Below, piece by piece: positions 1 through 64,000 of a stretch of DNA of 64,000 nucleotides. How positions within the stretch are numbered: position 1 is the first letter of the stretch; each line of letters opens with the position of its first letter. The position numbers and the translations under genes were made by a program. Source of the stretch: Candidatus Magasanikiibacteriota bacterium. GTDB taxonomy: Bacteria; Patescibacteriota; Patescibacteriia; Magasanikbacterales; GWA2-37-8. The notes beneath the pieces are model-generated. The model made no database searches. It was given only the letters and a program-made list of their open reading frames with translations, and was not told the DNA's origin. The DNA is taken from NCBI GenBank assembly GCA_030650025.1, contig JAUSEN010000016.1:9428-73427 (forward strand), read 5' to 3'.

Positions 1-315
1 TGGCAGGCCATTGACCGCGATCATGCCGTCATAAACATGGGTGCCGCGCGCGCCATGGAAAGGAGTGTCATCGGTTTGGTCAGGGGTCGAGGTATAAGCG
101 GTGATAACGCCTTTATAGATAGCGTCTGGCTTTGGCTCCACATTTAAAAGCCTGGCGCCGGGGTCTTCAGAGATAGTAGTTTCAGTAGTAGAGATATAGT
201 TTACGCTAGAATTAGCCAAACTATAGCCATGATCAGCGGCAATAACAAGCCCGGGCGCTAAAACCTCTAATATTAGCGTAAATATGGTAAAGTATTGAGA
301 TATTTTTTTGGTCAT
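1..315 (-). CDS. 3D-domain (MltA/YocH-like) cell-wall protein, 5'-partial at window edge
   Basis: Minus-strand ORF starting at ATG 315-313 and running off the window. Translation has a signal peptide and the ...GVITAYTSTPDQTDDTPFHGARGTHVYDGMIAVNGLP 3D-domain-like signature. Confidence 0.5.
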   Translation of the reverse strand, partial: MTKKISQYFTIFTLILEVLAPGLVIAADHGYSLANSSVNYISTTETTISEDPGARLLNVEPKPDAIYKGVITAYTSTPDQTDDTPFHGARGTHVYDGMIAVNGLP

Positions 316-481
316 ATTTTTGGTCTTTTTCACCTGCCTGCCGGTAGGCAGGCCTGAATAAAGCGGTGGTTGCAAACTAAAAAGATACTCGACTAGAGTA
401 TCTATTAAATTCGCAACGCATAAGTATACCATAAACAGCCCTTTTTGTCAAGAGTCCGCTGGTGCGTTATAATAGCGTTCT

Positions 482-3352
482 ATGAGATGGCTAGGATTAA
501 AAAGGCGTCCGGCGCGCCGTGTTTATGGCGCTATTGGCACGGGTGTTCCCCAATACAAACGCCGGTTTAAGGCGCCGCGTTTTAAAATTCCGTGGCGGCG
601 GCTTTTGGTTTTGGCTTCGGTGGCCGCGGCCTTTTGTTTTGTGTTTGGCACGGGCGTGGTTTTGTGGGTGAGCCGCGATTTGCCTGACCCTAATAAACTT
701 AAAGAGCGTCAAGTAGCGGAAAGCACTAAGATTTATGACCGCACGGGCACGCATCTTTTATATGAAGTTTACCAAGATCAAAAAAGAACGATTGTGCCGC
801 TCGACCAGATTTCGCCTTTGGTAGTGAAGGCGACAATCGCGGTGGAAGACAAATATTTTTACGAACACAGAGGAATTCGCTTGGTAAGCATCGCGCGGGC
901 GGCGTTTAATAATTTAATCGGCCGTAAGCAGGGCGCGGGCGGAGCCTCCACCATGACACAACAGCTGATTAAGAAAACCGTGGTAGGTGACGAACGCCGC
1001 GGGCTCTCGGGACTGGGCCGTAAAATTAAAGAAGCCATTTTAGCGATTCGTTTGGAACGTAAATATACTAAAGATCAAATTGTTCAGCTTTATTTGAACG
1101 AGATTCCATATGGCTCCACTAACTACGGCGTGGAAGCGGCGGCGCAAACCTATTTTCGCAAAAGCGCCAAAGACGTGACACTAGCGGAAGCCGCCACGCT
1201 CGCCGCCATGATTAACCGCCCGAGTTTTTATTTAAATAATCGAAATGCTTTACGCAATCGCCGCGATGTGGTTTTGCGGCTGATGCAAGAACAGGGGTAT
1301 ATAACTCTTGAGGAGAAAACCAGCGCGCAAAACGAGGCCTTGCGTTTATATAGCGGCGCTAATTTGAAAGATGCTCCGCACTTTGTTTTATATGTTAAAC
1401 AGCTGTTGGCCGACCAGTTTGGCGAAAGCGCGATTGACACCGGCGGCCTACGAGTAATTACCACGCTGGATTATGATAAGCAGAAATTAGCCGAGCAAAT
1501 TATTAAAGAACAAGGCGATAAGTACGCGAAAGAGTCTAACGCGGACAACGCGGCCTTAGTGGCGATAGACCCCCAGAGTGGGCAAATTCTGGCTTTAGTC
1601 GGCTCGCGCGATTATAACGACGATAAGATCGACGGCCAATTTAACGTGGCGGTGTCGGGGCGGCGCCAGCCGGGTTCAAGCTTTAAGCCTTTTGTTTATA
1701 CCTTGGCTTTTCAAAAAGGATATACGCCCGCGACCGTGGTGTATGATGTTCAGACTGACTTTGATTTACGGGATGGGAACCAGGTGTATAGCCCTAAAAA
1801 TTATGATGGGAAGGAACACGGCCTCGTGACATTTCGCTCGGCTTTGCAAGGGTCGCTTAATATTCCCGCGGTAAAAGTGCTGTATTTGGTGGGGCCGACC
1901 ACCACTATTGAGTTTGCCAAAAATTTTGGCTACACCACATTTGGTGATAGTAATTTGTATGGTTTGAGCTTGGTTTTGGGAGGAGCGGAAGTCAATTTAT
2001 TAGAACACACTAATGCTTACGCGACGCTCGCTAATAACGGCGGCCACTTCGCGCCCGAAGTAATTCTAAAAGTCACTAATGTTAAGGGCGAAGTTTTAAA
2101 AGAGTGGCAGGAGAGTGAACCGAGCATCGTAGTGGCGCCCGAGATCGCGGCCACGATTACTAATGTTTTAAGCGATGACGCGGCGCGGGGGTCTCTTTTT
2201 GGCACGCGCGGTAATTTAACTTTGCCAGATCGCGCTGTGGCCGCTAAAACCGGCACGACCAATGATAACAAAGACGCTTGGACGCTGGGGTATGTGCCGA
2301 GTTTGGCGGCGGGCGTTTGGGTTGGGAATACGGCTCCGAAGCCAATGAAAGGCGGAGGCAATGCTTTGGCTGGGAAGATTTGGAATTTATTTATGCGGGG
2401 GGCTTTGGCTTCCACGACGCCAGATCAATTTTTGGCGCCGCCAAGCAACGACGCGACTAAGCCAGCCTTGCGCGGGTATGTGGGCGGAATTAGGCTCCCG
2501 ATTAATAAAATCACAGGTAAGATTGCTATTTCTTCAACACCCGAGGCGCTTATTGAGGCGCGGATATATTTGCCCCAACATGATATTTTGCATTATGTGA
2601 ATAAAGATGACCCGCGTGGCCCGGTGCCGAGCGACCCATACCAGGATGGCCAATACCAGAATTGGGAGAATGCTTTGATTGATTGGGTGAGTCGAGAGGC
2701 GGGGAAGGGACGGCTTATGAGCCTGCAAGATCCGCCTACCGAGTATGATGACAGCACGGCCAATGAATTTTCGCCGACCATAAAAATTTTAGCGCCAACT
2801 AGTAACCAGGTGTTTAACAGCCGCCAGCTTAATATCAGTGTCGCGGCCGGGGCGCCGCGCGGAGTGGCGAGCGTAATTTATTCGCTTGATAGCCAAACCA
2901 TCGGCGAGTCTAAGCAGTACCCATTTAACTTGGATTATTACATGACGGCGTTGCCACCGGGCGAGCATGTGCTTAAAGCGGTCGCGACTGACGAAGAGGG
3001 CGCGGCCGGGAGCGACCAATTGAATTTTTATCTGCGCGCGGATTATGACACGCCGAACTTCGATTGGCTAGACCAGTCGCCGCTTAATTTGACAGCCGAG
3101 GATTTCCCTCGAGCGATGCTTTTGAAGCCATATCAGTGGGATAATATTAAAGATATTCAAATTTATTTAAAAACTGATATAACCGAGAGAGCTATTTTTA
3201 ATTTTAATCATGCCGAGGACAAGGTAGTGAATGGCCAGCTGATGTTTACTTGGCGCAAGAGCCCGGGGTTCGGGAGCCACACTTTGCGGGCGGTTTTGAC
3301 AGATAAAGACGGACGTAAGATTGAAAAGGTGCTCAATATTGAAGTGAAATAA
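482..3352 (+). CDS. class A penicillin-binding protein (transglycosylase/transpeptidase) with long C-terminal extension
   Basis: N-terminal TM segment; glycosyltransferase motifs (EDKYFYEHRGI, RKQGAGGASTMTQQL); transpeptidase SxxK (GSSFKPF) and KTG(T) motifs. About 250 aa of extra C-terminal Ig-like sequence. Confidence 0.9.
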   Translation: MRWLGLKRRPARRVYGAIGTGVPQYKRRFKAPRFKIPWRRLLVLASVAAAFCFVFGTGVVLWVSRDLPDPNKLKERQVAESTKIYDRTGTHLLYEVYQDQKRTIVPLDQISPLVVKATIAVEDKYFYEHRGIRLVSIARAAFNNLIGRKQGAGGASTMTQQLIKKTVVGDERRGLSGLGRKIKEAILAIRLERKYTKDQIVQLYLNEIPYGSTNYGVEAAAQTYFRKSAKDVTLAEAATLAAMINRPSFYLNNRNALRNRRDVVLRLMQEQGYITLEEKTSAQNEALRLYSGANLKDAPHFVLYVKQLLADQFGESAIDTGGLRVITTLDYDKQKLAEQIIKEQGDKYAKESNADNAALVAIDPQSGQILALVGSRDYNDDKIDGQFNVAVSGRRQPGSSFKPFVYTLAFQKGYTPATVVYDVQTDFDLRDGNQVYSPKNYDGKEHGLVTFRSALQGSLNIPAVKVLYLVGPTTTIEFAKNFGYTTFGDSNLYGLSLVLGGAEVNLLEHTNAYATLANNGGHFAPEVILKVTNVKGEVLKEWQESEPSIVVAPEIAATITNVLSDDAARGSLFGTRGNLTLPDRAVAAKTGTTNDNKDAWTLGYVPSLAAGVWVGNTAPKPMKGGGNALAGKIWNLFMRGALASTTPDQFLAPPSNDATKPALRGYVGGIRLPINKITGKIAISSTPEALIEARIYLPQHDILHYVNKDDPRGPVPSDPYQDGQYQNWENALIDWVSREAGKGRLMSLQDPPTEYDDSTANEFSPTIKILAPTSNQVFNSRQLNISVAAGAPRGVASVIYSLDSQTIGESKQYPFNLDYYMTALPPGEHVLKAVATDEEGAAGSDQLNFYLRADYDTPNFDWLDQSPLNLTAEDFPRAMLLKPYQWDNIKDIQIYLKTDITERAIFNFNHAEDKVVNGQLMFTWRKSPGFGSHTLRAVLTDKDGRKIEKVLNIEVK

Positions 3353-3595
3353 GAAATCGTTGGGTTTGGTAACGATCCATTGACAAAATGGGTATTTTAT
3401 GGTATGATAATGCGTTCGAAGGGTTGTTTTTAAGCCTTTCGAATGAAGCTGTAGTTCTTTACAATTTAGACAATTTGACCATTGAAATTAGCAGTTTTCC
3501 TACCGGGAACAAAGTTTTGTAATCATACAAATCTTTTTCCCCGGTAGGACTCGTCTTGAGTTCTCCGTGCGGCTTCCAGCAGGAGGAAGAACGTC

Positions 3596-4510
3596 ATGAC
3601 CAAGACCTGGTTTGAGGGATTCAGCAAGGCGGCCATCTTGGCCGCGACCCTGCTCGTGGGGTTCACGAGCGCGGGGTGCGAGGAGAGGAAGGCTTCTCTC
3701 CTCATCACCATGACCTTCGATCCGTCGGTCTCCGAGGAGACGAGGGTCGAGGTCCGGCAGGTTGGAACGGTTCTCCGCCTCGCCGTGTCCGGCGTCGAGG
3801 AGTTGGCCGGCGATGGCAAGCTCGAGAGCCAGTCGCTCGACACGGACAAGCAGACCCTCCGGTATCGCCCGCTCGTCCAGAGCGGTCGTCTCAACTTCCA
3901 TATGGTGTTTTACAGTGGAAGGGATGTCGCGGTCCCGCTGATCTTCGGGCGGGGAGCGGGCGACATCCAGGCCGGCATCGAAGTGCCGGTCGCGGTCGTC
4001 CTCTTCCCCTGTGCAGGGGATCAAACAAACTGCCCGGGGAAGATTCCGGACAAGAAGTGCACTCGTGACGACGAGTGCAACCCGGGCTTCTCCTGCGATG
4101 TGCCGAGCGGTCGGTGCCTGCAGAAGCAGGACCAGCCGGACGCGGCCGCGCCCGTCGACATGGCCACGCCGCCGGATCTCACCCCGATCCCGGATCTCCA
4201 GATCGAGATCGAGAAGGTCTTCCGGGTGATCAAGGCCGGATCCGCAGTATGTTGCGAGATCCGCGATGTCCGGGGCAATTGGCTCGAGGACATCAAGATC
4301 GCGGACGGAACCGAGATCAAAAACCCTAAGGCGAAGTACTGTTTTCCCTTCGCCAAGGGGCTCGACATCACCGGCCGGTGCAACTTGCCGGAGGCGGTCA
4401 TCGCCCTCGGCCAGGGGCGTGACGGGTGCGTCAAGAAGGGAGGTCGCATCGACACCCCCAGCTTCAACTGGACGGAGGGGGGGATCGCGGACGACTGCAG
4501 TCAGAAGTAG
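3596..4510 (+). CDS. Cys-rich lipoprotein, hypothetical, encoded in a high-GC island
   Basis: Lipobox LVGFTSAGC after a signal peptide; strong SD (caggaggaag) 6 nt upstream. GC of about 65% and GC3-rich codons, unlike the flanking genes. Confidence 0.55.
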   Translation: MTKTWFEGFSKAAILAATLLVGFTSAGCEERKASLLITMTFDPSVSEETRVEVRQVGTVLRLAVSGVEELAGDGKLESQSLDTDKQTLRYRPLVQSGRLNFHMVFYSGRDVAVPLIFGRGAGDIQAGIEVPVAVVLFPCAGDQTNCPGKIPDKKCTRDDECNPGFSCDVPSGRCLQKQDQPDAAAPVDMATPPDLTPIPDLQIEIEKVFRVIKAGSAVCCEIRDVRGNWLEDIKIADGTEIKNPKAKYCFPFAKGLDITGRCNLPEAVIALGQGRDGCVKKGGRIDTPSFNWTEGGIADDCSQK

Positions 4511-4654
4511 CTGGCCCGAACCGCCGCGGGCCGGTCGTAGTAGCCTTCTCGCCTAGTACGTACGAAGAGCGAGAAGACCCCCAAACCTCCTCGCTCCTTA
4601 TGCCCGCAAATATTGTGGTTATAAGGAGTGAGGTTTGGGTGGTAAATTCTAATA

Positions 4655-4690
4655 TTAAAATAACCCGCCTCATCGGCGGGTTATTTTAAT
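4655..4690. terminator. bidirectional intrinsic terminator (aacccgcc-tcat-cggcgggtt + T tract) after ruvB
   Basis: Perfect GC hairpin at 4662-4682 flanked by A and T tracts, lying between convergent genes. Confidence 0.55.
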
Positions 4691-4692
4691 AG

Positions 4693-5736
4693 TTATAATA
4701 GAGTTTGGGCTTGGGGAGCAGGAAAGCCGAGGTGCCGATACGCGGCCGGGGTAGCTTTGCGGCCGCGGGCCGTGCGCTCTAAAAAGCCCATTTGTAATAA
4801 AAATGGTTCGTAGACTGTTTCAATTGTGTCCATTTCTTCGCCAATGGCCGCGGCTAAGGTATTAAGGCCGACCGGGCCGCCCTGAAATTTTTCGATTAAG
4901 GTAGTAAGAAGGCGGCGGTCAATTTCGTCTAAACCAAATTCGTCCACGCCCAGCATACCAAAGGCCTCGCTGGCAATATTTTTAGTAATAGCTCCGGTGC
5001 CTTTAATATCCGCTACGTCACGAATACGTTTAAGAAGGCGGTTAGCAATCCGCGGAGTGCGGCGCGCGCGCGAGGCAATGGCGGCGGCCGCGTCCGGCTC
5101 CAGCGGGGATTGTAAAATTTGCGCGTTGCGGTGAATGATTTTTTCAATGTCAGGGGTTTCGTAAAAATTTAGGTGGTAAGTGTGGCCAAACCGATCGCGC
5201 AGAGGCCCGGAGAGGAGGGAGAGCTTCGTGGTAGCGCCAATAAGCGTAAAACGATTTAGGGGCATGCGGATTGTTCGGGCGGCCGGGCCTTTGCCTAAAA
5301 TAATATCAAGCGAATAATCTTCGAGCGCGGGGTATAGTATTTCTTCGATAGTTTTATTCAAACGGTGGATTTCGTCGATAAACAAAACCTCGCCTTCTTG
5401 GAGGTTAGAGAGAATGGCCGCGAGGTCGCCAATTTTTTCTAGGGCTGGCCCCGAGGTTACTTTAATTCCGGCTTGCATCTCGCGGGCAATAATGTGGGCG
5501 AGCGTGGTTTTGCCAAGGCCCGGGTTGCCGTAGAGAAGAACATGTTCCAGCGGTTCGGACCGTTTTTGGGCGGCGGCAATACTAATACCCAGATTTTGTT
5601 TAATCTGTTCTTGGCCCACAAAATCTTGGAGTTCGCGAGGGCGGAGGGTGACGTCTAAAATTAGCTCGTCAGATTGCTCGGCGGGTTCCACCACACGCTC
5701 CTCATTACTTTCTGGATTTTGATTTTCTTCAGTCAT
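4693..5736 (-). CDS. ruvB: Holliday junction branch migration helicase RuvB
   Basis: Walker A LLYGNPGLGKTTLAHIIA and RuvB-typical N and C domains across the full-length translation. Confidence 0.9.
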   Translation of the reverse strand: MTEENQNPESNEERVVEPAEQSDELILDVTLRPRELQDFVGQEQIKQNLGISIAAAQKRSEPLEHVLLYGNPGLGKTTLAHIIAREMQAGIKVTSGPALEKIGDLAAILSNLQEGEVLFIDEIHRLNKTIEEILYPALEDYSLDIILGKGPAARTIRMPLNRFTLIGATTKLSLLSGPLRDRFGHTYHLNFYETPDIEKIIHRNAQILQSPLEPDAAAAIASRARRTPRIANRLLKRIRDVADIKGTGAITKNIASEAFGMLGVDEFGLDEIDRRLLTTLIEKFQGGPVGLNTLAAAIGEEMDTIETVYEPFLLQMGFLERTARGRKATPAAYRHLGFPAPQAQTLL

Positions 5737-5834
5737 AAATGATATAGTAGTATCAGCTTAACAATAAAATGGTCTTTAGTAAAGATTCACAAGTGAGGCA
5801 GGCAATCGGTATTTGTTAATAAAAAAAAGAAAGT

Positions 5835-6311
5835 ATGAATTTATTTGAACAGCGTGACAACGAATACAGCCAATCGATTAATGCGGAAGGGAGGGAAAGG
5901 CAGGAAGAGCAAAAAGAAAAGCAGGCCGAAGAGGTCGAGAAAAAGATGGCCGCGCGCGAGCGCTTCGAGGTTACTGGCAAGGAAATCAAAAATACCAAAC
6001 AGCAAATCCAAAATATTATTGCCAATATGCAGCAGGTAGTTAAGGCGGTGGCAGCTATCCGGGCCCAGCTTAATATTGCCCACGACGAAGACGATATTCC
6101 CTCGGTCAAGCGCGACCAAGTGGCGCTTAAGGCCTTAGAAAAGAAATTATCGGGTTTGCGTAGCGAGCTGATTGGTTTACGCTCCGCGCTCTTGGCCGAG
6201 GAGTCTAAGGCCATAGCCGCTGCCCACCCGGCCCTTGAGGCCAGCGAGGTTATGCGCATAGCCGAGGGCCGTGTTACCGAGTTGTTTGCCCAGTTTGGTT
6301 TGGTGGAGTAA
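5835..6311 (+). CDS. hypothetical coiled-coil protein
   Basis: Charged, heptad-like composition in the 158-aa ORF; no recognizable catalytic motif. Confidence 0.4.
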   Translation: MNLFEQRDNEYSQSINAEGRERQEEQKEKQAEEVEKKMAARERFEVTGKEIKNTKQQIQNIIANMQQVVKAVAAIRAQLNIAHDEDDIPSVKRDQVALKALEKKLSGLRSELIGLRSALLAEESKAIAAAHPALEASEVMRIAEGRVTELFAQFGLVE

Positions 6312-6323
6312 AATATCAGTATT

Positions 6324-6515
6324 ATGAACCCTAATACTATTTATCATTGTGATGGCGGTTGCGCGGCGCTTGCGGCTGCGCCCACCACGTGTGCCTCGCC
6401 TGGCTGCCCGGGTTATGGCGAAGCACTTGGTGCGTATATACAATGCAGTCGGTGTGTAGCGGCCCACGAACGGGATCAAAAAATGCACTGGTGCGAACAG
6501 TGCGAACAAGTTTAA
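6324..6515 (+). CDS. small Cys-rich (zinc-ribbon-like) protein
   Basis: 63 aa with about 10 Cys arranged as CxxGC ... CxxC ... CxxC pairs. Confidence 0.35.
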   Translation: MNPNTIYHCDGGCAALAAAPTTCASPGCPGYGEALGAYIQCSRCVAAHERDQKMHWCEQCEQV

Positions 6516-6540
6516 TTTATACACTATCTTTGAGAAAAAT

Positions 6541-6579
6541 AAAAATTGGTCCCGACGTTGCATCGGGACCAATTTTTTG
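6541..6579. terminator. bidirectional intrinsic terminator
   Basis: aaaaattggtcccga-cgttgca-tcgggaccaatttttt: a 15-bp perfect stem with A tract 5' and T tract 3', sitting between the small ORF and the tRNA-Leu. Confidence 0.65.
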
Positions 6580-6581
6580 TG

Positions 6582-6663
6582 TGCCCAGAGCGGGGGTCGA
6601 ACCCGCATGCCTTACGGCACAGGATTTTAAGTCCTGCGTGTATACCAGTTTCACCACCTGGGC
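6582..6663 (-). tRNA. tRNA-Leu(UAA), type II
   Basis: Manual fold of the reverse complement: acceptor gcccagg/cctgggc, anticodon stem cagga/tcctg, loop cTTAAaa, long variable arm, T arm gggttcgacccc; CCA not encoded. Confidence 0.8.
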
Positions 6664-6672
6664 AAGTTTTAT

Positions 6673-7062
6673 TTAATTCAAATCGGGCCGACGTTTAATG
6701 GCCTTAGCGAGTTTTTTATCAAAGGTAATTACTGGATAGAAACTAGAGAGAAATAATAGGGCCGCGTCTACAAAGGATAAGCCCGGGTGGGGGGATTGAT
6801 AGTAGAATTTTACGAGTTTTGTGAATATTTCTTCATCCGCGCTCCAGAGACGCGCCCCCGTTGCATTCAACCCGCGCTCAATAAACAGATTAGCGGTGGC
6901 CTTGCCACGATTTTGCGTAAGCACGGTGCACACTTCCGCGATTACGAATTGAGGGAGAAATATATCGTCTTTTATATCAGCCACCGTAATTTCCGCGGCG
7001 CGGTGTTGTGAGTCTTCTTCGTTGAAGAGCGCTACCCAGACACTGGAATCAAGGATCGTCAT
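6673..7062 (-). CDS. vapC: PIN-domain toxin VapC
   Basis: 129 aa. N-terminal MTILDSSVWVA... is typical of PIN domains; acidic residues are spaced as in VapC; the ORF overlaps the upstream antitoxin gene by 4 bp. Confidence 0.75.
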   Translation of the reverse strand: MTILDSSVWVALFNEEDSQHRAAEITVADIKDDIFLPQFVIAEVCTVLTQNRGKATANLFIERGLNATGARLWSADEEIFTKLVKFYYQSPHPGLSFVDAALLFLSSFYPVITFDKKLAKAIKRRPDLN

Positions 7063-7298
7063 ACGCCGTAAACGATTTTATCTATATTTTTGCTCAAGTT
7101 TGGGTCGCCGCCCTTAAAACGGATGGCGAATAAATCGTTTAGGGTGTATTTTTTGCGGTTAGGCGTCGCCACTGGCTCAATGCGAAAAATCGGTTTGGAG
7201 TATTTTACAACCGTAAAAGATTGGCCGCGCGCCGTTGCCCGAGCAATGCCGTGCAGATCGCGATATAATTTTTTGACGCCGATGATGGTTGGTTCCAT
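7059..7298 (-). CDS. Phd/YefM-type antitoxin
   Basis: 79 aa; the pattern KKLYRDLHGIARATARGQSFTVVKYSKPIFRIEPV resembles Phd/YefM; it is translationally coupled to the PIN toxin. Confidence 0.6.
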   Translation of the reverse strand: MEPTIIGVKKLYRDLHGIARATARGQSFTVVKYSKPIFRIEPVATPNRKKYTLNDLFAIRFKGGDPNLSKNIDKIVYGV

Positions 7299-7478
7299 AA
7301 TAAGTAAGCTTGAAATTATAAAAAGGTTAAATTTAAGTCTAACTTTAGTTTAACTTATTATGTTATTATTGTCAACCCCCTCGATTTTGCTCGGGGTTGA
7401 CCTTGAGTGGAATCGAAAGGTCAAGGCCGAGCCTCTGGCTAATAGCCAGGCCGCGCTCCAATATGGTATACTGCTGGT

Positions 7479-9275
7479 ATGCATAATAGGGGGCAGAATG
7501 GTTTTAGCTTAGTTGAAGTCATCGTGGCGGTGGCCGTGTTTGTGCTGTTTGCTCTTGGGGTTTACGGCGCGATAAATAGTATTTTGGTGATAGCGCGCGA
7601 GTCGCGCCTTAAAGTTGCTGTGGCTGGCGTGTTAAGCCAGCAAATGGAAATAATTCGTAGCGTGCCATATGACAGCGTCGGGACAATTAATGGCCTACCG
7701 AGCGGGGTGCTTTCAGCTACTTCTACGATTACCGATGGCGGCTTGGTTTTTAATGTCATTACTACAGTTAGTTTTACGGATGATGCCTTTGATGGAACCG
7801 CGACCAGTACACCCGCTGACACCAACCCGGCGGATTATAAAGTGGTGACCGTGGCAGTTAGGTGCGCCTTTTGCGTAAGCCAACAGCCAGCGGTGGGGCG
7901 CACGTTCGTGGCTCCTCCGGTTTTCGAGGGAGCGCCCGAGACCGGGTCGCTCTTTATTCATGTGGTGGACGCGGAAGGCTGGCCAGTACCTGGCGCCAGC
8001 ATCAGTATCAGAAATGATTTTGTTAATCCGCCAGTCGCTGTTGACGCGGTGACGGACATGGACGGCTGGTATACGCTATTAAGCGCTCCGACCAGCACTC
8101 TTGGCTATAATATTACTACCACTAAAAGTGGTTATTCGCTGGATTATACAGCGGCCTCTTCTACAAACAACCCCGCGCCCACCAAATTGCCGGCCAGCGT
8201 TAGTGTGGGGGCGGCCACGACCATCAGTTTCGCGATTGATTTAACAGCGACTCTAAATGTTAAGACAGTGGACAATGTCTGCGCGGGGGTTAGCGCCGTG
8301 CCTTTTGCGCTCTCTGGCCAGAAGTTGATTGGTTCTTTGCCAATGGTTTATAAATTTTATCAAGATTTTACTACTGATGGCGGTGGCGACAAAACTTTCA
8401 GCGCGCTCGAGTGGGATAATTATTCCATAATGTTAAATAGCGCTAATTATGACGTGGCGGGCACGGTGCCGCTTCTGCCTTTCCCACTTTTACCGGGGGC
8501 AGCGCAGAACGCTACGGTCGTAGTGGCTCCGCATTCTAATAATTCTTTATTGGTAATTGTTAAGGACGCGGTAACGGGGTTGCCGTTGGCGGACGCCACG
8601 GCCAGGCTAACTAAGTCTGGTTACGACCAATCCCTAGTGACTGGCCTTGGGTTTGTGGGGCAAACGGATTGGTCGCTCGGGAGCGGGCAAGAAAGTTTTG
8701 CCAACGCGCAAAAATATTTTTCGGATAGCGGCAGCTTGAATGTGGCCGGATCACCGGGCGATGTGGTGCTTAAATCGAGCGGAAATAATTCTTTTTTATC
8801 GTCCGGGTGGCTCGAATCCTCTACGTTTGACGCGCATACCAGCGACATTGCTTACGCTCATTTATATATAACGCCCACGGCGCAACCGCATAAAGCGGGA
8901 GCGACCCCGCTTCAGTTTCAGCTGGCCACGAGCAATTCGAGCTCGCCGGCGGTGTGGAATTTTTTGGGTTCAGATGGTTCAGCCAATACTTTTTATACCG
9001 CTACGAATACGGTGATAACATCGCTCCACAACGACCAACGTTATTTGCGTTACCGCGCCTTTTTGTCCACTGTTGATAATAAGTATACGCCCATACTCTC
9101 GGATTTTTATTATACATTCACGAGCAGTTGTACGCCTCCGGGCCAGGCATTTTTTACTAATTTAGCGGCCGCCACCTACACTTTGACTGTTTCTAAAACC
9201 GGGTATCAAACTAACAGCGGCTCTTTGAATATAGTGGGCAATGGGCAGGCGGTAGTTAATTTATCGCCCAGCTAG
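7479..9275 (+). CDS. large type IV pilin-like protein (prepilin leader MHNRGQNG|FSLVEV)
   Basis: Class III signal peptide with G|FSLVEV and a hydrophobic alpha-1 helix, followed by about 560 aa of Thr/Ser-rich beta-rich sequence. An extended -10 (tggtatact) lies at about 7455-7463. Confidence 0.75.
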   Translation: MHNRGQNGFSLVEVIVAVAVFVLFALGVYGAINSILVIARESRLKVAVAGVLSQQMEIIRSVPYDSVGTINGLPSGVLSATSTITDGGLVFNVITTVSFTDDAFDGTATSTPADTNPADYKVVTVAVRCAFCVSQQPAVGRTFVAPPVFEGAPETGSLFIHVVDAEGWPVPGASISIRNDFVNPPVAVDAVTDMDGWYTLLSAPTSTLGYNITTTKSGYSLDYTAASSTNNPAPTKLPASVSVGAATTISFAIDLTATLNVKTVDNVCAGVSAVPFALSGQKLIGSLPMVYKFYQDFTTDGGGDKTFSALEWDNYSIMLNSANYDVAGTVPLLPFPLLPGAAQNATVVVAPHSNNSLLVIVKDAVTGLPLADATARLTKSGYDQSLVTGLGFVGQTDWSLGSGQESFANAQKYFSDSGSLNVAGSPGDVVLKSSGNNSFLSSGWLESSTFDAHTSDIAYAHLYITPTAQPHKAGATPLQFQLATSNSSSPAVWNFLGSDGSANTFYTATNTVITSLHNDQRYLRYRAFLSTVDNKYTPILSDFYYTFTSSCTPPGQAFFTNLAAATYTLTVSKTGYQTNSGSLNIVGNGQAVVNLSPS

Positions 9276-9343
9276 CAGCCGCGCTTCAAAGGTCGTTCGC
9301 GACATCGCGAGAGACACTGCGCGGCATGATTTTGTCAAATCAT

Positions 9344-9940
9344 ATGAAATCGAATCAGAGTGTCAGAGGATTTACTTTAATTGAGGTCATGGTGGCCGTG
9401 GCGATATCGGCTTTGTTTTTTAGCGCGGTGGCGGAGATTTTTTTGACAAGCTTTAAAACCGCCGGGCTGGTGAGCGATGAGCTCGAAGGCCAGAGTGGCG
9501 CGCGGCGCGCGGTGAATGATTTTGTGAGCCAATTTAGGCTGGCTTCATACTCGAGCGCGGGTGACTACCCCCTGAAGACAGCCAATATTAATGAAATTGT
9601 TTTTTACGCCAATATTGATAAAGATAACTTAATTGAAAAAGTGCGTTATTATTTAACGGACACTACTTTATACCGAGGGGTAACTAAACCGATTGGCAAT
9701 CCCTTGTCGTATGGGTCAGCGAGTGAAACAGCGGAGACATTGCTCGAGGGGGTGCGGCTGAATGGGAACCCTTTATTTACTTATTACCCGGCGGGTATTG
9801 CCGAGGCGCTAGTCCAGCCAGTTGATATCACGACCGTGCGCTTGGCGGGCATTTATTTGCGCGTGGATAAGAAGCCAACGGCGTCGCCGACAGCTTGGAG
9901 CGTGGCGGCCCGGGCGCAGATGCGGAATCTTAAAAATTAA
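9344..9940 (+). CDS. type IV prepilin/pseudopilin (start moved to ATG 9344: MKSNQSVRG|FTLIEV)
   Basis: A classical prepilin leader appears only if the start is taken at the CATATG ATG (9344). The track's upstream ATG at 9326 lies inside the conserved leader palindrome. Confidence 0.75.
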   Translation: MKSNQSVRGFTLIEVMVAVAISALFFSAVAEIFLTSFKTAGLVSDELEGQSGARRAVNDFVSQFRLASYSSAGDYPLKTANINEIVFYANIDKDNLIEKVRYYLTDTTLYRGVTKPIGNPLSYGSASETAETLLEGVRLNGNPLFTYYPAGIAEALVQPVDITTVRLAGIYLRVDKKPTASPTAWSVAARAQMRNLKN

Positions 9941-9950
9941 TGCTTGCTTT

Positions 9951-11339
9951 ATGAAATCAAGATTGGTTTTAAAAAATTTTATGAAGACAGCTCCCGGGAG
10001 CATTTTGTTGTACGTAATTGTTTTTGGAGCGTTGTCTTTTTCTTTTATTGTGATTGGCGTCGCGGGCTACGCGATTGGAGAGCACCGGGCGGGAGCGTAT
10101 CGGCAAAATAGCGAACTGGCCTTCCAAATCGCGGAAGCGGGGATAGAATATTATCGCTGGCATCTTAATCATGACCCCGAAGATTTTCAGGATGGTACTG
10201 GCGTAGCTGGGCCATATGTCCACGAATTTAAGAGCGGTGACGAGGTAATCGGCTACTACTCGCTTAATATTATTCCGCCCCAAGCGACTTCGTCAGTCAC
10301 GGTAGTGGAGTCCACGGGCTGGCTCGCGAGCCAGCCGCAAAGCAAACGCACTATTAGGGTTAAGCTCGGCAGTTCCAGTTTCACAGATCTGGCTAATTAC
10401 GCGTTTGTCGGCAACACGGATATTTGGGTCGGCAATGATACTATTATTAACGGGAGGATTCATTCAAATAACGGCATCCGTTTTGACGGCGTGGCCACGG
10501 CGCCGGTAACCAGCGCGGTCGCGAGCTACCAGTGCCAGCCAATCCACGGCGAAGGATGCCAAAACCAAACCAAGCCGGGCATCTGGGGGCAGGGCGGGCC
10601 ACAGTCGTTTTGGAAATTTCCCGTGGCGGCGAAAGATTTTAGCACCATCGCGTCGGACTTGGCCAATATTAAAAGTTTGGCTCAAGAGAGCGGCCTGTAC
10701 TTTTCCGCCTCGGGGCAACAAGGGTGGTATCTGCACTTTTTAACTAATGGGACATTCACCGCCGCCAAGGTGACAGCGACCGACTGTTACGCTGGCCAAG
10801 ATTTAGATGAGGAAATTGACTCGTGGTATTGCATTGACATTAAAACTACTGACACGGCCACCACTTATATTATACCTACCAGCAGTTATATTTTTGTGGA
10901 AGACACTGTTTTTGTAGATGGAGTGGTAAAGGGGCGAGTGACGATTGGGAGCGGGGCGGAGAAGTCTATTATTATAAACGATGATTTGACTTATGACGCT
11001 AAAGATGGAACCAACGCTATTGGGCTGATCGCTGATCAGCACGTGCTTTTGCCGCACGATAGCCCGGAAGATTTAGAAGTTAACGCGGTAATTTACGCGA
11101 AAAATGGGGCGGCGCGCCGCTATTATTACGCGGGCGATTTTAAGGATTCATTGCTTTTGTATGGTTCAGTAATTTCGGCTGGCACCTGGACCTGGAGCTG
11201 GATATCCAATGGCGGCGCGGTGGTGTCGGGGTACCGTTCCACCACGATAATTTATGACAGTAATTTGACCTATAATCCGCCGGGAGGGTTTTCTTTTGGC
11301 AAGGTCTATACGCCGCTATTCTGGGAAGAAGTGCGTTAA
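9951..11339 (+). CDS. PilX-like minor pilin / pilus-associated protein with N-terminal TM anchor
   Basis: The start is likely MKSRLVLKNFMKTAPGSILLYVIVFGALSF; the track ORF extends upstream into the preceding gene. Membership in the pilin cluster is the main argument. Confidence 0.5.
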   Translation: MKSRLVLKNFMKTAPGSILLYVIVFGALSFSFIVIGVAGYAIGEHRAGAYRQNSELAFQIAEAGIEYYRWHLNHDPEDFQDGTGVAGPYVHEFKSGDEVIGYYSLNIIPPQATSSVTVVESTGWLASQPQSKRTIRVKLGSSSFTDLANYAFVGNTDIWVGNDTIINGRIHSNNGIRFDGVATAPVTSAVASYQCQPIHGEGCQNQTKPGIWGQGGPQSFWKFPVAAKDFSTIASDLANIKSLAQESGLYFSASGQQGWYLHFLTNGTFTAAKVTATDCYAGQDLDEEIDSWYCIDIKTTDTATTYIIPTSSYIFVEDTVFVDGVVKGRVTIGSGAEKSIIINDDLTYDAKDGTNAIGLIADQHVLLPHDSPEDLEVNAVIYAKNGAARRYYYAGDFKDSLLLYGSVISAGTWTWSWISNGGAVVSGYRSTTIIYDSNLTYNPPGGFSFGKVYTPLFWEEVR

Positions 11340-12508
11340 ATGAGAGCGTTTAAAAATTTGTCTACGCTCATAACGCGCACATTTTTTTCTTGCCAGTCTA
11401 CATTTGGTGTTTCCACAATTTGATACAGAAAAGGAATTTTGAGACGTTGTTCAAAATAGTTCAAATTTTTAGATGGAGTGGTGTCGGATAATTTTACTTC
11501 TACCGCAAACCAGGGCTCACGATGGTGCGTAATTAAAAAATCAATTTCACGTCCGGCAACATCGCGCAAGAAAAATAATTCAACATTGTGGCCGTCGGCA
11601 TCTTTTAAATAATGTACGAATTTCAACAAATGCGAAGCGACAATATTTTCTAGCCGCGCCGCGCTGTTTTCTAAAACCGACCAATCCCATAAATATAGTT
11701 TAGGTTCTTTACGCAGACTTTTTATGGCGGTTGCTTGGTATGGATAAATGCGATAATGGTAGTAAAAACGTTCTAAAATTTCCACCCAGTGGGCGATAGT
11801 TTTGTGTGTTACCCCCAGATCTTCGCGCAAACTGTTAAGAGAAAAAAGCGCTCCTACTTTAGAAGGCAACAATTCGTTAAGAACCTGTAAGCTAGATAAA
11901 TCGCGAACTAATTCCACGTCGCGAATGTCATCTTCGATCAGACGATCCAAGCGTTCGTTCTGCCAACGCCGCAAATGGCGCTCATCTTTGGTAAATAAAG
12001 GTTCGGGGAATCCGCCCCATTTAAATAAACTATCATAAGCCGATCGAGAGTTGAGAGACGAAAAGCTAAGGCTCTTTCCGACAATGATGTTGGGAGTTAA
12101 ATTGAGCAGTTCGGCAATGGAAAAAGGGTGTAAGCGAAAATAATGGTAACGACCCATTAAGGAGTCGCCCCCGTGACGATACAAATCTAGGCGGGCGCTG
12201 CCGGTAATAAGTAAGGCATATTTTTGGTTGTTTGTGTCATACAGACCTTTTAAGTAATTTTTCCATTGGCGATATTTATGAAGTTCATCAAAAATAACGA
12301 GACGGGAATCGCCCATAAATTGTTGTTTTAATATTCTTTGACGGTCAGCACGGTTGTCCCAATTTAGATAATCGCTTGGTGTTAGGGCGTTGTTGCCAAT
12401 AGAATGGGCAAGCGTAGTTTTACCTACTTGTCGGGGGCCGCCCACAAATACCATTTTTTTGTCTAAATCATTGGCGATTATTTTTTCCAGATAGCGTTTT
12501 ATATGCAT
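11336..12508 (-). CDS. AAA+ ATPase (DUF4143-type)
   Basis: Walker A VFVGGPRQVGKTTLAH and overall architecture typical of the ATPase_AAA + DUF4143 family. Confidence 0.75.
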   Translation of the reverse strand: MHIKRYLEKIIANDLDKKMVFVGGPRQVGKTTLAHSIGNNALTPSDYLNWDNRADRQRILKQQFMGDSRLVIFDELHKYRQWKNYLKGLYDTNNQKYALLITGSARLDLYRHGGDSLMGRYHYFRLHPFSIAELLNLTPNIIVGKSLSFSSLNSRSAYDSLFKWGGFPEPLFTKDERHLRRWQNERLDRLIEDDIRDVELVRDLSSLQVLNELLPSKVGALFSLNSLREDLGVTHKTIAHWVEILERFYYHYRIYPYQATAIKSLRKEPKLYLWDWSVLENSAARLENIVASHLLKFVHYLKDADGHNVELFFLRDVAGREIDFLITHHREPWFAVEVKLSDTTPSKNLNYFEQRLKIPFLYQIVETPNVDWQEKNVRVMSVDKFLNALI

Positions 12509-12703
12509 AAGTTAGCGGAAATTTAGTTAAATACAAAGATATTATACCGAAGTATAAAAAGTTTGTCAAGTTTTTGTACTTTGGTAGAAAATGTTGATTC
12601 CATAATTCAGGTATAAAAATTGGTTGCTGACATTCCGGAATTTTGTTATACTAGTCTAAGAGGAACGGTATTTAAGTTTCGCCAATTTTTAAAAAAATGA
12701 GGT

Positions 12704-12742
12704 GGCTCCGCGCGAGCGGAGTGAATTTTTGACAAAATTCAT
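12704..12742 (+). promoter_or_regulatory. leader module: GC hairpin (ctccgc-GCGA-gcggag) + palindrome TGAATTTT-tgac-AAAATTCA abutting the galU start codon
   Basis: Seen in sequence; same architecture at five other start codons (findings). Confidence 0.6.
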
Positions 12743-13609
12743 ATGCAAATAGTCCGTAAAGCCGTGATTCCGGTGGCGGGGTTTGGTACCAGGTTCTTGC
12801 CGGTGACTAAAGCCAGCCCTAAAGAAATGCTCCCGGTGGTGGACAAGCCCGTGGTGCAATATGTGGTGGAGGAGCTGGTCGCGTCCGGAATTACGGATAT
12901 TATTTTGGTTACCGGCGCGAGTAAAAGGGCGGTGGAGGACCACTTTGATTATAATTTTGAACTGCAAGCCTGGTTAAAAAAACAAGGCAAGTTAAAAGAA
13001 GAGCAAGAAGTGCGCCACATTGCCGAGATGGCGAATTTTATTTATATCCGCCAAAAAGGGAACTATGGCAATGGCACGCCGTTAATTTGCGCGAAAGATG
13101 TGGTGGGGAACGAGCCGTTTGTTTATATTTGGGGAGATGAGTTTGTGGGAGCGAATCCGCCGAGAGTGAAACAATGCTTGGACGTTTTTTATAAATATGG
13201 CGACCCGGTGGTGGCGGGCGTGCGCGTGCCCAAAAAAGACGTTAGCAAATATGGAATTGTTGAGGTGACAAAATTGGAAAAGAATATATATCAAATTTTT
13301 TCTTTTATTGAAAAACCCACTCCGCGCGAGGCGCCCTCAAATTTGGCGGCTCTCGGCTGTTATATTTTAACGCCCGATGTTTTTGATAATATTAAAAATA
13401 TTAAACCTGGCAAAAGTGGCGAGGTGTGGATTGTGGATTTGGTCAGCCGGCTCATGAAAAAGCGTCCGTTTTACGCCTGCGAAATTGCCAACGGCACTTA
13501 CTATGACACAGGTTCTAAACTTGGTTGGTTAAAAGCGAACGTGGATTTTGCTTTGCGCGACCCGCAGTTAAAGACAGAGTTTAAAAAATATTTGCGAAGC
13601 GTGGTATGA
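12743..13609 (+). CDS. galU: UTP--glucose-1-phosphate uridylyltransferase
   Basis: N-terminal AVIPVAGFGTRFLPVTKASPKEMLPVVDKPVVQYVVEE is the GalU signature. Confidence 0.9.
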   Translation: MQIVRKAVIPVAGFGTRFLPVTKASPKEMLPVVDKPVVQYVVEELVASGITDIILVTGASKRAVEDHFDYNFELQAWLKKQGKLKEEQEVRHIAEMANFIYIRQKGNYGNGTPLICAKDVVGNEPFVYIWGDEFVGANPPRVKQCLDVFYKYGDPVVAGVRVPKKDVSKYGIVEVTKLEKNIYQIFSFIEKPTPREAPSNLAALGCYILTPDVFDNIKNIKPGKSGEVWIVDLVSRLMKKRPFYACEIANGTYYDTGSKLGWLKANVDFALRDPQLKTEFKKYLRSVV

Positions 13610-14997
13610 AAATGGGGAATCGATTTTTAGCGATATTTTTAATAGCAAGCATTTTCTTGACTCTCGGTTTTGGTTGTAAAGGTTTATCGACGGCCGAGGT
13701 CGCCGCGACTAAGCCGGTAACTTTGGAAATGTGGACGTCCTACGATGATGTGGACGCGCTCCAAGGTATTCTTACTAAATATAGAGCGCTCCGGCCTTAT
13801 TTAAAAGTCAACATTCGGCAAATGTCGCCGAGCGATATGTATACCCGTTTGGTAGAAGAGTTGGCCGAGGATCGCGGGCCGGATATAATCTCGATTAATA
13901 GCCGCACGCTCGGCCTATATGTAAGCAAGCTTTCGGCTCTGCCGCCTACCGCCAAGGACATAACGGTTTTAGTAGAAAAGGGAACGCTCGGAACCAACAC
14001 CACGGTGTCGGAACATACGGTGAATTTGCCAACCGCGGCCCAGATTGATGATAACTTTGTGCAGGCGGTGGGCAAAAGCGTGGTTCGGGGCGGGAGCGCT
14101 TACGGCCTGCCATTGTCTTTGGATACGATGGCGATTTATTATAATAAGGACTTGTTGGACCGCTCGGGCGTGCCCGAGCCGCCGAAGACTTGGGACGATT
14201 TCCAAGTGGCGGCCAAGAAAATTACTAAATATAACCGCGCCGACAACAGCATTATTCAGGCCGGAGCGGCCCTCGGCACTGGCAATAATGTCCCGAATAG
14301 CGATGATTTGCTTTATATTTTATTAAAACAGAGTGATATAGATTTTACCAGCCGCTCGGGCCAGGCGGTATTTAACATGCCGCCCTCTGGCAACCGCCGC
14401 GAAGAGCCGCCGGCAGTTTCGGTGATTAATTTCTACACGGATTTTGCCAACCCAGGGCGCGACACTTATAGCTGGAGCGAGAATATGCCGAACGCTCTCG
14501 ATGCCTTTGTAAACGGGCAGGTTGGCTTTTTCTTTGGGTTTAGCTATTATAACAGTATTATTCGGGGGCGGGCGCCACAGCTTAACTACCGAATTTTGCC
14601 GCTTTTGCAGTTGAACCCGGACAAACCAGTGAACGCGGCTAATTTCTCGATGCTCTCGGTGGTAAACAAGAGCAAAAATAAGGACGCGGCCTTTGCCTTG
14701 ATCCAGTACCTTACTTATTCCGAAGCCACTAAAGATTATTTAGCCGCTACCAAGCGGCCAACCGCCGTGCGCTCTTTAATCGCCGCCCAAAAAGAAGACG
14801 CTAGTTTGGAGCCGTTTGTGAGCCAGGTTTTGGTGGCCGAAAGCTGGTACACGGGCAGTAATTATTCGGCCGCGACCAAAGCGCTGGTTGATATGTTTCA
14901 CGAATGGCTCTTGCCGCCGCCCGATCCGAACCGCCCCGAGCAATGGCGGGGCGATGTCTTGAACCGCGCGGCCGCGAAAATTAACCAGACAATTTAA
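13606..14997 (+). CDS. ABC transporter extracellular solute-binding protein (family 1, sugar-type)
   Basis: Signal peptide/lipobox (LGFGCKG); size and composition fit family 1 SBPs. Confidence 0.65.
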   Translation: MKMGNRFLAIFLIASIFLTLGFGCKGLSTAEVAATKPVTLEMWTSYDDVDALQGILTKYRALRPYLKVNIRQMSPSDMYTRLVEELAEDRGPDIISINSRTLGLYVSKLSALPPTAKDITVLVEKGTLGTNTTVSEHTVNLPTAAQIDDNFVQAVGKSVVRGGSAYGLPLSLDTMAIYYNKDLLDRSGVPEPPKTWDDFQVAAKKITKYNRADNSIIQAGAALGTGNNVPNSDDLLYILLKQSDIDFTSRSGQAVFNMPPSGNRREEPPAVSVINFYTDFANPGRDTYSWSENMPNALDAFVNGQVGFFFGFSYYNSIIRGRAPQLNYRILPLLQLNPDKPVNAANFSMLSVVNKSKNKDAAFALIQYLTYSEATKDYLAATKRPTAVRSLIAAQKEDASLEPFVSQVLVAESWYTGSNYSAATKALVDMFHEWLLPPPDPNRPEQWRGDVLNRAAAKINQTI

Positions 14998-15012
14998 ATG
15001 CCATTAATTATA

Positions 15013-15136
15013 GATTCGTTGTCATTCCGACGACGAAGCCTGCCCGACACGCTGACGCGAGTCATGCGGGCGAGGAGGAATCTCTGTCATCATGACCGGA
15101 GAGAGATCTCTCCTGCGACGTCGAGATGACAAAATG
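15013..15136. repeat. structured ~115-bp intergenic repeat, copy 1
   Basis: A 69-nt stretch (tgtcattccgacgacgaagcctgcccgacacgctgacgcgagtcatgcgggcgaggaggaatctctgtc) is identical to 24433-24546, and the 3' arm ...gagagagatctctcctgcg.cgtcgagatgacaa is conserved; outer arms (gtcattccgacgacg / cgtcgtcgagatgac) are complementary. Confidence 0.65.
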
Positions 15137-15181
15137 GGTTAAATGTAATGCGGGATGATTTATTAAATTTTTCTTGGTGGT

Positions 15182-15871
15182 ATGAGTTTGAAAAAATTAT
15201 TACTAGGGGCGAGCCTCGGAATGATGGTGTTAAGTTTGGCAATGCCAACCGCTCCGGCTCTAGCTGATAACAAGTTTTGTTTTTGCGGAACTGATTTAAA
15301 AAAATTTCCGGAGACGGGCGATTTGAATGATTCGCAAAAATATAATTCTTGGTGCTTTCCTAACCAGATCCCCGAAGAAAAGTGCACGGCTACAATTTAT
15401 AAAGCCGAGGCACGGGCCCAGGCGCAGTTAGTGAAGTGCGACGTTTTTACGACGCAACAACAATGCAAACAGGCGGAAACAGACTGGAATACGGCATTTA
15501 CCATACTCTATAATTCGCGCCAGAACGAGGTTTTTAAAAATACGATGCAGGGGTCGGGCGGGCGAGCCTTGCCGGATTGCGTTTTGAAGGACGATTTGAC
15601 CGAAGACTGCCGCGATATCACGGTCTTGGTCGCTTTGGTAGTTAATTATGGGCGGGTAAGCCTTGGCATTATTGGGGCGTTTGCTTTGTGCTTTTTTATT
15701 TACGGCGGGTTTATTTTAATAATGTCGAGCGGCAACCCGGAAAAGGTTAAGAAAGGCACGGACACGATGCTGGCCGCGCTAATCGGCCTTTTTATCGCCT
15801 TTGTGGCTTACTTATTTATCCGCTTTTTGGGCACGGCCATTGGCATCAAAGAGCAATTTAGGTTGTTTTAG
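15182..15871 (+). CDS. VirB2/TrbC-like pilin-module protein, paralog 1 (signal peptide + Cys-containing ectodomain + 2-TM C-terminal module)
   Basis: C-terminal ...FIYGGFILIMSSGNPEKVKKGTDTMLAALIGLFIAFVAYLF matches the module shared by 11 paralogs in this window. Confidence 0.6.
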   Translation: MSLKKLLLGASLGMMVLSLAMPTAPALADNKFCFCGTDLKKFPETGDLNDSQKYNSWCFPNQIPEEKCTATIYKAEARAQAQLVKCDVFTTQQQCKQAETDWNTAFTILYNSRQNEVFKNTMQGSGGRALPDCVLKDDLTEDCRDITVLVALVVNYGRVSLGIIGAFALCFFIYGGFILIMSSGNPEKVKKGTDTMLAALIGLFIAFVAYLFIRFLGTAIGIKEQFRLF

Positions 15872-15875
15872 TTTT

Positions 15876-16868
15876 ATGATGAAGAAGTTTTTGATTTTAT
15901 TAGCGGTGCTAGGAGCTTTTTTATTATACCGGCCTTCTCCGGCGCAGGCGGCGGCGTGTGTTTGCGACCAAGGGGTACAAGAAGGAGTTCCAACAAATAA
16001 CTCTTGCCTTACCTTGACCCAGAAAGGCAATTTGACTGGTTGCAAATGGGTAGAGCAGGAGACAAATTATTGCGTTTGTAAAACCGTCATTGCCTCGCCA
16101 GACGGCCTTAATGATGCGTCGTGCACGCAAAAACTGTATTATGCAAGCGCATTTTACCAGGGGAGATTACTAGGAATAGCTTGCGACGCTGACTTTAACC
16201 CCGCCCTGCAAGTTGGCTGTGATGATTTTTGCGAATCCTTGGGGCCCAATTCTAAAAAAATATATTGCGGCAACGAAGCGGGGAAAGATGAAGTCGATAA
16301 TACGCCGATTAACCAAGCCAAGGGCTGTGCGCCCATTCACTGCTGGTGTGGCAACCCGGCTGGGTATTGCACGCACGATACCGTAAAGCCCAATGGCGGC
16401 AGTTTTTACGACAGACCTTCTTGCAATAAATATTGCGATGATAAAAATGTGAATGGCGAGACGGGGTGGAAGTCCACTCACTGGGATGATAAGTATACTA
16501 ATTATTATAAAATTCCGGTGTCTAATAACGGCTGTTTGTACGAGATCCCCCGGCCAAAAATTAGTCCTTATGATTTTACCGGTAATATAAAGCTGAACGC
16601 CATAAACTTAAACCCGCTTACCAAATTTCGCGGACCCCAGGATTTTCTCGGCAATGCTATTCGCGTAATTCTGTCTCTCATTGGCGCCTTGGTGTTGGTC
16701 ATGTATATTTATGGCGGGCTCCTCTGGATGACAGCGGCGGGCAATAGCGAACAAACCGGCAAAGCCAAACAGATTTTGGTGTGGTCCACGCTCGGGGTGG
16801 CGGTCATGCTCTCGAGCTATGTCTTGGTAACATTCTTGTTTAGAGACGTGCTTAAGTTAACGATTTAA
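15876..16868 (+). CDS. pilin-module paralog 2 with ~280-aa Cys-rich ectodomain
   Basis: Start reassigned to MMKKFLILLAVLG (15876). About 26 Cys in the ectodomain; C-terminal IYGGLLWMTAAGNSEQTGKAKQIL... module. Confidence 0.6.
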   Translation: MMKKFLILLAVLGAFLLYRPSPAQAAACVCDQGVQEGVPTNNSCLTLTQKGNLTGCKWVEQETNYCVCKTVIASPDGLNDASCTQKLYYASAFYQGRLLGIACDADFNPALQVGCDDFCESLGPNSKKIYCGNEAGKDEVDNTPINQAKGCAPIHCWCGNPAGYCTHDTVKPNGGSFYDRPSCNKYCDDKNVNGETGWKSTHWDDKYTNYYKIPVSNNGCLYEIPRPKISPYDFTGNIKLNAINLNPLTKFRGPQDFLGNAIRVILSLIGALVLVMYIYGGLLWMTAAGNSEQTGKAKQILVWSTLGVAVMLSSYVLVTFLFRDVLKLTI

Positions 16869-16870
16869 TT

Positions 16871-17785
16871 ATGAAGAAATTTTTGGTAGTAGCGGTGATG
16901 GCACTCGGCATAGCCGGAATTTGGGGCGTAGCGACTGCCCGCGCGCAAGTAGGCTGCGCGGATAACCGCGGGTGCGCGCCAGGCGATGTTTGTATTAATA
17001 ATGTTTGCAAACCGGCAGTGGCCGATGGCCAGGTGTGTGTTAACAGCCAAGAGTGTTTGTCGGGGCGGTGCGTGAGTGGAATTTGCAAATCACCGGGCCA
17101 AGTGGGCGAGGCCTGTACCGAGGATGGCGAGTGTGTTACGAACAATTGTTTTGACGGTTTGTGCGGCCAGAAAGCCGAATGCAACGCGGATGGTGATTGC
17201 GGCGCGGGGAGGACGTGCACGCAGAATAAGTGCGTGGAAACATTTTCGACCGAGCCGCCGGCTCCGCCTCCGTCAGGGGATAGTGGCGGGCTAAGCCAGT
17301 GCCAAGATGAAAAAGGCTGCCCGGCTGGGCAAGTCTGTGTTGACCATGTCTGCCGCGTGCCTGTGGGGACTTCTGATTCTGGCAAACCGGTAGTAAATAG
17401 GTATTGTTTAAAAGACGACATGTGCCAGCCGATGGATCCGGTGAACGGCTGCCCGGCTGGCTGGGCGCCTAAACCCAAGTGCCCCTGCCCGAATAGCGAC
17501 AGCGGCGCGGAGTGCATTCCGCTCGAGAATCCGCTCGCCGGCAACACCGTGGATATTTTTGGAATCTTCGGCCGGATCTTGCGCGTGGCGCTTGGCTTAA
17601 TTGGTTCCCTTACGCTTTTAATGCTGGTGTGGGGAGGGTTCCAATGGATGATGTCGGGCGGGAGCCCGGAGCGCATCAAGAAGGGTACGGACACGATGCT
17701 CTGGGCCGCGATTGGAGTGGTACTAGTATTCGCCAGCTATTTCATTTTGAGTAATTTTGTAGACTATTTAACTGGCGTTCAATAG
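16871..17785 (+). CDS. pilin-module paralog 3 with five tandem 4-Cys modules
   Basis: Repeats such as CADNRGCAPGDVCINNVC, CVNSQECLSGRCVSGIC and CTEDGECVTNNCFDGLC; C-terminal VWGGFQWMMSGGSPERIKKGTDTML module. Confidence 0.6.
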   Translation: MKKFLVVAVMALGIAGIWGVATARAQVGCADNRGCAPGDVCINNVCKPAVADGQVCVNSQECLSGRCVSGICKSPGQVGEACTEDGECVTNNCFDGLCGQKAECNADGDCGAGRTCTQNKCVETFSTEPPAPPPSGDSGGLSQCQDEKGCPAGQVCVDHVCRVPVGTSDSGKPVVNRYCLKDDMCQPMDPVNGCPAGWAPKPKCPCPNSDSGAECIPLENPLAGNTVDIFGIFGRILRVALGLIGSLTLLMLVWGGFQWMMSGGSPERIKKGTDTMLWAAIGVVLVFASYFILSNFVDYLTGVQ

Positions 17786-17790
17786 GAATT

Positions 17791-17801
17791 TGTGGTATAA
17801 T
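17791..17801 (+). promoter_or_regulatory. extended -10 promoter (tgtggtataat) for paralog 4
   Basis: TGnTATAAT lies about 55 nt upstream of the strong SD gggaggtga and ATG 17854. Confidence 0.4.
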
Positions 17802-17853
17802 AGATTTTAGCTATGTTGACGTTATTATTAAACATAGGAAGGGAGGTGACACT

Positions 17854-18252
17854 ATGATTAAAATGCAGAAATTTCTCGCTCCAATCATGATGTCTTTAAC
17901 ACTCGTTAGCGCCATGCCAGCGATCGCGGCGACAGACACTCTTAAGGATACGGATCTCTTACCGCCGAAGATAGGAGAAACGACCGGCCTTGGCACTGGT
18001 GATATCCGTTTGACCGTCGCGAAAATTATTCGCGTCGCTATGGGCCTCCTTGGTATCGTGGCCGTGGTTATTATCTTGATTGGCGGCTTTACTTGGATGA
18101 CCGCGGGCGGCAACGAAGAAAAGGTAGGCGAAGCCAAGAAATGGATTTTCGCCGGTATTATTGGTCTCGCGATTATTCTTTCCGCTTACGCGATTGCCAG
18201 CTTCGTTATTACGCAATTGGTGGACGCGACTACGCAAGCCGGAGTCATTTAG
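17854..18252 (+). CDS. pilin-module paralog 4 (short form)
   Basis: Signal peptide, short ectodomain, ILIGGFTWMTAGGNEEKVGEAKKWIFAGIIGLAIILSAYAIASFV. Confidence 0.65.
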   Translation: MIKMQKFLAPIMMSLTLVSAMPAIAATDTLKDTDLLPPKIGETTGLGTGDIRLTVAKIIRVAMGLLGIVAVVIILIGGFTWMTAGGNEEKVGEAKKWIFAGIIGLAIILSAYAIASFVITQLVDATTQAGVI

Positions 18253-18413
18253 TAGTCTCCAATTTATTAAGTTTCCATTGGTTAGCAGGGGGAGAAGAGA
18301 AACGACTAACTTGGTCAGCTTGCCAAGCCGAGCGCAGATAGAGATATATGCACTTCGCTTGGTAAGCTACCACCCCCTGCTCTGCCAATAAATTATTTTG
18401 AATTACGAACAGT

Positions 18414-18833
18414 ATGGCGAAAATATTTTTTAAAAAATCTGCTTGGGCGGGTATAGCGGCGGGCATCGCACTGCTCACAGCTTTAGTGGTTCCAGCAGAT
18501 TCAGCCAGGGCAATTTCGGATTTGGAATTGGGGCTGGATTATGGCACGTTTACCGGCTTAAGCTATAGCGACCCGAGAGCCGTGGCCGCGGCCATTATTC
18601 GGGTGGCTCTCGGGCTCCTCGGCACCGTGGCGTTAATAATTATTTTGATTGGCGGATATACTTGGATGACCGCGGGCGGCAACGAAGAAAAAGTAGAAGA
18701 AGCCAAAAAATGGATTAAAGCGGGCGTGATTGGCCTCGCGATTATACTTTCGGCTTTCGCGATTACCAGTTTTGTGGTGCAACAGTTGGTGCGAGCCACG
18801 CAAGAGGCGAGTAACGTAAATTTGGCGCAATAA
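18414..18833 (+). CDS. pilin-module paralog 5 (short form)
   Basis: ILIGGYTWMTAGGNEEKVEEAKKWIKAGVIGLAIILSAFAI; closely related to paralog 4. Confidence 0.65.
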   Translation: MAKIFFKKSAWAGIAAGIALLTALVVPADSARAISDLELGLDYGTFTGLSYSDPRAVAAAIIRVALGLLGTVALIIILIGGYTWMTAGGNEEKVEEAKKWIKAGVIGLAIILSAFAITSFVVQQLVRATQEASNVNLAQ

Positions 18834-18839
18834 TTTTTT

Positions 18840-19463
18840 ATGTTTAAAGTTAAAGCGTTAAGCGGAATTAGTGCCTTAATTTTAAGCTGGTCATTTTTAG
18901 TTCCCCTCCCGGCCTTGGCTGACAGCTATGGCATTAGCCAAACGGCAGACCAAGTAAACATTGAGAACCCAAATTTATTGCCAAAAACCGTGGCGGGAGA
19001 GTCCACGGTTCCAGAAGTTATTGGCGCGATTATTGGGTACGCACTGTCCCTCGTTGGCATAGTTTTTTTCGGCCTGATGCTTTACGCGGGCGTGCGCTGG
19101 ATGATTGCCATGGGCAACACGGAGGACGTGGAAAAGGCCAAGCAAACTTTGGAAGCGGCCGCCATTGGTTTAGTAATAGTTTTGGCGGCTTATGTTTTGA
19201 CTAGCGAGATATTTAAGGTTTTGAGCCCAGCCACCGCGCCGACGGATTCGGCGCAGTTAGACGCCAAGTTAGGGCAGAAATTAGGCGAGCCAGTCGATTG
19301 CACTAACGGCCAGAAGGAATTACTAGAGTCCGATGTGGATTGCGGGGGAATTTGCTCTAAGAAATGCGAAGCCGGAAAGCATTGTTCCGAAGGCAAGGAT
19401 TGCCTGTCCGGAGCTTGCCTCGCGTCTCGAGATCCAAACAATCCCGGTTTTATTTGCCAATAA
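18840..19463 (+). CDS. pilin-module paralog 6 with Cys-rich domain C-terminal to the TM hairpin
   Basis: [40 protein letters not shown] followed by [40 protein letters not shown]. Confidence 0.6.
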
Positions 19464-19481
19464 TTGTGAGTAGCGCTTTAT

Positions 19482-19886
19482 ATGATTATGATAAGAAAAG
19501 TTTTAAATAATATTTTTTTAACCGGGACGCTTTTGCTCTCTGGTTTAATTTTTACTAATTTTGTTTTTACTAATTTTGTTAGCGCGGTTGGTTTGTATGA
19601 CGCCGGCGGGAAGTTGGAACAGGCGGTCGGGGCGGATTCGCAGGTAGGTTTGCGCGGTGATTTAACCTCCACTATTACCACGGTAGTAACGGCAGTGTTA
19701 GCCGTTGTGGGCACAGTTTTTTTGCTTCTCACGATTTACGCTGGCATTCTTTGGATGACCGCGGCGGGTGCGGAAGACCAAATAGAAAAGGCGCAAAATA
19801 TAATTAAAGCCACGGTAATTGGTTTGTTTATAACCATGGGCGCGTACGCGATTACGGCTTTTGTGGGCGGGCGGTTAAGCGGCTAA
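19482..19886 (+). CDS. pilin-module paralog 7
   Basis: IYAGILWMTAAGAEDQIEKAQNIIKATVIGLFITMGAYAITAFV. Confidence 0.65.
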   Translation: MIMIRKVLNNIFLTGTLLLSGLIFTNFVFTNFVSAVGLYDAGGKLEQAVGADSQVGLRGDLTSTITTVVTAVLAVVGTVFLLLTIYAGILWMTAAGAEDQIEKAQNIIKATVIGLFITMGAYAITAFVGGRLSG

Positions 19887-19888
19887 GT

Positions 19889-20419
19889 ATGAGACGAGCC
19901 CAAGTAATTTTAATGCTGGTGGCGGTAGGCGGTATCACTTTTGGGGCGGTTACTTTTGGACAGGCTTTAGGGTTTCAGGATTCGGTTGGCCTGGTAACGA
20001 ACGCGGTGGGGCCAGCGACTAAGGTTGGTTTGGAAGGAAATTTAACCACGTCAATTGCGACAGCAGTTAAAATAGCGCTCGCCTTAGTCGGAACAATTTT
20101 TTTGGGTCTCACGGTTTACGCCGGGATTCTGTGGATGACGGCATCGGGAGCGGAAGACAAAATCGAAAAAGCGCAAGGCATAATTAAAGCCACGGTGATA
20201 GGCCTCGGCATCACTTTTGGAGCCTACGCGATTACAGCTTTTGTGGGCAGTAAATTAGGGGGCAGTGGCGCCCCTACCCCGAGCCAAGTTATTTCTTGCA
20301 CGGAAGCGCCCAATAATGGCAACTGCGTTACCGACAATGGCGCCCCTTGCCCGGGCGGCACCAAAGAAATCCAGGGGACTGATTGCGCCCCAGGCAAGCT
20401 CTGTTGCGCCCCGCTCTAA
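19889..20419 (+). CDS. pilin-module paralog 8 with short C-terminal Cys-rich tail
   Basis: VYAGILWMTASGAEDKIEKAQGIIKATVIGLGITFGAYAITAFV followed by ...CTEAPNNGNCVTDNGAPCPGG...CAPGKLCCAPL. Confidence 0.6.
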   Translation: MRRAQVILMLVAVGGITFGAVTFGQALGFQDSVGLVTNAVGPATKVGLEGNLTTSIATAVKIALALVGTIFLGLTVYAGILWMTASGAEDKIEKAQGIIKATVIGLGITFGAYAITAFVGSKLGGSGAPTPSQVISCTEAPNNGNCVTDNGAPCPGGTKEIQGTDCAPGKLCCAPL

Positions 20420-20451
20420 AAATGAAAAAATTATTTTAAATAGTAAAGGGT

Positions 20452-20958
20452 ATGATTAAAAATTTTTTAGTAAGTTTTATAATGATATTAGCCCTGATGC
20501 CCGGGGTCGCGTTGGCCGCGCCTAATATTGGTTTGGGTGAAGATGGGTTAGCGACAGGCGTCGCGGCGGGCGCGGGGTATGCCCCAGCCACGGACACGAC
20601 GCTGTCGGAATCGGTGGGTAAGGTCATTCGGGTGATTTTGTCCATGGTGGGAACAATTTTTCTGGCGCTAACGGTTTACGCCGGAATTCTGTGGATGACC
20701 GCGGCGGGAGCGGAAGACCAAATAGAAAAGGCGCAAAATATTATCAAGGCCGCGTCGCTTGGTTTAATAATCGTGATTGCCGCTTATGGCATAACCACTA
20801 TAGTGGTTGCGGCCATGACATTTGCCTCGCAACCAAATACCGGAGCAACTGTCGGGGGCAAGCCCAGCCAATCATTTTGGCAACAGCAAGGGCAGTATTG
20901 GCAAGACTGGGCTAACAATTGGAAAATTTCTACCAAGAGTATGTTTGGAATTAAATAG
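20452..20958 (+). CDS. pilin-module paralog 9
   Basis: VYAGILWMTAAGAEDQIEKAQNIIKAASLGLIIVIAAYGITTIV; about 85-90% nt identity to paralogs 7 and 8 across the module. Confidence 0.6.
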   Translation: MIKNFLVSFIMILALMPGVALAAPNIGLGEDGLATGVAAGAGYAPATDTTLSESVGKVIRVILSMVGTIFLALTVYAGILWMTAAGAEDQIEKAQNIIKAASLGLIIVIAAYGITTIVVAAMTFASQPNTGATVGGKPSQSFWQQQGQYWQDWANNWKISTKSMFGIK

Positions 20959-20962
20959 ATCG

Positions 20963-21052
20963 CGATTGCGCCGCGCTTCAAAGGACCCGCCCGCCTCGCT
21001 ACGCGAAGCGTTGCGGGCAGGCACTGCGCGGCACGATTTTGTTAAATCGCAT
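20963..21052 (+). promoter_or_regulatory. conserved structured 5' leader (variant B) ending in palindrome CGATTTTgttAAATCG + CATATG
   Basis: Shares gccgcgcttcaaagg...cactgcgcggca(c/t)gattt with leaders at 9278-9343 and 22911-22961; contains a nested GC palindrome homologous to 54606-54645. Confidence 0.55.
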
Positions 21053-21526
21053 ATGAAAAAACTTTTTGCGTATCAACTAGTGGCAGTATTCGTAGCGTTC
21101 CTCGCTTTGTCTTTTGTGGTAATAACCCCGGCGCGGGCGGAGGACACCAGCTCTGATATCCGGAAACAACTCGAGGCGGCGGGTGGCACGCAAGGCGCGA
21201 ATTATGGGGAAGCGGTTGACCCGCGAGTCACCGCGGCTTTGATTATTCGGGCGATGCTCGGCATGACTACGATTATTTTGATTATTTTAAATATTTACGC
21301 GGGAATCACTTGGATGACAGCCGGCGGAAACGAGGAAAAGGTGGACAAAGCCAAAACGACAATTAGAAATTCCACTATCGGACTGATTATTGTTTTGTCC
21401 GCTTACTCGATAACTGTTTTTGCCACTTACATCGCGCGGGGCCAGCAGTTTGGCCTCGGCGGCGGGCCTAACGCTTTATCGCGCGGTTTAGGCAATTTCT
21501 TCCAGTCGCGGCAGGGTCCGAATTAA
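21053..21526 (+). CDS. pilin-module paralog 10 (start moved to CATATG ATG 21053: MKKLFAYQLVAVFVAF...)
   Basis: The track ORF begins at 20822 but its first 77 aa are the translated GC-rich leader. A plausible signal peptide begins at 21053. C-terminal IYAGITWMTAGGNEEKVDKAKTTI module. Confidence 0.6.
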   Translation: MKKLFAYQLVAVFVAFLALSFVVITPARAEDTSSDIRKQLEAAGGTQGANYGEAVDPRVTAALIIRAMLGMTTIILIILNIYAGITWMTAGGNEEKVDKAKTTIRNSTIGLIIVLSAYSITVFATYIARGQQFGLGGGPNALSRGLGNFFQSRQGPN

Positions 21527-21554
21527 TTTAAGAAATAGAAAAGAGAGAAATTTT

Positions 21555-21590
21555 GATTTAAAAAAATGGCTCCCGAGAGTGGGAGCTTTT
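21555..21590. terminator. bidirectional intrinsic terminator (gctccc-gagagt-gggagc between A and T tracts)
   Basis: aaaaaaatggctcccgagagtgggagcttttttat. Confidence 0.6.
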
Positions 21591-21607
21591 TTATCAAGAT
21601 AACTAAA

Positions 21608-22315
21608 ATGCAGATTTCAGTAATTATACCAGCCTACAACGAAGAAAAAACTCTAGCCAAAACGCTGGAGTCTTTAATAAAGCAAACCACCGATCGCGCG
21701 TTTGAAGTGATTGTCGTAAATAACGCCTCGACGGATAAAACGAGAGTAGTCGCCGAGTTTTTTTTAGATAAATTAGATTTAAAAATAATAGACGAGCCGA
21801 ATAAAGGGCGCGGGGCGGCGCGAGCCGCCGGGTGCGCGTCTGCCGCCGGAGAAATTTTTTTATCAACGGACGCGGATACGATTTTGCCTAGCAATTGGAT
21901 TGATGTTTTGATAAAGCCAGTTCATTCCGGGGTGGTTGGCGTGACTGGTACCGCGAAAATAGAGGATTGTTCATTTTTTGTTAATATTTTTTTCAAACTT
22001 TTTCAACCGGCGTTAACTAAAATTTCGCGGTGGTTACTTGGCTATTATTGGCTGGCTGGTTTTAGCTCGAGCGTGACGAGGGGTGCGTACGAGAAAGCGG
22101 GCGGTTTTGACAAAGCGCTCAATTCTTTAGAAGATACGGACCTAGCGAGAAGAGTTTCTCGGCAGGGCAAAATTGTGTGTGTTTGGAATTGTCCGGTAGT
22201 CTTTTCTGGCCGGCGATTTAAAAAGGGGGTGTTGCGCGGGCTGTTATCGTACCTGCCGCCGTTTATTATGTTTTTGTTTAAGTCGCGGCGTGTTAATTTA
22301 TCAGATATTCGCTAG
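21608..22315 (+). CDS. family 2 glycosyltransferase
   Basis: MQISVIIPAYNEEKTL...VIVVNNASTDKT...DADT: GT2 signature. Confidence 0.75.
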   Translation: MQISVIIPAYNEEKTLAKTLESLIKQTTDRAFEVIVVNNASTDKTRVVAEFFLDKLDLKIIDEPNKGRGAARAAGCASAAGEIFLSTDADTILPSNWIDVLIKPVHSGVVGVTGTAKIEDCSFFVNIFFKLFQPALTKISRWLLGYYWLAGFSSSVTRGAYEKAGGFDKALNSLEDTDLARRVSRQGKIVCVWNCPVVFSGRRFKKGVLRGLLSYLPPFIMFLFKSRRVNLSDIR

Positions 22316-22506
22316 TATAAACCCTGCACCACAAGGGTGCAGGGCACCCTGAACTCTTGTAGTTCAGGGTGAACCGTAAAATGTAAGTTGATGATTAAAA
22401 TAGTTGGGTGCCCAATGGGAATTGTCTCCCTACGGGAGATCCCCCGTAGGGGGAAACCCATTTTGTACCAACTATAAAAAAAGTCGGATTGTTTATTATT
22501 GAATTG

Positions 22507-22580
22507 GGGTGCCCAATGGGAATTGAACCCATATTGTCGGTACCACAAACCGACGTAATAACCATTATACCATGGGCACC
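22507..22580 (-). tRNA. tRNA-His(GUG)
   Basis: Reverse complement folds as acceptor ggtgccc/gggcacc, anticodon stem tcggt/accga with loop ttGTGgt, T arm gggttcaattccc. Confidence 0.7.
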
Positions 22581-22638
22581 ATGAGTAAAATCCGCTCTAG
22601 TATAGCGCCAAAATTGCTTTTAGTCAATGTGAGGGAGT

Positions 22639-22712
22639 GTCTCCTCGAGAGGAATCGAACCTCTATACTTAGCTTAGAAGGCTAATGCTCTATCCATTGA
22701 GCTACGAGGAGA
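22639..22712 (-). tRNA. tRNA-Arg(UCU)
   Basis: Reverse complement: acceptor tctcctc/gaggaga, D arm gtagctcaatggatagagc, anticodon stem ttagc/gctaa with loop ctTCTaa, T arm gaggttcgattcctc. Confidence 0.75.
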
Positions 22713-22910
22713 AAAAATAGCTTATCCCGCCACAGCGGGACCCCGCCTCGCGGCGGTGGGAAGGCTACTGTTTTATCCGCTCCGACGCCCCGCTTTGCGG
22801 GGGTCGGAGCCCCGACTTTACGTCGGGGTTAAACTATGGGATCAAGTGGCTCTATGGTAATCAATTTGGCCTTAAAAATCAAGTTATGGTATAATTTAAG
22901 AGTAACTAAT

Positions 22911-22961
22911 ATTTGCGCCGCGCTTCAGAGGACGTTGCGCGGCATGATTTCGTCAAATCAT
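22911..22961 (+). promoter_or_regulatory. conserved structured 5' leader (variant C) with palindrome TGATTTcgtcAAATCA + CATATG, preceded by an extended -10 (tggtataat at ~22888)
   Basis: ttgcgccgcgcttcagaggacgttgcgcggcatgatttcgtcaaatcatATG. Confidence 0.55.
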
Positions 22962-23324
22962 ATGTACAAGAAGATAAAAGTACTGTCGACTGTTTTTATA
23001 ACTTTTTTGGTTACTTGGCCAATGACAGCCCTGGCGCAATATGGTTTGAACGAAGCGGCCGGGAAAATGGGGTTTGATAGAAGCAAGAATGTTTACGGAG
23101 TGATTAGCCTCGTGGTGGGGGCAGCGTTGGCGTTTACCGGACTAGTGTTTTTTGGAATGATGATGTACGCTGGTGTGCGCTGGATGACCGCGCGCGGCAA
23201 CGAAGATTTGGCAGAGAAGGCCAAACAAGCCCTCGCGAATTCTACGATTGGTTTTGTAATCGTGGCGCTTTCTTACGCCCTGACGCGGTTTGTGTTTGGA
23301 GCGCTTAATTTGCCGACATTTTAA
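22962..23324 (+). CDS. pilin-module paralog 11 (start moved to ATG 22962: MYKKIKVLSTVFITFLVTWPMTALA)
   Basis: C-terminal MYAGVRWMTARGNEDLAEKAKQALANSTIGFVIVALSYALTRFV; the track ORF starts upstream inside the leader. Confidence 0.6.
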   Translation: MYKKIKVLSTVFITFLVTWPMTALAQYGLNEAAGKMGFDRSKNVYGVISLVVGAALAFTGLVFFGMMMYAGVRWMTARGNEDLAEKAKQALANSTIGFVIVALSYALTRFVFGALNLPTF

Positions 23325-23492
23325 GTAGGGGTATGGTATATCATGCCCCTGGCTGTTGCTTGACAGAAATTCGGATTTAAGGTAGGCTGAAGCTATTATT
23401 TATCCTCGTCTAGACGAGCTTTTAAGCGCCAGACAAGGACCGGACGGCTTTGGGGGCATGCCCTGGGCTCGCTCGGTGAGAAATACGCATGT

Positions 23493-23858
23493 ATGTTAGA
23501 CAACAAAAAGAAGCAGGCAGTTATTAAAAAATATCAGACCCACGCCGGGGACACTGGCAGTAGCGAAGTGCAAATAGCGATTCTGTCCGCTGAAATTGAT
23601 GAATTGATTGGGCACTTAAAATTACATCCTAAAGATCATTCTTCCCGCCGCGGCCTGTTACGCAAAGTCTCTAGCCGCCGCAGTTTACTTCGATTTTTGA
23701 AAAAAGAAGATACCAAGAGTTACGATAATTTAATTAAAAAGTTAAAGCTTAAAGCGGCGCGCAATTTGGTAAAACCCGGCGCGACCGGAGTGGCCGCTGA
23801 AGAAGAGATAGTGGAAGAAGAATTGGCGGAGGAACCCCATGAGGAACATGCCAGTTAA
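23493..23858 (+). CDS. rpsO: 30S ribosomal protein S15 with acidic C-terminal extension
   Basis: [58 protein letters not shown] is the S15 core; about 35 extra acidic residues ([19 protein letters not shown]) at the C-terminus. Confidence 0.85.
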
Positions 23859-24432
23859 AACTACTCACCCCTTAAAACACCCCGACCAACGTGTTGGCGT
23901 GTTTATTGATGTGCAAAATATGTATTATAGCGCGCGGAATTTGTTCCACGCCAAGGTTAATTTTGGAAATATTGTTAAAGAGGCCACGGCGGGCCGCAAA
24001 TTGATTCGCGCGATCGCTTACGTGGTGCGCACCGAGAGCAAAGAAGAACAGCCTTTTTTTGACGCCCTATATAACTTAGGAATAGAAACGCGCGAGAAGC
24101 CGCTCCAGATTTTTTGGGGGGGAGAAAAGAAGGCGGATTGGGATGTGGGGCTCGCGGTAGATGCCATTCGGCTCGCCCCAATGGTGGACGCGATTGTAAT
24201 CGTGTCAGGGGACGGGGACTACGTTCCGTTGATGGAATATTTGCGTAATCAGGGTAAACAAGTAGAAGTGGCGGCGTTTGGCGAGACTACCTCGAGCAAG
24301 CTAATTGAGTCGGTCGATGATTTTATGGATTTGAGCGCCGAAAAAGGCAAATTTTTGATCGGCGATAGAAAACTAGCCACACGTCTATTCCGGCCGAATC
24401 CAAAGATGCCAGCGCCGGTGATTAAAAAATAA
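23839..24432 (+). CDS. NYN/LabA-like domain protein
   Basis: [12 protein letters not shown]...[12 protein letters not shown]...[13 protein letters not shown] matches NYN ribonuclease-like domains. The start overlaps the rpsO 3' end. Confidence 0.7.
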
Positions 24433-24546
24433 CTGTCATTCCGACGACGAAGCCTGCCCGACACGCTGACGCGAGTCATGCGGGCGAGGAGGAATCTCTG
24501 TCCGATTGACGAGAGAGATCTCTCCTGCGTCGTCGAGATGACAACA
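24433..24546. repeat. structured ~115-bp intergenic repeat, copy 2
   Basis: See copy 1 (15013-15136). It begins immediately after the NYN stop codon. Confidence 0.65.
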
Positions 24547-24645
24547 AAATAAAAAATTTATTCACGAAGTTTGGGCAAGGACACAGAGGCCATTCACTAG
24601 AATTGGTCTTCAGCTCTTGCCGGAACTTCGATAAATCAAGAACAT

Positions 24646-26847
24646 ATGGCTATTAGAAATTGGTCGCTTAATTGGGGCGGCCGGGAACTCACTGTTGAAG
24701 TGGGTCGGTTTGCTTTAAACACTAACGCCAGCTGTACGGTACGCTATGGCGATACGGTGATTTTAGCTACGGCCACGATAAGTAAAAAAGTTCGCGCGGG
24801 CTTAGACTTTTTCCCGCTGATGGTAAATTTTGAGGAAAAATTGTACGCCGCTGGCAAGATCAAGGGTTCGCGATTCATCAAACGGGAAGGCCGCCCGACT
24901 GATGAAGCGATTTTGTCCGGGCGTTTAGTGGACCGTTCAATTCGGCCCCTGTTTGACCAAGCAATCAGGAATGACGTGCAGGTTATTTTAACGGCTTTGT
25001 CGTATGACATTGAAAACGATCCGCAAGTGCCCGCTTTAATCGCGGCTTCGATCGCGCTGTCTATTTCTGATATTCCCTGGAACGGACCGATTGCGGGCGC
25101 GCGAATGGGCAAGATTAACGGTGAATGGAAATTTAACCCTGGCGTTACTGAACGGATCGCTGGTGAGGCAGATATAATTGTCGCTGGCACTCCAGAAAAA
25201 TTAATCATGGTGGAAGCTGGTACTAAAGAAATTCCGGATTCGGAAGTAGTTGTGGCCATGAAGCAGGGCGCCAAAGAAATGGCCCCGATGGTTGATTTTA
25301 TCAAGAAAATTGTTAAAGAAATGGGTAAAACTAAAATTGATATTAAAACGAATGGTGGTGAGACTGGTGAGAAAATTTTGGAGGTTGAAAAAGAAATACG
25401 CGCTTTTGTGGCCTCGCATGTGGATGATTGGATGTTTGACAACATCAAGCCTGGCAAACAAGAACGCGTGGCGATGGTAGAAAAATTTAGCAAAGCGATT
25501 GAAGCCATGCTGGCCGCTAAAGAGGGATTAGACGAGACTATTCCGGTGATTGTGCTCGGACGCGTCAAAACGTACGTGGAGGAGTTTATCTCGGCGCGTA
25601 TTTTAAAGAACGAACAGCGACTAGACGGTCGCAAGCTTTCCGATATCCGCCCTCTCACTATTGACGTTGGATTACTGCCTCGGACCCATGGCACGGGCTG
25701 TTTCCAGCGTGGCGACACGCAAGTGCTCTCGGTAGTTACGCTGGGCGCGCCGGGCGACGTGCAAACGATTGATACCATGGAAGAAGACGGCACCAAGCGT
25801 TACATGCACCACTATTCTGACACGCCCGCGACTTATGGCGAAACTGGTCCACTCCGGGGGCCGGGGAACCGCGCTATTGGGCACGGTGCTTTAGCCGAGC
25901 GTGCATTGGAGCCAGTTTTACCAGACGAAAATTCGTTTCCATATGCCATGCGCGTGGTTTCCGAAGTGTTTGGTTCTAATGGTTCGAGTTCAATGGCTTC
26001 GACCTGCGCTTCCACGCTCGCTTTAATGGACGCGGGGGTGCCGATTAAAAAACCGGTGGCGGGTATTGCCATGGGTTTGGCGAGCGGCGAGAATGGTAAA
26101 TTTAAAATTTTAACGGATTTACAAGATATCGAAGACGGACCGGGCGGCATGGACTTTAAAATTACCGGGACGCGGGACGGCGTTACCGCCATCCAAATGG
26201 ATACTAAAACCGCTGGTCTGTCTTGGGAGATTGTGGAAGAGACTTTTAAACAATCGCTGGCCGCGCGTCTCAAGATTTTGGACGCCATGAATGCTGTCTT
26301 GCCAGTGCCCCGAGCCGAACTTAGCAAATACGCCCCGCGTATTGAAACTATTATGATTAACCCGGACAAGATTCGTGACGTGATTGGCCCGGGCGGCAAG
26401 ATGATTAATAAAATTATCGCGGAATGCGGCGTGCAAATCGATATTGAAGACAGTGGGCGCGTTTGCGTTACTTCTACTGACCCGGTTGGCATGCAGAAGG
26501 CGATGCAGTGGGTTAAAGATTTAACTCACGAAATTACCGCGGGCGAGTTGTACGATGGCACGGTAGTACGTTTGGAAGATTTTGGCGCTTTTGTGCAGGT
26601 CTTGCCCGGGCAGGACGGCTTGGTGCATGTTTCGGAAATTGCTTGGGATCGCACTAACAAGCCTTCGGATGTTTTAAAACTTGGTGATAAAGTGAAAGTA
26701 GTGGTGAAAGAAATCGATGGCATGGGTCGCGTTAACCTCTCTATGAAGCAGTTATTACCGAAACCAGCTGGTTATGTGGATAGGCCCGCGTTTGAACGCC
26801 CACCCCGCAGTGGTGGTGGCGGGTTTCGCGGGGGACGCAGGCCGTAA
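24646..26847 (+). CDS. pnp: polyribonucleotide nucleotidyltransferase (PNPase)
   Basis: Two RNase PH-like domains, KH and S1 (GELYDGTVVRLEDFGAFV), Gly-rich C-terminal tail. Confidence 0.9.
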   Translation: MAIRNWSLNWGGRELTVEVGRFALNTNASCTVRYGDTVILATATISKKVRAGLDFFPLMVNFEEKLYAAGKIKGSRFIKREGRPTDEAILSGRLVDRSIRPLFDQAIRNDVQVILTALSYDIENDPQVPALIAASIALSISDIPWNGPIAGARMGKINGEWKFNPGVTERIAGEADIIVAGTPEKLIMVEAGTKEIPDSEVVVAMKQGAKEMAPMVDFIKKIVKEMGKTKIDIKTNGGETGEKILEVEKEIRAFVASHVDDWMFDNIKPGKQERVAMVEKFSKAIEAMLAAKEGLDETIPVIVLGRVKTYVEEFISARILKNEQRLDGRKLSDIRPLTIDVGLLPRTHGTGCFQRGDTQVLSVVTLGAPGDVQTIDTMEEDGTKRYMHHYSDTPATYGETGPLRGPGNRAIGHGALAERALEPVLPDENSFPYAMRVVSEVFGSNGSSSMASTCASTLALMDAGVPIKKPVAGIAMGLASGENGKFKILTDLQDIEDGPGGMDFKITGTRDGVTAIQMDTKTAGLSWEIVEETFKQSLAARLKILDAMNAVLPVPRAELSKYAPRIETIMINPDKIRDVIGPGGKMINKIIAECGVQIDIEDSGRVCVTSTDPVGMQKAMQWVKDLTHEITAGELYDGTVVRLEDFGAFVQVLPGQDGLVHVSEIAWDRTNKPSDVLKLGDKVKVVVKEIDGMGRVNLSMKQLLPKPAGYVDRPAFERPPRSGGGGFRGGRRP

Positions 26848-26965
26848 AAAGATTGATGTTTAATTTGTTGTAGAGATGCCCCAGTAGAGACGCCCCAGCG
26901 GGGCGTCTCTACGTTATCTGGCGGTTGATTTTCTGGTTTAATTATGGTTAAATAGCGCGGCAATT

Positions 26966-27047
26966 GGGCAAGTGGCGGAATTGGCATACGCGCATGGCTT
27001 AGGACCATGTCCCGTAAGGGTTGAGGGTTCGACTCCCTCCTTGCCCA
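26966..27047 (+). tRNA. tRNA-Leu(UAG), type II
   Basis: Acceptor gggcaag/cttgccc, anticodon stem catgg/ccatg with loop ctTAGga, long variable arm, T arm gagggttcgactccctc. Confidence 0.8.
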
Positions 27048-27235
27048 CAAACACACAAGATACGAGTTCGAGTCCCCGCCCGAAACGCCTCCGGCGTAGC
27101 CGGGGCGGGCGGGTCTCCCGCGGCACAAAAGCAATATATTGTCTAAGCACGAATAAATTGCTATAATAGACACAGGGTGCGCCAAGCGCGCTCATGTTAA
27201 TTCGCGATCTCTTTTAGAATATAAACAAATAGAAT

Positions 27236-27805
27236 ATGTACAAACAACTGCTTTTTTTGATGGCGGGAATAATTCTGGCCGGCGCCGGGTGCGGTGGCGG
27301 CGGCGCGCCCAATGTAGCCAGCCCTGGGGCGGAGGATGGGAGCGCGCCAATGGCCAGCAGCGCCGACCCTTGCGCCGCGCTTAAAACGGCCTCCGGGGAG
27401 GCCCTACTTACCCCCCCAGACGCGGCCCTGGCTCTCGGCGGCAATTGGTCGGAGCCGGCGAAATTCAATACTGACATCGGCTGCGCGTTCACTTTATCCA
27501 GCGACGAAATGCCCTCGGCCGCGTATCGTTTTCTGTTTGTCACGGTGAGCGTGGTGGAGTCGTTTATGTATGATGAAATAGTAAATACCAAACAGGGCAA
27601 AGTAGCCAATGTCGCCAATTACGAATATAAAGATGTGCCTAACCTGGGCGCGGAAGCTTTTTTCCAGCTTCCCACCGACAGCACTCGCGAATTTAGCACC
27701 CTGCTCTTCGTAAAAAAAGGCAACCGGATTATTTCCATTGGTAGCCGTTACGCCACCGAAGCGCAGATTATTAAACTCGGCCAAACCGCGACTAACCGGT
27801 GGTGA
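27236..27805 (+). CDS. hypothetical lipoprotein
   Basis: Lipobox LAGAGCGGGG after a signal peptide. Confidence 0.5.
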   Translation: MYKQLLFLMAGIILAGAGCGGGGAPNVASPGAEDGSAPMASSADPCAALKTASGEALLTPPDAALALGGNWSEPAKFNTDIGCAFTLSSDEMPSAAYRFLFVTVSVVESFMYDEIVNTKQGKVANVANYEYKDVPNLGAEAFFQLPTDSTREFSTLLFVKKGNRIISIGSRYATEAQIIKLGQTATNRW

Positions 27806-27849
27806 AGTCGCGGCTGTCTTTTTAAAGTTTTTTAATAAAGTAAAATCGT

Positions 27850-29796
27850 ATGCGGAATTTATTTTTGGTAAATTTTAACCAGTTGGCCCGGGCCATTATA
27901 GCGGCCATGGTGTTATTAGCGCCGATTAGCCCGGCCTTGGCCGTAGCGCCGTTTATGCCGCCGCCCATTAATTTAGCGCTGGTGCCCGGAGTCGGCGTGG
28001 TAACTTTGTCATGGAATCCGGGCGCTAATGGCACTGGAAATGAAGAAGCGTACGATATTCAGCAGTCCACTGATGGACAAAATTTTGTTGATATTGGAGT
28101 TGTTTTTAATACCGGGCAAAATAGTTATTCGCGCGCTGTTTCCGGATTAGCGTACGACACAGAATACTGGTTTAAAGTGGCGGGGTATCAACCACCTGGC
28201 ACTTATTCTGACTGGGTAGTAGCCGGGTCGGTTTCCACATTAATAGAAAATCCGGCGCCGCCAACTGCCAGCGGCCCCACTAATTCCACGCTTAATTTAA
28301 GCTTTTCCGCGCCAGCTAATAATCCGGCGACCGTTAAATATGGATTTTACAACATGACATTAGGATCCTATTTAAAGGAAGATGGTTCCGCCGCGAATCA
28401 GGAGAATGTGTTTTTAGCGGCTCCCAATGATCCGCGTTGGACTAATTTTAAGGCCATTGGTTTGTCACCGAATACGGCTTACCGATTTGAAGTTAAAGCG
28501 CAGGGCGCCAATACCGAGAGCTGGTCTGGCGACAGCGCGGCCGTACGCACTTTGGCCAATCCACCCACTAACCTGCAAGCGACCGCGGCCAGCGCCACTA
28601 GCGTTACGGTAAGCTGGGGGGGCGACGCGGTAACTTCTTACAACGTAAAAAATACCAGCACCGGCGCGGAATCGGGTTGGCGCACGGGCACGTCTTACGC
28701 TTTTACCAACCTCACTTGCAACACTAATTATAACTTTACCGTTCAAAGCCGCAACAGCGACAATGTCGCGGGCGCGGCCGTGGCAGTGTCCGGCACCACC
28801 GCGGCTTGCCCCGCAGAGCCGCCACCGGTCCAACCCACCTTGACCTCGGTCTCGGCCGCGGCCAATAGCAATACCAGTATTACCGTTAGTTGGAATGGCA
28901 CGGCCAGCAATTATTTTGTTCAGAATGCTACCGACGCTACCAATTCCGGCTGGATTAGCGGCAATTCTTATACTTTCAATAATTTAATTTGTAACACTAC
29001 CTATAACTTTACTGTTCAAGGCCGAAATACCGGCGGCACTTTGACAGCGCAGTTGTCGGTAACAGCGCAAACTAAGGCCTGTGGCTCGCCGCCTCCTTCT
29101 GCCACCACCACTACGCCTCCGCGGTTTCCTTTGCCAGCGACTTGCCCGGCCACGTTAGCACCCGGTAGTATGATTAAAGTGCGGGGCAAGCCTCCGATAT
29201 ATGTTTTAAATGCTCAATTTCAAGTGTTGCATTTTCCGAGCGGCGATGAATTTAAGAGCTGGAACGCGGATGATAAATACGGCGGCTATATATTAGTCGA
29301 AGAGAGCTGTTTCGATGATTTGCCACTGCCGTCAATTTTCCCGGTGGGTGTAAATTATCGGCCCGGGAGTTATGTGGTTAAAAAAAGTTCGTCCGACCAG
29401 CTTTACGCGGTATTGCCGAATGATTCTTTAGCTAAAATTACCGAGCGCGCCGCGCGCGATCTTTACGGCGCAAATTTTATCCCTAAAGTAATTGCTGATA
29501 TATCTTGGCTGAACTATATAAAAAGGGGGGTGGATATTACCGAAGCTAAAGCTCACGTGGGTATGCTGGTGCGCCAAAATGCCAAGAATTGGTATATCGA
29601 ACCTCATTTTAGTACGGGTCGCTTATGGTTGCGCGAAGTAACCGCGGCTGGTTTTACGGCCAACCGATTTAAATCCATTTTTATTAGAACAGTCCCGGCA
29701 ATCGCGGTGGCAGATTACCCTGTGGGCGCGCCAATTACCACTGATGAGTCTAGGATTAGTAACAGAATTTATATATACGTCCAGCCTCCCACATGA
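27850..29796 (+). CDS. secreted fibronectin type III repeat protein with unknown C-terminal domain
   Basis: Signal peptide; several FN3-like repeats (SWNPG..., TVSWGGD..., TVSWNGT...) with recurring CNTNYNFTVQ motifs. Confidence 0.6.
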   Translation: MRNLFLVNFNQLARAIIAAMVLLAPISPALAVAPFMPPPINLALVPGVGVVTLSWNPGANGTGNEEAYDIQQSTDGQNFVDIGVVFNTGQNSYSRAVSGLAYDTEYWFKVAGYQPPGTYSDWVVAGSVSTLIENPAPPTASGPTNSTLNLSFSAPANNPATVKYGFYNMTLGSYLKEDGSAANQENVFLAAPNDPRWTNFKAIGLSPNTAYRFEVKAQGANTESWSGDSAAVRTLANPPTNLQATAASATSVTVSWGGDAVTSYNVKNTSTGAESGWRTGTSYAFTNLTCNTNYNFTVQSRNSDNVAGAAVAVSGTTAACPAEPPPVQPTLTSVSAAANSNTSITVSWNGTASNYFVQNATDATNSGWISGNSYTFNNLICNTTYNFTVQGRNTGGTLTAQLSVTAQTKACGSPPPSATTTTPPRFPLPATCPATLAPGSMIKVRGKPPIYVLNAQFQVLHFPSGDEFKSWNADDKYGGYILVEESCFDDLPLPSIFPVGVNYRPGSYVVKKSSSDQLYAVLPNDSLAKITERAARDLYGANFIPKVIADISWLNYIKRGVDITEAKAHVGMLVRQNAKNWYIEPHFSTGRLWLREVTAAGFTANRFKSIFIRTVPAIAVADYPVGAPITTDESRISNRIYIYVQPPT

Positions 29797-30437
29797 AATT
29801 ATTTATAGACTCCGCTGTAATCAATGAAATCAAAACCGCCGTGAGCTGGGGGATGGTTGATGGCGTAACCACCAACCCGACTTTAATTATGCGGGCGGGT
29901 AAAGATTTTAAGACCACTATTTTAGAAATTTGTAAGATGGTTTCGGGCCCCGTGAGCGCAGAAACTATTTCGCCGGATGCTGAAGGCATGATTAGAGAGG
30001 GCCGGGAGTTTGCCAAGTGGCACAAAAATGTTTACGTAAAAGTGCCGTGCACGTCCGAGGGGCTTAAAGCCTGCCATGAATTAACTAAACTTGGAATAAA
30101 AGTAAATGTGACGTTGGTATTTTCGGCGAATCAGGTTTTGCTCGCGGCCAAGGCCGGAGCCGCGCTAATCTCACCCTTTGTGGGGCGTTTGGTAGACGCG
30201 GGTGAAGACGGCATGAAAATGATTCAAGAGGCAATGGCGATAATTAACAACTATCATTTTGCGGCGCGATTACTCGTGGCTTCGGTACGCGACACGCGCA
30301 TGGTAACAGACGCGGCCATACTCGGCGCGCACATTGCCACGGTGCCGTTTAAGGTGCTGGAGGCGATGTATAGACACCCGCTGACTGATAAGGGGATCCA
30401 AACTTTTTTAGAAGATTGGGCTAAAGCTAAGAAGTAA
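29793..30437 (+). CDS. transaldolase / fructose-6-phosphate aldolase family (short form)
   Basis: MKLFIDSAVINEIK...GVTTNPTLI and the KVP Schiff-base lysine region. Confidence 0.8.
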   Translation: MKLFIDSAVINEIKTAVSWGMVDGVTTNPTLIMRAGKDFKTTILEICKMVSGPVSAETISPDAEGMIREGREFAKWHKNVYVKVPCTSEGLKACHELTKLGIKVNVTLVFSANQVLLAAKAGAALISPFVGRLVDAGEDGMKMIQEAMAIINNYHFAARLLVASVRDTRMVTDAAILGAHIATVPFKVLEAMYRHPLTDKGIQTFLEDWAKAKK

Positions 30438-30500
30438 AAGCGCTGCAGGAGTTTAGTTTGAGTTAAGGTTTTTGATAAATGTTATCCCCATTTTACCCCC

Positions 30501-30529
30501 TTGACAGGGGAGTTTGGGTATAGTAAAAT
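30501..30529 (+). promoter_or_regulatory. near-consensus sigma70-type promoter (TTGACA-17-TAAAAT) embedded in a 9-bp inverted repeat, ~560 nt upstream of 23S
   Basis: ttgaca 30501-30506 and taaaat 30524-30529; flanking IR ccattttac (30488-96) / gtaaaatgg (30523-31). Confidence 0.5.
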
Positions 30530-32310
30530 GGTGCGTACCGCAAAAAGGTCGTTTTTTACGACCGCCACGTCCCCTGCACCAGAACGCTTCGCGTCCGGTT
30601 CAGGGCTTCGCAGTCTAGCTCTGGCTACTAGCGAAGCGCCACTCGGGACCTCTAGAAAATTGCGTAGCTTACACAAAAAACGATGTATATTGCTACAAAA
30701 TTTACTCGAGTTACTCCAAGTGGTTAAAAACCCCACCCATTTTATTGGGCCGCTTGGAAAAGCGGCTTTTATTATTTTGGTCGGCTCAGATCGGTGAGAC
30801 AGAGATTTCTCCCCGCTCTAGGCGGGTCGAAATGACAGTGCAGAGTGGACTGGCTGGTACTTTGACAATTCAGGCAAGCACCATGCACCACCATAAACCA
30901 CAAGGGTTTATGGCAAACAAGGGTGCATGGCTAAATAACCATGAACCACAAGGGTTCATGGCAAGATTAATGCTTATTTTAAACATCAAGGTCTGGTGTT
31001 TAAAATAATAAAGGGTAACTTCATAAACATGAATATTGTCATGAAAAATTATGAAGTCAACTCAACGTAAGCACCATTTGGTGTTTTCGTTGTGTGCAAT
31101 TTCAACAAGAGCATATGGTGGATGCCTAGACACTAAAAGATGAAGAAGGACGTTGCAAGGTGCGATAAGCCTCGGGGAGCTCCTAAGCAAGCTGTGATCC
31201 GGGGATTTCCGAATGGGGAAACCCGTTACAAAGAAATTTGTAACATCGTATACTGAATTCATAGGTGTACGAGGAAGACCTGGCGAAGTGAAACATCTCA
31301 GTAGCCAGAGGAAAATAAATCGAAGAGATTCCCTTAGTAGTGGCGAGCGAAAAGGGATCAGCCTAAACCTTATACATGTTGTTGCCGTAACAGATTGATC
31401 GCAAGGTTAATTATGAGCGGCAGTTTAAAGACGCAGGTCGTTGTGTATATGGTGTAATAAGACAATTACGCGTCCGCCCTGCGGCGGACGGTGAAAATGT
31501 GACTTTCCTAGTAGAACGCTCTGGAACGAGCGGCCGCAGAGGGTAAGAGCCCCGTACGCGAAAGGAGTCTATATAATCATGGTAGTTGTTCTTGAGTAGG
31601 GCGGAACTCGTGAAATTCCGTCTGAATTCGGGCCGACTATGGTCTAAGGCTAAATACTTTTAGTGATCGATAGTGGACTAGTACCACGAGGGAAAGGTGA
31701 AAAGTAGCCCGGTGAGGGCGATGAAATAGTATCTGAAACCATATGTTTACAAAGAGCGGAAGACCGGAGTACCCAGAATTATTCCCCCCTACGGGGGGAA
31801 TAATTCTGGGTCCTGGTCGACCGTGTTCCTATTGAAGAATGAGCCTGCGAGTGTGCTGTATGTCGTTGCTTAAACCCTTCTGGGGTGGAGGCATAGCGAA
31901 AGCGAGTCTTAACGGGCGTATATAATGGCATGCACATAACCCGAAACCGGGTGAGCTATCCATGACCAGGATGAACCCTTCCGAAAGGAAGGGGGAGGTC
32001 CGAACACACGAGCCGTGCAACACTCGGTGATGAGTTGTGGATGGGAGAGAAATTCTAATCGAACTCGGTGATAGCTGGTTCTCCTTGAAATAGTTTTAGG
32101 ACTAGCCTCGCGCGTTCCCTTTGGCGGTAGAGCACTGGATGAGACTCGGGTCCTTCGGGATACCAGTTTCAATCAAACTCCGAATGCCGAAGATTAAAAG
32201 CGCGGGAGTCAGACTGTGGGGGCTAAGCTCCATAGTCAAAAGGGAAACAGCCCTGATCGCCAGCTAAGGTCCCTAAATCCATATTAAGTGTGAAAGGTGG
32301 TGTTAACTCT

Positions 32311-32348
<38 letters not shown>

Positions 32349-33172
32349 TAAAGAAAGCGTAACAGCTCACTGGTCAAGAGTTTTCGCGCCGAAAATGTAC
32401 CGGGGCTAAATATGGTACCGAAGCTGCGAATTGGTAGATCCTCCGGGATTTACCTCTGGTAAAGGAGCGTTGGTAGCTGCGCTGAAGCCATAGCCGCGAG
32501 GCGTGGTGGAGTGCTACCAAGTGAGAATGCAGGCATGAGTAACAATAAGGGAAGTGAGAATCTTCCCCGCCGAAAATCCAAGGTTTCCTGGGCAACGAGA
32601 CTCGACCCAGGGTTAGTCGATCCTAAGGCCAGGCCGAAAGGCGTAACCGATGGAAGAGCAGGTTAATATTCCTGCACTTGGTATAGTTTGTTTGTTAGTG
32701 CGCATAGTGAAGCTGACAGCGTGTTTTGAATATACACGTTTCTTTACCCCGACGTGAAGTCGGGGCAGGGACGAAGATGAAGCCTTCGGGTGGAGTCAAC
32801 TGTCGGGGACGCTGTGCCTAGAAAAGCTAATAAACGTTAAGCTATATCAAACCGTACCGTAAACCGACACAGGTAGGTGAGTCGAGAAGACTAAGGCGTA
32901 CGAGAGAACCCTCTTTTAGGAACTCTGCAATACAGCGGCCGTAACTTAGGGATAAGGCCCGCCCCGATGTAAAAATCGGGGTTACAACAAAAGACGCACT
33001 GCGACTGTTTACCAAAAACACAGCTCCCTGCAAAAGCGCAAGCTGAAGTATAGGGAGTGATGCCTGGCCAGTGTCAGAACGTTAAGGCGAGAGGTTATCC
33101 GGTCATCCGACCGGAGAAGCCTTGAACTGAAGCGCTGATGAACGCCGGCGGTAACTATAACCGTCCTAAGGT

Positions 33173-33408
33173 AGCGGACTTGAGAAATCGAGCACGCTAG
33201 GATTGGGACGGATATAGCAAAAAGTAAACAATCATTAAAGATGAGCAGAGTCATCGAAATATTAACAGCCATTCAAAAAATGCTACCTTGCTTTGCAGTA
33301 ATGCAAAGAATAATCCGGTCATAGCTTATGAGAGACTATACGCTATGCTCCTCCGACGAAACTCGGAGGAAGAAGATTTAGTCCTTCGTCATTAAACAGG
33401 AAACGAAG
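33173..33408 (+). mobile_element. group I-like intron (ORF-less), inserted after the U of GGU|AGCG (E. coli ~L1931, helix 69/70 region)
   Basis: The conserved ccgtcctaaggt.agcgaaattccttgtcgg is interrupted by 236 nt; the 5' exon ends in U and the insert ends in G. Confidence 0.6.
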
Positions 33409-33430
33409 AGCGAAATTCCTTGTCGGGTAA

Positions 33431-33682
33431 ACCAAGAACTTGCCCCCTGGTCGAGTAATTGACCTTGAAGCAATAGCTGTATCGGTGGAACCCATAAAAA
33501 ATCGTGCAGATTAATTATGGGCAATACCGAGGGAAGTCCTCCCAAAATGGAGTGACCCCGTAGAGACTACACGCTGTCTCCCGAGTTATTCGGGATGAAG
33601 ATATAGTCCGATCCTGCCGAGTAATTGGCAGCCCTACGAAAATCAAAAATCTAAAATCATAAATCGAAAATTCGTAGATGGA
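33431..33682 (+). mobile_element. second 23S insertion (~252 nt) within GGGUAA|GUUCCGACC (E. coli ~L1951-1953); intron-like, ORF-less
   Basis: Conserved flanks gggtaa and gttccgacctgcacgaatgg are contiguous in E. coli; boundaries are uncertain by 1-2 nt. Confidence 0.55.
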
Positions 33683-34208
33683 GTTCCGACCTGCACGAAT
33701 GGCATAACGATAGTGCGACTGTCTCAAAGAGGGACTCGGTGAAATTGCAAGGAAGGTGAAGATGCCTTCTACCCGCAACTAGACGAAAAGACCCCGTGAA
33801 GCTTTACTACAGCTTGCTATTGGTATACGTGCACGTATGTTGAGCGTAGGTGGGACCCGCAAGGGGCCAATGAGACACCACCCTTATGTATATGTATGCC
33901 TAATCTCTGCCCGTGAATCCGGGGAGGGAGACAGTGGCTGGCGGGTAGTTTATCTGGGGCGGATGCCTCCTAAAATGTAACGGAGGCGTTTACAAAGGTA
34001 GGCTTAGCGCGGATGGAAATCGCGCTGGACGTGCAAACGCAAAAGCCTGCTTTACTGCAAGGGCTACAACCCGCGCAGTTGCGAAAGCAGAAGTTAGTGA
34101 ACCGACCATCCTATATAGGAAGGTGGAAGATCAACGGATAAAAGCTACTCCGGGGATAACAGGCTGATCGCGCCCAATAGTCCACATAGACGGCGCGGTT
34201 TGGCACCT

Positions 34209-34573
34209 TAAATTATCGGGGTGCATACAAAGTGATTTGTTTCCAAGTTTTTTCGTCTAAAACAATTATGTTAAGATAGAAATAGAGATTTAAATCGGCT
34301 TATAACGGTGAACCCGTCATCCCGCCTAAGGCGGGATCGGCAATACCGTGGGAAGTCGCCCATTAACTGTGGGTTGACCCCGTAACGACTGACCCGAAAG
34401 GGGAGACTCGGTTACAGTTAGTAATCGGGTAATACGCCGACTCTTATATTAATCAAACTGAGATCATGCGACTCACGCCCCGAGCAAGTCCCGAAAGGGA
34501 CAAGTCGAGGGGTCCGCTAACATCCAGTATAAGAAGAAGATATAGTCTGCCCCATACGAAAGTATGGAATCAT
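34209..34573 (+). mobile_element. third 23S insertion (~365 nt) in the peptidyl-transferase-centre strand GGCACC|U(A)CGAUGUCGG (E. coli ~L2500); intron-like, ORF-less
   Basis: tttggcacc ... tacgatgtcggctcatc flanks; no long ORF inside. Confidence 0.55.
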
Positions 34574-34636
34574 GTACGATGTCGGCTCATCGCATCCTGG
34601 GGGTGAAGAAGCTCCCAAGGGTTTGGCTGTTCGCCA

Positions 34637-34688
<52 letters not shown>

Positions 34689-35124
34689 CTATCTGTTGCG
34701 GGCGCAGAATGTTGCAAAGACTCTTCCCTAGTACGAGAGGACCGGGAAGAATAAACCTCTGGTGTGCGAGTTGTTCCGTCAGGAGCATTGCTCGGTAGCT
34801 ACGTTTAGCACGGATAAACGCTGAAAGCATCTAAGCGTGAAGCCGTCTTTAAGATTAACATTCGTTATAGACCCCTTGTAGATTACGAGGTTGATAGGCT
34901 CTACGTGTAAGCACAGTAATGTGTTGAGCGGAGGAGTACTAATCGGTCGAGCGCACAACGAAAGCATTAAGTGGTGCTCACCTCTTCGGTGAGTCTACGA
35001 GTTATGTTTGCCATGTCATTCGACATGGCCTTGCCTGAATTTAGTCATTGTAGTAAACTATTTTGAAAATTCCCCCGCCAAAAGCGGGATCAGCTCGCTA
35101 ACGCGAGCCGAAAAAAGAACTAAT

Positions 35125-35236
35125 GTCTTGGTGGCTTTAAGCGAAGGGGTCACACCCGATCCCATCCCGAACTCGGCAGTTAAGCCCTTCTGCGCTGATG
35201 ATAGCCCAAGTGGCAAAAGTAGGCCGCCGCCAGGAC
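35125..35236 (+). rRNA. 5S rRNA
   Basis: cccgatcccatcccgaactcggcagttaagc matches the 5S loop B/C consensus (cf. E. coli cccacctgaccccatgccgaactcagaagtgaaac); terminal helix gtcttggtggc / gccgccaggac. Confidence 0.8.
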
Positions 35237-35295
35237 ATTGGTTCTTTTTTTATTTGACGCTGGTTTTCTTGTGTGGTAGTGTAGTTTCATAAACT

Positions 35296-35895
35296 TTGCT
35301 TATGGTTATTAAAGAGAATGCTATAATGCCACAGAAGTCCAGAATAATAGTCATTGGAGGCACATATGGAGTAGGAAAAACCAGCGCCGCCCACCAGTTA
35401 TCGGCTGATTTAGATATTCGTCAGCGCGGCGGTCTTGATGTTATCACCGACACCATGAAGGCTTTTTTAAAAAATTCTAAGTTGGTAGCCAACCTTTCTC
35501 GGTTTGAGGACGTATCAAAACAGGCTTTAAAAAATAAATTACATCGGGAGAGCAAATTTATTAGCAAAGCGATTAATACGATTATAGGTATCGCTGACAA
35601 GACAGGCGAAAGTTTTATAATAGAAGGCGTCCAAATTTTGCCGGAGTTTTTGCCGCTAGATCGTGTCCAATACTGTGTATTGAAGGTTTCCGACAGTCGT
35701 GAGCATCAACAGCGGTTCGAGTCGCCGTCTTTAATGCGCTTCCGGCATTATAATAATGCTAACTTTGGAGTGGTAAAAAAGTTGGAAGAGGTAATTTTGA
35801 GCGCGGTTGAACAGTATAAAGCGCCGATATTCGATAATGTGGTTCCTCTTGAGCAAACAGTATTAAATATTCGTAAATATTTTAGTTTAGTTTAA
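35296..35895 (+). CDS. P-loop NTPase / small kinase-like protein
   Basis: Walker A IVIGGTYGVGKTSAAH; no further assignment possible. Confidence 0.45.
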   Translation: MLMVIKENAIMPQKSRIIVIGGTYGVGKTSAAHQLSADLDIRQRGGLDVITDTMKAFLKNSKLVANLSRFEDVSKQALKNKLHRESKFISKAINTIIGIADKTGESFIIEGVQILPEFLPLDRVQYCVLKVSDSREHQQRFESPSLMRFRHYNNANFGVVKKLEEVILSAVEQYKAPIFDNVVPLEQTVLNIRKYFSLV

Positions 35896-35928
35896 AAAAA
35901 GAGGACAAAATTTTTTTCTATTCAAGTT

Positions 35929-36585
35929 ATGTCTTCGGCCTTGGTGCAAAAAACAGCAGAATACGTAAAATTAAAACTTCATCATGAGCCATCCGGACAT
36001 GATTGGTATCATGTGAGGCGAGTTTGGCAAATGTCTCGTTTGCTACAAAAAGAAGAAGGTGGCGATTTAGAGCTAGTGGAACTGTCGGCGTTGTTACATA
36101 ATTTACGCGAACATGGCAACACGGCTTTTTATGAAGAAAAAGGGTCGCTCGCGCTTTTTGGCATGATGGATGTTTTAGGAATTGAGGAAGAGCTGAAACA
36201 AAAAATTTTACATGTGGTAGAGGATGGCAAATATCAGGGTGATGATACCAAAAAACCAATGACGATTGAGGGCATGATTCTGCAAGACGCCAACTGGCTC
36301 GATGCCTTGGGAGCGGTGGGAATTGCCCGGGCGTTCGCATCGGGCGGGTTTATTGGGAGGCCAATTTATGATCCTGATATTAAAGTTCGTAAACGAATGA
36401 ATAAGCAGTTATATCAACAAAAAAAGAAGGATACCACGAGTTTTAATTATCTATATGAAAAAGCTTTCCGAGTAGCGGAGATATTGAATACCACGACAGC
36501 CAAAAGGATAGGCGCGACCCGCATCGCATTTATGAAGAATTTTATAGAAGAATTTGTTAAAGAGTGGGAAGAAAAAGATCAGTAA
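35929..36585 (+). CDS. HD-domain phosphohydrolase
   Basis: H..HDWYHV... and downstream D residues typical of HD domains. Confidence 0.6.
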   Translation: MSSALVQKTAEYVKLKLHHEPSGHDWYHVRRVWQMSRLLQKEEGGDLELVELSALLHNLREHGNTAFYEEKGSLALFGMMDVLGIEEELKQKILHVVEDGKYQGDDTKKPMTIEGMILQDANWLDALGAVGIARAFASGGFIGRPIYDPDIKVRKRMNKQLYQQKKKDTTSFNYLYEKAFRVAEILNTTTAKRIGATRIAFMKNFIEEFVKEWEEKDQ

Positions 36586-36692
36586 AATTATATATTTCAC
36601 GCGGCTGGTCTCTTGACAAGCCGTATTTTTTTTGATACGTTCAGAATAGACGAACGGGACGTCAACCACAACCAACAACCCGGGAGGGCCAG

Positions 36693-37343
36693 ATGCGCAA
36701 AAAGCATAAAAAGCCCGAGCGGGGGCTGGTTCTGTGTTTTGACGGCCCTTCCGCCGCCGGGAAGGACCATGTGGTGAGGTACCTGCTTCGCCGCCACCCC
36801 GAATGGGTGTTCGTGCCGCGCTACACCACGCGGCCGCTGAAGCCCGGGGAGCGGAATGGGGTGGATTATCACTTCGTAGCGCCTGCCGAGTTCGCTCGTC
36901 TCAAAAAGACGGGCAGGCTCAAGGGCGTGCACCACTTTGACGGGAATTGGTACGGGGTGGATGTCCGCGAGATTGACCGCCACCTCGGCGCCAAGAAGCG
37001 CCGCACGGTGGTCGGGATCTTCGGCCGGTGCTCTCCGGCCGTACGCGAGGAGTTTGGCAAACGCGTTGGCAAACGCGCGGTGCTATTTTTCATCACCGCG
37101 TCGCCGGCAGTACTCGCCGAGCGCTTGCGTGAGCGAGGGGAGCTCACCGAGGGGCAGTTCCACACGCGCCTCGGAAATGCCGCGCGTCACATCAGTGAGG
37201 CGCAGGGGAAGTTCGACTACGTCGTGTCGACCGACCCTGATGCTCGCCCCCCGCCGCTCTTCATCGAGGCGGTGCTCCACAGCCTCGAAATCAAGCTCGG
37301 AATCAAGGTGGCGGGCCTTGATTTCAACAACAACGACGACTGA
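36693..37343 (+). CDS. gmk: guanylate kinase-like protein, compositionally foreign (high GC)
   Basis: GPSAAGKDHV (P-loop) ... TTRPLKPGERNGVDYHFV ... YGV: guanylate-kinase signature blocks. GC of about 62% against a background of about 45-50%. Confidence 0.65.
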   Translation: MRKKHKKPERGLVLCFDGPSAAGKDHVVRYLLRRHPEWVFVPRYTTRPLKPGERNGVDYHFVAPAEFARLKKTGRLKGVHHFDGNWYGVDVREIDRHLGAKKRRTVVGIFGRCSPAVREEFGKRVGKRAVLFFITASPAVLAERLRERGELTEGQFHTRLGNAARHISEAQGKFDYVVSTDPDARPPPLFIEAVLHSLEIKLGIKVAGLDFNNNDD

Positions 37344-37396
37344 TGCGTTCAGTCGTTAAGCAAGGAGGAGAACAACAGGCCGTCCTGCTGGTGTTG

Positions 37397-38008
37397 CTAA
37401 GGCAACTCCAGCAGGGAAGTACTGAATCCAGCAATAATATTTTTGATTGCCGGGTTGAGCATTTTTTCGGCTAGGATTTCTTCCCAAGAATACTCTTTAA
37501 AGTAGGCTACTTCTTGTAAATCCGGAGTCGGGGTGCCTTGGAATTCGCTATAAAATATATACCAATAGTGGTGGGGGGCGCCGCGGCGGCAAAGGTCATT
37601 TTCGGAAAGTCCTTCCCATAGTAGTTTATATTTTTCTAAAGTAAAACCAGTTTCTTGGGCAGTTTCTCGAAGCAAAGTCTGTTCGGGAGTTTCGTCTATA
37701 GTAACGTGGCCGGCAACATTGTCGATTACTTGAGGGAAGGTGCGTTTTTTCATGAGTAAAAATTTTCTGGTGGCGACATTGCGCAGTAAAACGCCAATGG
37801 TAAAATGCTGCATTTGCTCGCGATGCCAAACAGTTTTGGTGCGGTTGTCCAGGCGCAACTTTAGCCCATCGGTTTTATTGCATTGCAAACAATGAAATTG
37901 TATTTGGTCTGGCGTAATAATTTTGCGAGGGTTTGGCGCCAGGCAAAAATAGCAATAATCGCCATCGGCTAATTTGGCTAGATCTTTTTTTAGATGAATA
38001 GGATACAT
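37397..38008 (-). CDS. NUDIX hydrolase with N-terminal zinc-ribbon
   Basis: CYFC...CLQC zinc ribbon; Nudix box GHVTIDETPEQTLLRETAQETGF. Confidence 0.75.
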   Translation of the reverse strand: MYPIHLKKDLAKLADGDYCYFCLAPNPRKIITPDQIQFHCLQCNKTDGLKLRLDNRTKTVWHREQMQHFTIGVLLRNVATRKFLLMKKRTFPQVIDNVAGHVTIDETPEQTLLRETAQETGFTLEKYKLLWEGLSENDLCRRGAPHHYWYIFYSEFQGTPTPDLQEVAYFKEYSWEEILAEKMLNPAIKNIIAGFSTSLLELP

Positions 38009-38139
38009 AAGTAATTATACGTTACTCTTATTAGTTAAATAGATCAAGACTTGGCAATTTCGTAAGTTTGCGTTATAATGAATCGTCGATAGGTTTAATG
38101 GGTTTAATTGAAGCCTATTTTTTAATAAGTTGAGAATTT

Positions 38140-38676
38140 ATGAAGCAAGCTATTGCCAAAATTTACGCAAAAAACAAGCGCGAAGTTAAGATAAGTTGGG
38201 AAGAGGTGGAGAGGGCGACTTTGCGCATTGTGCATGCCATGCAGAGAGATAATTATAAGCCTGATATAATAATTTCCTTGGCGCGCTCAGGCTTAATCCC
38301 GGCCGCGATGATTAGTTATACGCTCGGCAATAAACAGTTGTATTTTATTAAAGCAGAATTAACCAAAACGCAACGCTCGGGGAAAGATCAGGATTTTTTA
38401 AGCCGTCCGGTATTAACGCAACGCATTAAGCGCAGTTTAAAAAACCATCGTCTGCTGGTGGTGGACGAAATGACAGTCTCGGGCGCGACCCTTGAACTTG
38501 TGAGCGAATATTTAAAAACTAAAAAACCAAAACAGGTAAAATACGCCGTGCTGTTTAAACAGCCCTGGTCGCATTTTAAGCCAGATTATTTTGGAAAGGT
38601 TTTGAAAGATTGGCCTCTCTACCCCTGGAAGGATTTGCGTAATAATATAAGAGATCCGCGGAGTTTGATTAAATAA
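38140..38676 (+). CDS. purine phosphoribosyltransferase-like protein
   Basis: PRPP-binding motif LLVVDEMTVSGATL. Confidence 0.65.
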   Translation: MKQAIAKIYAKNKREVKISWEEVERATLRIVHAMQRDNYKPDIIISLARSGLIPAAMISYTLGNKQLYFIKAELTKTQRSGKDQDFLSRPVLTQRIKRSLKNHRLLVVDEMTVSGATLELVSEYLKTKKPKQVKYAVLFKQPWSHFKPDYFGKVLKDWPLYPWKDLRNNIRDPRSLIK

Positions 38677-38735
38677 AAATAAAATGATATTGTATCTGTA
38701 GGGGCGGGGTTACCCCGCCCCTACGTTGTATATTT

Positions 38736-39686
38736 ATGGACCGAAATTTGGCTTTAGAATTCGTGCGGGTTACCGAAGCCGCCGCGATTGCCGCGGCTGG
38801 TTGGATTGGCCGTGGTGATGCCAAGGCCGCGGACCAAGCCGCCGTGGACGAAATGCGGGACCGGTTTAAATATGTGCCATTTCAGGGCGTTGTCGTGATT
38901 GGCGAAGGCGCTAAAGACGAAGCACCCGAGTTGTATGTTGGCGAAAAATTGGGAGACGGCACTGGTCCAGAGCTTGATATTGCCGTAGATCCGCTTGAAT
39001 GTACCGACAGTGTCGCTAATGGCCGGCCGAATGCTATGGCCGTGATCGCGACTGGCAAAAAAGGATCGTTGTTTCATGCGCCCGATACATACATGAATAA
39101 AATTGCCTGCGGCCCTCAAGCCCGCGGAGTTATTGATTTAGACGCGAGCGTGGAAGAAAATATTGGCCGCGTGGCCGAAAAATTAGAAAAATCCATCTCG
39201 GATATGGTATTAATTGCTTTGGACAGGCCTTATAATCAAGAAATAATTGAAGAAGTGCGGCGACTAGGCGCGCGTATACGATTGATTCCGGATGGCGATG
39301 TAGCGGGGGCGATTGCCACCTGCCTGCCAGATTCGGGTATTGATTTATTAATCCAAAAAGGCGCTTCAGCCGAAGGGGTACTCGCGGCCGTGGCGATTAA
39401 AGCTCTCGGTGGAGATTTCCAGGGCCGCTTGGCGCCTAAAAACGACGAGCACCTGGCGCGCGTCAAGGCCATGGGCATAACCGATGTTAATAAAAAATTA
39501 CTGCTCGAAGATTTAGCCGCGGGCGACGACCTGACATTTACCGCCACGGGCGTTATCGATGGCCCGCTTTTGAAGGGCGTGCGGTATACAAGCAATTATT
39601 GCCTAACCCATTCTGTGGTTATCCGGGCTAAAAGCGGAACCGTGCGATTTTTAGAAACGCAACATCGTTTAAAAAATAATTTTTGA
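38736..39686 (+). CDS. glpX: fructose-1,6-bisphosphatase class II
   Basis: MDRNLALEFVRVTEAAAIAAAGWIGRGDAKAADQAAVDEMR is the GlpX N-terminal signature. Confidence 0.85.
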   Translation: MDRNLALEFVRVTEAAAIAAAGWIGRGDAKAADQAAVDEMRDRFKYVPFQGVVVIGEGAKDEAPELYVGEKLGDGTGPELDIAVDPLECTDSVANGRPNAMAVIATGKKGSLFHAPDTYMNKIACGPQARGVIDLDASVEENIGRVAEKLEKSISDMVLIALDRPYNQEIIEEVRRLGARIRLIPDGDVAGAIATCLPDSGIDLLIQKGASAEGVLAAVAIKALGGDFQGRLAPKNDEHLARVKAMGITDVNKKLLLEDLAAGDDLTFTATGVIDGPLLKGVRYTSNYCLTHSVVIRAKSGTVRFLETQHRLKNNF

Positions 39687-40429
39687 TGAGTATGGCAGGT
39701 GAAAGAGACGATGTTTATCCGTTTCCACAGACAGCAGAATTTGAGATGGCGAAAAGAAAGTTTTTTTCTGATTTTGCTCTAGCGCACTTGTCTCAATTTA
39801 GAATTCATCAGAGCGGGGGAATTTTAGGAAAAGAAAATAGAGATTGGCGAAATATTTCCGAGCACTGTTTGGTAGAGGCTGTAGCGGCTGATACTATCGC
39901 CGCGGCAACTGGCGCGAATCGAGAAATTTTGGTTGCCGCGGCTCTCCTACACGACTGGTTCAAACGAAGAGAAATAGAACGGACGTGCGCTACTAATCCA
40001 GCACAAATGGGGGCGAGTTTGGCGGACATAGAAAAAGCCGATCGGGTAGCGTTAGAGAAATTTGGGGTGGCCCCGGTGGTAATTGATTTGGCCCATGCTA
40101 ACATCTTAGCGGCAGGGGACGCAGAATATCTCGGAAGCCGAACACTTGAAGAAAAAATAATGCACTGGATAGATTTGTCGACCCAAGATACTTTAGTAGT
40201 TGATTTTCGAGAACGGGTGCAAGCGGCCGAGCAAAAAGATGCTTACCGGGCATGGTCCGAGTCACTGCGTCCCCAATACGGCGGAAAAAGTCTTTCCGAA
40301 ATTGATATTGCAGTGGCTGCCCAAGAACAAGCAGAAATAGAACGTCTTTTAAATATCCCAGACGGGGCTCTCGTTACTTGGATTCGTAGTCAAATTGAAA
40401 ATAAAATTGCCAATAAATTAAAAAAATAA
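39683..40429 (+). CDS. HD-domain protein
   Basis: LLHDWFKR HD motif. Confidence 0.5.
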   Translation: MMSMAGERDDVYPFPQTAEFEMAKRKFFSDFALAHLSQFRIHQSGGILGKENRDWRNISEHCLVEAVAADTIAAATGANREILVAAALLHDWFKRREIERTCATNPAQMGASLADIEKADRVALEKFGVAPVVIDLAHANILAAGDAEYLGSRTLEEKIMHWIDLSTQDTLVVDFRERVQAAEQKDAYRAWSESLRPQYGGKSLSEIDIAVAAQEQAEIERLLNIPDGALVTWIRSQIENKIANKLKK

Positions 40430-40433
40430 AAAT

Positions 40434-40928
40434 ATGTCCGAAAAGAAAGGCCCAAGAGGTAAAATACCAGTTGAAGATAACCCTCGCAAAAAGGTAATAA
40501 ATTACTCGGTTCATGAGGGAGGAACGATAGAAGTTTCACAGATAGATTTTTCTAATCCCGCAGAAATTTTAAAATTAAAACCTAAAAATTCAGTATTACC
40601 TGACCAAACGTGGATTTTATTGGTCGGATTTAAAGGAATTGTCGGCGCCTGGGTTAAGGATTTTCGCGCCTACGCCACGGCACAAGAGCGCACCAGTTCA
40701 AAATTACCTGGCGGGGTAGTTGATCTAGGGGAAGTCGGTCAGCAATTTTTCGATCAGGCTGGCCGTGACTATAAAGTGTATGTTCGCTTAGTAAGAGATA
40801 GTGTGGTAAAAGATAGTAGTTTTTTTGATGATGTTACTAAGCTTGGACTATTCGGCCAATGGTTTGTCGGATCGGGGGTTAGCCCTAGTCGGATGAAAGA
40901 AATACTTATTGAACATGTAAACTCTTAA
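40434..40928 (+). CDS. hypothetical protein
   Basis: ORF only; sits in an operon-like run with neighbours. Confidence 0.4.
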
Positions 40929-40933
40929 TTTTT

Positions 40934-42013
40934 ATGTCAAAAATCTACACAACAATTCAAGATCAACTCGGCGTTGACGCGGAAAATTTGCTTGGCTTTA
41001 CCAATCCCAAAATTTCTAAAAGTCGGCTTTCTCTGCCCAGCCCGCAGTTTATAGAAAAAGTTTTTAGTGAGTCTGATCGATCGGCAAAAGTCGCGGCCAA
41101 TCTTAAAAAAATGCGTAACCATGGCCGGCTTAAGGGTACTGGCTATGTTTCTATTTTGCCGGTGGACCAGGGCATCGAGCATTCGGCCGGCGCGAGTTTT
41201 GCTAAAAATCCTGACTATTTTGACCCGGAAAATATTGTAAAGTTAGCAGTAGAGGGTGGGTGTAATGCGATGGCCTCAACGCTCGGTGTTTTAGGCATGG
41301 TGAGCAAAAAATATGCTGCGAAGATTCCATTTATCGTAAAATTAAATCACAACGATTTTTTGCGCTACCCAAACGACTACGATCAAACCATGTTTGGCTC
41401 GGTACAACAAGCGTATGACATGGGGGCCGTGGGTGTCGGTGCCACTATATATTTTGGTTCGCTCGAATCAAAACGCCAAATTCAAGAAGTAAGCGTGGCT
41501 TTTGCCGAAGCGCATAAAAAAGGCATGTTTACAGTACTGTGGTGCTATTTGCGTAATAATGGTTTTAAGGTTAATAGCGTGGATTACCACGATTCCGCAG
41601 ATTTAACCGGCCAAGCTAATCATATCGGCGCCACGATTGAAGCTGATATTGTAAAACAAAAATTGCCAGTAAAAAATGGCGGATACAAAGCTTTGAACGA
41701 AGGCGACAAAAAGTTTGGAAAATTTAGTGAAAAAATGTATACGGATTTATGCTCCGACCACCCAATTGATCTCTGTCGCTATCAGGTTATTAATGGTTTT
41801 GCTGGCCGCGTGGGGCTGATTAATTCAGGCGGCGAGAGCGGCGGGGCATCGGACTTGGCCGAAGCGGTTAAAACCGCGGTTATTAACAAGCGCGCCGGCG
41901 GTATGGGACTTATTGTGGGGCGCAAGTCGTTCCAAAAATCTCTCAAAGAAGGTATCCAAATTTTAAATGCCGTACAAGATGTGTATTTATGTAAAGAAGT
42001 GACGGTCGCTTAA
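40934..42013 (+). CDS. class I fructose-bisphosphate aldolase, archaeal-type (DhnA family)
   Basis: [13 protein letters not shown]...FIVKLNHND...Schiff-base lysine context, typical of DhnA/FbaB. Confidence 0.7.
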
Positions 42014-42014
42014 T

Positions 42015-43037
42015 ATGAAACCAATCCGTCTCGCCATCAATGGATTCGGCCGCATGGGGCGTATTTTAACCCGCGTGATTTGGAATAATTCTAATTTTGA
42101 GTTAGTGGCCGTTAATAGCCGTTCGGATGCGGATATTTATGCTCATCTTTTAAAATACGACTCTATTTATGGGCCGTGGGAACACGAAGTTGGTTTTAAA
42201 GAGAATGACGCTTTAACTGTGGATGGAAAAAAAATTAAACTATTTCATGAACAAGAGATTGGCGGATCTCTGTGGAGAGAAAGTAATGTTGATGTGGTGA
42301 TAGAATCTACTGGAGTTTTTCGCGATCGGGCTTCGAGCGAGCAGCACCTCGCGGCCGGAGCCAAGTATGTGGTGATTTCGGCCCCAGCCAAAGACGAAGA
42401 TATCACCATGATTTATGGTATTAACCACGAATTGTTTAACCCGAGCAAACATAAAATAATCTCGGCGGCCTCGTGCACCACCACTTGCTTAGCGCCAGTG
42501 GTAAAGATTTTGCATGAGAATTTTAAAATTAAACACGGCACAGTTATCACCACTCACGCCTATACCAACGACCAGCATTTGGTAGATAACCCGCACAAAG
42601 ACAAAAGTTTTCGGCGTTCTCGCGCGGCCGCGATTTCAATCGTTCCAACTTCTACCGGAGCGGCCAAAGCGATTGGCAAAGTTATCCCGGAATTAAATCA
42701 CAAATTAGATGGCAATGCTTTGCGTGTGCCGGTGACCGTGCCGTCGATTTTAAGTTTTGTAGCCGAAGTCGAGAAGCCAACCACGATGGAAGAGGTGAAT
42801 AAGGTTTTTACAGCCGCCGCGCAGAACGCTCCGGATCGGTTGGCAGTTTCGGATATTGGTCTTGTTTCGGTGGACTATATCCGCTCGCCATTTGGCGCCA
42901 CGGTGGATACGCTCTCTACCCTTGTCACTAATGGCACCCAAGTGTTCGTGCAAGCCTGGTATGACAATGAGTGGGGGTATGTAACACAGCTCGCGAAACT
43001 TGTAGAATATATGGGCAAGGAGATTATTAAAAGCTAA
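42015..43037 (+). CDS. gap: glyceraldehyde-3-phosphate dehydrogenase
   Basis: NGFGRMGR NAD-binding fold and ASCTTTCLAP active-site Cys motif. Confidence 0.9.
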   Translation: MKPIRLAINGFGRMGRILTRVIWNNSNFELVAVNSRSDADIYAHLLKYDSIYGPWEHEVGFKENDALTVDGKKIKLFHEQEIGGSLWRESNVDVVIESTGVFRDRASSEQHLAAGAKYVVISAPAKDEDITMIYGINHELFNPSKHKIISAASCTTTCLAPVVKILHENFKIKHGTVITTHAYTNDQHLVDNPHKDKSFRRSRAAAISIVPTSTGAAKAIGKVIPELNHKLDGNALRVPVTVPSILSFVAEVEKPTTMEEVNKVFTAAAQNAPDRLAVSDIGLVSVDYIRSPFGATVDTLSTLVTNGTQVFVQAWYDNEWGYVTQLAKLVEYMGKEIIKS

Positions 43038-43148
43038 TTTGTAGTAAAAAAGGCTAAGTAAAGCCAGAACAGTGGTTTATCCACAGGTAGCTGTCAGAAA
43101 AAAATTGACAGCTATTTTGTTCTATGTTATGCTTAAATTAGCAAAAAT

Positions 43149-43883
43149 ATGGATATTTCTTTTTTTAAGAAATTGGGATTTTCTGACAAAGATGCCATGG
43201 TTTATATGGCACTTTTGGCGCTGGGGCCGTCGTCAGTGCGCAATTTGGCTAAAAAGGTGGAATTAAATCGCGGAACGGTTTATGAAATTTTGAAGAGCCT
43301 TAAAGAGCAGAAGCTGGTAACTTATTACGAAAAAGAAGCTAAACAATTTTTTGTAGCCGAGGATCCTATTAAACTGGAAGAATTGCTAGCTAGGCAGGAA
43401 GGAGAGCTGAATGATGTAAAGTCTAAGCTAAAAGGCGTGGTGTCCGAATTAAAGGCGGTTTATGACAAAGGCGGAGCGCGACCGGTGGCTCGCTATTATG
43501 AAAAAGGGGAAATCAAGAAAATTTTGGAGCATGTATTAGATATTTGCGAGGTGACAGAAGAGACGCAGTACCGGGTGTATTCGGATTCGAATATAACTGA
43601 ATATTTATATGAAGGGTTTCAAAGTTTTAGTGACGCGCGCGTCGCCAAGGGTATCGCGGTAAAGGCGATCGCCAGTGGGAGCGGCGGGGCGCTCCGCGGT
43701 TTAGATGAGCGCAAGTTTTTTACTGTTAAAAGCCAGAAGCCAACGTACATATTAATTTATCCAGGGCACACGGCCTATATTTCGCTCGACTCGGCCAACG
43801 AACTGGTTGGAGTGGTGATTGAGAATGACGGTATTTTTGAAATGCAGAAAAGTATTTTTGATGAGCTTTGGAAGAATTTGTAA
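43149..43883 (+). CDS. TrmB-family transcriptional regulator
   Basis: N-terminal wHTH LGFSDKDAMVYMALLALGPSSVRNLAKKVELNRGTVYEILKSLKEQKLV plus a coiled-coil and sugar-binding-like C-terminal domain. Confidence 0.75.
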   Translation: MDISFFKKLGFSDKDAMVYMALLALGPSSVRNLAKKVELNRGTVYEILKSLKEQKLVTYYEKEAKQFFVAEDPIKLEELLARQEGELNDVKSKLKGVVSELKAVYDKGGARPVARYYEKGEIKKILEHVLDICEVTEETQYRVYSDSNITEYLYEGFQSFSDARVAKGIAVKAIASGSGGALRGLDERKFFTVKSQKPTYILIYPGHTAYISLDSANELVGVVIENDGIFEMQKSIFDELWKNL

Positions 43884-43896
43884 CATAGATTACGCA

Positions 43897-44532
43897 GATT
43901 TTATGTTTATTATAGATTTCGATGATACGTTGTTTGATACACGCCCAAAGTTTATAGAGGCGAGGTTTGCGGCGGTAGCGACGCTTGGAGTAACTCGAGA
44001 ACAATACGATATTGCGCGCAACGGATTAAATAAAAATGGCAATTATACAACTAGGCGGCATGCCTACGAAATCGCGAAATTTGATTTTGATGAAGAAAAA
44101 GTTTGTTTAGCCCTCGATTCGGTTTTGGATTCAGAAAAATTACGCAGTTTTTTATTTGCTGATGCATCATATTTTTTAGAAAGCTTAAAAAAGTTAGAGC
44201 AACCGTTAGTTCTGTTAAGCCTGGGAGACGAGGAATTTCAAGCCTGTAAAGTACAGGGGGCAGGAATAGAGAAATATTTCGATAGAATATTTTATGTAAA
44301 TGATACGAAAAAACACGTAGTGCGAGAATTGCTTAGAGCCATCTCGGACGCAAAAGTATGGTTTGTGAATGACAGAGTAGAACAAACCAAAGAGTTGGCA
44401 GAAATGTTTCCGCGCTTAGTGCCGGTACTAAAACAGTCGGCGCGAGATAGTGAGGAGGATTATAAGTTAAGTGGTATTCCATATTTTAAGACTCTGACTG
44501 AAATTTATGACTATATTAAAGCGCAATCCTAG
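43897..44532 (+). CDS. HAD-superfamily hydrolase
   Basis: Motif I FIIDFDDTLFDT. The start was chosen at the first ATG that does not overlap the upstream gene; the track ORF starts at 43819. Confidence 0.55.
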   Translation, partial: DFMFIIDFDDTLFDTRPKFIEARFAAVATLGVTREQYDIARNGLNKNGNYTTRRHAYEIAKFDFDEEKVCLALDSVLDSEKLRSFLFADASYFLESLKKLEQPLVLLSLGDEEFQACKVQGAGIEKYFDRIFYVNDTKKHVVRELLRAISDAKVWFVNDRVEQTKELAEMFPRLVPVLKQSARDSEEDYKLSGIPYFKTLTEIYDYIKAQS

Positions 44533-45280
44533 TAATGTCGCGACGGTAATATTGGCCGCAGGGGAAGGCAGGCGGATGCAAAGCGCTTTGCCCAAAGTTA
44601 TGCATGAGCTTAGTAGGAAGCCGTTGATTGAATATGTGGTAAAGGCGGCAGAAGATTCTGGCGTGGCCGGGAGTTTAGTAGTAGTAGCGAGCGCAACAGG
44701 GCAGGCAGTGCAGGATTATTTAGGAGAGCGGGTAAGTTATGTGGTGCAGTCGCAGCAGCTTGGTACCGGGCACGCGGTAGCGGCTACGGAAGATTTTTTT
44801 AAAGAGCAATCAGACGAAATAGAAAGTATGGTGGTGCTTTATGGCGACATGCCATTTATCTCGCCCCAGTCGATTAAGCGTTTGACGGGAGAGCATATTG
44901 CTAAGCGCAATGTGCTAACCGTGATGACTGCCACGGTGCCAAATTTTGAGGGTACTAACAGCCAGTTTAAAGATTTTGGTAGGATCGTAAGGAATAGTAG
45001 GGGAGAGATTGAGAAGATTGTTGAGTATAAAGACGCGAGCGTGGCAGAAAAAAATATTGGTGAGGTAAATACTGGATTTTTCTGTTTTGACGCGCCGTGG
45101 CTTTGGTCGCATCTAAAGTTAATTAGGAACTCCAATGACCAGGGCGAATATTATTTGACGGATTTAGTGGGGCTCGCGATTCAAGGCGGGTATCCCATTA
45201 GCACAGTTTTGGTGGAAGTTAGCGAAGCGATTGGGGTTAATACCAAAGAGCAGTTAGAAAGATTGCATGTTATTAATTAA
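44507..45280 (+). CDS. sugar-1-phosphate nucleotidyltransferase (GlmU N-terminal-domain-like, no acetyltransferase domain)
   Basis: VILAAGEGRRMQSALPKVMHEL... nucleotidyltransferase fold; the left-handed beta-helix is absent. Confidence 0.7.
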   Translation: MTILKRNPSNVATVILAAGEGRRMQSALPKVMHELSRKPLIEYVVKAAEDSGVAGSLVVVASATGQAVQDYLGERVSYVVQSQQLGTGHAVAATEDFFKEQSDEIESMVVLYGDMPFISPQSIKRLTGEHIAKRNVLTVMTATVPNFEGTNSQFKDFGRIVRNSRGEIEKIVEYKDASVAEKNIGEVNTGFFCFDAPWLWSHLKLIRNSNDQGEYYLTDLVGLAIQGGYPISTVLVEVSEAIGVNTKEQLERLHVIN

Positions 45281-45287
45281 GTAAATT

Positions 45288-45326
45288 CGCTCCACGCGAG
45301 TGGAGTGATTTTCTGAGGAAAATCAT
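45288..45326 (+). promoter_or_regulatory. leader module: hairpin ctccac-GCGA-gtggag + palindrome TGATTTT-ctgagg-AAAATCA abutting the glmS start codon
   Basis: It begins 8 nt after the upstream stop codon and ends at CATATG. Confidence 0.6.
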
Positions 45327-47168
45327 ATGTGTGGAATTGTTGGGTACATTGGAAAAAAACAGGCGTTACCGATTTTGCTTAATGGCTTGAAGCGTTTGGA
45401 ATACCGAGGGTATGATTCCGCGGGCGTGGCAGTATTAAATGAGGGGTTGTTTCAGACTACGCGATCGGTCGGTAAGATCGATAATTTGGTGGCAAAAATG
45501 CAAGATGAAAAAATAGGTGGGGCGAGCGGAATAAACGGGACGATGGGAATCGCTCACACCCGCTGGGCTACGCATGGCGGTGTTACCGAGGAAAATGCCC
45601 ATCCGCATAAGGATTGCACGGGTAATTTGATGATTGTGCATAATGGTATTATAGAAAATTATCGCGAACTTAAAGAAGATCTTGGTAAAAAACATGAATT
45701 TAAATCGCAGACTGATACGGAAGTGCTGGCGCATTTAATTGAGTCTTTATATAAAGGCGATTTACGGCTGGCAGTGGAAGCCGCTCTGGCTAAGGTGCGC
45801 GGGACATATGGATTGGTAGCTATGCATGCCAGCGAGCCCACAAAAATAGTAGCGGCGCGTTTGGGGAGCCCGCTCGTGGTGGGAGTGGGCGATAAAGAAT
45901 ACTATGTAGCTTCCGACACTTCGCCAATGCTGGCGCACACGCAGCAAGTGATTTTTTTAGATGATGGCGAAATCGCGGAAATTAGCGAACACGGGGTGCA
46001 GATTTATAATTTGGCTGATGAGAGGCTGAATAAACCAAGTGAAAAAATTGATTGGGACGAAACTACGGCCGAGCGGCAAGGGCATGACCACTTTATGCTT
46101 AAAGAAATTTTGGACCAGCCCACGGTTATTAAAGATGCTTTGCGCGGCCGTTTGGTAGAGAGCGATGGCACGGCTCGTCTCGGCGGCCTCAACATGACCG
46201 AGGAAGAAATGCACAAGATTAAGAGGGTGATATTGATCGCGTGTGGGACAGCGAGTTATGCCGCTCTCGTCGGTAAATATGCCTTTGAACGTTTAGCGGG
46301 GTTACCGACTACCGTAGAAATTGCCAGTGAATTTCGCTACAGCGACCCGGTGATAGATAATCACACTTTGGTTTTTGGCATCTCACAGTCTGGGGAAACC
46401 GCTGATACGCTCGCGGCCTTGCGCGAAGCCAAACGCAAGGGCGCGTTTGTGCGTGGTATTGTTAATGTGGTAGGTTCGACAATCGCTCGCGAAACTGATG
46501 GCGGCACCTATATTCACGCGGGGCCAGAATTGGCGGTCGCTTCGACAAAAGCGTTTATGAATATGATAGGCGTTTTGCTGATGTACGCGTTGCAGTTTGG
46601 GCGAGTAAATCGCCTGGCTGTGGCCACGGGCCAGCGTTTAGTTAAAGCCATGCTCCAGATTTCGGGAAAGATGAAGCAGACGCTCGAGTTAAGCGATCAA
46701 ATTAAAATTCTCGCCAAAAAATATTCTGGTTATAAAAATTATTTTTTCTTGGGGCGAGGAGTTAATTACCCGGTAGCTTTGGAAGGGTCTCTGAAACTTA
46801 AAGAATGTTCATATATTCATAGCGAAGCTTACCCGGGAGGGGAAATGAAGCATGGGCCAATCGCGCTTTTGTCGCCGGATTTCCCGGTGATGGCGATTAT
46901 GACCAAAAACCAGCTCTACGATAAAATGCGCAGCAATGTTGAAGAGATTAAGGCGCGTCAGGCGCCGCTGATAATTATAGCGACCGAGGGGGATGATAAG
47001 GCCAAAGAGCTCTCTGAAGATGTAATATATGTTCCTGCCACGATGGAGCTTTTAGAGCCGTTAATTAATACGATCCCGCTCCAGCTGTTTGCTTACCACA
47101 CCGCAGTAATGCTCGGGCGCGATGTTGACCGCCCGCGCAATTTAGCAAAGAGCGTGACTGTTGAGTAA
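45327..47168 (+). CDS. glmS: glutamine--fructose-6-phosphate aminotransferase
   Basis: MCGIVGY N-terminal nucleophile and two SIS domains; the C-terminus ends ...SVTVE. Confidence 0.9.
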   Translation: MCGIVGYIGKKQALPILLNGLKRLEYRGYDSAGVAVLNEGLFQTTRSVGKIDNLVAKMQDEKIGGASGINGTMGIAHTRWATHGGVTEENAHPHKDCTGNLMIVHNGIIENYRELKEDLGKKHEFKSQTDTEVLAHLIESLYKGDLRLAVEAALAKVRGTYGLVAMHASEPTKIVAARLGSPLVVGVGDKEYYVASDTSPMLAHTQQVIFLDDGEIAEISEHGVQIYNLADERLNKPSEKIDWDETTAERQGHDHFMLKEILDQPTVIKDALRGRLVESDGTARLGGLNMTEEEMHKIKRVILIACGTASYAALVGKYAFERLAGLPTTVEIASEFRYSDPVIDNHTLVFGISQSGETADTLAALREAKRKGAFVRGIVNVVGSTIARETDGGTYIHAGPELAVASTKAFMNMIGVLLMYALQFGRVNRLAVATGQRLVKAMLQISGKMKQTLELSDQIKILAKKYSGYKNYFFLGRGVNYPVALEGSLKLKECSYIHSEAYPGGEMKHGPIALLSPDFPVMAIMTKNQLYDKMRSNVEEIKARQAPLIIIATEGDDKAKELSEDVIYVPATMELLEPLINTIPLQLFAYHTAVMLGRDVDRPRNLAKSVTVE

Positions 47169-47194
47169 TTAATTATTATGAGTGAGCTTTTTTT

Positions 47195-47848
47195 ATGAAA
47201 TTTTCGGCAGTAATTTTTGACCTCGACGGCGTTTTGATTGACAGTGAATTGCACTGGTTTCGCGAGGAGATGAAATTTTTGAAACAGTTTAATATCCAGC
47301 TTAAGCCGGCGGACGCGTTTAAACTAAGCGGCAAAAGTTTGTATGAGGTGGCTGGCATTTTAAAAGCAGAGCATGGATTACTCGCGCCGATTGATGATTT
47401 GCTGGGGCAAAAAAAAGCTATGGCTGACAAAATTTACCGCTTTAATGCCAGAAAAATGCGCGGAGTGGATAAGTTACTAAAGGTTTTAGAGAAAAATGAA
47501 TATAAAATAGCGATTGCGTCGGGCTCGGCGTTAAAACGCGTTAAAATGATTGTGGAGAGATTTGGTTGGAAAAAGTATTTTGACAAATTAGTGTCCACGG
47601 AGCAAGTTAACTTGCTGGGGAAACCGGATCCGGCCATATATCGTTACGCGGCTATGAGTTTAAAAGTTAAGCCAGAAAATTGTTTGGTATTTGAAGATTC
47701 TTTAAATGGAGTATATGCGGCTCATGGCGCTGGCATGCAATGTGTGGGAGTGCCAGATGCCAGGTGGAGCTGGGGCGATTTTTCAGAGGCCGATTTGGTA
47801 ATAGATTCGTTAGCCGATAAAAAGTTGTTTAATTTTTTGGGGTTATGA
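47195..47848 (+). CDS. HAD hydrolase (beta-phosphoglucomutase-like)
   Basis: AVIFDLDGVLIDSE motif I. Confidence 0.65.
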   Translation: MKFSAVIFDLDGVLIDSELHWFREEMKFLKQFNIQLKPADAFKLSGKSLYEVAGILKAEHGLLAPIDDLLGQKKAMADKIYRFNARKMRGVDKLLKVLEKNEYKIAIASGSALKRVKMIVERFGWKKYFDKLVSTEQVNLLGKPDPAIYRYAAMSLKVKPENCLVFEDSLNGVYAAHGAGMQCVGVPDARWSWGDFSEADLVIDSLADKKLFNFLGL

Positions 47849-48837
47849 AAAAAAATAAATTAAAAGTCGTGGCGGTGGGGGGAGGAAATGGCAGTGCGAT
47901 TGTGCTTGAGGCCTTAAAAAATTACGCTGATCGTTTGGAAATTTCGGCGGTGATTTCGGTAAGCGACTCGGGCGGCTCGAGCGGAGAATTACGGCGCCAG
48001 TTTAAATTGCCGCCGCCGGGCGATATTTTGCGCGCGGTTTTGGGTTTGTCACCTTATGATTACCGCTTATTAAAAAAGATTTTTTATGGCAATCGTTTTG
48101 AACACTTGAAAAAATTTAAAGTCAAAGGCGCCGTGCGCGGTTTAAAAGGGCATAATTTAGGCAACTTATTTTTGATGATGTTAGCAAATGCCGAAGGGGA
48201 CTACTTAAACGCTATTAGAGCTTTGGAAAAAGCGGTAGCAGCGCAAGGTCATGTTTACCCTGTATCCCTAGAATTAACTGATTTAGGAGTAGAATTAGCA
48301 AACGGCAGAGCGGTTATTGGCGAAGGCAATATTGATCGGCCGAACTATAGTAGAAAATTAAAAATTGAAAAAGCATTTTTAAAGCCACTTGTTAAAGTTT
48401 ATAAACAAGCGGAGCAGGTACTTAAGAGTGCGGATGTAATTATTTTTTGCCCGGGCAGTTTATACTGCAGTGTAATCGCCGCGCTTTTGCCCAGAGGTGT
48501 TAAAGAGGCGATAGCGAGAAATGGGAGAGCGAAGTTAGTCTATATTCCGGGCGATGCTTATGAGATTAATGGCGAGACGGGCCCAGAGAAATTGAGCGAA
48601 TTTGTTAGCCAAATTGAACAGTATTTACCGCGCGCCCTTGATGTAGTAATGTACAATGACTGCGAATTAAGTGGACGCCTAAAAAAACGTTATAAAGAAA
48701 AGAAATGGGCGCAGTTTAAGAAAGATCCTGAGGATATAAAAGGCAAAAAGTTGGTGAGCGGAGATTTTGAGAAAGAAGCAGGTGGCTTGAGCAGTGCCAA
48801 GCTCGCACCTATGCTTAAAAAAATAATTTTTGTATGA
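47845..48837 (+). CDS. CofD/YvcK-family (UPF0052, gluconeogenesis-factor-like) protein
   Basis: VVAVGGGNGSAIVL...VSDSGGSSGELRR signature. Confidence 0.7.
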   Translation: MKKNKLKVVAVGGGNGSAIVLEALKNYADRLEISAVISVSDSGGSSGELRRQFKLPPPGDILRAVLGLSPYDYRLLKKIFYGNRFEHLKKFKVKGAVRGLKGHNLGNLFLMMLANAEGDYLNAIRALEKAVAAQGHVYPVSLELTDLGVELANGRAVIGEGNIDRPNYSRKLKIEKAFLKPLVKVYKQAEQVLKSADVIIFCPGSLYCSVIAALLPRGVKEAIARNGRAKLVYIPGDAYEINGETGPEKLSEFVSQIEQYLPRALDVVMYNDCELSGRLKKRYKEKKWAQFKKDPEDIKGKKLVSGDFEKEAGGLSSAKLAPMLKKIIFV

Positions 48838-49196
48838 ATATTAAGAAAGACATAATAAAAGACAGTTTGATGGTAAAGATAACAGTGACAGAAGAGGGCC
48901 AAGAAGCGGGGCGGTGCTTTGTATATATTTTGCATAATGATTTGCACGCCGAGCCGTTTGCGTATTTAGAGGATGTATTTGTTGCCGAGAAATTTAGAGG
49001 CCAAAAAATTGGGACTAAATTGGTGGAACTGGCTGTGGAAGAGGCGAAAAGCCGGGGGTGTTATAAAATGATTTTTACAACTCGCCATGCTAAGCCCGAA
49101 GTGCAGGAGTGGTATAAAAAATTGGGATTTAAAGATTGGGGAACAGAATTTAGGATGGATTTAAAATCAGACTCGAAAATATTGACGAAAGATTAA
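48834..49196 (+). CDS. GNAT-family N-acetyltransferase
   Basis: VAEKFRGQKIGTKLV acetyl-CoA-binding motif. Confidence 0.6.
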   Translation: MNIKKDIIKDSLMVKITVTEEGQEAGRCFVYILHNDLHAEPFAYLEDVFVAEKFRGQKIGTKLVELAVEEAKSRGCYKMIFTTRHAKPEVQEWYKKLGFKDWGTEFRMDLKSDSKILTKD

Positions 49197-49197
49197 T

Positions 49198-50397
49198 ATG
49201 AATCTGTACGAATTTGAGGGAAAAAATTTATTGGCTAAACATGGAATTAAAACGCCGCGAGGCGTGGTGGTTCGGCGTGGGGATGATTTTGTTAGTAAGT
49301 ATAATGAATTAGTGAAATTGGGAATTAAAGACGTGGTGGTGAAGGCCCAAGTTTTGAGCGGTAAGCGTGGTAAAAATAATGGGATTAAATTTTGTGATAA
49401 TGGCGAGGAGGTAAAAAAGGCATGTGAGGAATTATTTACTTTAAATATTCGAGGGCAGTATGTGGCGGCTATATTAATTGAAGAAAAATTAGCCATTGCG
49501 GAAGAACATTATATTTCGATTGTTTATGATACTAACAAAAAACAGCCGTGTTTAATTTATAGTAAACAGGGAGGGATGGATATTGAGGATGTGGCAGAGG
49601 AGAAGATTGAGAAAGTGTGGTTGGATATTAGGGAAGAAAATGTCGTTGGCGTAGAGACGTTGCACGCAACGTCTCTACCGATTGATGAATTATGGAAATT
49701 ATTTTTAAACGAAGATACCCGGCAAGTAGAAATTAATCCGCTCGTGAAAACCAAATCTGGCGAATGGGTCGCGGCGGACGCAAAAATCGCGATTGATGAT
49801 GATGCTTTTTTTAGACACCCCTCGGCAAGCTCGGGGCCTTCGGTAACTGATTGGACCAAATTTGAGCCGCGGACAATGCTGGGGCGCCTGCCGACAAGCC
49901 GGGAAATTGCCGTCAAGAAAATTGATGAAGGCGAAAAATATTACCAAGGCACAGCCGGGAAGTATATTGAGCTCGACGGTGATATCGCGATGATTTTAAA
50001 CGGGGGTGGAGCGAGTATCGCCAATATGGACGCCCTAGCTCAAGTGGGACTCAAAGCTGCTAATTACACGGAATATTCCGGTAATCCACCGAGAGAAAAA
50101 GTCGCGGCGTTGGCGCGCATTGTACTATCTAAACCTGGTCTCAAGGGCCTTTGGATGTGTGGGGTAGTAGCCAATTTTACTAACATTAAAGAAACGTTTT
50201 TAGGGATTTGCGATGCCCTCGATGAAATTAAGCCGACTTACCCAATTGTCGTCCGGCGCGACGGCACGGAGAGTGCCGCGGGGTTCGCATTATTAGAAGA
50301 ATGCGCCAAGCGTAATAATTTGAATATTAAAATGTTTAAAAAGGAAACCGGCATGAGTGCCACGGCGCAAATTTTGGCGGAGATGATAGAAAAATAA
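49198..50397 (+). CDS. SucC-like ATP-grasp subunit (succinyl-CoA synthetase beta / citryl-CoA synthetase large subunit-like)
   Basis: MNLYEFEGKNLLAKHGI... ATP-grasp N-domain and the ...DGDIAMILNGGGASIANMD ligase-CoA motif. Confidence 0.7.
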   Translation: MNLYEFEGKNLLAKHGIKTPRGVVVRRGDDFVSKYNELVKLGIKDVVVKAQVLSGKRGKNNGIKFCDNGEEVKKACEELFTLNIRGQYVAAILIEEKLAIAEEHYISIVYDTNKKQPCLIYSKQGGMDIEDVAEEKIEKVWLDIREENVVGVETLHATSLPIDELWKLFLNEDTRQVEINPLVKTKSGEWVAADAKIAIDDDAFFRHPSASSGPSVTDWTKFEPRTMLGRLPTSREIAVKKIDEGEKYYQGTAGKYIELDGDIAMILNGGGASIANMDALAQVGLKAANYTEYSGNPPREKVAALARIVLSKPGLKGLWMCGVVANFTNIKETFLGICDALDEIKPTYPIVVRRDGTESAAGFALLEECAKRNNLNIKMFKKETGMSATAQILAEMIEK

Positions 50398-50406
50398 TAA
50401 TCAACT

Positions 50407-51297
50407 ATGTCTATCTTGATAGATAAAAACACAAAAGTAGTAGTCCAAGGCATGACTGGCAAAGAAGGCCAGAAAGGCGCCAAAGCCATGCTGGATTATA
50501 ATACCACTGTTTTATGCGGAGTAACGCCGAACAAAGGTGGGCAAGAAGTGGAAGGAAAGCCGATTTTTAATTCAGTAGGAGAAGCTAAAGCGCAGTGGCC
50601 GGATTTAAATACCAGCGTTATTTATGTGCCGCCGTTTGCGGCTAAAGCCGCGATTTTGGAAGCGATTGAAGCGGGGGTAGCGTTAATAAATGTGTTTACC
50701 GAGAGAATTCCCATTAAAGACACGGCGTATTGTTTGGCGGCGTCTCAGGAGAAGGGGGCGAGAGTGCTCGGACCAAGTTCGTTAGGCGTGATTAACCCAG
50801 GAATTGGGAGATTAGGAGTGGTCGGAGGGCCATTAGTTAATGAAATTTTTCAGCCTGGGAGTATTGGCGTGGTCTCGCGTTCGGGCGGAATGACCAATGA
50901 ACTCTCTTGGAGTTTGAGGCAGGCAGGTTTAGGGCAGAGTGCGGCGGTGCACGTGGGCGGCGATTTGCTTATGGGCACAACGTATGCGGATGTTTTGCGC
51001 CTGTTTGAGAAAGATGCCAACACCAAGGGCGTGATTATTTTTGGAGAACACGGCGGCAGTTATGAATTTGAAATTGTGGAGGCGATACAAAAGAAAGAAT
51101 ACACCAAGCCGCTCGCCATTTTTATCGGCGGTAAATTTGCCAGCAGCCTCCCGGAAGGCATGAATATTGGCCACGCCGGCGCGATTGTGGAGCGCGGCAA
51201 GGGCGCGGCGGAAAAGGCCGCTGCTTTGGCTACAGTGGGAGTAATGATCGCGGAGCAATACGAAGATTTGGTTAATTTGATTAAACCTTATGCCTGA
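50407..51297 (+). CDS. SucD-like CoA-binding subunit (alpha)
   Basis: VVVQGMTGKEGQKGA CoA-binding Rossmann fold; SRSGGMTNE and GHAGAI (phospho-His) regions. Confidence 0.7.
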   Translation: MSILIDKNTKVVVQGMTGKEGQKGAKAMLDYNTTVLCGVTPNKGGQEVEGKPIFNSVGEAKAQWPDLNTSVIYVPPFAAKAAILEAIEAGVALINVFTERIPIKDTAYCLAASQEKGARVLGPSSLGVINPGIGRLGVVGGPLVNEIFQPGSIGVVSRSGGMTNELSWSLRQAGLGQSAAVHVGGDLLMGTTYADVLRLFEKDANTKGVIIFGEHGGSYEFEIVEAIQKKEYTKPLAIFIGGKFASSLPEGMNIGHAGAIVERGKGAAEKAAALATVGVMIAEQYEDLVNLIKPYA

Positions 51298-51631
51298 TTT
51301 AAACCAAATGACGAGCACAATTCAACAGGCGGAAGAGGCCATTGCTAAAGTTTCTAGTACAGCTGGGGCGATAAATGATGCTTATGTAAAAACCAAAAAT
51401 GTGATAGAGCAGGGTAGGCGTTATTATGATGTGTTTAAGAGTTGGGTGGAAAAATTTCAGGAGTGGTTGGAAAAACTTGAGCCCTATATTACGCCGGTAA
51501 AAAATTTCTGGCTAAAAATTAGCAATAATAACGAACCGAAACGGGTACTAGTCATCGTTTTGGTGGTAGTGGTGGTAATTGTTTTATGGAAATTGCGTAA
51601 TTTACGCGCGGGGCAAAAATTTGACCGATAG
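51290..51631 (+). CDS. hypothetical protein with C-terminal TM helix
   Basis: ORF with a hydrophobic C-terminal segment (VLVIVLVVVVVIVLW). Confidence 0.4.
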   Translation: MPDLNQMTSTIQQAEEAIAKVSSTAGAINDAYVKTKNVIEQGRRYYDVFKSWVEKFQEWLEKLEPYITPVKNFWLKISNNNEPKRVLVIVLVVVVVIVLWKLRNLRAGQKFDR

Positions 51632-51634
51632 TTT

Positions 51635-52462
51635 ATGAAGAAAAACCAAATGAAAAAATTTAGAAAAGGTGAACGAAACGCGCTCGGAATGACAGCTGAC
51701 CAGAGCTCTGTAATACGTAATACGGCTTGGGAAAAATCCAGCCGCTGGTACGATAAGCTGGTGGGTGAGGGCGGGCATTATTACCATGAGCATGTAATAC
51801 TCCCGGCAGTTTTAGCTATTTTTAAACTCCAGAACGGCGACAGTGTTTTAGATATTGGCTCGGGCCAGGGGGTGCTCGCCCGTATTCTGCCAAGAGGCAT
51901 TTCGTATGTTGGGGTGGACGCGTCGCTCTCTCTCACTAAAGTGGCGTCGGCAAAAAATAAAAACCCAGAGCACCGGTACGTGTGTGCCGACGCTGGCAAG
52001 ACTCTTCCGGTAGCGAAAAAAGATTTTACGCACGCGGCGATTATTTTGGCTTTACAGAATATGGAGAACCCGGGTAGTGTGCTCAAAAACACTGCCGTGC
52101 ATCTTAAAGGCGGAGCAAAATTAGTGATTGTTCTTAATCACCCGGCCTTTCGGATTCCGCGCCAGAGCGGGTGGGATGTTAACCCCAAGAATAATATCCA
52201 ATACCGCTGGATAAATCGTTATTTAAGTCCCATGAAAATTCCGCTCAATATGCACCCGGGGAAAAGTAATACCGAGTTAACCTGGAGTTTCCACGAGCCG
52301 ATTTCGGCATACGCGAAATTTTTGAAAGAAGCCGGGTTTGTGATTGAAAATATTGAAGAGTGGAGCTCGGATAAAACCAGTACGAGCCGCGAAAAAAAAC
52401 GCGAGGACCGGGCGCGGGCGGAAATCCCGCTGTTTATGTGCGTGGTGGCTATCAAAAAATAA
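51635..52462 (+). CDS. class I SAM-dependent methyltransferase
   Basis: Motif I VLDIGSGQGVLA. Confidence 0.6.
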   Translation: MKKNQMKKFRKGERNALGMTADQSSVIRNTAWEKSSRWYDKLVGEGGHYYHEHVILPAVLAIFKLQNGDSVLDIGSGQGVLARILPRGISYVGVDASLSLTKVASAKNKNPEHRYVCADAGKTLPVAKKDFTHAAIILALQNMENPGSVLKNTAVHLKGGAKLVIVLNHPAFRIPRQSGWDVNPKNNIQYRWINRYLSPMKIPLNMHPGKSNTELTWSFHEPISAYAKFLKEAGFVIENIEEWSSDKTSTSREKKREDRARAEIPLFMCVVAIKK

Positions 52463-52484
52463 TTATTTATTATAACTTTTCGAT

Positions 52485-53219
52485 ATGACGATAAAATTTA
52501 AAACAGCTATTTCTAATGTTAACGCCGGCGATGAGGTGGTGCGGGGAGAAAATTTAAAAAATTTAATAGTAGCCAAAACATTTACCGAAGTTATTTTTTT
52601 GATTTTACGGGGTGTGATGCCAACGTCAGAAGAAGTTCAGATGCTGAACGCGGTATTAGTAAGTATGATTGACCATGGGCCCGGGGTGAGCTCGGCTTTA
52701 ACGGCGCGGGTGGTTCAGTCCGCGGGGAATGATTTGCATACGGGGGTGGCCGCGGGAATGCTAGCTTTGGGAGGGAATAGGCATGGCGGAGCGCTCGGCG
52801 GCGCGGCTAAATTTTTTCAGGAAAATTTTGAGACTCAAGACTTGCCTGGGTTATTAAAAAATTTAAAAGACAAGAAAATTCGTGTGCCGGGGTATGGGCA
52901 TAAAGTTTTGGCGCATGATAACAGAACCGACGTGCTTTTTGGAGTAGCCAAAGAAACAGGTTTTTTTGGAAAATATTCTGAATTTGCTAATACAGTGCAT
53001 GAAGAAATTAATAAAATAGCTTCGAAAAAATTGCCGTTGAATATGGACGGGGCGAACGCGGCGATTCTGTCTGACATGGGTTTTGATTGGCGTTTAATAA
53101 CGGGATTTTTCTTAATTGGCCGCACCCCAGGCCTCGTGGCGCAAGTCTACGAGGAAATGCAGAGCGGGGAGGGTATCAGACGGTTAGAAGAGAGTGAGAT
53201 AGAGTATTTGGGAAGTTAG
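52485..53219 (+). CDS. citrate-synthase-like catalytic-domain protein (citryl-CoA lyase-like, short form)
   Basis: VPGYGHKVLAHDNRTDVLF resembles the citrate synthase GxGHxVY(K)xxDPR active-site block; the whole protein is only 244 aa. Confidence 0.55.
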   Translation: MTIKFKTAISNVNAGDEVVRGENLKNLIVAKTFTEVIFLILRGVMPTSEEVQMLNAVLVSMIDHGPGVSSALTARVVQSAGNDLHTGVAAGMLALGGNRHGGALGGAAKFFQENFETQDLPGLLKNLKDKKIRVPGYGHKVLAHDNRTDVLFGVAKETGFFGKYSEFANTVHEEINKIASKKLPLNMDGANAAILSDMGFDWRLITGFFLIGRTPGLVAQVYEEMQSGEGIRRLEESEIEYLGS

Positions 53220-53253
53220 GCTTTTGCAGGCAACGCGTAATTTAAATAGAGCA

Positions 53254-54090
53254 TTATTCTTTTTCGGCGTATATTACCGCGTAGCGTGAGAGAAATTTTA
53301 AAAAGGGAAAAATTTTGAGAAGTTTTTCGTCCCCGCGCTGCAAGGCGCGGTTCATTTTTTGTTTGCCAGTTTCTAAGTCTGGTTCGCGCTTAAAAAAAAT
53401 CTTGGTTAAAAACAAAAATAGCGGTTTTATTTTGTAAATAAAGGGGCTAAAGATTCGGTAGGGAATAAAAATGGTGTGAGTAAAGATTGTTGCGATTAGC
53501 CGCAAGTCGTCAATTAGTAAAATTCTTTCGGTGGGGGTTTCCTGCCTAATAGGGTAGAGCTTAGTAAAAAGTTTGGAGACGCGAATATTTTGGATGGTTT
53601 TGGAAAAGGCCAAAGGTTCGATAGCGATTAATTTTCCGCCTGGTTTTAACACACGTTTAAATTCGTTGAGGGCCAGGTCTACTTCCAGGTGGTGGAGCGA
53701 AACATTAATGAATACAATGTCAAAAAAGTTATCCTCAAACGGGGTGTGTTCAGCAGGGCAGGCATAAAAATGTGTTTGGGCAGTGGTATTATTGGTACGG
53801 GATCTAGCCTCGGCAATTTTGATGCTTTCGTCGCTGATGTCAAGGCCATAAACTTCAGCGCCGTTTTTGGCCAGCCAAACGCTTAGTTCGCCATTGCCAC
53901 AGCCAATTTCCAAAATCTTTTTGCCGTTAACATTTTACAAAAATTTTTTAGCGCCGTCCAACAAGTCTCCGCTGTAAGTGCCAAAGGGCGGCACGTTTTT
54001 GTCGACCAACAGAGGTTTACCGTCCCATTTTTCGTGGACAATAGCGTTGAAACAGTCGCGTTCGATATTTTGTTTTGAGCTGTAAGACAT
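53254..54090 (-). pseudogene. class I SAM methyltransferase (UbiE/SmtA-like) interrupted by an in-frame TAA (53935-53937)
   Basis: MSYSSKQN...GAKKFL - TAA - NVNGKKILEIGCGNGELS... are in one frame; motif I spans the junction. The track calls only the part downstream of the stop (53254-53913). Confidence 0.55.
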
Positions 54091-54191
54091 ATCTTAGCCA
54101 GTTTAGCATATTTGAGGCGGTTGGCAAAGCCAGCGCGATTAGGGCCGAGCCCCTTCATTTTTATTTATAAAAATGATAGTATCTAGGTATT

Positions 54192-55277
54192 ATGCAATAC
54201 CAAATTTTAGAAGTAAACCCAGTTTCCGGTTATGAATTGTTAGATTCGGGTGATGGCGAAAAATTAGAGCGCTATGGCGATGTTGTAGTTGTACGGCCAG
54301 ACCCACAGGCCTTATGGCGCAAGAAGCTGCCGGAGAGCGAGTGGCAAAAAGCCAACGCTTATTTTAAACCCCGCATCACCATAAACCACAAGGGTTTATG
54401 GCAAACAAGGGTGCAGGGCGAGCGTGATAGTAAGAGCGCAGAGTGGCAGACGCGCAGCGAGATTCCAGCACGGTGGCCAATTGAATTTGGGGGTTTAAAG
54501 TTTTGGATTAAACTTTCGGCTTTTAAGCATACGGGGTTATTTCCGGAACAGCTTCCGAATTGGGTTTGGCTGCAAGAAAAAATACGATTGGCGAGACCCC
54601 ACCCCCGCCCGACTTCGCTACGGCGAAGCCGTTGCGGGCGGGCTGCCCTCCCCTTTGCGAAGGGGATGGGAAGCGATACCCCCTCTGTCGCAACGGAGGG
54701 GGAAGGGGGAGGACTGGCGCGCGTTTTAAATTTATTTGGCTATACCGGTGGGGCGACGCTCGCTTGCGCGCAGGCTGGCGCCAGTGTTGTCCATGTGGAT
54801 GCTAGCAAGTCCGCCATTGGATGGGGGAGGGATAACGCGGTGCTTTCCGGCTTAGATAAAAAACCAATTCGTTGGATACTAGACGATGCCGCGACGTTTG
54901 TGCGTCGCGAAATTAAGCGCGGCAACAAATATGATGGCATCATTATGGATCCGCCGGCTTTTGGACACGGACCTAACCGAGAACTTTGGAAAATAGAAGA
55001 TCATTTTTTACCGCTTCTTGAGGATTGTAAAAAAATATTAAGCAGAGAGCCTCTGTTTTTTTTGGTGAATGGCTATGCCTCGGGGTATTCGGCCGTGGCT
55101 TATGAAAATAGTTTAGGTGATTTGTTAAAACACACCCCCCGGCCCCCTCTTGTTAGAGGGGGAGGCGAAAAAGATAATCTAGGAAATATAGAAATTGGTG
55201 AATTGACGATTGCCGAGAGCGGGAGTGGCAGAATTTTGCCAGCTGGTATTTTCGCGCGCTGGAGCGCCCCGCAGTAA
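54192..55277 (+). CDS. RlmI/RlmK-like SAM-dependent rRNA methyltransferase carrying in-frame palindromic insertions
   Basis: NLFGYTGGATLACAQAGA...VDASKSAI (motif I) and DPPAFG (motif IV). GC-rich low-complexity inserts at 54377-54418, 54593-54718 and 55131-55168. Confidence 0.65.
   Translation: MQYQILEVNPVSGYELLDSGDGEKLERYGDVVVVRPDPQALWRKKLPESEWQKANAYFKPRITINHKGLWQTRVQGERDSKSAEWQTRSEIPARWPIEFGGLKFWIKLSAFKHTGLFPEQLPNWVWLQEKIRLARPHPRPTSLRRSRCGRAALPFAKGMGSDTPSVATEGEGGGLARVLNLFGYTGGATLACAQAGASVVHVDASKSAIGWGRDNAVLSGLDKKPIRWILDDAATFVRREIKRGNKYDGIIMDPPAFGHGPNRELWKIEDHFLPLLEDCKKILSREPLFFLVNGYASGYSAVAYENSLGDLLKHTPRPPLVRGGGEKDNLGNIEIGELTIAESGSGRILPAGIFARWSAPQ
54593..54718. repeat. nested GC-rich palindromic mini-element (in-frame inside CDS)
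   Basis: gagaccccaccc...ccctcccctttgcgaagggga.gggaa...ccccctc.gtcgcaacggagggggaagggggagg; related to 61947-62033 and 20985-21020. Confidence 0.65.
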
Positions 55278-55298
55278 GTTTGTTTCGAACAGAGATTT

Positions 55299-56369
55299 AT
55301 GGAGATGGTTATCCAAGAGCGATTAGTGAGCCGCGAGCACAATAATTTTAACATCTTGCGCCTGTTGGCCGCGGTGGGTGTTATTATTACGCACGCCTAC
55401 GCGCTCCTTGGGCTACCTCAATTCGATTGGCTTAAACGCACGAGCCTGGGGCTAATTTCATTTAGCAAATTGGGCGTGTACGTGTTTTTTGTTATCAGCG
55501 GGTTTTTAGTTACCCGCAGCCTTGAAAACAGCGCTACAATTAAGTCATTTTTTTGGAAACGATTTTTGCGAATTTTTCCGGCCATGGTAGTAGTAATTGG
55601 TTTGGCCGTGTTTGTGTTAGGCCCGCTGGTCACCGAGGCACCGCTGGGGGATTATTTTACGAGTCTTGAGACGTATCGGTATTTGGGGGGGTCGTTCCTG
55701 TATTTTATAACCTATTCGCTTCCCGGTGTTTTTTTAAATAACCCATATCCGGGGGCAGTTAACGGGTCGCTGTGGACTTTGCCGTATGAATGGGCGTGCT
55801 ATTGTTTGCTCGCGTGCCTCGCCCCGCTTATTAGAAAGCGCAGTTTTATATGGCTCGCCGGTATTGCCGCGGCGTGTATGGCAACGCGCACGCTCCTGGG
55901 GCACTACCAGGTGTTTTTGGTAGTTCCATTTGTAAGCATCGACACGCGCGAGCTCCTTTTATTTGCTTTTTTATTTTTTTGGGGCGCGGCCGCTGGATAC
56001 GTGGCTTCATATATTCGATATAATTTTTTGGCTGTTTGCCTCGCGCTTGTAGCCTTGGGTGGGTTGTTATTTTTTCACAAGAAACTCGCTTCGTATTGGC
56101 TCCTTATTATTTTGCCCTTTATTACTGTTTGGCTCGCGGCCATTCCCCTGCCCGCGGTCATCCGCCGCTGGTTTAACCAGGCCGATTTTTCTTATGGCAT
56201 GTATATCTACGCCTTTCCAGTGGCGCAGCTTTTGGTATATAGCTACCGCGGCTTTACGGTTACCACTTTTGCTCTTGCTACTATTTTTGCCACGTTGCCG
56301 TTGGCCATGCTGTCGTGGTACTTGGTCGAAAAACCCGCGCTGGCTTTAAAAAAATTTCCCCCCATATAG
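55299..56369 (+). CDS. acyltransferase family 3 (OafA-like) membrane protein
   Basis: NILRLLAAVGVIITHAY and about 10 TM helices. Confidence 0.75.
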   Translation: MEMVIQERLVSREHNNFNILRLLAAVGVIITHAYALLGLPQFDWLKRTSLGLISFSKLGVYVFFVISGFLVTRSLENSATIKSFFWKRFLRIFPAMVVVIGLAVFVLGPLVTEAPLGDYFTSLETYRYLGGSFLYFITYSLPGVFLNNPYPGAVNGSLWTLPYEWACYCLLACLAPLIRKRSFIWLAGIAAACMATRTLLGHYQVFLVVPFVSIDTRELLLFAFLFFWGAAAGYVASYIRYNFLAVCLALVALGGLLFFHKKLASYWLLIILPFITVWLAAIPLPAVIRRWFNQADFSYGMYIYAFPVAQLLVYSYRGFTVTTFALATIFATLPLAMLSWYLVEKPALALKKFPPI

Positions 56370-56370
56370 T

Positions 56371-57063
56371 ATGGCGCTAACGGTTTTATACGAAGATAAC
56401 CATTTAATCGCGGTTTTTAAACCGGCGGGGGTTTTAGTGCAGGGAGATAAAACTGGAGATGCCACCTTGATGGACGAAGTCAAGTATTATTTAAAACAAA
56501 AATACCATAAAACCGGCAAAGTTTTTTTGGGGCTCATTCACCGGCTCGATCGGCCGGTCGCGGGCGTAGTGTTATTTGCTAAAACCAGTAAAGGGGCCAG
56601 CCGCCTTAGCGAGCAATTCAGAAATCATACCGTAGAAAAAATATACGAAGCCTTAGTTGAGGGAGTGCCACCTCAAGGACAAGGGCAGTTAGTGCATTTT
56701 TTAAAAAAAGATAAAGAGGGGAACGTTACCACGGTTTATGATAATTTTGTGCCTGGTAGCCAACGGGCGGAATTGCAGTATGAAGTTTTAGATGAAAAAA
56801 TGGTTGGGCCAGTAGGGAACACGCCCCAGGCGCGTTCCCTACTGCGAATTAAATTAGGTACGGGCCGAAGCCACCAGATTCGCGCGCAACTCGCCAAAAT
56901 TGGCTGTCCGATTGTCGGCGATGTTAAGTATGGTGCAAGTTCGGCTTTAGAGGATAAAGCCATTGCCCTGACTGCCGCGTCTCTGATATTTGATACGGCC
57001 ACCGGAGAGAAAAGGGTTACCGTGCGTGTGGATAGTTTTCTAGACAAAGCCTTCACACCGTGA
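56371..57063 (+). CDS. RluA-family pseudouridine synthase
   Basis: HRLDRPVAGVVLFAKT catalytic Asp motif. Confidence 0.8.
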   Translation: MALTVLYEDNHLIAVFKPAGVLVQGDKTGDATLMDEVKYYLKQKYHKTGKVFLGLIHRLDRPVAGVVLFAKTSKGASRLSEQFRNHTVEKIYEALVEGVPPQGQGQLVHFLKKDKEGNVTTVYDNFVPGSQRAELQYEVLDEKMVGPVGNTPQARSLLRIKLGTGRSHQIRAQLAKIGCPIVGDVKYGASSALEDKAIALTAASLIFDTATGEKRVTVRVDSFLDKAFTP

Positions 57064-57116
57064 TAACCTGACAAAGTATTCAATTTTACTTATTTTTTTA
57101 ACTCATTTTTAATTAA

Positions 57117-57155
57117 CGTCCCGACGTACGTCGGGACATGATTTCGTAAAATCAT
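57117..57155 (+). promoter_or_regulatory. leader module: hairpin gtcccgac-gta-cgtcgggac + palindrome TGATTTcgtaAAATCA abutting the start codon
   Basis: Ends at CATATG 57153-57158. Confidence 0.55.
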
Positions 57156-58304
57156 ATGCGAAAGCTTAAGTTTTTGGGGGCAATGGCAGCAGGTTTGGCG
57201 CTTTTCGGCGCCGGGTGTTCTTTTACTCCGCCAGGAGAGAAGTCTGTTACAGAGGGTAGCTATGTCCCTAAAACAGCTGATACTAGCCCAATTAAAATTG
57301 GTTGGGTGGGGCCTTTGACAGGGGACGCGGCGAGTGTTGGTAAAGACGCGTTGACAGCGGCGCAGTTGGCAGTGGAGGAAGTGAATGCCGCGGGCGGCAT
57401 TAACGGGCGAATGCTTGAACTTGTGGCCGAAGACGGCAAATGTAATCCTAAAGACGCGGCTACGGCAGGGAATAAGCTTATTAATGTAGACAAAGTCCCG
57501 GCGATTGTGGGGACGGCGTGTTCAGGCGAGATGATGGCAATTGCGCCAACTGCCGAACAGAATAAAACAATTATGGTGGGTTACTGCGCTTCGGCTCCGA
57601 CGGTCAGCGCGGCGGGTGATTATATCTTTCGCACGTATCCGTCCGATGTTCTGCAATCCAAATTTGTCGCTGAATATGTTTATAATACTCTTGGCAAGAA
57701 GAAAGTGGCCACGCTTGCCGTCCTCGGCGATTGGGGGACTGGCCTTAAGAACGGCTTTGAACAGCGCTTTAAAGAATTAGGCGGAGAAGTTGTTTCTTCT
57801 CAAGACTATGTGCAGGAAAGTCGCGATTTACGCACACAGTTGACTAAAGCCAAGGACAGCCAGCCCGAGATTTTATTTTTTGTCGGATACACAGAAGCTT
57901 CGATTGCTGGTTTAAAACAAGCTAAAGAGCTCGGCCTTAATGTATCGATAATTGGCGGCGATGCCTGGGATGACACCAAGATTCATGCTAATTCTTTTGC
58001 CGAGGGCATTATGTACAGTGTCGGGGCCGCGCCCCAGTATGACCTGGCCTGGGTAGAAAAATTAAAACAGAAGGGCGCTACCACCAATGTCTGCGTGCCT
58101 CGTTCGTATGACAACGTCAAACTCCTGGCAGAAATTATGAAACGGACTGGGACGGACACTGCTAAAATTAAAGACGAGCTGTACAAGGTGCAAGGTTATC
58201 AAGGAATTGGTGGCATAGTAAATATGGACAGCAACGGTGACAATACTTCTGCCCAGTTCCAAATTAAAGTAGTTAAGAACGGCAAAGCCGAAGCGGCAAA
58301 ATAA
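57156..58304 (+). CDS. branched-chain amino acid ABC transporter substrate-binding lipoprotein (LivJ/LivK family)
   Basis: Lipobox FGAGCS; IKIGWVGPLTGDAASVGKD...INGRMLELVAEDGKC. Confidence 0.8.
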   Translation: MRKLKFLGAMAAGLALFGAGCSFTPPGEKSVTEGSYVPKTADTSPIKIGWVGPLTGDAASVGKDALTAAQLAVEEVNAAGGINGRMLELVAEDGKCNPKDAATAGNKLINVDKVPAIVGTACSGEMMAIAPTAEQNKTIMVGYCASAPTVSAAGDYIFRTYPSDVLQSKFVAEYVYNTLGKKKVATLAVLGDWGTGLKNGFEQRFKELGGEVVSSQDYVQESRDLRTQLTKAKDSQPEILFFVGYTEASIAGLKQAKELGLNVSIIGGDAWDDTKIHANSFAEGIMYSVGAAPQYDLAWVEKLKQKGATTNVCVPRSYDNVKLLAEIMKRTGTDTAKIKDELYKVQGYQGIGGIVNMDSNGDNTSAQFQIKVVKNGKAEAAK

Positions 58305-58381
58305 AAATTGCTTAATCAGAGTCTTCAAGCGGGCGCCCCGCGCCACAGGCACGGGGCGCCCGTTCTGTAAATTGGCGTAAT

Positions 58382-59287
58382 ATGGAAATCGCCAGTGCCG
58401 CAATTTTGCCCCAGCTCATAGTCAACGGCCTGATAGCCGGGGCAATGTATTCTCTTACGGCCGCAGGGTTCTCGCTGGTGTACGCGACGAATCGTTTTTT
58501 GAATTTGGCACACGGTGGCATAATGATGGTGGGGGCGTACCTCGTGTATACGTTTTTTAATCTGGCTGGTTTAAATTTTTACGCGGCGAGCTTTTTGGCA
58601 GTGATTTGCACCAGCCTGTTTGGGGGATTTTTGTTTGTAAGCGTTTATCGGCCGCTCCGCCAGAAAAAAGCGGCCAATATGGTAATGCTTATCGCCGCCG
58701 CTGGCTTAGCAATACTCTTAGAAGCGCTCGTTACCTTAATTTTTGGCACTGACGTTAAACAGCTGAATTTTATCAGCGTGCAAGAGGGGTGGCATATCGC
58801 CGGGGCGATTATTACTCCGCTCCAGCTTGTCGTGATGGCAGTATCGGCCGTTCTTTTGGTGAGTTTCGCGGTTTTTATGAAGTATAGCTCTTGGGGCAAA
58901 TTAATCCGCGCTGTTGCCGATAATGCTGATTTAGCGCGCACCACCGGTATTAACCCTTACGCTGTGCAATTATGGAGTTTTGTGATCGCGTGCGCCATCG
59001 CGAGCGTAGCCGGAATTTTAATCGGCCTGGAGCGCAATATCGAGCCGCGCATGGGCTTGGGCTTCGCGCTGGTTAGTTTTGCTAGCACGGTAGTAGGCGG
59101 CATGGGTTCGCTCCCCGGGGCAATACTCGGGAGTTATTTGATAGGGCTAGCAGAAAATGTCGGTCAGTGGATTCTGCCTTCTGGCTATAAAGAAGCTATT
59201 TGGCTTGTGATGCTGTTTTTGTTTTTACTTATCCGCCCGAGCGGAATTTTTGGCACGGAGCAAGGGGTGCGGCAAACAAAATTATGA
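58382..59287 (+). CDS. livH: branched-chain amino acid ABC permease
   Basis: LivH-like TM protein in operon context. Confidence 0.7.
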   Translation: MEIASAAILPQLIVNGLIAGAMYSLTAAGFSLVYATNRFLNLAHGGIMMVGAYLVYTFFNLAGLNFYAASFLAVICTSLFGGFLFVSVYRPLRQKKAANMVMLIAAAGLAILLEALVTLIFGTDVKQLNFISVQEGWHIAGAIITPLQLVVMAVSAVLLVSFAVFMKYSSWGKLIRAVADNADLARTTGINPYAVQLWSFVIACAIASVAGILIGLERNIEPRMGLGFALVSFASTVVGGMGSLPGAILGSYLIGLAENVGQWILPSGYKEAIWLVMLFLFLLIRPSGIFGTEQGVRQTKL

Positions 59288-60156
59288 GCGCGTATTTTTC
59301 TCAAATTTTGATACTCATTTGTATTTATGCGATTGTCGCTGGCAGTTTGAATTTGGCGTTTGGCTATACCGGCCTTGTAAACTTGGGGCACATCGCATTT
59401 TTTGGGTTGGGAGCCTATACCTCGGCGATTTTGACCGTTGAGTATCAGGTGCCGTTTATGGCAGCTTTTTTTGCCGCGGGGGCAGTGGCCGGTGTCTTTG
59501 GCTGGGTTATTACTGCCATCACGAGCCGCCTCAAGGGTGATTATTTTGCGCTGGCCGCGCTGGCCTTTAATTTTTTAGCGGTGGCTGTTTTTTTGAATTG
59601 GATTTCGTTCACTCACGGCCCCTTGGGAATCGCGGGAGTTCCGCGCCCCCAGATTTTCGGCTTAAAAATTTTAAGCCCCGAGGGCTATGCCGCGTTCGCA
59701 TTTTTGGTGATGGCGGCCGTGTTTCTTTTTATGCGTCGGCTTACCGCTTCGCGCTACGGCCGAGTTTTGGAGGCAGTGCGCGATGACGCTTTAGGCGCCG
59801 AAGCGCTCGGCAAAAATGTTTTTCGCCTCAAGTGCCAGTGCTTGGTAGCTTCCACGTTTTGCGCCGGATTGGCCGGGTCATTGTTCGCTCACTTTATTCA
59901 ATTTATCGATCCGTACTCGTTTTATCTGCCAGACCTTATCGTGGCGCTTACCATTTTGATTGTCGGCGGCCTGGCTTCGCTTAAGGGCTCACTAGCTGGA
60001 GCACTCATTATTATAATTATCCCGGAATTGCTCCGATTCTTGCCGATCCCAGATCATGTGGTCGGACCCTTGCGGCAAGCCGTATACAGCGCTATCTTAA
60101 TCGGAATTTTGCTCGTGCGGCCACGTGGGATTTTTGGCAAAGTTGACTTGGAATAG
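59284..60156 (+). CDS. livM: branched-chain amino acid ABC permease
   Basis: Start moved to ATG 59284 (MSAYFSQIL...), overlapping the livH stop by 4 nt. Confidence 0.65.
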   Translation: MSAYFSQILILICIYAIVAGSLNLAFGYTGLVNLGHIAFFGLGAYTSAILTVEYQVPFMAAFFAAGAVAGVFGWVITAITSRLKGDYFALAALAFNFLAVAVFLNWISFTHGPLGIAGVPRPQIFGLKILSPEGYAAFAFLVMAAVFLFMRRLTASRYGRVLEAVRDDALGAEALGKNVFRLKCQCLVASTFCAGLAGSLFAHFIQFIDPYSFYLPDLIVALTILIVGGLASLKGSLAGALIIIIIPELLRFLPIPDHVVGPLRQAVYSAILIGILLVRPRGIFGKVDLE

Positions 60157-60228
60157 CACAGATTACCTGCCCGCAATGCTTCGCATAGCGAGGCGGGCGG
60201 GCGCAGATTCATTTGGATTAAACAGATT

Positions 60229-60957
60229 ATGTTACAGATTGAAAATATCACTAAGAATTTTGGCGGCGTGGAGGCTATCAAAGGTTCTGATTTTAGCGTA
60301 GTCGAAGGACGCACCACGGCGTTGATTGGCCCAAACGGTGCCGGTAAAACAACTTTATTTGATATTATCAGCGGGTTTGTGAGGCCAGACACTGGCCGGG
60401 TGATTTTCGCTGGCGAGGAGTTAAATAAATTACAACCATTTCAGAGAGCGAACCTTGGCATCAGCCGTACGTTTCAGCAGGTAAGATTATTTCGTTATTT
60501 GACTATCATGGATCATCTCATAATGTCCGAAGATAGTTTTGACACTAAGTTTTGGCGCAATATTTTTAAGCGGCCGCGCGTGGAGCGCAGTAAATATGAG
60601 GCGGTGCTTGAGCAGTTTGGCATCGAACGGACGTTAGATACAGTCGTTTCTGATCTTAGTTATGGCCAACGTAAACTTCTTCAGATCGCTATGGCGCTCC
60701 GCCGGCCGCACAAGCTTTTAATGCTCGATGAGCCGGTAGCGGGTGTTAATAGCGTGGTCCAAGCCAAAATTGAAAATTTGTTGCTTGATTTAAAATCTAA
60801 GGGCGAGACAATTTTATTGATTGACCATGATATGAATTTTGTACGGCGATTGGCTGATCATGTCATTGCCCTAGATGCGGGGGTAGTGATTGTCGACGGG
60901 ACTCCGGAACAAGTGCTAAATGACTCGCGAGTTTTAGAAGCTTATTTGGGAGTATGA
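60229..60957 (+). CDS. livG: ABC transporter ATP-binding protein
   Basis: Walker A GPNGAGKTT, signature LSYGQRKLL, Walker B LLMLDEP. Confidence 0.8.
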   Translation: MLQIENITKNFGGVEAIKGSDFSVVEGRTTALIGPNGAGKTTLFDIISGFVRPDTGRVIFAGEELNKLQPFQRANLGISRTFQQVRLFRYLTIMDHLIMSEDSFDTKFWRNIFKRPRVERSKYEAVLEQFGIERTLDTVVSDLSYGQRKLLQIAMALRRPHKLLMLDEPVAGVNSVVQAKIENLLLDLKSKGETILLIDHDMNFVRRLADHVIALDAGVVIVDGTPEQVLNDSRVLEAYLGV

Positions 60958-60993
60958 TGTTTATTTACGGAACAACAATTTTCTCGCTAACTG

Positions 60994-61725
60994 TTGTTCC
61001 GTAAATTATATATGCTAAAAATAACAAATTTAAATGCCGGCTATGCGGATTTACCTGTTTTAAAAGAGGTAAATTTGGAATTACAACCCGCTACCATGTC
61101 AGTGTTGATGGGTCCGAATGGCGCTGGGAAGTCCACGCTTTTGAAGTCGGTTTTTAATTTGACCAATATTACCAGCGGGCAAATTTATTTTGAAGGCGTT
61201 GAGATTACTGGTTGGCCGGCGCACAAGTTGCTATCATTAGGAATCGCGTATGTAGCCCAAGGAAAGATTAATTTTAGTTCCATGACCGTGCGCGAAAATT
61301 TGATGCTCGGCGCGCATTTTATAAAAAATAAAATGGAATGTCAGGAACGCTTGGTAAAAATTTATGAACAGTTCCCAATGCTTTTAGAAAAAGAAGGCGC
61401 TTTGGCCTTTACGCTTTCGGGCGGGCAGCAGCAGATGCTTGCGATCGGCCGGGCGTTGATGAGCGCCCCGCGGTTGCTTTTGCTCGACGAGCCTTCGCTT
61501 GGGCTCGCGCCTAAATTGGTGAAAGAAGTGTTTGCTAAAGTCAGAGCCATTAAAGATATTTTTGGCGCGACAGTTTTAATCGTGGAGCATAACTTAAAAA
61601 GTTTAATGGAAGTGGCGGATTATGGGTATATTTTGGTGCAGGGTCAAATTGTCGCTCATGATAAATGTAGTATTTTAAAAAATCTGCCTATCATGAAAGA
61701 TGTGTTTGTGGGTAAATTAGATTAG
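60994..61725 (+). CDS. livF: ABC transporter ATP-binding protein
   Basis: GPNGAGKST, LSGGQQQML, LLLLDEP. Confidence 0.8.
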   Translation: MFRKLYMLKITNLNAGYADLPVLKEVNLELQPATMSVLMGPNGAGKSTLLKSVFNLTNITSGQIYFEGVEITGWPAHKLLSLGIAYVAQGKINFSSMTVRENLMLGAHFIKNKMECQERLVKIYEQFPMLLEKEGALAFTLSGGQQQMLAIGRALMSAPRLLLLDEPSLGLAPKLVKEVFAKVRAIKDIFGATVLIVEHNLKSLMEVADYGYILVQGQIVAHDKCSILKNLPIMKDVFVGKLD

Positions 61726-61744
61726 AAGTCGGATAAGTTTTTTT

Positions 61745-63085
61745 ATGCTTAAACAAATTGTTGACTTACACGTACACTCAAAATACTCGCGCGCTTGTTC
61801 GCCGCAGTTGGATCTGCCGAATATCGCCGCGGCTTGTAATAAGAAAGGGATAGATATTATCGCGACGGGCGATTTTACGCACCCGGCCTGGTTTAAACGC
61901 CTCGAAGAAAATTTGGAAGAAACGAGTGAAGGGGTGTATGAATTGCGAGACCCCACCCTCGCCCTCCCCTTTGCGAAGGGGAGGGAAATTGTCGCCCCCC
62001 TCCTTAGCAAAGGAGGGGGTAGGGGGAGGTCTCACGTACGTTTTGTGCTCGGGACGGAAATTTCTTGCATTTATTCTCATAAAGACAAGACCCGCCGCCT
62101 GCATTTGTTAATTTTTGCGCCTAATTTAGAGGCAGTAAGAAAATTTAATGCCGAGTTAGAGAAGAGAGGGGTGAATTTAAAGGCTGATGGGCGGCCGATA
62201 ATGGGTTTGAGCGGTAAAGAGATTGTGCAGATTTGTTTAGATATAGATAAAAATATGTGGGTGGTGCCGGCCCATGCCTGGACACCGTGGTTTGCGGTAT
62301 TTGGGTCTAAATCTGGGTATGATTCGCTGGAAGAATGTTTTGAAGAGTTAACGCCACATATTACCGCCATTGAAACTGGCTTGTCGAGCGATCCTACTAT
62401 GAATCGCCGGTTGTCTAGGCTTGATAATATTACTCTCATTTCTAATTCGGACGCTCATAGTTTGGAAAAGTTAGGCCGAGAGGCGAATATTTTGCAGTTT
62501 AATGATGAGGAGAGTCTCACGTATGCAGAATTAAAGAGAATTATTACCACCGGGGACAGAAAAAAATTTTTAAACACGATAGAATTTTATCCGGAAGAGG
62601 GAAAATATTATGCTGATGGCCATGCGGATTGCAAAATTAGCCTGACACCAGAAGAGGCCATAACCAATAAATTAAAATGCCCTAAGTGCCAGCGCCCACT
62701 AACAGTAGGCGTCTTGCACCGTGTAGTAGCGCTCGCCGATAGAGATGAGAAGGAAATACCCAAAAACAAGTTTATTCCGCACCAATACGCGGTGCCATTA
62801 CTCGAAATTATCGCGGGAGCGTTTAGGGTGGGAGTGGCCAGTAAAAAAGTAAGAGCGGAATATGAGAGTTTAATAAAAAAATTGGGCGCAGAATTTGATA
62901 TCTTGTTGAATATTCCGATTGATAAGATTGAGGGGGCGGTAAGTAATAAAAACATCGCGTTCGGCATACAGAATATGCGGGCGGGGAAGGTAGCGGTAAA
63001 ACCAGGGTACGATGGTATTTTTGGCGTGGTTGACGTGTTCTCTGACAAAAAATATCATCGGCCGGTGCAGACTAGCCTGCTTTAG
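61745..63085 (+). CDS. PHP-domain protein (TIGR00375-like; possibly endonuclease-Q-like) with 29-codon in-frame palindromic insertion
   Basis: VDLHVHSKYS...GDFTHP PHP motifs and CPKC zinc-finger-like motif; insert PTLALPFAKGREIVAPLLSKGGGRGRSHV encoded by 61947-62033. Confidence 0.6.
   Translation: MLKQIVDLHVHSKYSRACSPQLDLPNIAAACNKKGIDIIATGDFTHPAWFKRLEENLEETSEGVYELRDPTLALPFAKGREIVAPLLSKGGGRGRSHVRFVLGTEISCIYSHKDKTRRLHLLIFAPNLEAVRKFNAELEKRGVNLKADGRPIMGLSGKEIVQICLDIDKNMWVVPAHAWTPWFAVFGSKSGYDSLEECFEELTPHITAIETGLSSDPTMNRRLSRLDNITLISNSDAHSLEKLGREANILQFNDEESLTYAELKRIITTGDRKKFLNTIEFYPEEGKYYADGHADCKISLTPEEAITNKLKCPKCQRPLTVGVLHRVVALADRDEKEIPKNKFIPHQYAVPLLEIIAGAFRVGVASKKVRAEYESLIKKLGAEFDILLNIPIDKIEGAVSNKNIAFGIQNMRAGKVAVKPGYDGIFGVVDVFSDKKYHRPVQTSLL
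61947..62033. repeat. GC-rich palindromic mini-element with terminal inverted repeats gagacc/ggtctc, 87 bp, in-frame in CDS
   Basis: gagaccccaccctcgccctcccctttgcgaaggggagggaaattgtcgcccccctccttagcaaaggagggggtagggggaggtctc. Confidence 0.7.
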
Positions 63086-63099
63086 CAGAGCGATTGCTT

Positions 63100-63150
63100 C
63101 GTAATTTTTTTTCATAAAAAAACCCTGAACCACATAGGATTCAGGGTTAG
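63100..63150. terminator. bidirectional intrinsic terminator (ccctgaa...ttcaggg hairpin between T and A tracts)
   Basis: ttttttttcataaaaaaaccctgaaccacataggattcagggtt. Confidence 0.55.
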
Positions 63151-63164
63151 TTTAAGAGAGAAGT

Positions 63165-63227
63165 TTATTTCTTCTTCTTTTTTCCAGCCTTCTTCTTGCC
63201 CTTCTTGGCGGCTTTTTTCTTGGCCAT
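63165..63227 (-). CDS. 20-aa polylysine micro-ORF MAKKKAAKKGKKKAGKKKKK with strong SD
   Basis: aagggaggtg lies 5 nt upstream of the ATG (minus strand) and the terminator hairpin is immediately downstream; not in the ORF track because it is under the length cutoff. Confidence 0.45.
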   Translation of the reverse strand: MAKKKAAKKGKKKAGKKKKK

Positions 63228-63465
63228 ATGTGGCACCTCCCTTCGAACTTGTTTTATGAGAAACAAGCTTGATTAAATTTTTTTTCTACTCGCGAGTGAG
63301 AGAAAAAATTTTAAAAAAGAATTTTTCCCGACAAGCATCGAGGATAAATTCTTTTCACGACCCTTAGATATAGTATATATGGTGCACGTAAAATGTAAAT
63401 AGAAAAGAGGAGAGTTATGCACACCCCTACGCTAAAGCTTCGGGATGCAAGCAGCTCAAGAATTT

Positions 63466-63538
63466 GTGTCTCCATGAGGAATTGAACCTCAATTACAGGC
63501 TTCGGAGGCCTGTGTTTTATCCGTTAAACTATGGAGAC
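63466..63538 (-). tRNA. tRNA-Arg(CCG)
   Basis: Reverse complement: acceptor gtctcca/tggagac, D stem gttt/aaac, anticodon stem caggc/gcctg with loop ctCCGaa, T arm tgaggttcaattcctca. Confidence 0.8.
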
Positions 63539-63784
63539 CTTATTTAAAAAATCCCTAATCTGTTGTCGCAGTAATCTTTTGCCTTCTGTCGTTTTTAAAA
63601 ATTTTTCTCTCCTTTCTGCATCGGATTTTTCTAGGTAGCATTCATAATGAACTAACATTGGCATTTTATTTTTAGTCGAAGCAACTCTATCCTGTTTATG
63701 TTGGTTCACACGTTTAGCCAAGTCAGCAGTTGACCCTTTGTATAAATCGCCATTTTTTAATAATAGAATATATGTATAATACAT
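63524..63784 (-). CDS. GIY-YIG nuclease-family small protein
   Basis: YYTYILLLKNGDLYKGSTADLAKRVNQH matches GIY-x10-YIG. The 3' end overlaps tRNA-Arg by ~15 nt, so the true C-terminus may be shorter. Confidence 0.7.
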   Translation of the reverse strand: MYYTYILLLKNGDLYKGSTADLAKRVNQHKQDRVASTKNKMPMLVHYECYLEKSDAERREKFLKTTEGKRLLRQQIRDFLNKVSIV

Positions 63785-64000
63785 ATTGTGGTTAACTTCG
63801 CCCAGTCATTCGACTGGGCGCCCGGTCGTATGACCGGGCGGAGGCCGGTATCCTATCCGTTGAACGACGAGGACTAAACTAAACGCCGCACAGCGCGCAG
63901 CGCCTCGTATATCCTATACTGGAGAGGGGAAATAATCAAGTCAAAAGTCCCGGGCTTTTCTGCTGTATAGCCACCAAAATTAATTTTAAACCGGGTCACA

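What the first reader, a model, noticed from the sequence alone, without database searches (positions are those of the whole stretch)
54593..55168. RPE-like palindromic elements inserted in-frame inside coding sequences (RlmI-like hot spot)
Inside the RlmI-like ORF the element at 54593-54718 starts with gagaccccaccc, and contains ccctcccctttgcgaagggga.ggg and ccccctc.gtcgcaacggagggggaagggggagg hairpins plus an extra nested cgcccg...cgggcgg palindrome. It encodes a low-complexity Pro/Arg/Gly-rich peptide just before motif I. At 55131-55168 a mini-version (ccccctcttgttagagggggagg) adds PPLVRGGGE. At 54377-54418 lies the ACAA-loop element. The same family interrupts the PHP gene at 61947-62033. 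Insertions keep the reading frame, as described for Rickettsia palindromic elements, so they create new surface loops instead of inactivating the genes.
Basis: seen in the sequence. Interest (0 to 1): 0.7.

Follow-up and report, generated by a model that had tools for sequence, protein, structure and literature searches.

The report
Triplex-motif palindromic repeats inside genes
A tiny uncultivated (CPR) bacterium has short GC-rich palindromic DNA repeats, of the enigmatic BoxC/"triplex motif" type that E. coli carries only between genes, copied in frame into the surface loops of its housekeeping enzymes, showing repeat DNA adding new protein segments.

Summary
The host is a Candidatus Magasanikbacteria MAG. 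Its 361-aa SAM-methyltransferase (54192-55277) carries three window-specific segments. The nearest syntenic relative lacks all three, and 81 of 120 orthologs have baseline loop lengths at all three sites. AlphaFold places them in low-confidence loops of an otherwise confident fold. Site b is a roughly 85-87-nt double hairpin with a separate 39-nt hairpin nested inside it. The same double hairpin sits in frame in the endonuclease-Q ("PHP") gene at 61947-62033. Site a is a clean 54-nt insertion with at most 1 nt of target duplication. Site c is a single unit.

The main correction concerns family. The "gagacc/ggtctc" flanks are mirror-repeat third arms, so each element is an inverted pair of intrastrand triplex motifs. 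This is the BoxC/PIT/TM class (Holder 2015), reported as always intergenic in E. coli K-12. Related copies occur in frame in UvrB, RadA, LigA and DnaX of other low-GC MAGs. They also occur in other phyla and in predicted viral contigs.

No transposase or target duplication was found, so how the elements spread is unknown. I rate this a new variant of known kinds (RPE-like behaviour, BoxC-like element).

The parts
54192..55277 (+). Host gene 1: SAM-dependent methyltransferase, 361 aa (PF10672; 2IGT-like, with an RlmI-like catalytic domain). It carries three in-frame repeat insertions totalling about 67-70 extra residues.
   Evidence: Pfam hit. 100% identical to an NCBI Candidatus Magasanikbacteria MAG protein, while orthologs are about 290 aa. 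2IGT matches at E = 1.4e-66. AF2 mean pLDDT is 85 with three low-confidence loops.
54369..54422 (+). Site a insert: 54 nt (18 codons, PRITINHKGLWQTRVQGE). It belongs to the ACAA-loop nested-hairpin family.
   Evidence: The codon alignment to L196 shows a clean gap between TTT AAA and CGT GAT, with junction ambiguity of at most 1 nt, so no target duplication. It is 39/39 identical to 30889-30927. Fold z = -2.7.
54593..54717 (+). Site b composite: a double-hairpin element (an inverted pair of triplex motifs, about 85-87 nt) with a nested hairpin. It encodes ARPHPRPTSLRRSRCGRAALPFAKGMGSDTPSVATEGEGGGLA immediately before motif I.
   Evidence: Mirror-repeat test gives 8/8 triads on both halves, with 0/300 shuffles as good. 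A homologous copy sits at the same codon position in L001.
54604..54642 (+). Nested 39-nt (13-codon) hairpin CCCGCCCGACTTCGCTACGGCGAAGCCGTTGCGGGCGGG. It belongs to a different repeat family and was inserted into the site b element.
   Evidence: It is exactly the window-specific 13 aa (PTSLRRSRCGRAA) relative to the L001 copy of the parent element.
55133..55162 (-). Site c: a single triplex-motif unit. On the minus strand it reads CCCCCTC-TAACAA-GAGGGGG-CCG-GGGGGTG. It lies inside a 42-nt (14-codon) window-specific segment at 55140-55181 (RPPLVRGGGEKDNL).
   Evidence: Window-specific relative to L196 and L001. Weak covariance-model match of 20.9 bits. Hairpin identified. The third-arm reading comes from direct inspection of the sequence, not from a scored test.
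61745..63085 (+).
   Evidence: 100% identical to an NCBI 'endonuclease Q family protein', PF27218. The loop is 15 aa in 53 of 120 orthologs and 39 aa here.
61947..62033 (+). 87-nt (29-codon) double-hairpin element, an inverted pair of triplex motifs: GAGACCCCACCC-TCG-CCCTCCCC/GGGGAGGG ... CCCCCTCC/GGAGGGGG-TA-GGGGGAGGTCTC. It encodes DPTLALPFAKGREIVAPLLSKGGGRGRS.
   Evidence: z = -6.0; 87.5 bits; 8/8 triads on both halves. Absent from the nearest ortholog P0122/L196.
20986..21021 (+). Intergenic copy (36 nt) of the family that is nested in site b.
   Evidence: Inverted-repeat pair I1, 94% complementary to 60166-60201. Context shown.
60166..60201 (-). Intergenic copy (36 nt) of the nested family, between livM and livG. 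These two genes abut in the relative L196.
30880..30964 (+). Two tandem copies of the ACAA-loop family, just upstream of the 23S rRNA gene. A further related copy lies at 22318-22347.
   Evidence: Repeat families D8 and D16.. 23S rRNA coordinates.
56812..56842 (+). GTAG...CTAC hairpin (GTAGGGAACACGCCCCAGGCGCGTTCCCTAC), in frame in the RluA-type pseudouridine synthase gene. This is a third element family found in coding sequence.
   Evidence: A window-specific 9-aa segment relative to both L196 and L001.
49651..49678 (+). GTAGAGACGTTGCACGCAACGTCTCTAC hairpin, in frame ('VGVETLHATSLP') in the ATP-grasp/citrate-lyase-like gene. Intergenic relatives lie at 26884-26912 and 38698-38724.
   Evidence: The peptide 'GVETLHATSLQ' occurs at site a of methyltransferase ortholog P0042. 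Insert status in this gene was not confirmed against L001.
60964..61005 (.). 42-nt AT-richer hairpin filling the livG-livF spacer. The two genes abut in L196.

Best explanation
The segments are copies of short, self-propagating, non-coding DNA repeats that landed inside genes. They survived only where they kept the frame, lacked stop codons and fell in tolerant surface loops.

The main family is an inverted pair of 'intrastrand triplex motifs'. Each motif has a C-rich arm, a loop, a complementary G-rich arm, a short loop, and a second G-rich arm that mirrors the first. This is the BoxC/PIT/TM class known from E. coli intergenic DNA. At least three other hairpin families behave the same way in this window: the ACAA-loop family, the CCCGCCCG family and the GTAG...CTAC family.

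Shown:
- The segments are insertions relative to close and distant orthologs.
- They are multi-copy and nested.
- They occur in frame in unrelated genes and genomes.
- The same loops are hit repeatedly by different families.
- The stems and the third arm co-vary.

Inferred:
- The inserts are translated into disordered Pro/Gly/Arg-rich loops.
- Copying proceeds without target-site duplication through a structured single-stranded DNA intermediate. This could use a trans-acting enzyme encoded elsewhere, or repair/replication-templated copying.
- The apparent hot spots are produced by purifying selection rather than by targeting.
For: Insertion status:
- 81/120 methyltransferase orthologs are at baseline at all three loops. 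24 have inserts at site a, 24 at site b and 2 at site c, with unrelated sequences.
- The EndoQ loop is 15 aa in 53/120 orthologs, and many orthologs carry different hairpin-type inserts there.
- The nearest relative L196 lacks all five in-CDS inserts and two intergenic hairpins across 9 kb of synteny.

Copies elsewhere:
- 22-nt and 39-nt exact matches between distant loci in the window.
- A nested 39-nt element that is absent from the L001 copy of the parent element.
- The same family in frame in UvrB (two copies), RadA, LigA and DnaX. It is read in three frames (LPFAKG, SPLRRG, PPLCEGE) and in antisense.

Independent hits on the same loop:
- L002 and L194 carry the family at different codon offsets. 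The sister L195 is empty.

Tolerance:
- 4-6 of 6 frames are stop-free, against about 1.3 for random host-like sequence.
- The inserts have pLDDT of about 50-64 and lie in coil between secondary-structure elements, while the core is above 90.
- All family-invariant residues are retained.

Structure:
- 92.7% of cells are paired, and 9 of 23 pairs show compensatory changes. 0-1 of 500 shuffles reach the observed values on four of five measures.
- 8/8 mirror triads in the 3' half of all 10 copies, with 0/300 shuffles as good. The position of the A co-varies across all three arms.

Junction:
- Site a has at most 1 nt of possible target duplication.
Against: - No transposase, RAYT or IS200-type gene was found among the window ORFs scanned. 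The two calls covered most but not all ORFs. The only nuclease-like ORF is an 86-aa GIY-YIG protein.
- Only two full copies and one single unit of the main family lie in 64 kb. The rest of the genome could not be fetched, so its copy number is unknown.
- There is no direct evidence of translation or of current mobility.
- The site b copy is shared, at the same codon and with the same degenerate 3' end, with L001 (66.6% aa identity). It is absent from the closer L196 (73.0%). This requires a clean loss, a re-insertion at the same spot, or lateral exchange.
- Three-way covariation suggests a constraint on nucleic-acid structure that a purely passive 'junk that survived' model does not need.
- Holder et al. 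2015 found no link between E. coli triplex motifs and mobile elements.
Confidence: 0.72

Rival explanations
1. The repeats spread without any dedicated mobility enzyme. Their hairpin/triplex structures stall replication and provoke breaks. Repair then copies an ectopic repeat unit into the gap, or deletes one. On this view the elements are by-products of structure-induced instability rather than transposons.
For: - No transposase in the window.
- No target duplication at the clean junction.
- The triplex-motif signature is present in every copy.
- Holder et al. link such motifs to local instability, deletions and replication slippage, and found no associated mobile-element genes.
- The patchy site b pattern fits frequent clean loss.
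Against: - Near-identical units occur across phyla and in predicted viral contigs. This is easier to explain with an active vector.
- Three non-triplex hairpin families behave in the same way in the same genes.
- No microhomology was seen at the junctions.
Confidence: 0.17
2. The elements are functional nucleic-acid signals kept by positive selection. Examples would be mRNA structures that pause ribosomes at domain boundaries, or protein-binding or processing sites. The encoded peptides would then be incidental.
For: - Compensatory changes, including three-way changes, maintain the structure.
- The site b copy may have persisted since the window/L001 split, with one compensatory pair change in hairpin 2.
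- ACAA-loop copies sit next to the rRNA and tRNA genes.
Against: - Most orthologs, including the closest, do without the elements.
- Different, unrelated families occupy the same loops.
- Both orientations and all reading frames occur.
- Structure would be conserved anyway if it is needed for copying.
- Earlier experiments found no promoter or terminator activity for PIT/BoxC motifs (cited).
Confidence: 0.06
3. The segments are removed before the protein is made or matures, as very small introns or intein-like segments, so the enzymes are not actually altered.
For: - CPR genomes are rich in introns. The 23S rRNA gene in this window carries a group I intron.
- The outer arms of each element can pair and bring its two ends together.
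Against: - Every in-gene copy examined keeps the frame and lacks stops. This covers at least 10 copies in 8 genes, including copies found by DNA pattern alone. The expectation if frame did not matter is about one in three per copy.
- No Rfam family matches, even at E <= 1.
- No ribozyme or intein motifs were noticed; none were specifically searched for.
Confidence: 0.03
4. The segments are native low-complexity linkers of these protein families and were not inserted.
For: One ortholog (P0002/L001) has a similar peptide at site b.
Against: - Absent from 81/120 orthologs, from the closest relative and from the solved homolog 2IGT.
- The similarity lies at DNA level, is palindromic, and is shared with unrelated genes in other frames and with intergenic DNA.
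Confidence: 0.02

Closest known systems
BoxC / PIT elements / TMECO intrastrand triplex-motif repeats (Bachellier 1990s; Hoyne & Maher 2000; Holder et al. 2015, PMC4666352)
   Same: - Same three-block architecture: C-rich arm, loop, complementary G-rich arm, 2-4-nt loop, mirror-repeat G-rich arm (against the pattern quoted).
- G/C-rich units in a lower-GC genome.
- Occurrence as inverted pairs on opposite strands ('palindromic TM').
- Patchy presence among related genomes.
- No associated transposase.
- Loci carrying the strict TMECO consensus belong to the same set of hits.
   Different: - The window copies do not match the strict TMECO consensus. Their cores are CCCTCCCC and CCCCCTCC, and the first loop is 4-8 nt.
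- The host is a CPR bacterium, not a proteobacterium or cyanobacterium.
- TMECO is 'always intergenic' in E. coli K-12, whereas these copies sit in frame inside housekeeping genes.
- Related copies occur in predicted viral contigs, whereas Holder et al. found no phage or plasmid association.
Rickettsia palindromic elements (RPE; Ogata et al. 2000, as summarised in PMC10969869)
   Same: - Palindromic repeats inserted in frame into many unrelated, still-functional genes of a small-genome bacterium.
- The insertions map to positions compatible with the protein fold.
- Copies also occur in intergenic DNA (for the RPE description).
   Different: - No evidence of homology.
- 30-87 nt, against roughly 100-150 bp for RPEs.
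- GC-rich homopurine/homopyrimidine arms with mirror symmetry.
- Several unrelated families, including nesting.
- Read in three frames and in both orientations, rather than as one conserved peptide per family.
- The superfamily spans phyla rather than one genus.
REP/BIME and REPIN elements mobilised by RAYT transposases
   Same: - Short GC-rich imperfect palindromes, often paired, multi-copy, with no target duplication.
- Another hairpin family in this window has the REP-like GTAG...CTAC ends.
   Different: - The double-hairpin family lacks the 5' GTAG.
- No RAYT gene in the window.
- REPs are by definition extragenic.
Bacterial MITEs and IS200/IS605-derived palindrome-associated elements
   Same: - Small size, terminal inverted complementarity, internal hairpins, non-autonomous, multi-copy.
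- The IS200/IS605 type inserts without target duplication.
   Different: - No target duplication, so unlike DDE-type MITEs.
- No parent IS or TnpA identified.
- No conserved target tetranucleotide across copies.
- The 'TIRs' are better explained as triplex third arms.
Very small dispersed repeats of cyanobacteria, and GC clusters / double-hairpin elements of fungal mitochondria (recalled from my own knowledge; not checked here)
   Same: - Tiny hairpin modules that nest into one another.
- They invade genes and structural RNAs of compact or AT-richer genomes.
- GC-cluster and double-hairpin architecture.
   Different: - Different sequences and hosts.
- I could not compare sequences with these tools.

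Membership tests
BoxC/PIT/TM intrastrand triplex-motif repeats | [quoted passage not shown] | tested here: met
   Both window copies score 8/8 allowed triads on the 3' half, and 8/8 on the 5' half (the complementary-strand motif). 0/300 shuffles do as well. The 3' half scores 8/8 in all 10 family copies, and the A position co-varies. Definition taken.
BoxC/PIT/TM intrastrand triplex-motif repeats | Strict TMECO consensus CCCTCNCCC-N3-6-GGGNGAGGG-N3-GGGNGAGGG. | tested here: not met
   0 matches in the window. 5 of the 212 loci fetched carry it, including an in-frame copy in an 829-aa ORF (L136/L160). The window copies are therefore a sister subfamily, not TMECO itself.
BoxC/PIT/TM intrastrand triplex-motif repeats | Intergenic location (always intergenic in E. 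coli K-12). | tested here: not met
   All three window units lie inside ORFs, in frame. This is the main departure from the published description.
BoxC/PIT/TM intrastrand triplex-motif repeats | [quoted passage not shown] | not testable with these tools
   Only hairpin and three-way-junction folding could be computed.
Rickettsia palindromic elements (RPE) | A palindromic repeat inserted in frame in unrelated ORFs at fold-compatible positions. | tested here: met
Rickettsia palindromic elements (RPE) | Sequence membership in RPE-1 to RPE-10 (about 100-150 bp, genus Rickettsia). | not tested
   No RPE sequences are available in the tools. Host (CPR), length (30-87 nt) and composition differ, so I claim analogy only.
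Rickettsia palindromic elements (RPE) | Each family contributes one conserved peptide, read in one frame. | tested here: not met
   Hairpin 1 is read as LPFAKG, SPLRRG or PPLCEGE, and in antisense as SPSQRGG.
MITE (DDE-transposase-dependent) | Terminal inverted repeats. | tested here: met
   GAGACCCCACCC against GGGGGAGGTCTC pairs at 10/12 positions (read directly from the sequence). Helix 1 of the alignment is 89% paired. These arms are also the triplex third strands.
MITE (DDE-transposase-dependent) | Target-site duplication flanking the element. | tested here: inconclusive
   None is visible at any double-hairpin copy. The only codon-resolved filled/empty junction (site a, a different family) allows at most 1 nt. 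In the wider superfamily the ends read TAACCCC...GGGGTTA in 93 of 138 hits. This could be a TA duplication or part of the inverted repeat.
MITE (DDE-transposase-dependent) | A cognate autonomous IS or transposase in the genome. | tested here: inconclusive
   No transposase domain was found among the window ORFs scanned. The rest of the genome was not retrievable.
REP/REPIN-RAYT | Conserved 5' GTAG and a RAYT gene; extragenic location. | tested here: not met
   The double hairpin has no GTAG and lies within genes. No Y1 transposase domain was found in the window. A separate GTAG...CTAC hairpin family does exist here, partly inside coding sequence.
IS200/IS605-derived palindrome-associated elements | Subterminal hairpins, no target duplication, insertion 3' of a fixed tetra- or pentanucleotide, and TnpA (Y1) in trans. 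| tested here: inconclusive
   The hairpins and the lack of duplication are compatible. The 5' flank is GC in the four Magasanikbacteria copies but varies elsewhere. No TnpA was found in the window.
Any Rfam RNA family | A match to a curated covariance model. | tested here: not met
   No hit on the elements at gathering threshold, nor at E <= 1 over 54300-55250.

The most novel reading that the evidence does not exclude
BoxC/PIT-type triplex-motif repeats have been a 25-year-old puzzle, with no known function or mode of spread. On this reading they are genuinely mobile, structure-dependent elements that insert without target duplication. They move between phyla, possibly on phages. In gene-dense CPR genomes they, together with several other hairpin families, are a major and continuing source of lineage-specific loops in essential proteins. 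Their three-way covariation reflects a triplex or hairpin intermediate that is required for copying.
Probability: 0.35. Interest if true: 0.8.

Novelty: new variant of a known kind. Interest (0 to 1): 0.6.

Why it matters
Two known but separate phenomena meet here.

- Triplex-motif (BoxC/PIT/TM) repeats are abundant in E. coli and cyanobacteria. They are described there as intergenic, of unknown function, and without evidence of mobility.

Finding the second class behaving like the first gives three things:

1. It provides codon-resolved filled and empty sites from which the insertion chemistry can be inferred. So far these point to no target duplication.
2. It offers a concrete explanation for some of the unexplained extra loops in CPR proteins. 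In this window that is about 70 residues, 19% of one enzyme, and five in-CDS inserts in 9 kb.
3. It shows that compact, gene-dense genomes absorb repeat DNA into tolerant protein loops.

There is also a practical point. These inserts inflate protein lengths and create spurious low-complexity 'domains', which can mislead annotation and alignment of CPR proteomes.

Tried and rejected
- Fetching the rest of the source contig through the window protein failed; the protein is not on record. Genome-wide copy number is therefore unknown.
- The single genome-contig scan used an exact 20-mer from hairpin 1. Most of the 71 hits were a different Geomonas repeat sharing that hairpin. A more degenerate pattern would have been better. 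The source genome is not among the species representatives.
- Protein-level searches for the encoded peptide were unproductive.
  - The exhaustive HMMER search with the 31-aa peptide returned one unrelated repeat protein.
- Literature searches for MITE, REP or palindromic elements in CPR/Patescibacteria found nothing relevant. A search on raw sequence strings first returned only eukaryotic G-quadruplex papers. A second string search then led to Holder et al. 2015.
- Rfam gave no match at either threshold.
- The phage collection gave no BLAST hit. The plasmid collection gave only a Photobacterium tandem array and one Pseudanabaena copy.
- I considered integron attC sites because of the Vibrionaceae array. 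I rejected this because the core-site consensus is not present, judged by inspection.
- I looked for target duplications at all double-hairpin junctions and found none convincing. A CAGATT direct repeat flanks the livM-livG hairpin, but it has no parallel at the other copy.
- The NJ tree of 120 orthologs is too poorly resolved to decide between one insertion and several at site b.
Full report
**1. What is there**

The ORF at 54192-55277 (361 aa) is a PF10672 SAM-dependent methyltransferase. It is identical to a protein of a Candidatus Magasanikbacteria (CPR/Patescibacteria) MAG. Its closest solved relative is the uncharacterised 2IGT protein (E = 1.4e-66). RlmI/YccW matches only the catalytic domain (E = 3.5e-11), so 'RlmI-like' is acceptable as a loose label.

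- Site b begins GAGACCCCACCC and contains hairpin 1 (54646-54670), hairpin 2 (54679-54702) and a nested CCCGCCCG...CGGGCGGG hairpin (54604-54642).
- Site c is a single hairpin, CCCCCTCTTGTTAGAGGGGG (55143-55162).
- Site a is the ACAA-loop element (54369-54422).
- An 87-nt copy of the double hairpin lies at 61947-62033 in ORF 61745-63085. That ORF is an endonuclease Q family protein, not merely a 'PHP' protein.

**2. More than chance**

- The two double-hairpin copies share a 22-nt exact match (in-window E = 2.6e-7).
- A covariance model built from nine family members finds exactly these two full copies in the window (87.5 and 61 bits), plus a weak match at site c (20.9 bits).
- As single-stranded DNA the 87-nt copy folds into a three-way junction at -31.2 kcal/mol, against -16.9 +/- 2.4 for shuffles (z = -6.0). 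The composite has z = -3.95.
- The whole window holds 37 perfect hairpins with stem >= 8, against 5.5 expected and a maximum of 9 in 30 block shuffles.

**3. They are insertions**

Among 120 methyltransferase orthologs the three loops have baseline lengths of 8, 8-13 and 3 residues.
- 81 orthologs are at baseline at all three loops.
- 24 have extra sequence at site a, 24 at site b and 2 at site c.
- Only the window protein has all three.

The extra sequences in other orthologs are mostly unrelated to those in the window and to each other. Examples are 'GVETLHATSLQ', 'DSS..LRSAQNDN', 'PSSGRRG' and 'SPLLKGG'. This points to repeated independent hits on the same tolerant loops.

The closest relative found is L196 (JGI contig). 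It is syntenic and 73.0% identical over 926 aligned residues of three proteins, against 66.6% for L001. Relative to L196 the window has exactly these extra segments:
- three in the methyltransferase (aa 60-77, 143-177, 317-330);
- one in EndoQ (aa 76-97);
- one in RluA (a GTAG...CTAC hairpin, 56812-56842).

Two operon junctions, livM-livG and livG-livF, hold hairpins in the window where the L196 genes abut.

In the EndoQ family the loop is 15 aa in 53 of 120 orthologs and 39 aa here. Many orthologs carry other hairpin-type inserts at that loop.

The AlphaFold2 model (mean pLDDT 85, pTM 0.85) has a confident core. The low-confidence coil falls exactly at residues about 60-83, 134-176 and 315-331, each between secondary-structure elements. 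All family-invariant residues, including motif I and the DPP motif, are retained. The distant solved homolog 2IGT has short loops at all three places.

**4. Anatomy**

- *Site a.* This is a clean 54-nt (18-codon) insertion between TTT AAA and CGT GAT. Junction ambiguity is at most 1 nt, so there is no target-site duplication. It is 39/39 identical to a copy just upstream of the 23S rRNA gene.
- *Site b.* This is a double hairpin of about 85-87 nt with a different 39-nt (13-codon) hairpin nested inside. The nested part is exactly what the window has and the homologous L001 copy lacks. Relatives of the nested hairpin lie in intergenic DNA at 20986-21021 and 60166-60201.
- *Site c.* This is a single unit inside a 14-codon window-specific segment.

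**5. What the main family is**

The 'gagacc...ggtctc' flanks are more than terminal inverted repeats. In every copy the G-rich arm of hairpin 2 is followed, after 2-4 nt, by its mirror image:
- GGAGGGGG|GGGGGAGG
- GGAGGAGG|GGAGGAGG in L001
- GGAGAGGG|GGGAGAGG in L064 and L070
- GGGGAGGG|GGGTGGGG in L031

The 5' flank is the mirror of the C-rich arm of hairpin 1. The 3' halves score 8/8 allowed triads in all 10 copies, and none of 300 shuffles does as well.

This is the definition of an intrastrand triplex motif, so each element is an inverted pair of such motifs. The class is known under three names: BoxC in E. coli (1990s), PIT elements (Hoyne and Maher 2000), and TM/TMECO (Holder et al. 2015, PMC4666352). 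Holder et al. report the following:
- 3610 copies in 262 proteobacterial genomes;
- high numbers of G/C-rich motifs in cyanobacteria;
- inverted pairs at five E. coli K-12 loci;
- triplex formation in vitro;
- local genomic instability;
- no link to mobile elements;
- in E. coli K-12, an exclusively intergenic location.

The window copies fit the general architecture but not the strict TMECO consensus, which has 0 matches in the window. That consensus does occur in five of the loci fetched, one of them in frame in an 829-aa ORF.

The stems are kept by compensatory change. 92.7% of cells are paired, against 56-74% when the partners are slid. 9 of 23 pairs show changes on both sides. 0-1 of 500 shuffles reach the observed values on four of five measures.

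**6. Distribution**

- The exact 20-mer of hairpin 1 occurs in 71 stretches of species-representative genomes.
  - Most are a different Geomonas repeat that also reads as a triplex motif by eye.
  - Double-hairpin or half elements with (GA)GACC[TC]C[TA]CCC ends occur in the Baikal Magasanikbacteria MAG. They also occur in low-GC MAGs labelled Gammaproteobacteria, and in Cellvibrionaceae, Chthonomonadaceae, Methylovirgula and Oscillospiraceae.
A common single-unit form reads TAACCCCTCC-N4-CCTCCCCTT-N4-AAGGGGAGG-N2-GGGTGGGGTTA.
- Photobacterium sp. GJ3 has a 2.4-kb tandem array of 141-nt double-hairpin units.
- Fifteen stretches of predicted viral contigs carry the same architecture, with several copies on some contigs.
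- The taxon labels of MAGs and the viral predictions are taken as given. I did not verify them.

**7. In-frame behaviour elsewhere**

The family lies in frame inside several genes:
- UvrB (two full or half copies, L050);
- RadA (L064);
- LigA (L065);
- DnaX (L070, antisense);
- the methyltransferase of L001, L002 and L194.

Hairpin 1 is read in all three frames. The loci found by DNA pattern alone were not chosen for coding status. Among the low-GC ones, five copies are internal and in frame, and one forms a gene's 3' end.

The elements are stop-free in 4-6 of 6 frames. The expectation is about 1.3 for random sequence of host composition, and 2.4-3.4 for shuffles of their own composition.

L194 carries the element one codon from VLNLF, while its sister L195 is empty. 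L002 carries it seven codons away. The window and L001 carry it three codons away. This makes at least three separate events in one loop.

The window and L001 copies share position, frame and a degenerate 3' end (GGAGGACT). They therefore look homologous by descent, yet the closer relative L196 lacks the element. The options are a clean loss, re-insertion at the same spot, or lateral exchange. I could not separate them, and the NJ tree is too weak to help.

**8. How it most likely works**

Shown:
- The segments are duplicative and multi-family.
- They are sometimes nested insertions.
- Only frame-preserving copies are seen in genes.
- The tolerated positions are surface loops.
- Structure is conserved across copies.

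Inferred:
- The inserts are translated into disordered Pro/Gly/Arg-rich loops.
- The 'hot spots' reflect selection, not targeting.
- Copying uses a folded single strand and leaves no target duplication.

What supplies the activity is unknown. Pfam scans covering most of the window's ORFs found no transposase, only an 86-aa GIY-YIG protein. A repair- or replication-templated route without a dedicated enzyme, as suggested by the instability data of Holder et al., is the main rival.

**9. Comparison and novelty**

In behaviour this is the Rickettsia RPE phenomenon. In sequence architecture it is a BoxC/PIT/TM repeat. Neither description covers the combination. The full-text searches found no report of such elements in CPR genomes or of triplex-motif repeats inside coding sequence. 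The library is incomplete, so prior description elsewhere cannot be excluded.

I therefore rate it a new variant of known kinds, with moderate to high interest.

Noticed in passing
window 31093-34959: The 23S rRNA gene spans 3867 nt against a 2925-nt model. It contains an Rfam group I intron (33419-33631) and a 41-nt perfect hairpin (31771-31811, stem 19) that looks like an inserted element. Hairpin repeats may therefore also invade the rRNA.
   Followed up: no
window 9313-9346, 21020-21053, 22931-22964, 57125-57158: A 34-nt repeat, GACACTGCGCGGCATGATTTTGTCAAATCATATG, ends in ATG in all four copies. At 57125-57158 this ATG is the livK start codon, and the copies near 21-23 kb lie beside pilin-like genes. 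Each copy contains a small hairpin (ATGATTT-N4-AAATCAT). It may be a shared leader or translation-initiation signal.
   Followed up: no
window 15800-23330: An array of paralogous small membrane proteins with the T4SS_pilin domain (PF18895). These account for most of the long direct repeats in the window.
   Followed up: partly
window 63524-63784 (-) and L001 6242-6541: An 86-aa free-standing GIY-YIG nuclease ORF lies next to a tRNA gene and twin hairpins (63799-63840). In L001 a GIY-YIG ORF sits between the ATP-grasp and CoA-binding genes, where the window has none. These small nuclease genes therefore look mobile themselves. A link to the repeats is pure speculation.
   Followed up: no
L001 (Baikal Magasanikbacteria MAG), e.g. 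CoA-binding gene aa 60-84, EndoQ aa 84-116, C-termini of CofD and ATP-grasp genes: The related genome is colonised in frame by a different palindromic family (GTCATCCTGAGCGAAGCGAAGGATC..., peptides 'VILSEAKDP...DSS...'). The same family appears at site b of several methyltransferase orthologs. Each genome seems to carry its own set of in-frame repeat families.
   Followed up: partly
L197 19050-21540 (Photobacterium sp. GJ3, NZ_CP073579): A tandem array of about 2.4 kb with a 141-nt period. Each unit is a double-hairpin/triplex-motif element (AACCCCACCC...GGGGGTTA). This arrangement is unusual for a family that is otherwise dispersed.
   Followed up: partly
L003-L073 (Geomonas species): Geomonas genomes hold many copies of a repeat, CGTCCTCCCCTTTGCGAAGGGGAGACAGAGGGGATTTG. 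It shares the window's 20-nt hairpin exactly and also reads as a triplex motif by eye (AAGGGGAG / GAGGGGAT). At least about 20 stretches come from G. propionica alone.
   Followed up: partly
L198-L212 (IMG/VR predicted viral contigs): Double-hairpin elements with TAACCCCCTC...GGGGAGGGGTTA ends occur in intergenic positions of predicted viral contigs, up to three on one contig. Phages are a possible route for spread between phyla.
   Followed up: partly
window 54604-54642, 20986-21021, 60166-60201: The nested hairpin family contains the sequence GCGAAGC (or CGCGAAGCG). As I recall, this matches the d(GCGAAGC) mini-hairpin known for unusual stability in single-stranded DNA. I did not test this here.
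   Followed up: no
window 55299-56369: An acyltransferase-3 gene sits between the methyltransferase and RluA genes. It is absent from both syntenic relatives: L196 has the two genes adjacent, and L001 has a PDDEXK_3 gene there. This junction is a variable spot for whole-gene insertions as well.
   Followed up: no

What the first reader, a model, noticed from the sequence alone, without database searches (positions are those of the whole stretch)
61947..62033. Precisely delimited 87-bp element with terminal inverted repeats (gagacc...ggtctc) adding 29 codons to a PHP-domain protein
The element gagaccccaccctcgccctcccctttgcgaaggggagggaaattgtcgcccccctccttagcaaaggagggggtagggggaggtctc has perfect terminal inverted repeats, two internal hairpins, and a length divisible by 3. 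It shares its first ~25 nt and its hairpin cores with the element at 54593-54718, which additionally carries a nested insertion; the family therefore grows by insertion into itself. It lies between PHP motif blocks.
Basis: seen in the sequence. Interest (0 to 1): 0.6.

Follow-up and report, generated by a model that had tools for sequence, protein, structure and literature searches.

The report
In-frame palindromic repeat in EndoQ gene
An 87-base hairpin-forming repeat element sits in frame inside a DNA-repair gene (endonuclease Q) of a candidate-phyla-radiation bacterium and is most likely translated as a floppy surface loop; the same loop has picked up such elements many separate times in related bacteria.

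Summary
Window 61947-62033 is an 87-nt, 66% GC quasi-palindrome. It has an outer stem (GAGACC…GGTCTC) and two 10-bp inner hairpins. It lies in frame (29 codons) in an endonuclease Q (EndoQ) gene of a Candidatus Magasanikbacteria MAG.

The closest syntenic relative and 62 of 120 orthologs have a short, empty 7-residue loop at this position. Another 36 carry different hairpin-derived inserts in the same loop, and parsimony gives at least 22 gain/loss events.

A second copy sits in frame in an rRNA-methyltransferase-like gene at 54593-54716. It contains a nested 39-nt hairpin of a different family, which has three free-standing copies in the window.

A covariance model finds further in-frame copies in other candidate-phyla-radiation (CPR) housekeeping genes (pseudouridine synthase, TGT, and ORFs that look like LigA, RsmI and RarA), and intergenic copies just after stop codons.

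All 17 intragenic copies keep one reading frame open, so they are read through. AlphaFold places the insert as a disordered tip of a β-hairpin on an otherwise confident EndoQ fold.

The best reading is a selfish REP/RPE-like palindromic repeat that is tolerated only in loops. It is a new member of a known kind. How it moves is unknown.

The parts
61947..62033 (+). Element e1: 87-nt family-A composite palindrome, 29 in-frame codons of EndoQ
   Evidence: Sequence. Fold -56.6 kcal/mol, z = -4.7. Best hit of covariance model R1 at 89.7 bits. 78% identical to its own reverse complement.
61947..61959 (+). e1 left arm (GAGACCCCACCCT), 5' half of the outer stem / TIR
   Evidence: MFE structure. The same 12-mer occurs at 54593. 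A GAGACCYCWCCC terminus was used as the query that returned at least 120 metagenome stretches.
61962..61985 (+). e1 inner hairpin 1, CCCTCCCCTT-TGCG-AAGGGGAGGG (10-bp stem)
   Evidence: Identical over 22 nt with 54645-54666.
61986..61995 (+). e1 A/T-richer spacer (AAATTGTCGC)
   Evidence: Unpaired in the MFE fold. A spacer of 9-13 nt is present in related copies.
61996..62019 (+). e1 inner hairpin 2, CCCCCTCCTT-AGCA-AAGGAGGGGG (10-bp stem)
   Evidence: Compensatory changes relative to the e2 hairpin and other copies.
62021..62033 (+). e1 right arm (AGGGGGAGGTCTC), 3' half of the outer stem / TIR
   Evidence: 21/23 identity with the e2 3' end.
61745..63085 (+). Host gene: endonuclease Q family protein (446 aa), identical to an NCBI protein from a Candidatus Magasanikbacteria MAG
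   Evidence: TIGR00375 3e-51. PDB 5zb8/7k30 E about 1e-54. P0001 is 100% identical. AF2 model pLDDT 89.5, TM 0.90 to 5zb8.
54593..54716 (+). Element e2: second family-A copy, in frame in a class I SAM methyltransferase (RlmI-like), with a nested family-B hairpin
   Evidence: R1 hit at 51.7 bits. Absent from about 290-aa orthologs and from L135.
54604..54642 (+). Nested 39-nt family-B hairpin inside e2 (boundaries ±4 nt because of sequence overlap)
   Evidence: Absent from e1 and from the same-site copy in L008. Family B has free-standing copies.
54192..55277 (+). Host gene of e2: SAM-dependent methyltransferase, 361 aa versus about 291 aa typical; carries three separate hairpin inserts
   Evidence: PF10672. 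Alignment to 119 homologs. +18, +35 and +14 aa versus L135.
54369..54422 (+). First methyltransferase insert: family-D hairpin (CCATAAACCACAAGGGTTTATGG), 18 codons
   Evidence: (D8/D16). Intergenic copies at 22318, 30887 and 30935.
55128..55181 (+). Third methyltransferase insert: single C-run/G-run hairpin CCCCCTCTTGTTAGAGGGGG (…PPLVRGGG…)
   Evidence: Weak R1 hit.
20986..21021 (+). Free-standing family-B hairpin inserted in the loop of a 5'-leader hairpin; the paralogous leader at 22913-22964 is empty
   Evidence: (I1, D6, D14).
60166..60201 (-). Free-standing family-B hairpin, intergenic, opposite orientation
   Evidence: (I1, 94% complementary to 20986-21021). The corresponding genes in L135 are separated by 1 nt.
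27070..27117 (+). Family-B-like hairpin with GAGTC…GGTCTC ends, downstream of tRNA-Leu
49651..49678 (+). Family-C hairpin GTAGAGACGTTGCACGCAACGTCTCTAC, in frame (VETLHATSL) in an ATP-citrate-lyase-like ATP-grasp gene
   Evidence: The L008 ortholog has a different element at the same site. Intergenic family-C copies at 26884-26912 and 38698-38724.

Best explanation
e1 is a copy of a small, non-autonomous, hairpin-forming repeat of the REP/REPIN/RPE type. It is a quasi-palindrome made of a C-rich/G-rich outer stem that encloses two inverted REP-like hairpins.

It entered the EndoQ gene of this Magasanikbacteria lineage at the tip of a β-hairpin in the PHP domain. It is transcribed and translated with the gene as about 29 Pro/Gly/Leu/Arg-rich residues, which form a disordered surface loop.

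Its stems are C-runs paired with G-runs, so most reading frames lack stop codons. Insertions of this kind survive when the net length change is a multiple of three and the site is a loop.

The same few loops are therefore hit again and again in different CPR lineages, by this family and by unrelated hairpin families. Occupied elements in turn receive further hairpins, which is how the nested copy e2 arose. In intergenic DNA the same family sits just after stop codons.

**Shown:**
- the element's anatomy;
- multiple copies in unlinked genes;
- empty orthologous sites;
- scattered phylogenetic distribution;
- frame preservation;
- loop location;
- hairpins maintained by compensatory changes.

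**Inferred:**
- translation (no proteomic data);
- selfish rather than useful status;
- selection, not targeting, as the cause of the hot spot.

**Unknown:** the enzyme and the mode of copying. A trans-acting HUH/Y1 (RAYT/TIRYT-like) or other ssDNA-hairpin enzyme is a guess.
For: **Anatomy and significance.**

**Multi-copy and dispersed.**
- e2 lies in an unrelated gene 7.3 kb away.
- Copies in a second Magasanikbacteria genome lie in three further loci.
- R1 hits fall inside the pseudouridine synthase gene (L009) and the TGT gene (L013). Further hits fall inside ORFs whose sequences look like LigA (L097), RsmI (L117) and RarA (L075).

**Empty sites.**
- 62 of 120 EndoQ homologs have a 7-aa loop.
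- The closest, syntenic relative L135 (74% aa identity) is empty at all four sites. It has no R1 hit in 18.8 kb.

**Independent events.**
- 36 of 120 homologs carry inserts of at least 15 aa. These form 26 separate groups on the tree.
- Fitch parsimony places 'empty' at the root and needs at least 22 changes.
- The e1-like element of P0045/P0086 sits inside a clade of empty loops, far from P0001.

**DNA/structure is conserved, not the peptide.**
- e1 and the L011 copy share 77% nt identity but are read partly in different frames.
- Host 4-fold degenerate sites are saturated, at 0.28-0.40 identity.

**Hairpins are maintained.**
- 90.6% of cells are paired.
- 9 of 19 pairs show double changes, reached by 1 of 500 shuffles.
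- The covariation score is 0.365, against 0.289 in shuffles (0 of 500) and at most 0.293 in slid controls.

**Read through.** All 17 intragenic copies, which were located by DNA pattern or covariance-model search or as inserts in aligned orthologs, keep a single ORF open on both sides. e1 is stop-free in 4 of 6 frames and e2 in 5 of 6.

**Loop location.**
- AF2 gives pLDDT below 50 only for residues 76-94, between strands 64-67 and 99-112.
- The rest of the model has mean pLDDT 89.5 and TM 0.90 to PfuEndoQ.

**Precedent.** In-frame RPEs and intragenic REP dimers encoding 20-30 aa, often in repair genes, are documented (PMC10969869; PMC3733652).
Against: - No transposase or RAYT-like gene was found in the window or in about 1 Mb of fetched loci. 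This is a weak test, run with query sequences recalled from memory.
- No target-site duplication is seen, and no nucleotide-level filled/empty pair is available. The nearest relative is only 74% identical in protein.
- Copies within one genome are no more alike (about 75-80%) than copies in different genomes. There is therefore no sign of recent bursts.
- That level of conservation, set against saturated host synonymous sites, could instead mean the structure is under selection for a function.
- e2 and the L008 copy share their right junction next to V-L-N-L-F. That fits either common descent with loss in L135, or site-specific insertion.
- Translation is inferred only from frame conservation.
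Confidence: 0.7

Rival explanations
1. The hairpin structure itself is functional at the RNA or DNA level and is kept by selection. Possible roles are an mRNA stabiliser or processing site, a translational pause for co-translational folding, a recombination or replication signal, or a G-quadruplex/i-motif. This does not exclude a mobile origin.
For: - Compensatory changes keep the stems, while the encoded peptide shifts frame between homologous copies.
- Element identity of 74-80% persists although host synonymous sites are saturated.
- Intergenic copies sit immediately after stop codons, as REPs do.
- e1's first 39 nt match an element in a Chthonomonadaceae MAG at 36/39.
Against: - The closest relative, and most orthologs, do without the element at every site.
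- The same loop hosts unrelated element families in different genomes, so no specific sequence is needed there.
- No T-tract follows e1, so it is not an intrinsic terminator here.
- No Rfam family matches above threshold.
- The low-complexity C/G composition inflates identity; the baseline between sub-families is already 0.6-0.69.
- Template-switch repair of quasi-palindromes could maintain the stems without selection (own knowledge).
Confidence: 0.15
2. The insert is an old, vertically inherited loop expansion of EndoQ that has been lost or has diverged in other lineages. It is not a mobile element.
For: - P0045/P0086 carry a recognisably related sequence in the same loop.
- e2 and the L008 copy share the same gene site and right junction.
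Against: - The same sequence family occurs in unrelated genes and in intergenic DNA.
- Insert-bearing proteins are scattered in 26 groups with 'empty' at the root.
- P0001's nearest relatives are empty.
- A neutral loop would not keep 22-nt exact identity with a copy in another gene.
Confidence: 0.05
3. The palindrome arose locally by template switching, snap-back synthesis or slippage at the loop codons, and grew in place. Similar sequences elsewhere are convergent products of the same mutational process.
For: - e1 is 78% identical to its own reverse complement and can fold as one long hairpin of -55.7 kcal/mol.
- C-run/G-run hairpins of this style occur in many phyla.
Against: Convergence does not explain the following:
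- identical non-palindromic parts, such as the loop TGCG and the 12-nt left end, shared between e1 and e2;
- the spacer AAAT(T/C)GTC and the 3' GGAGGGGGTAGNGGGAGGTC shared with L011.
Confidence: 0.05
4. The element is not translated. It is either skipped by ribosomal bypassing, as with T4 gene 60 or the mitochondrial 'byp' elements, or it is excised from the mRNA or the protein.
For: A very stable hairpin lies inside an ORF. GC-rich mobile hairpins that are bypassed are known in yeast mitochondria (own knowledge).
Against: - All 17 intragenic copies preserve the frame and lack stops. By chance this would be (1/3)^17 for frame alone.
- No matching take-off and landing codons are present: CGA before the element, CAC/GTA after it.
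- No intron family is detected.
- 29 aa is far too short for an intein.
Confidence: 0.03

Closest known systems
Rickettsia palindromic elements (RPE; Ogata et al. 2000, as summarised in PMC10969869 and PMC3733652)
   Same: - Short palindromic repeats in multiple copies.
- Found both between genes and in frame inside housekeeping genes.
- The host proteins are thought to stay functional because the extra peptide lies where the fold tolerates it.
- No transposase is known.
- The host is a reduced-genome bacterium.
   Different: - The host phylum differs (Patescibacteria/CPR).
- e1 is shorter: 87 nt against about 100-150.
- Within RPE families the peptide is conserved; here the homologous copies are read in different frames.
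- The termini are GAGACC/GGTCTC rather than the CGTC tag reported for RPE-4/-6.
REP / REPIN elements, including intragenic REPs (Di Nocera et al. 2013, PMC3733652)
   Same: - 20-40-nt imperfect GC-rich hairpins.
- Often arranged as inverted doublets that fold into a larger hairpin.
- Located just downstream of ORFs.
- A minority lie inside genes, notably replication and repair genes, where dimers encode 20-30 aa. e1 encodes 29.
- They can nest inside other palindromes.
   Different: - Family A has no unpaired GTAG or CGTC tag.
- No RAYT was found.
- In the CPR contigs examined, most copies are intragenic rather than extragenic.
- The window's family-C hairpins do begin GTAG…CTAC, but there the tag is paired.
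Bacterial MITEs (Correia/NEMIS, ERIC, RUP, Nezha)
   Same: Size range of 70-300 bp, terminal inverted repeats, no coding capacity of their own, strong secondary structure, and occasional in-frame fusions.
   Different: No target-site duplication is seen at five copies. No parent IS with matching TIRs was seen. The 'TIR' here is simply the base of a palindrome.
Mitochondrial GC clusters and 'byp' elements of yeasts (own knowledge, not checked here)
   Same: GC-rich mobile hairpins in an AT-richer genome that land inside protein-coding genes.
   Different: Byps are skipped by the ribosome and need not keep the frame. The CPR copies always keep the frame.

Membership tests
RPE (Rickettsia palindromic elements) | Palindromic repeat present in several copies per genome | tested here: met
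   Two family-A copies in 64 kb. At least three in a second Magasanikbacteria genome.
RPE (Rickettsia palindromic elements) | In-frame insertion in ORFs of known function, compatible with the fold (surface location) | tested here: met
   17 of 17 intragenic copies keep the frame. The insert is the only internal low-pLDDT stretch, at a β-hairpin tip.
RPE (Rickettsia palindromic elements) | Sequence homology to RPE-1…10, or the CGTC terminal tag of RPE-4/-6 | tested here: not met
   No CGTC at either end of e1, e2, L008mt or L097. No RPE sequences were available for direct alignment, so homology itself was not tested.
RPE (Rickettsia palindromic elements) | Conserved encoded peptide within a family | tested here: not met
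   e1 reads LALPFAKGREIVAPLLSKGG whereas L011 reads SPPLKKGGKIVPPLFKEG, from 77%-identical DNA. e1 and e2 enter the element in different frames.
REP / REPIN | 20-40-nt imperfect palindrome units, commonly as inverted doublets forming a larger hairpin | tested here: met
   Two 24-nt hairpins. e1 is 78% self-reverse-complementary. The long-hairpin fold is -55.7 against the three-way fold at -56.6 kcal/mol.
REP / REPIN | Unpaired GTAG (or CGTC) tetranucleotide at one end | tested here: not met
   Family-A ends are GAGACC/GGTCTC, and they are paired.
REP / REPIN | Cognate RAYT (Y1/HUH transposase) gene flanked by the repeats | tested here: inconclusive
   tblastn with recalled RAYT and IS608 TnpA sequences found nothing in the window plus about 1 Mb of loci. 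Whole genomes were not available.
REP / REPIN | Predominantly extragenic, close to the 3' ends of ORFs | tested here: inconclusive
   Low-GC intergenic copies do sit 1-30 nt after ORF ends. However, in the CPR contigs with gene context, every R1 hit was intragenic.
MITE | Terminal inverted repeats | tested here: met
   GAGACC…GGTCTC is perfect, and there are 12 pairs with one bulge.
MITE | Target-site duplication flanking the element | tested here: not met
   Flanks are TTGC/ACGT (e1), AAGC/GTCC (L008), AGGC/TTAA (L007) and AGGC/GGAA (L097). Only e2 has TGGC on both sides.
MITE | Parent IS with the same TIRs encoding a transposase | not tested
   Would need whole-genome or collection-wide searches for TIR-flanked ORFs.
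Translational bypass / intron / intein | The element need not preserve frame or be stop-free; take-off/landing codons or splice motifs are present | tested here: not met
   Frame is preserved in 17 of 17. No matching codons. No Rfam intron hit at this site.
Endonuclease Q (host protein) | TIGR00375/PF27218 sequence family and the PHP + Zn-finger + helical fold of PfuEndoQ | tested here: met
   Metal-ligand motifs (D7, H9, H11, …) are invariant in the alignment. The TIGR00375 score of 174.9 is below its equivalog cut-off of 326.6.

The most novel reading that the evidence does not exclude
The GAGACCCCACCC-tagged C-run/G-run hairpin could be one pan-bacterial superfamily of mobile elements that has not been described.

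- The query GAGACCYCWCCC…CCTCCCCTT returned at least 120 metagenome stretches. They range from GC 0.31 to 0.69, and the un-queried 3' half of the hairpin is present in them.
- e1's first 39 nt match a copy in an Armatimonadota MAG at 36/39.

On this reading the superfamily would be copied by a still unidentified trans-acting enzyme that recognises the GAGAC foot of an ssDNA hairpin. It would be actively targeted to particular sites. The recurrent hits in the same protein loops and RNA-hairpin loops of CPR genomes would then reflect targeting and would work as a generator of loop diversity, not merely as survivorship of random insertions.
Probability: 0.15. Interest if true: 0.75.

Novelty: new member of a known kind. 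Interest (0 to 1): 0.55.

Why it matters
In-frame palindromic repeats have been the textbook oddity of Rickettsia, with scattered REP cases in Proteobacteria. This result shows the same phenomenon in CPR/Patescibacteria housekeeping genes: EndoQ, an rRNA-methyltransferase-like enzyme, pseudouridine synthase and TGT, plus ORFs that look like LigA, RsmI and RarA.

It also gives an unusually clear natural experiment. One 7-residue β-hairpin tip of EndoQ has been invaded at least about 20 separate times, by several unrelated hairpin families.

Three practical consequences follow:
- These inserts explain many odd Pro/Gly-rich 'low-complexity' stretches and length outliers in CPR proteins. They can mislead alignments, domain calls and phylogenies.
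- They mark positions where proteins tolerate 20-45 extra residues, which is useful for protein engineering.
- The conserved termini give a handle for finding the unknown copying enzyme of transposase-less REP-like elements, which is a long-standing open question.

Tried and rejected
- **Rfam.** At gathering thresholds and at E ≤ 1, only far-sub-threshold hits to generic miRNA hairpin models were found, so no known RNA family matches.
- **Terminator scan.** No T-tract follows the e1 hairpins.
- **Nucleotide-level empty site.** None could be obtained. The source protein is a singleton in the 15-billion-protein collection and the nearest homolog is about 70-74% identical.
- **Target-site duplication.** Not seen in the flank comparison.
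- **Y1/HUH transposase.** A tblastn search with recalled RAYT and IS608 TnpA sequences found nothing. This is a weak test.
- **Restriction-site avoidance.** GAGACC/GGTCTC and GAGAC counts match the Markov expectation, so the BsaI-like termini give no restriction-modification signal.
- **Phage vehicle.** Only 1 hit in IMG/VR.
- **Literature.** Searches by element sequence, and for CPR/Patescibacteria combined with palindromic, MITE or REP terms, found nothing relevant.
- **GGGGWSAS motif** of TIRYT-flanking TIRs (PMC3733652). The element's GGGGTCTC matches 7 of 8 positions only. This was kept as a lead, not as evidence.
- **Bypass, intron or intein reading.** Rejected on frame statistics.
- **Assembly artefact.** Rejected because related copies occur in independent assemblies from NCBI, ENA and JGI.
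Full report
**1. The observation**

- It has perfect 6-nt terminal inverted repeats, GAGACC…GGTCTC. These are the base of a 12-pair outer stem.
- Inside are two hairpins with 10-bp stems: CCCTCCCCTT-TGCG-AAGGGGAGGG at 61962-61985 and CCCCCTCCTT-AGCA-AAGGAGGGGG at 61996-62019. A 10-nt A/T-richer spacer separates them.
- As RNA the element folds at -56.6 kcal/mol, against -38.2 ± 3.9 for shuffles (z = -4.7, 0 of 200 fold as well).
- It is 66% GC in a region of about 42-45% GC.
- It is 78% identical to its own reverse complement. It can equally form one long hairpin at -55.7 kcal/mol. It is therefore a palindrome built of palindromes, which is the REPIN layout.
- The 87 nt are 29 codons in the frame of ORF 61745-63085.

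**2. The host gene**

The ORF is an endonuclease Q.
- It matches TIGR00375 at 3e-51 and PfuEndoQ structures 5zb8/7k30 at E about 1e-54.
- It is 100% identical to an NCBI protein named 'endonuclease Q family protein' from a Candidatus Magasanikbacteria MAG, on a 130-kb contig.
- The window also carries an unlinked 23S rRNA with a group I intron, as reported for many CPR bacteria (PMC7143001).
- The phmmer alignment to PfuEndoQ breaks at the insert. Query residues 68→112 correspond to Pfu residues 67→77.
- An AlphaFold2 model built on 97 homologs has mean pLDDT 89.5 and pTM 0.89. Its only internal stretch with pLDDT below 50 is residues 76-94, between strands 64-67 and 99-112.
- The model superposes on PfuEndoQ with TM 0.90. 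The insert is therefore a disordered excursion from a β-hairpin tip of the PHP domain, which spans residues 1-238 in Pfu (PMC5961232).

**3. It is an insertion, and the site is a hot spot**

The 120 best EndoQ homologs are all 57-70% identical to the query apart from the self-hit. The loop between the conserved L67 and F100 falls into three classes:

| Loop length | Homologs | Notes |
|---|---|---|
| 7-8 residues | 62 | consensus K-D-N-S-S-K-T |
| 9-14 residues | 22 | |
| 15-54 residues | 36 | insert-bearing |

- On a neighbour-joining tree made without the loop columns, the 36 insert-bearing proteins form 26 separate groups.
- Fitch parsimony puts 'empty' at the root and needs at least 22 changes.
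- P0001 groups with P0002-P0004, which lack the element.
- P0002 comes from contig L135. That contig has the same gene order as the window: methyltransferase, pseudouridine synthase, ABC transporter, EndoQ.
- L135 is empty at the EndoQ site and at all three insert sites of the methyltransferase. It has no hit to the element model in 18.8 kb.
- Codon by codon, the 29 element codons stand where L135 has the 8 codons ERKSLAKP. The net gain is 21-22 codons, not a clean +29.

**4. It is a dispersed family**

*The second copy, e2.*
- The 21-mer core of hairpin 1 occurs only twice in the window, with 0 expected by chance.
- The second copy (54593-54716) shares 17/18 nt at the 5' end, 22/22 in hairpin 1 and 21/23 at the 3' end.
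- It lies in frame in a class I SAM methyltransferase, PF10672 and RlmI-like. That protein is 361 aa, whereas orthologs are about 291 aa.

*The nested hairpin.*
- e2 carries an extra 39-nt hairpin, CCCGCCCG…CGGGCGGG. This belongs to another family with free-standing copies at 20986-21021, 60166-60201 (opposite strand) and, as a variant, 27070-27117.
- The copy at 20986 sits in the loop of a 5'-leader hairpin. The paralogous leader at 22913-22964 is empty.
- A second Magasanikbacteria genome (Baikal-deep-G194, GCA_009694865.1) has a family-A copy at the same methyltransferase site and in the same frame, without the nested hairpin (L008). This supports nesting, but by a different family, not 'insertion into itself'.

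*Other inserts in the same gene.* The methyltransferase has two further hairpin inserts, at 54369-54422 and 55128-55181. Both are absent from L135.

*Covariance-model search.*
- Model R1 was built from 12 copies.
- In the window it finds e1 (89.7 bits) and e2 (51.7 bits), plus one marginal hit at the third methyltransferase insert (17.9 bits, E 0.1).
- It finds new copies inside a pseudouridine synthase gene (L009, opposite orientation) and a tRNA-guanine transglycosylase gene (L013).
- It also hits copies inside long ORFs whose sequences look like a LigA zinc-finger tip (L097), RsmI (L117) and RarA (L075), and finds multiple copies in L057 and L066.

**5. Same architecture at the EndoQ hot spot in other genomes**

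DNA was fetched for six insert-bearing orthologs.
- L011, L010, L012, L013 and L009 all carry the same layout: an outer C-rich/G-rich stem, two inner hairpins and a 9-13-nt spacer.
- L011 (P0045) is clearly e1-like. It shares 77% nt identity, the same GACCCCACC start and the same GGAGGGGGTAGNGGGAGGTC end.
- L011 is nonetheless read partly in another frame: SPPLKKGGKIVPPLFKEG against LALPFAKGREIVAPLLSKGG.
- e1 and e2 also enter the element in different frames.
- Host 4-fold degenerate sites are saturated, at 0.28-0.40 identity. What is conserved is therefore the nucleic-acid sequence and structure, not the peptide.
- Across the 12 copies, 90.6% of stem cells pair and 9 of 19 pairs show changes on both sides (shuffles 4.7 ± 1.4, reached by 1 of 500). 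The covariation score of 0.365 exceeds all shuffles and all slid controls.
- The sixth ortholog, the EndoQ of Baikal-G194, carries a completely different element at this loop (…ILSEAKNL…SLRLRMT).
- Other orthologs have further types, such as DLSLTLSSAEAREAS and DSSLRVGMT…SFGMT.
- The same pattern holds for a third gene. The ATP-citrate-lyase-like gene of the window has GTAGAGACGTTGCACGCAACGTCTCTAC in frame (VETLHATSL). The L008 ortholog has an SEAKNL-type element at the same place.

**6. Translated or not**

- Seventeen intragenic copies were located by DNA pattern or covariance-model search, or as inserts in aligned orthologs. Every one lies in a single open frame that extends hundreds to thousands of nt on both sides.
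- If the elements were spliced or bypassed there would be no such constraint.
- e1 is stop-free in 4 of 6 frames and e2 in 5 of 6. This is a consequence of C-run/G-run stems. These stems encode Pro, Gly, Leu, Arg, Ser and Ala, a composition that suits a flexible loop.
- Low-GC copies that are not in genes begin 1-30 nt after an ORF end (L015, L116, L068), as REPs do.

**7. Distribution beyond CPR**

- The hairpin-1 21-mer occurs in 7 loci of the GTDB representative genomes. Two are in the Baikal Magasanikbacteria. The others are in Methylovirgula, Cellvibrionaceae, Chthonomonadaceae, Geomonas and a gammaproteobacterium.
- The Chthonomonadaceae copy matches e1's first 39 nt at 36/39.
The hits complete the hairpin, which was not part of the query.
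- Most of those hits are on GC 0.5-0.6 contigs with a tight consensus (AGTTAGAGACCCCACCCCnnnCCCCTCCCCTTGAAGGGAGGGGAG…). They look intergenic, and some form arrays (L080).
- Only one hit was found in viral contigs.

**8. Mechanism**

*Shown:* a structured repeat, multi-copy, present or absent among related genomes, nested, and restricted to protein loops, RNA-hairpin loops and gene ends.

*Inferred:* it spreads by copying. Only insertions that keep the frame and land in tolerant loops survive. This explains both the apparent 'divisible by three' rule and the hot spots.

*Not resolved:*
- No target-site duplication is seen.
- No transposase was found (a weak test).
- There is no evidence of recent bursts. 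Within-genome and between-genome identities are both about 75-80%.
- The GC|GAGACC left junction recurs in CPR copies, but it may be part of the element.
- e2 and the L008 copy share the right junction before V-L-N-L-F, yet differ by about 7 residues on the left. Common descent and site preference cannot be separated.
- Maintenance of the stems might reflect selection, or template-switch correction of quasi-palindromes.

**9. Comparison with known systems**

- It works like Rickettsia RPEs and like the intragenic REPs catalogued by Di Nocera et al. Those authors report REP dimers encoding 20-30 aa, often in repair genes, and CGTC-tagged families with no transposase (PMC3733652; PMC10969869).
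- It is not a member of those families by their defining tags. It has no GTAG or CGTC tag, and the encoded peptide is not conserved.
- It fails the MITE criterion of target-site duplication.
- No paper in the searchable library describes such elements in CPR/Patescibacteria.

**10. Verdict**

It is a new family, in a new host group, of a known kind of element. The noteworthy extras are the massively recurrent use of the same protein loops and the cross-phylum conservation of the element's termini.

Noticed in passing
window 31093-34959 and 35127-35235: The 23S rRNA gene spans 3867 nt against a 2925-position model. It contains a group I intron (33419-33631) and is followed by 5S rRNA. No 16S gene is adjacent, so the rRNA genes are unlinked and the 23S is expanded.
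   Followed up: no
window 31771-31811: A perfect 19-bp-stem hairpin (ACCCAGAATTATTCCCCCCTACGGGGGGAATAATTCTGGGT) lies inside the 23S rRNA gene. It may be another inserted hairpin or an expansion segment.
   Followed up: no
window 9274-9346, 20966-21055, 22913-22964, 57118-57158: A conserved 5'-leader motif ends at the ATG of four genes. It consists of the hairpin GCCGCGC…GCGCGGC followed by ATGATTTYGTYAAATCAT-ATG. The genes are two T4SS-pilin-like genes, one N-methyl pilin-like gene and one periplasmic binding protein. The loop of the first hairpin is empty at 22913, holds a family-B hairpin at 20986 and holds a different small hairpin at 9294-9314. This is a non-coding 'hot spot' parallel to the protein loops.
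   Followed up: partly
window ~15000-24500: A cluster of paralogous small genes shares a repeated segment (TGGATGACCGCGGGCGGCAACGAAGAAAA…, 8 copies). Two of the genes match PF18895 T4SS_pilin.
   Followed up: partly
window 22318-22347, 30887-30916, 30935-30964, 54375-54404: Family-D hairpin CCATAAACCACAAGGGTTTATGG has three intergenic copies, two of them just upstream of the 23S rRNA. A fourth copy is in frame in the methyltransferase (…ITINHKGLWQ…).
   Followed up: partly
window 26884-26912, 38698-38724, 49651-49678: Family-C hairpins begin GTAG and end CTAC (GTAGAGACG…CGTCTCTAC). Two are intergenic and one is in frame in an ATP-citrate-lyase-like gene (VETLHATSL). The same peptide motif appears in the methyltransferase homolog P0162, at that protein's first hot spot.
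   Followed up: partly
window 27062-27117: Directly after tRNA-Leu(tag) there is a tRNA T-arm-like string (GAGTTCGAGTCCCC). It runs into a family-B-like hairpin ending GGTCTC. It may be a tRNA-fragment or att-like remnant.
   Followed up: no
window 63524-63784 (- strand); also L008 6242-6541 and L009 12444-12719: A small stand-alone GIY-YIG nuclease gene (85-99 aa) is present in the window and in two other element-bearing CPR contigs. No link to the elements was tested.
   Followed up: no
L080 5277-6550 (metagenome contig Ga0256407_10000256): An array of nine GAGACCCCACCCC-tagged hairpins in alternating orientation at a spacing of about 110-220 nt, on a GC 0.59 contig. Many related metagenome contigs of GC 0.5-0.6 share a tight consensus, AGTTAGAGACCCCACCCCnnnCCCCTCCCCTTGAAGGGAGGGGAGCGGCTGCGCCGTCAT.
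   Followed up: no
L008 12339-12473: The EndoQ of the Baikal Magasanikbacteria genome carries, at the same loop, a 135-nt element of a different and widespread type (…CATTCTGAGTGAAGCGAAGAATC… / …SLRLRMT). Related 'DSSLR..GMT' peptides occur in P0039, P0047, P0062 and P0099.
   Followed up: partly
window 1-64000: GC skew is positive in every 2-kb bin, and almost all long ORFs are on the + strand. The whole window appears to lie on one replichore, with genes co-oriented with replication.
   Followed up: no
alignment A2 (12 family-A copies): In the stems, T·G (U·G) combinations outnumber C·A combinations by roughly 32 to 13, by hand count. This could point to constraint on one strand (RNA) or to strand-biased C→T mutation.
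   Followed up: no
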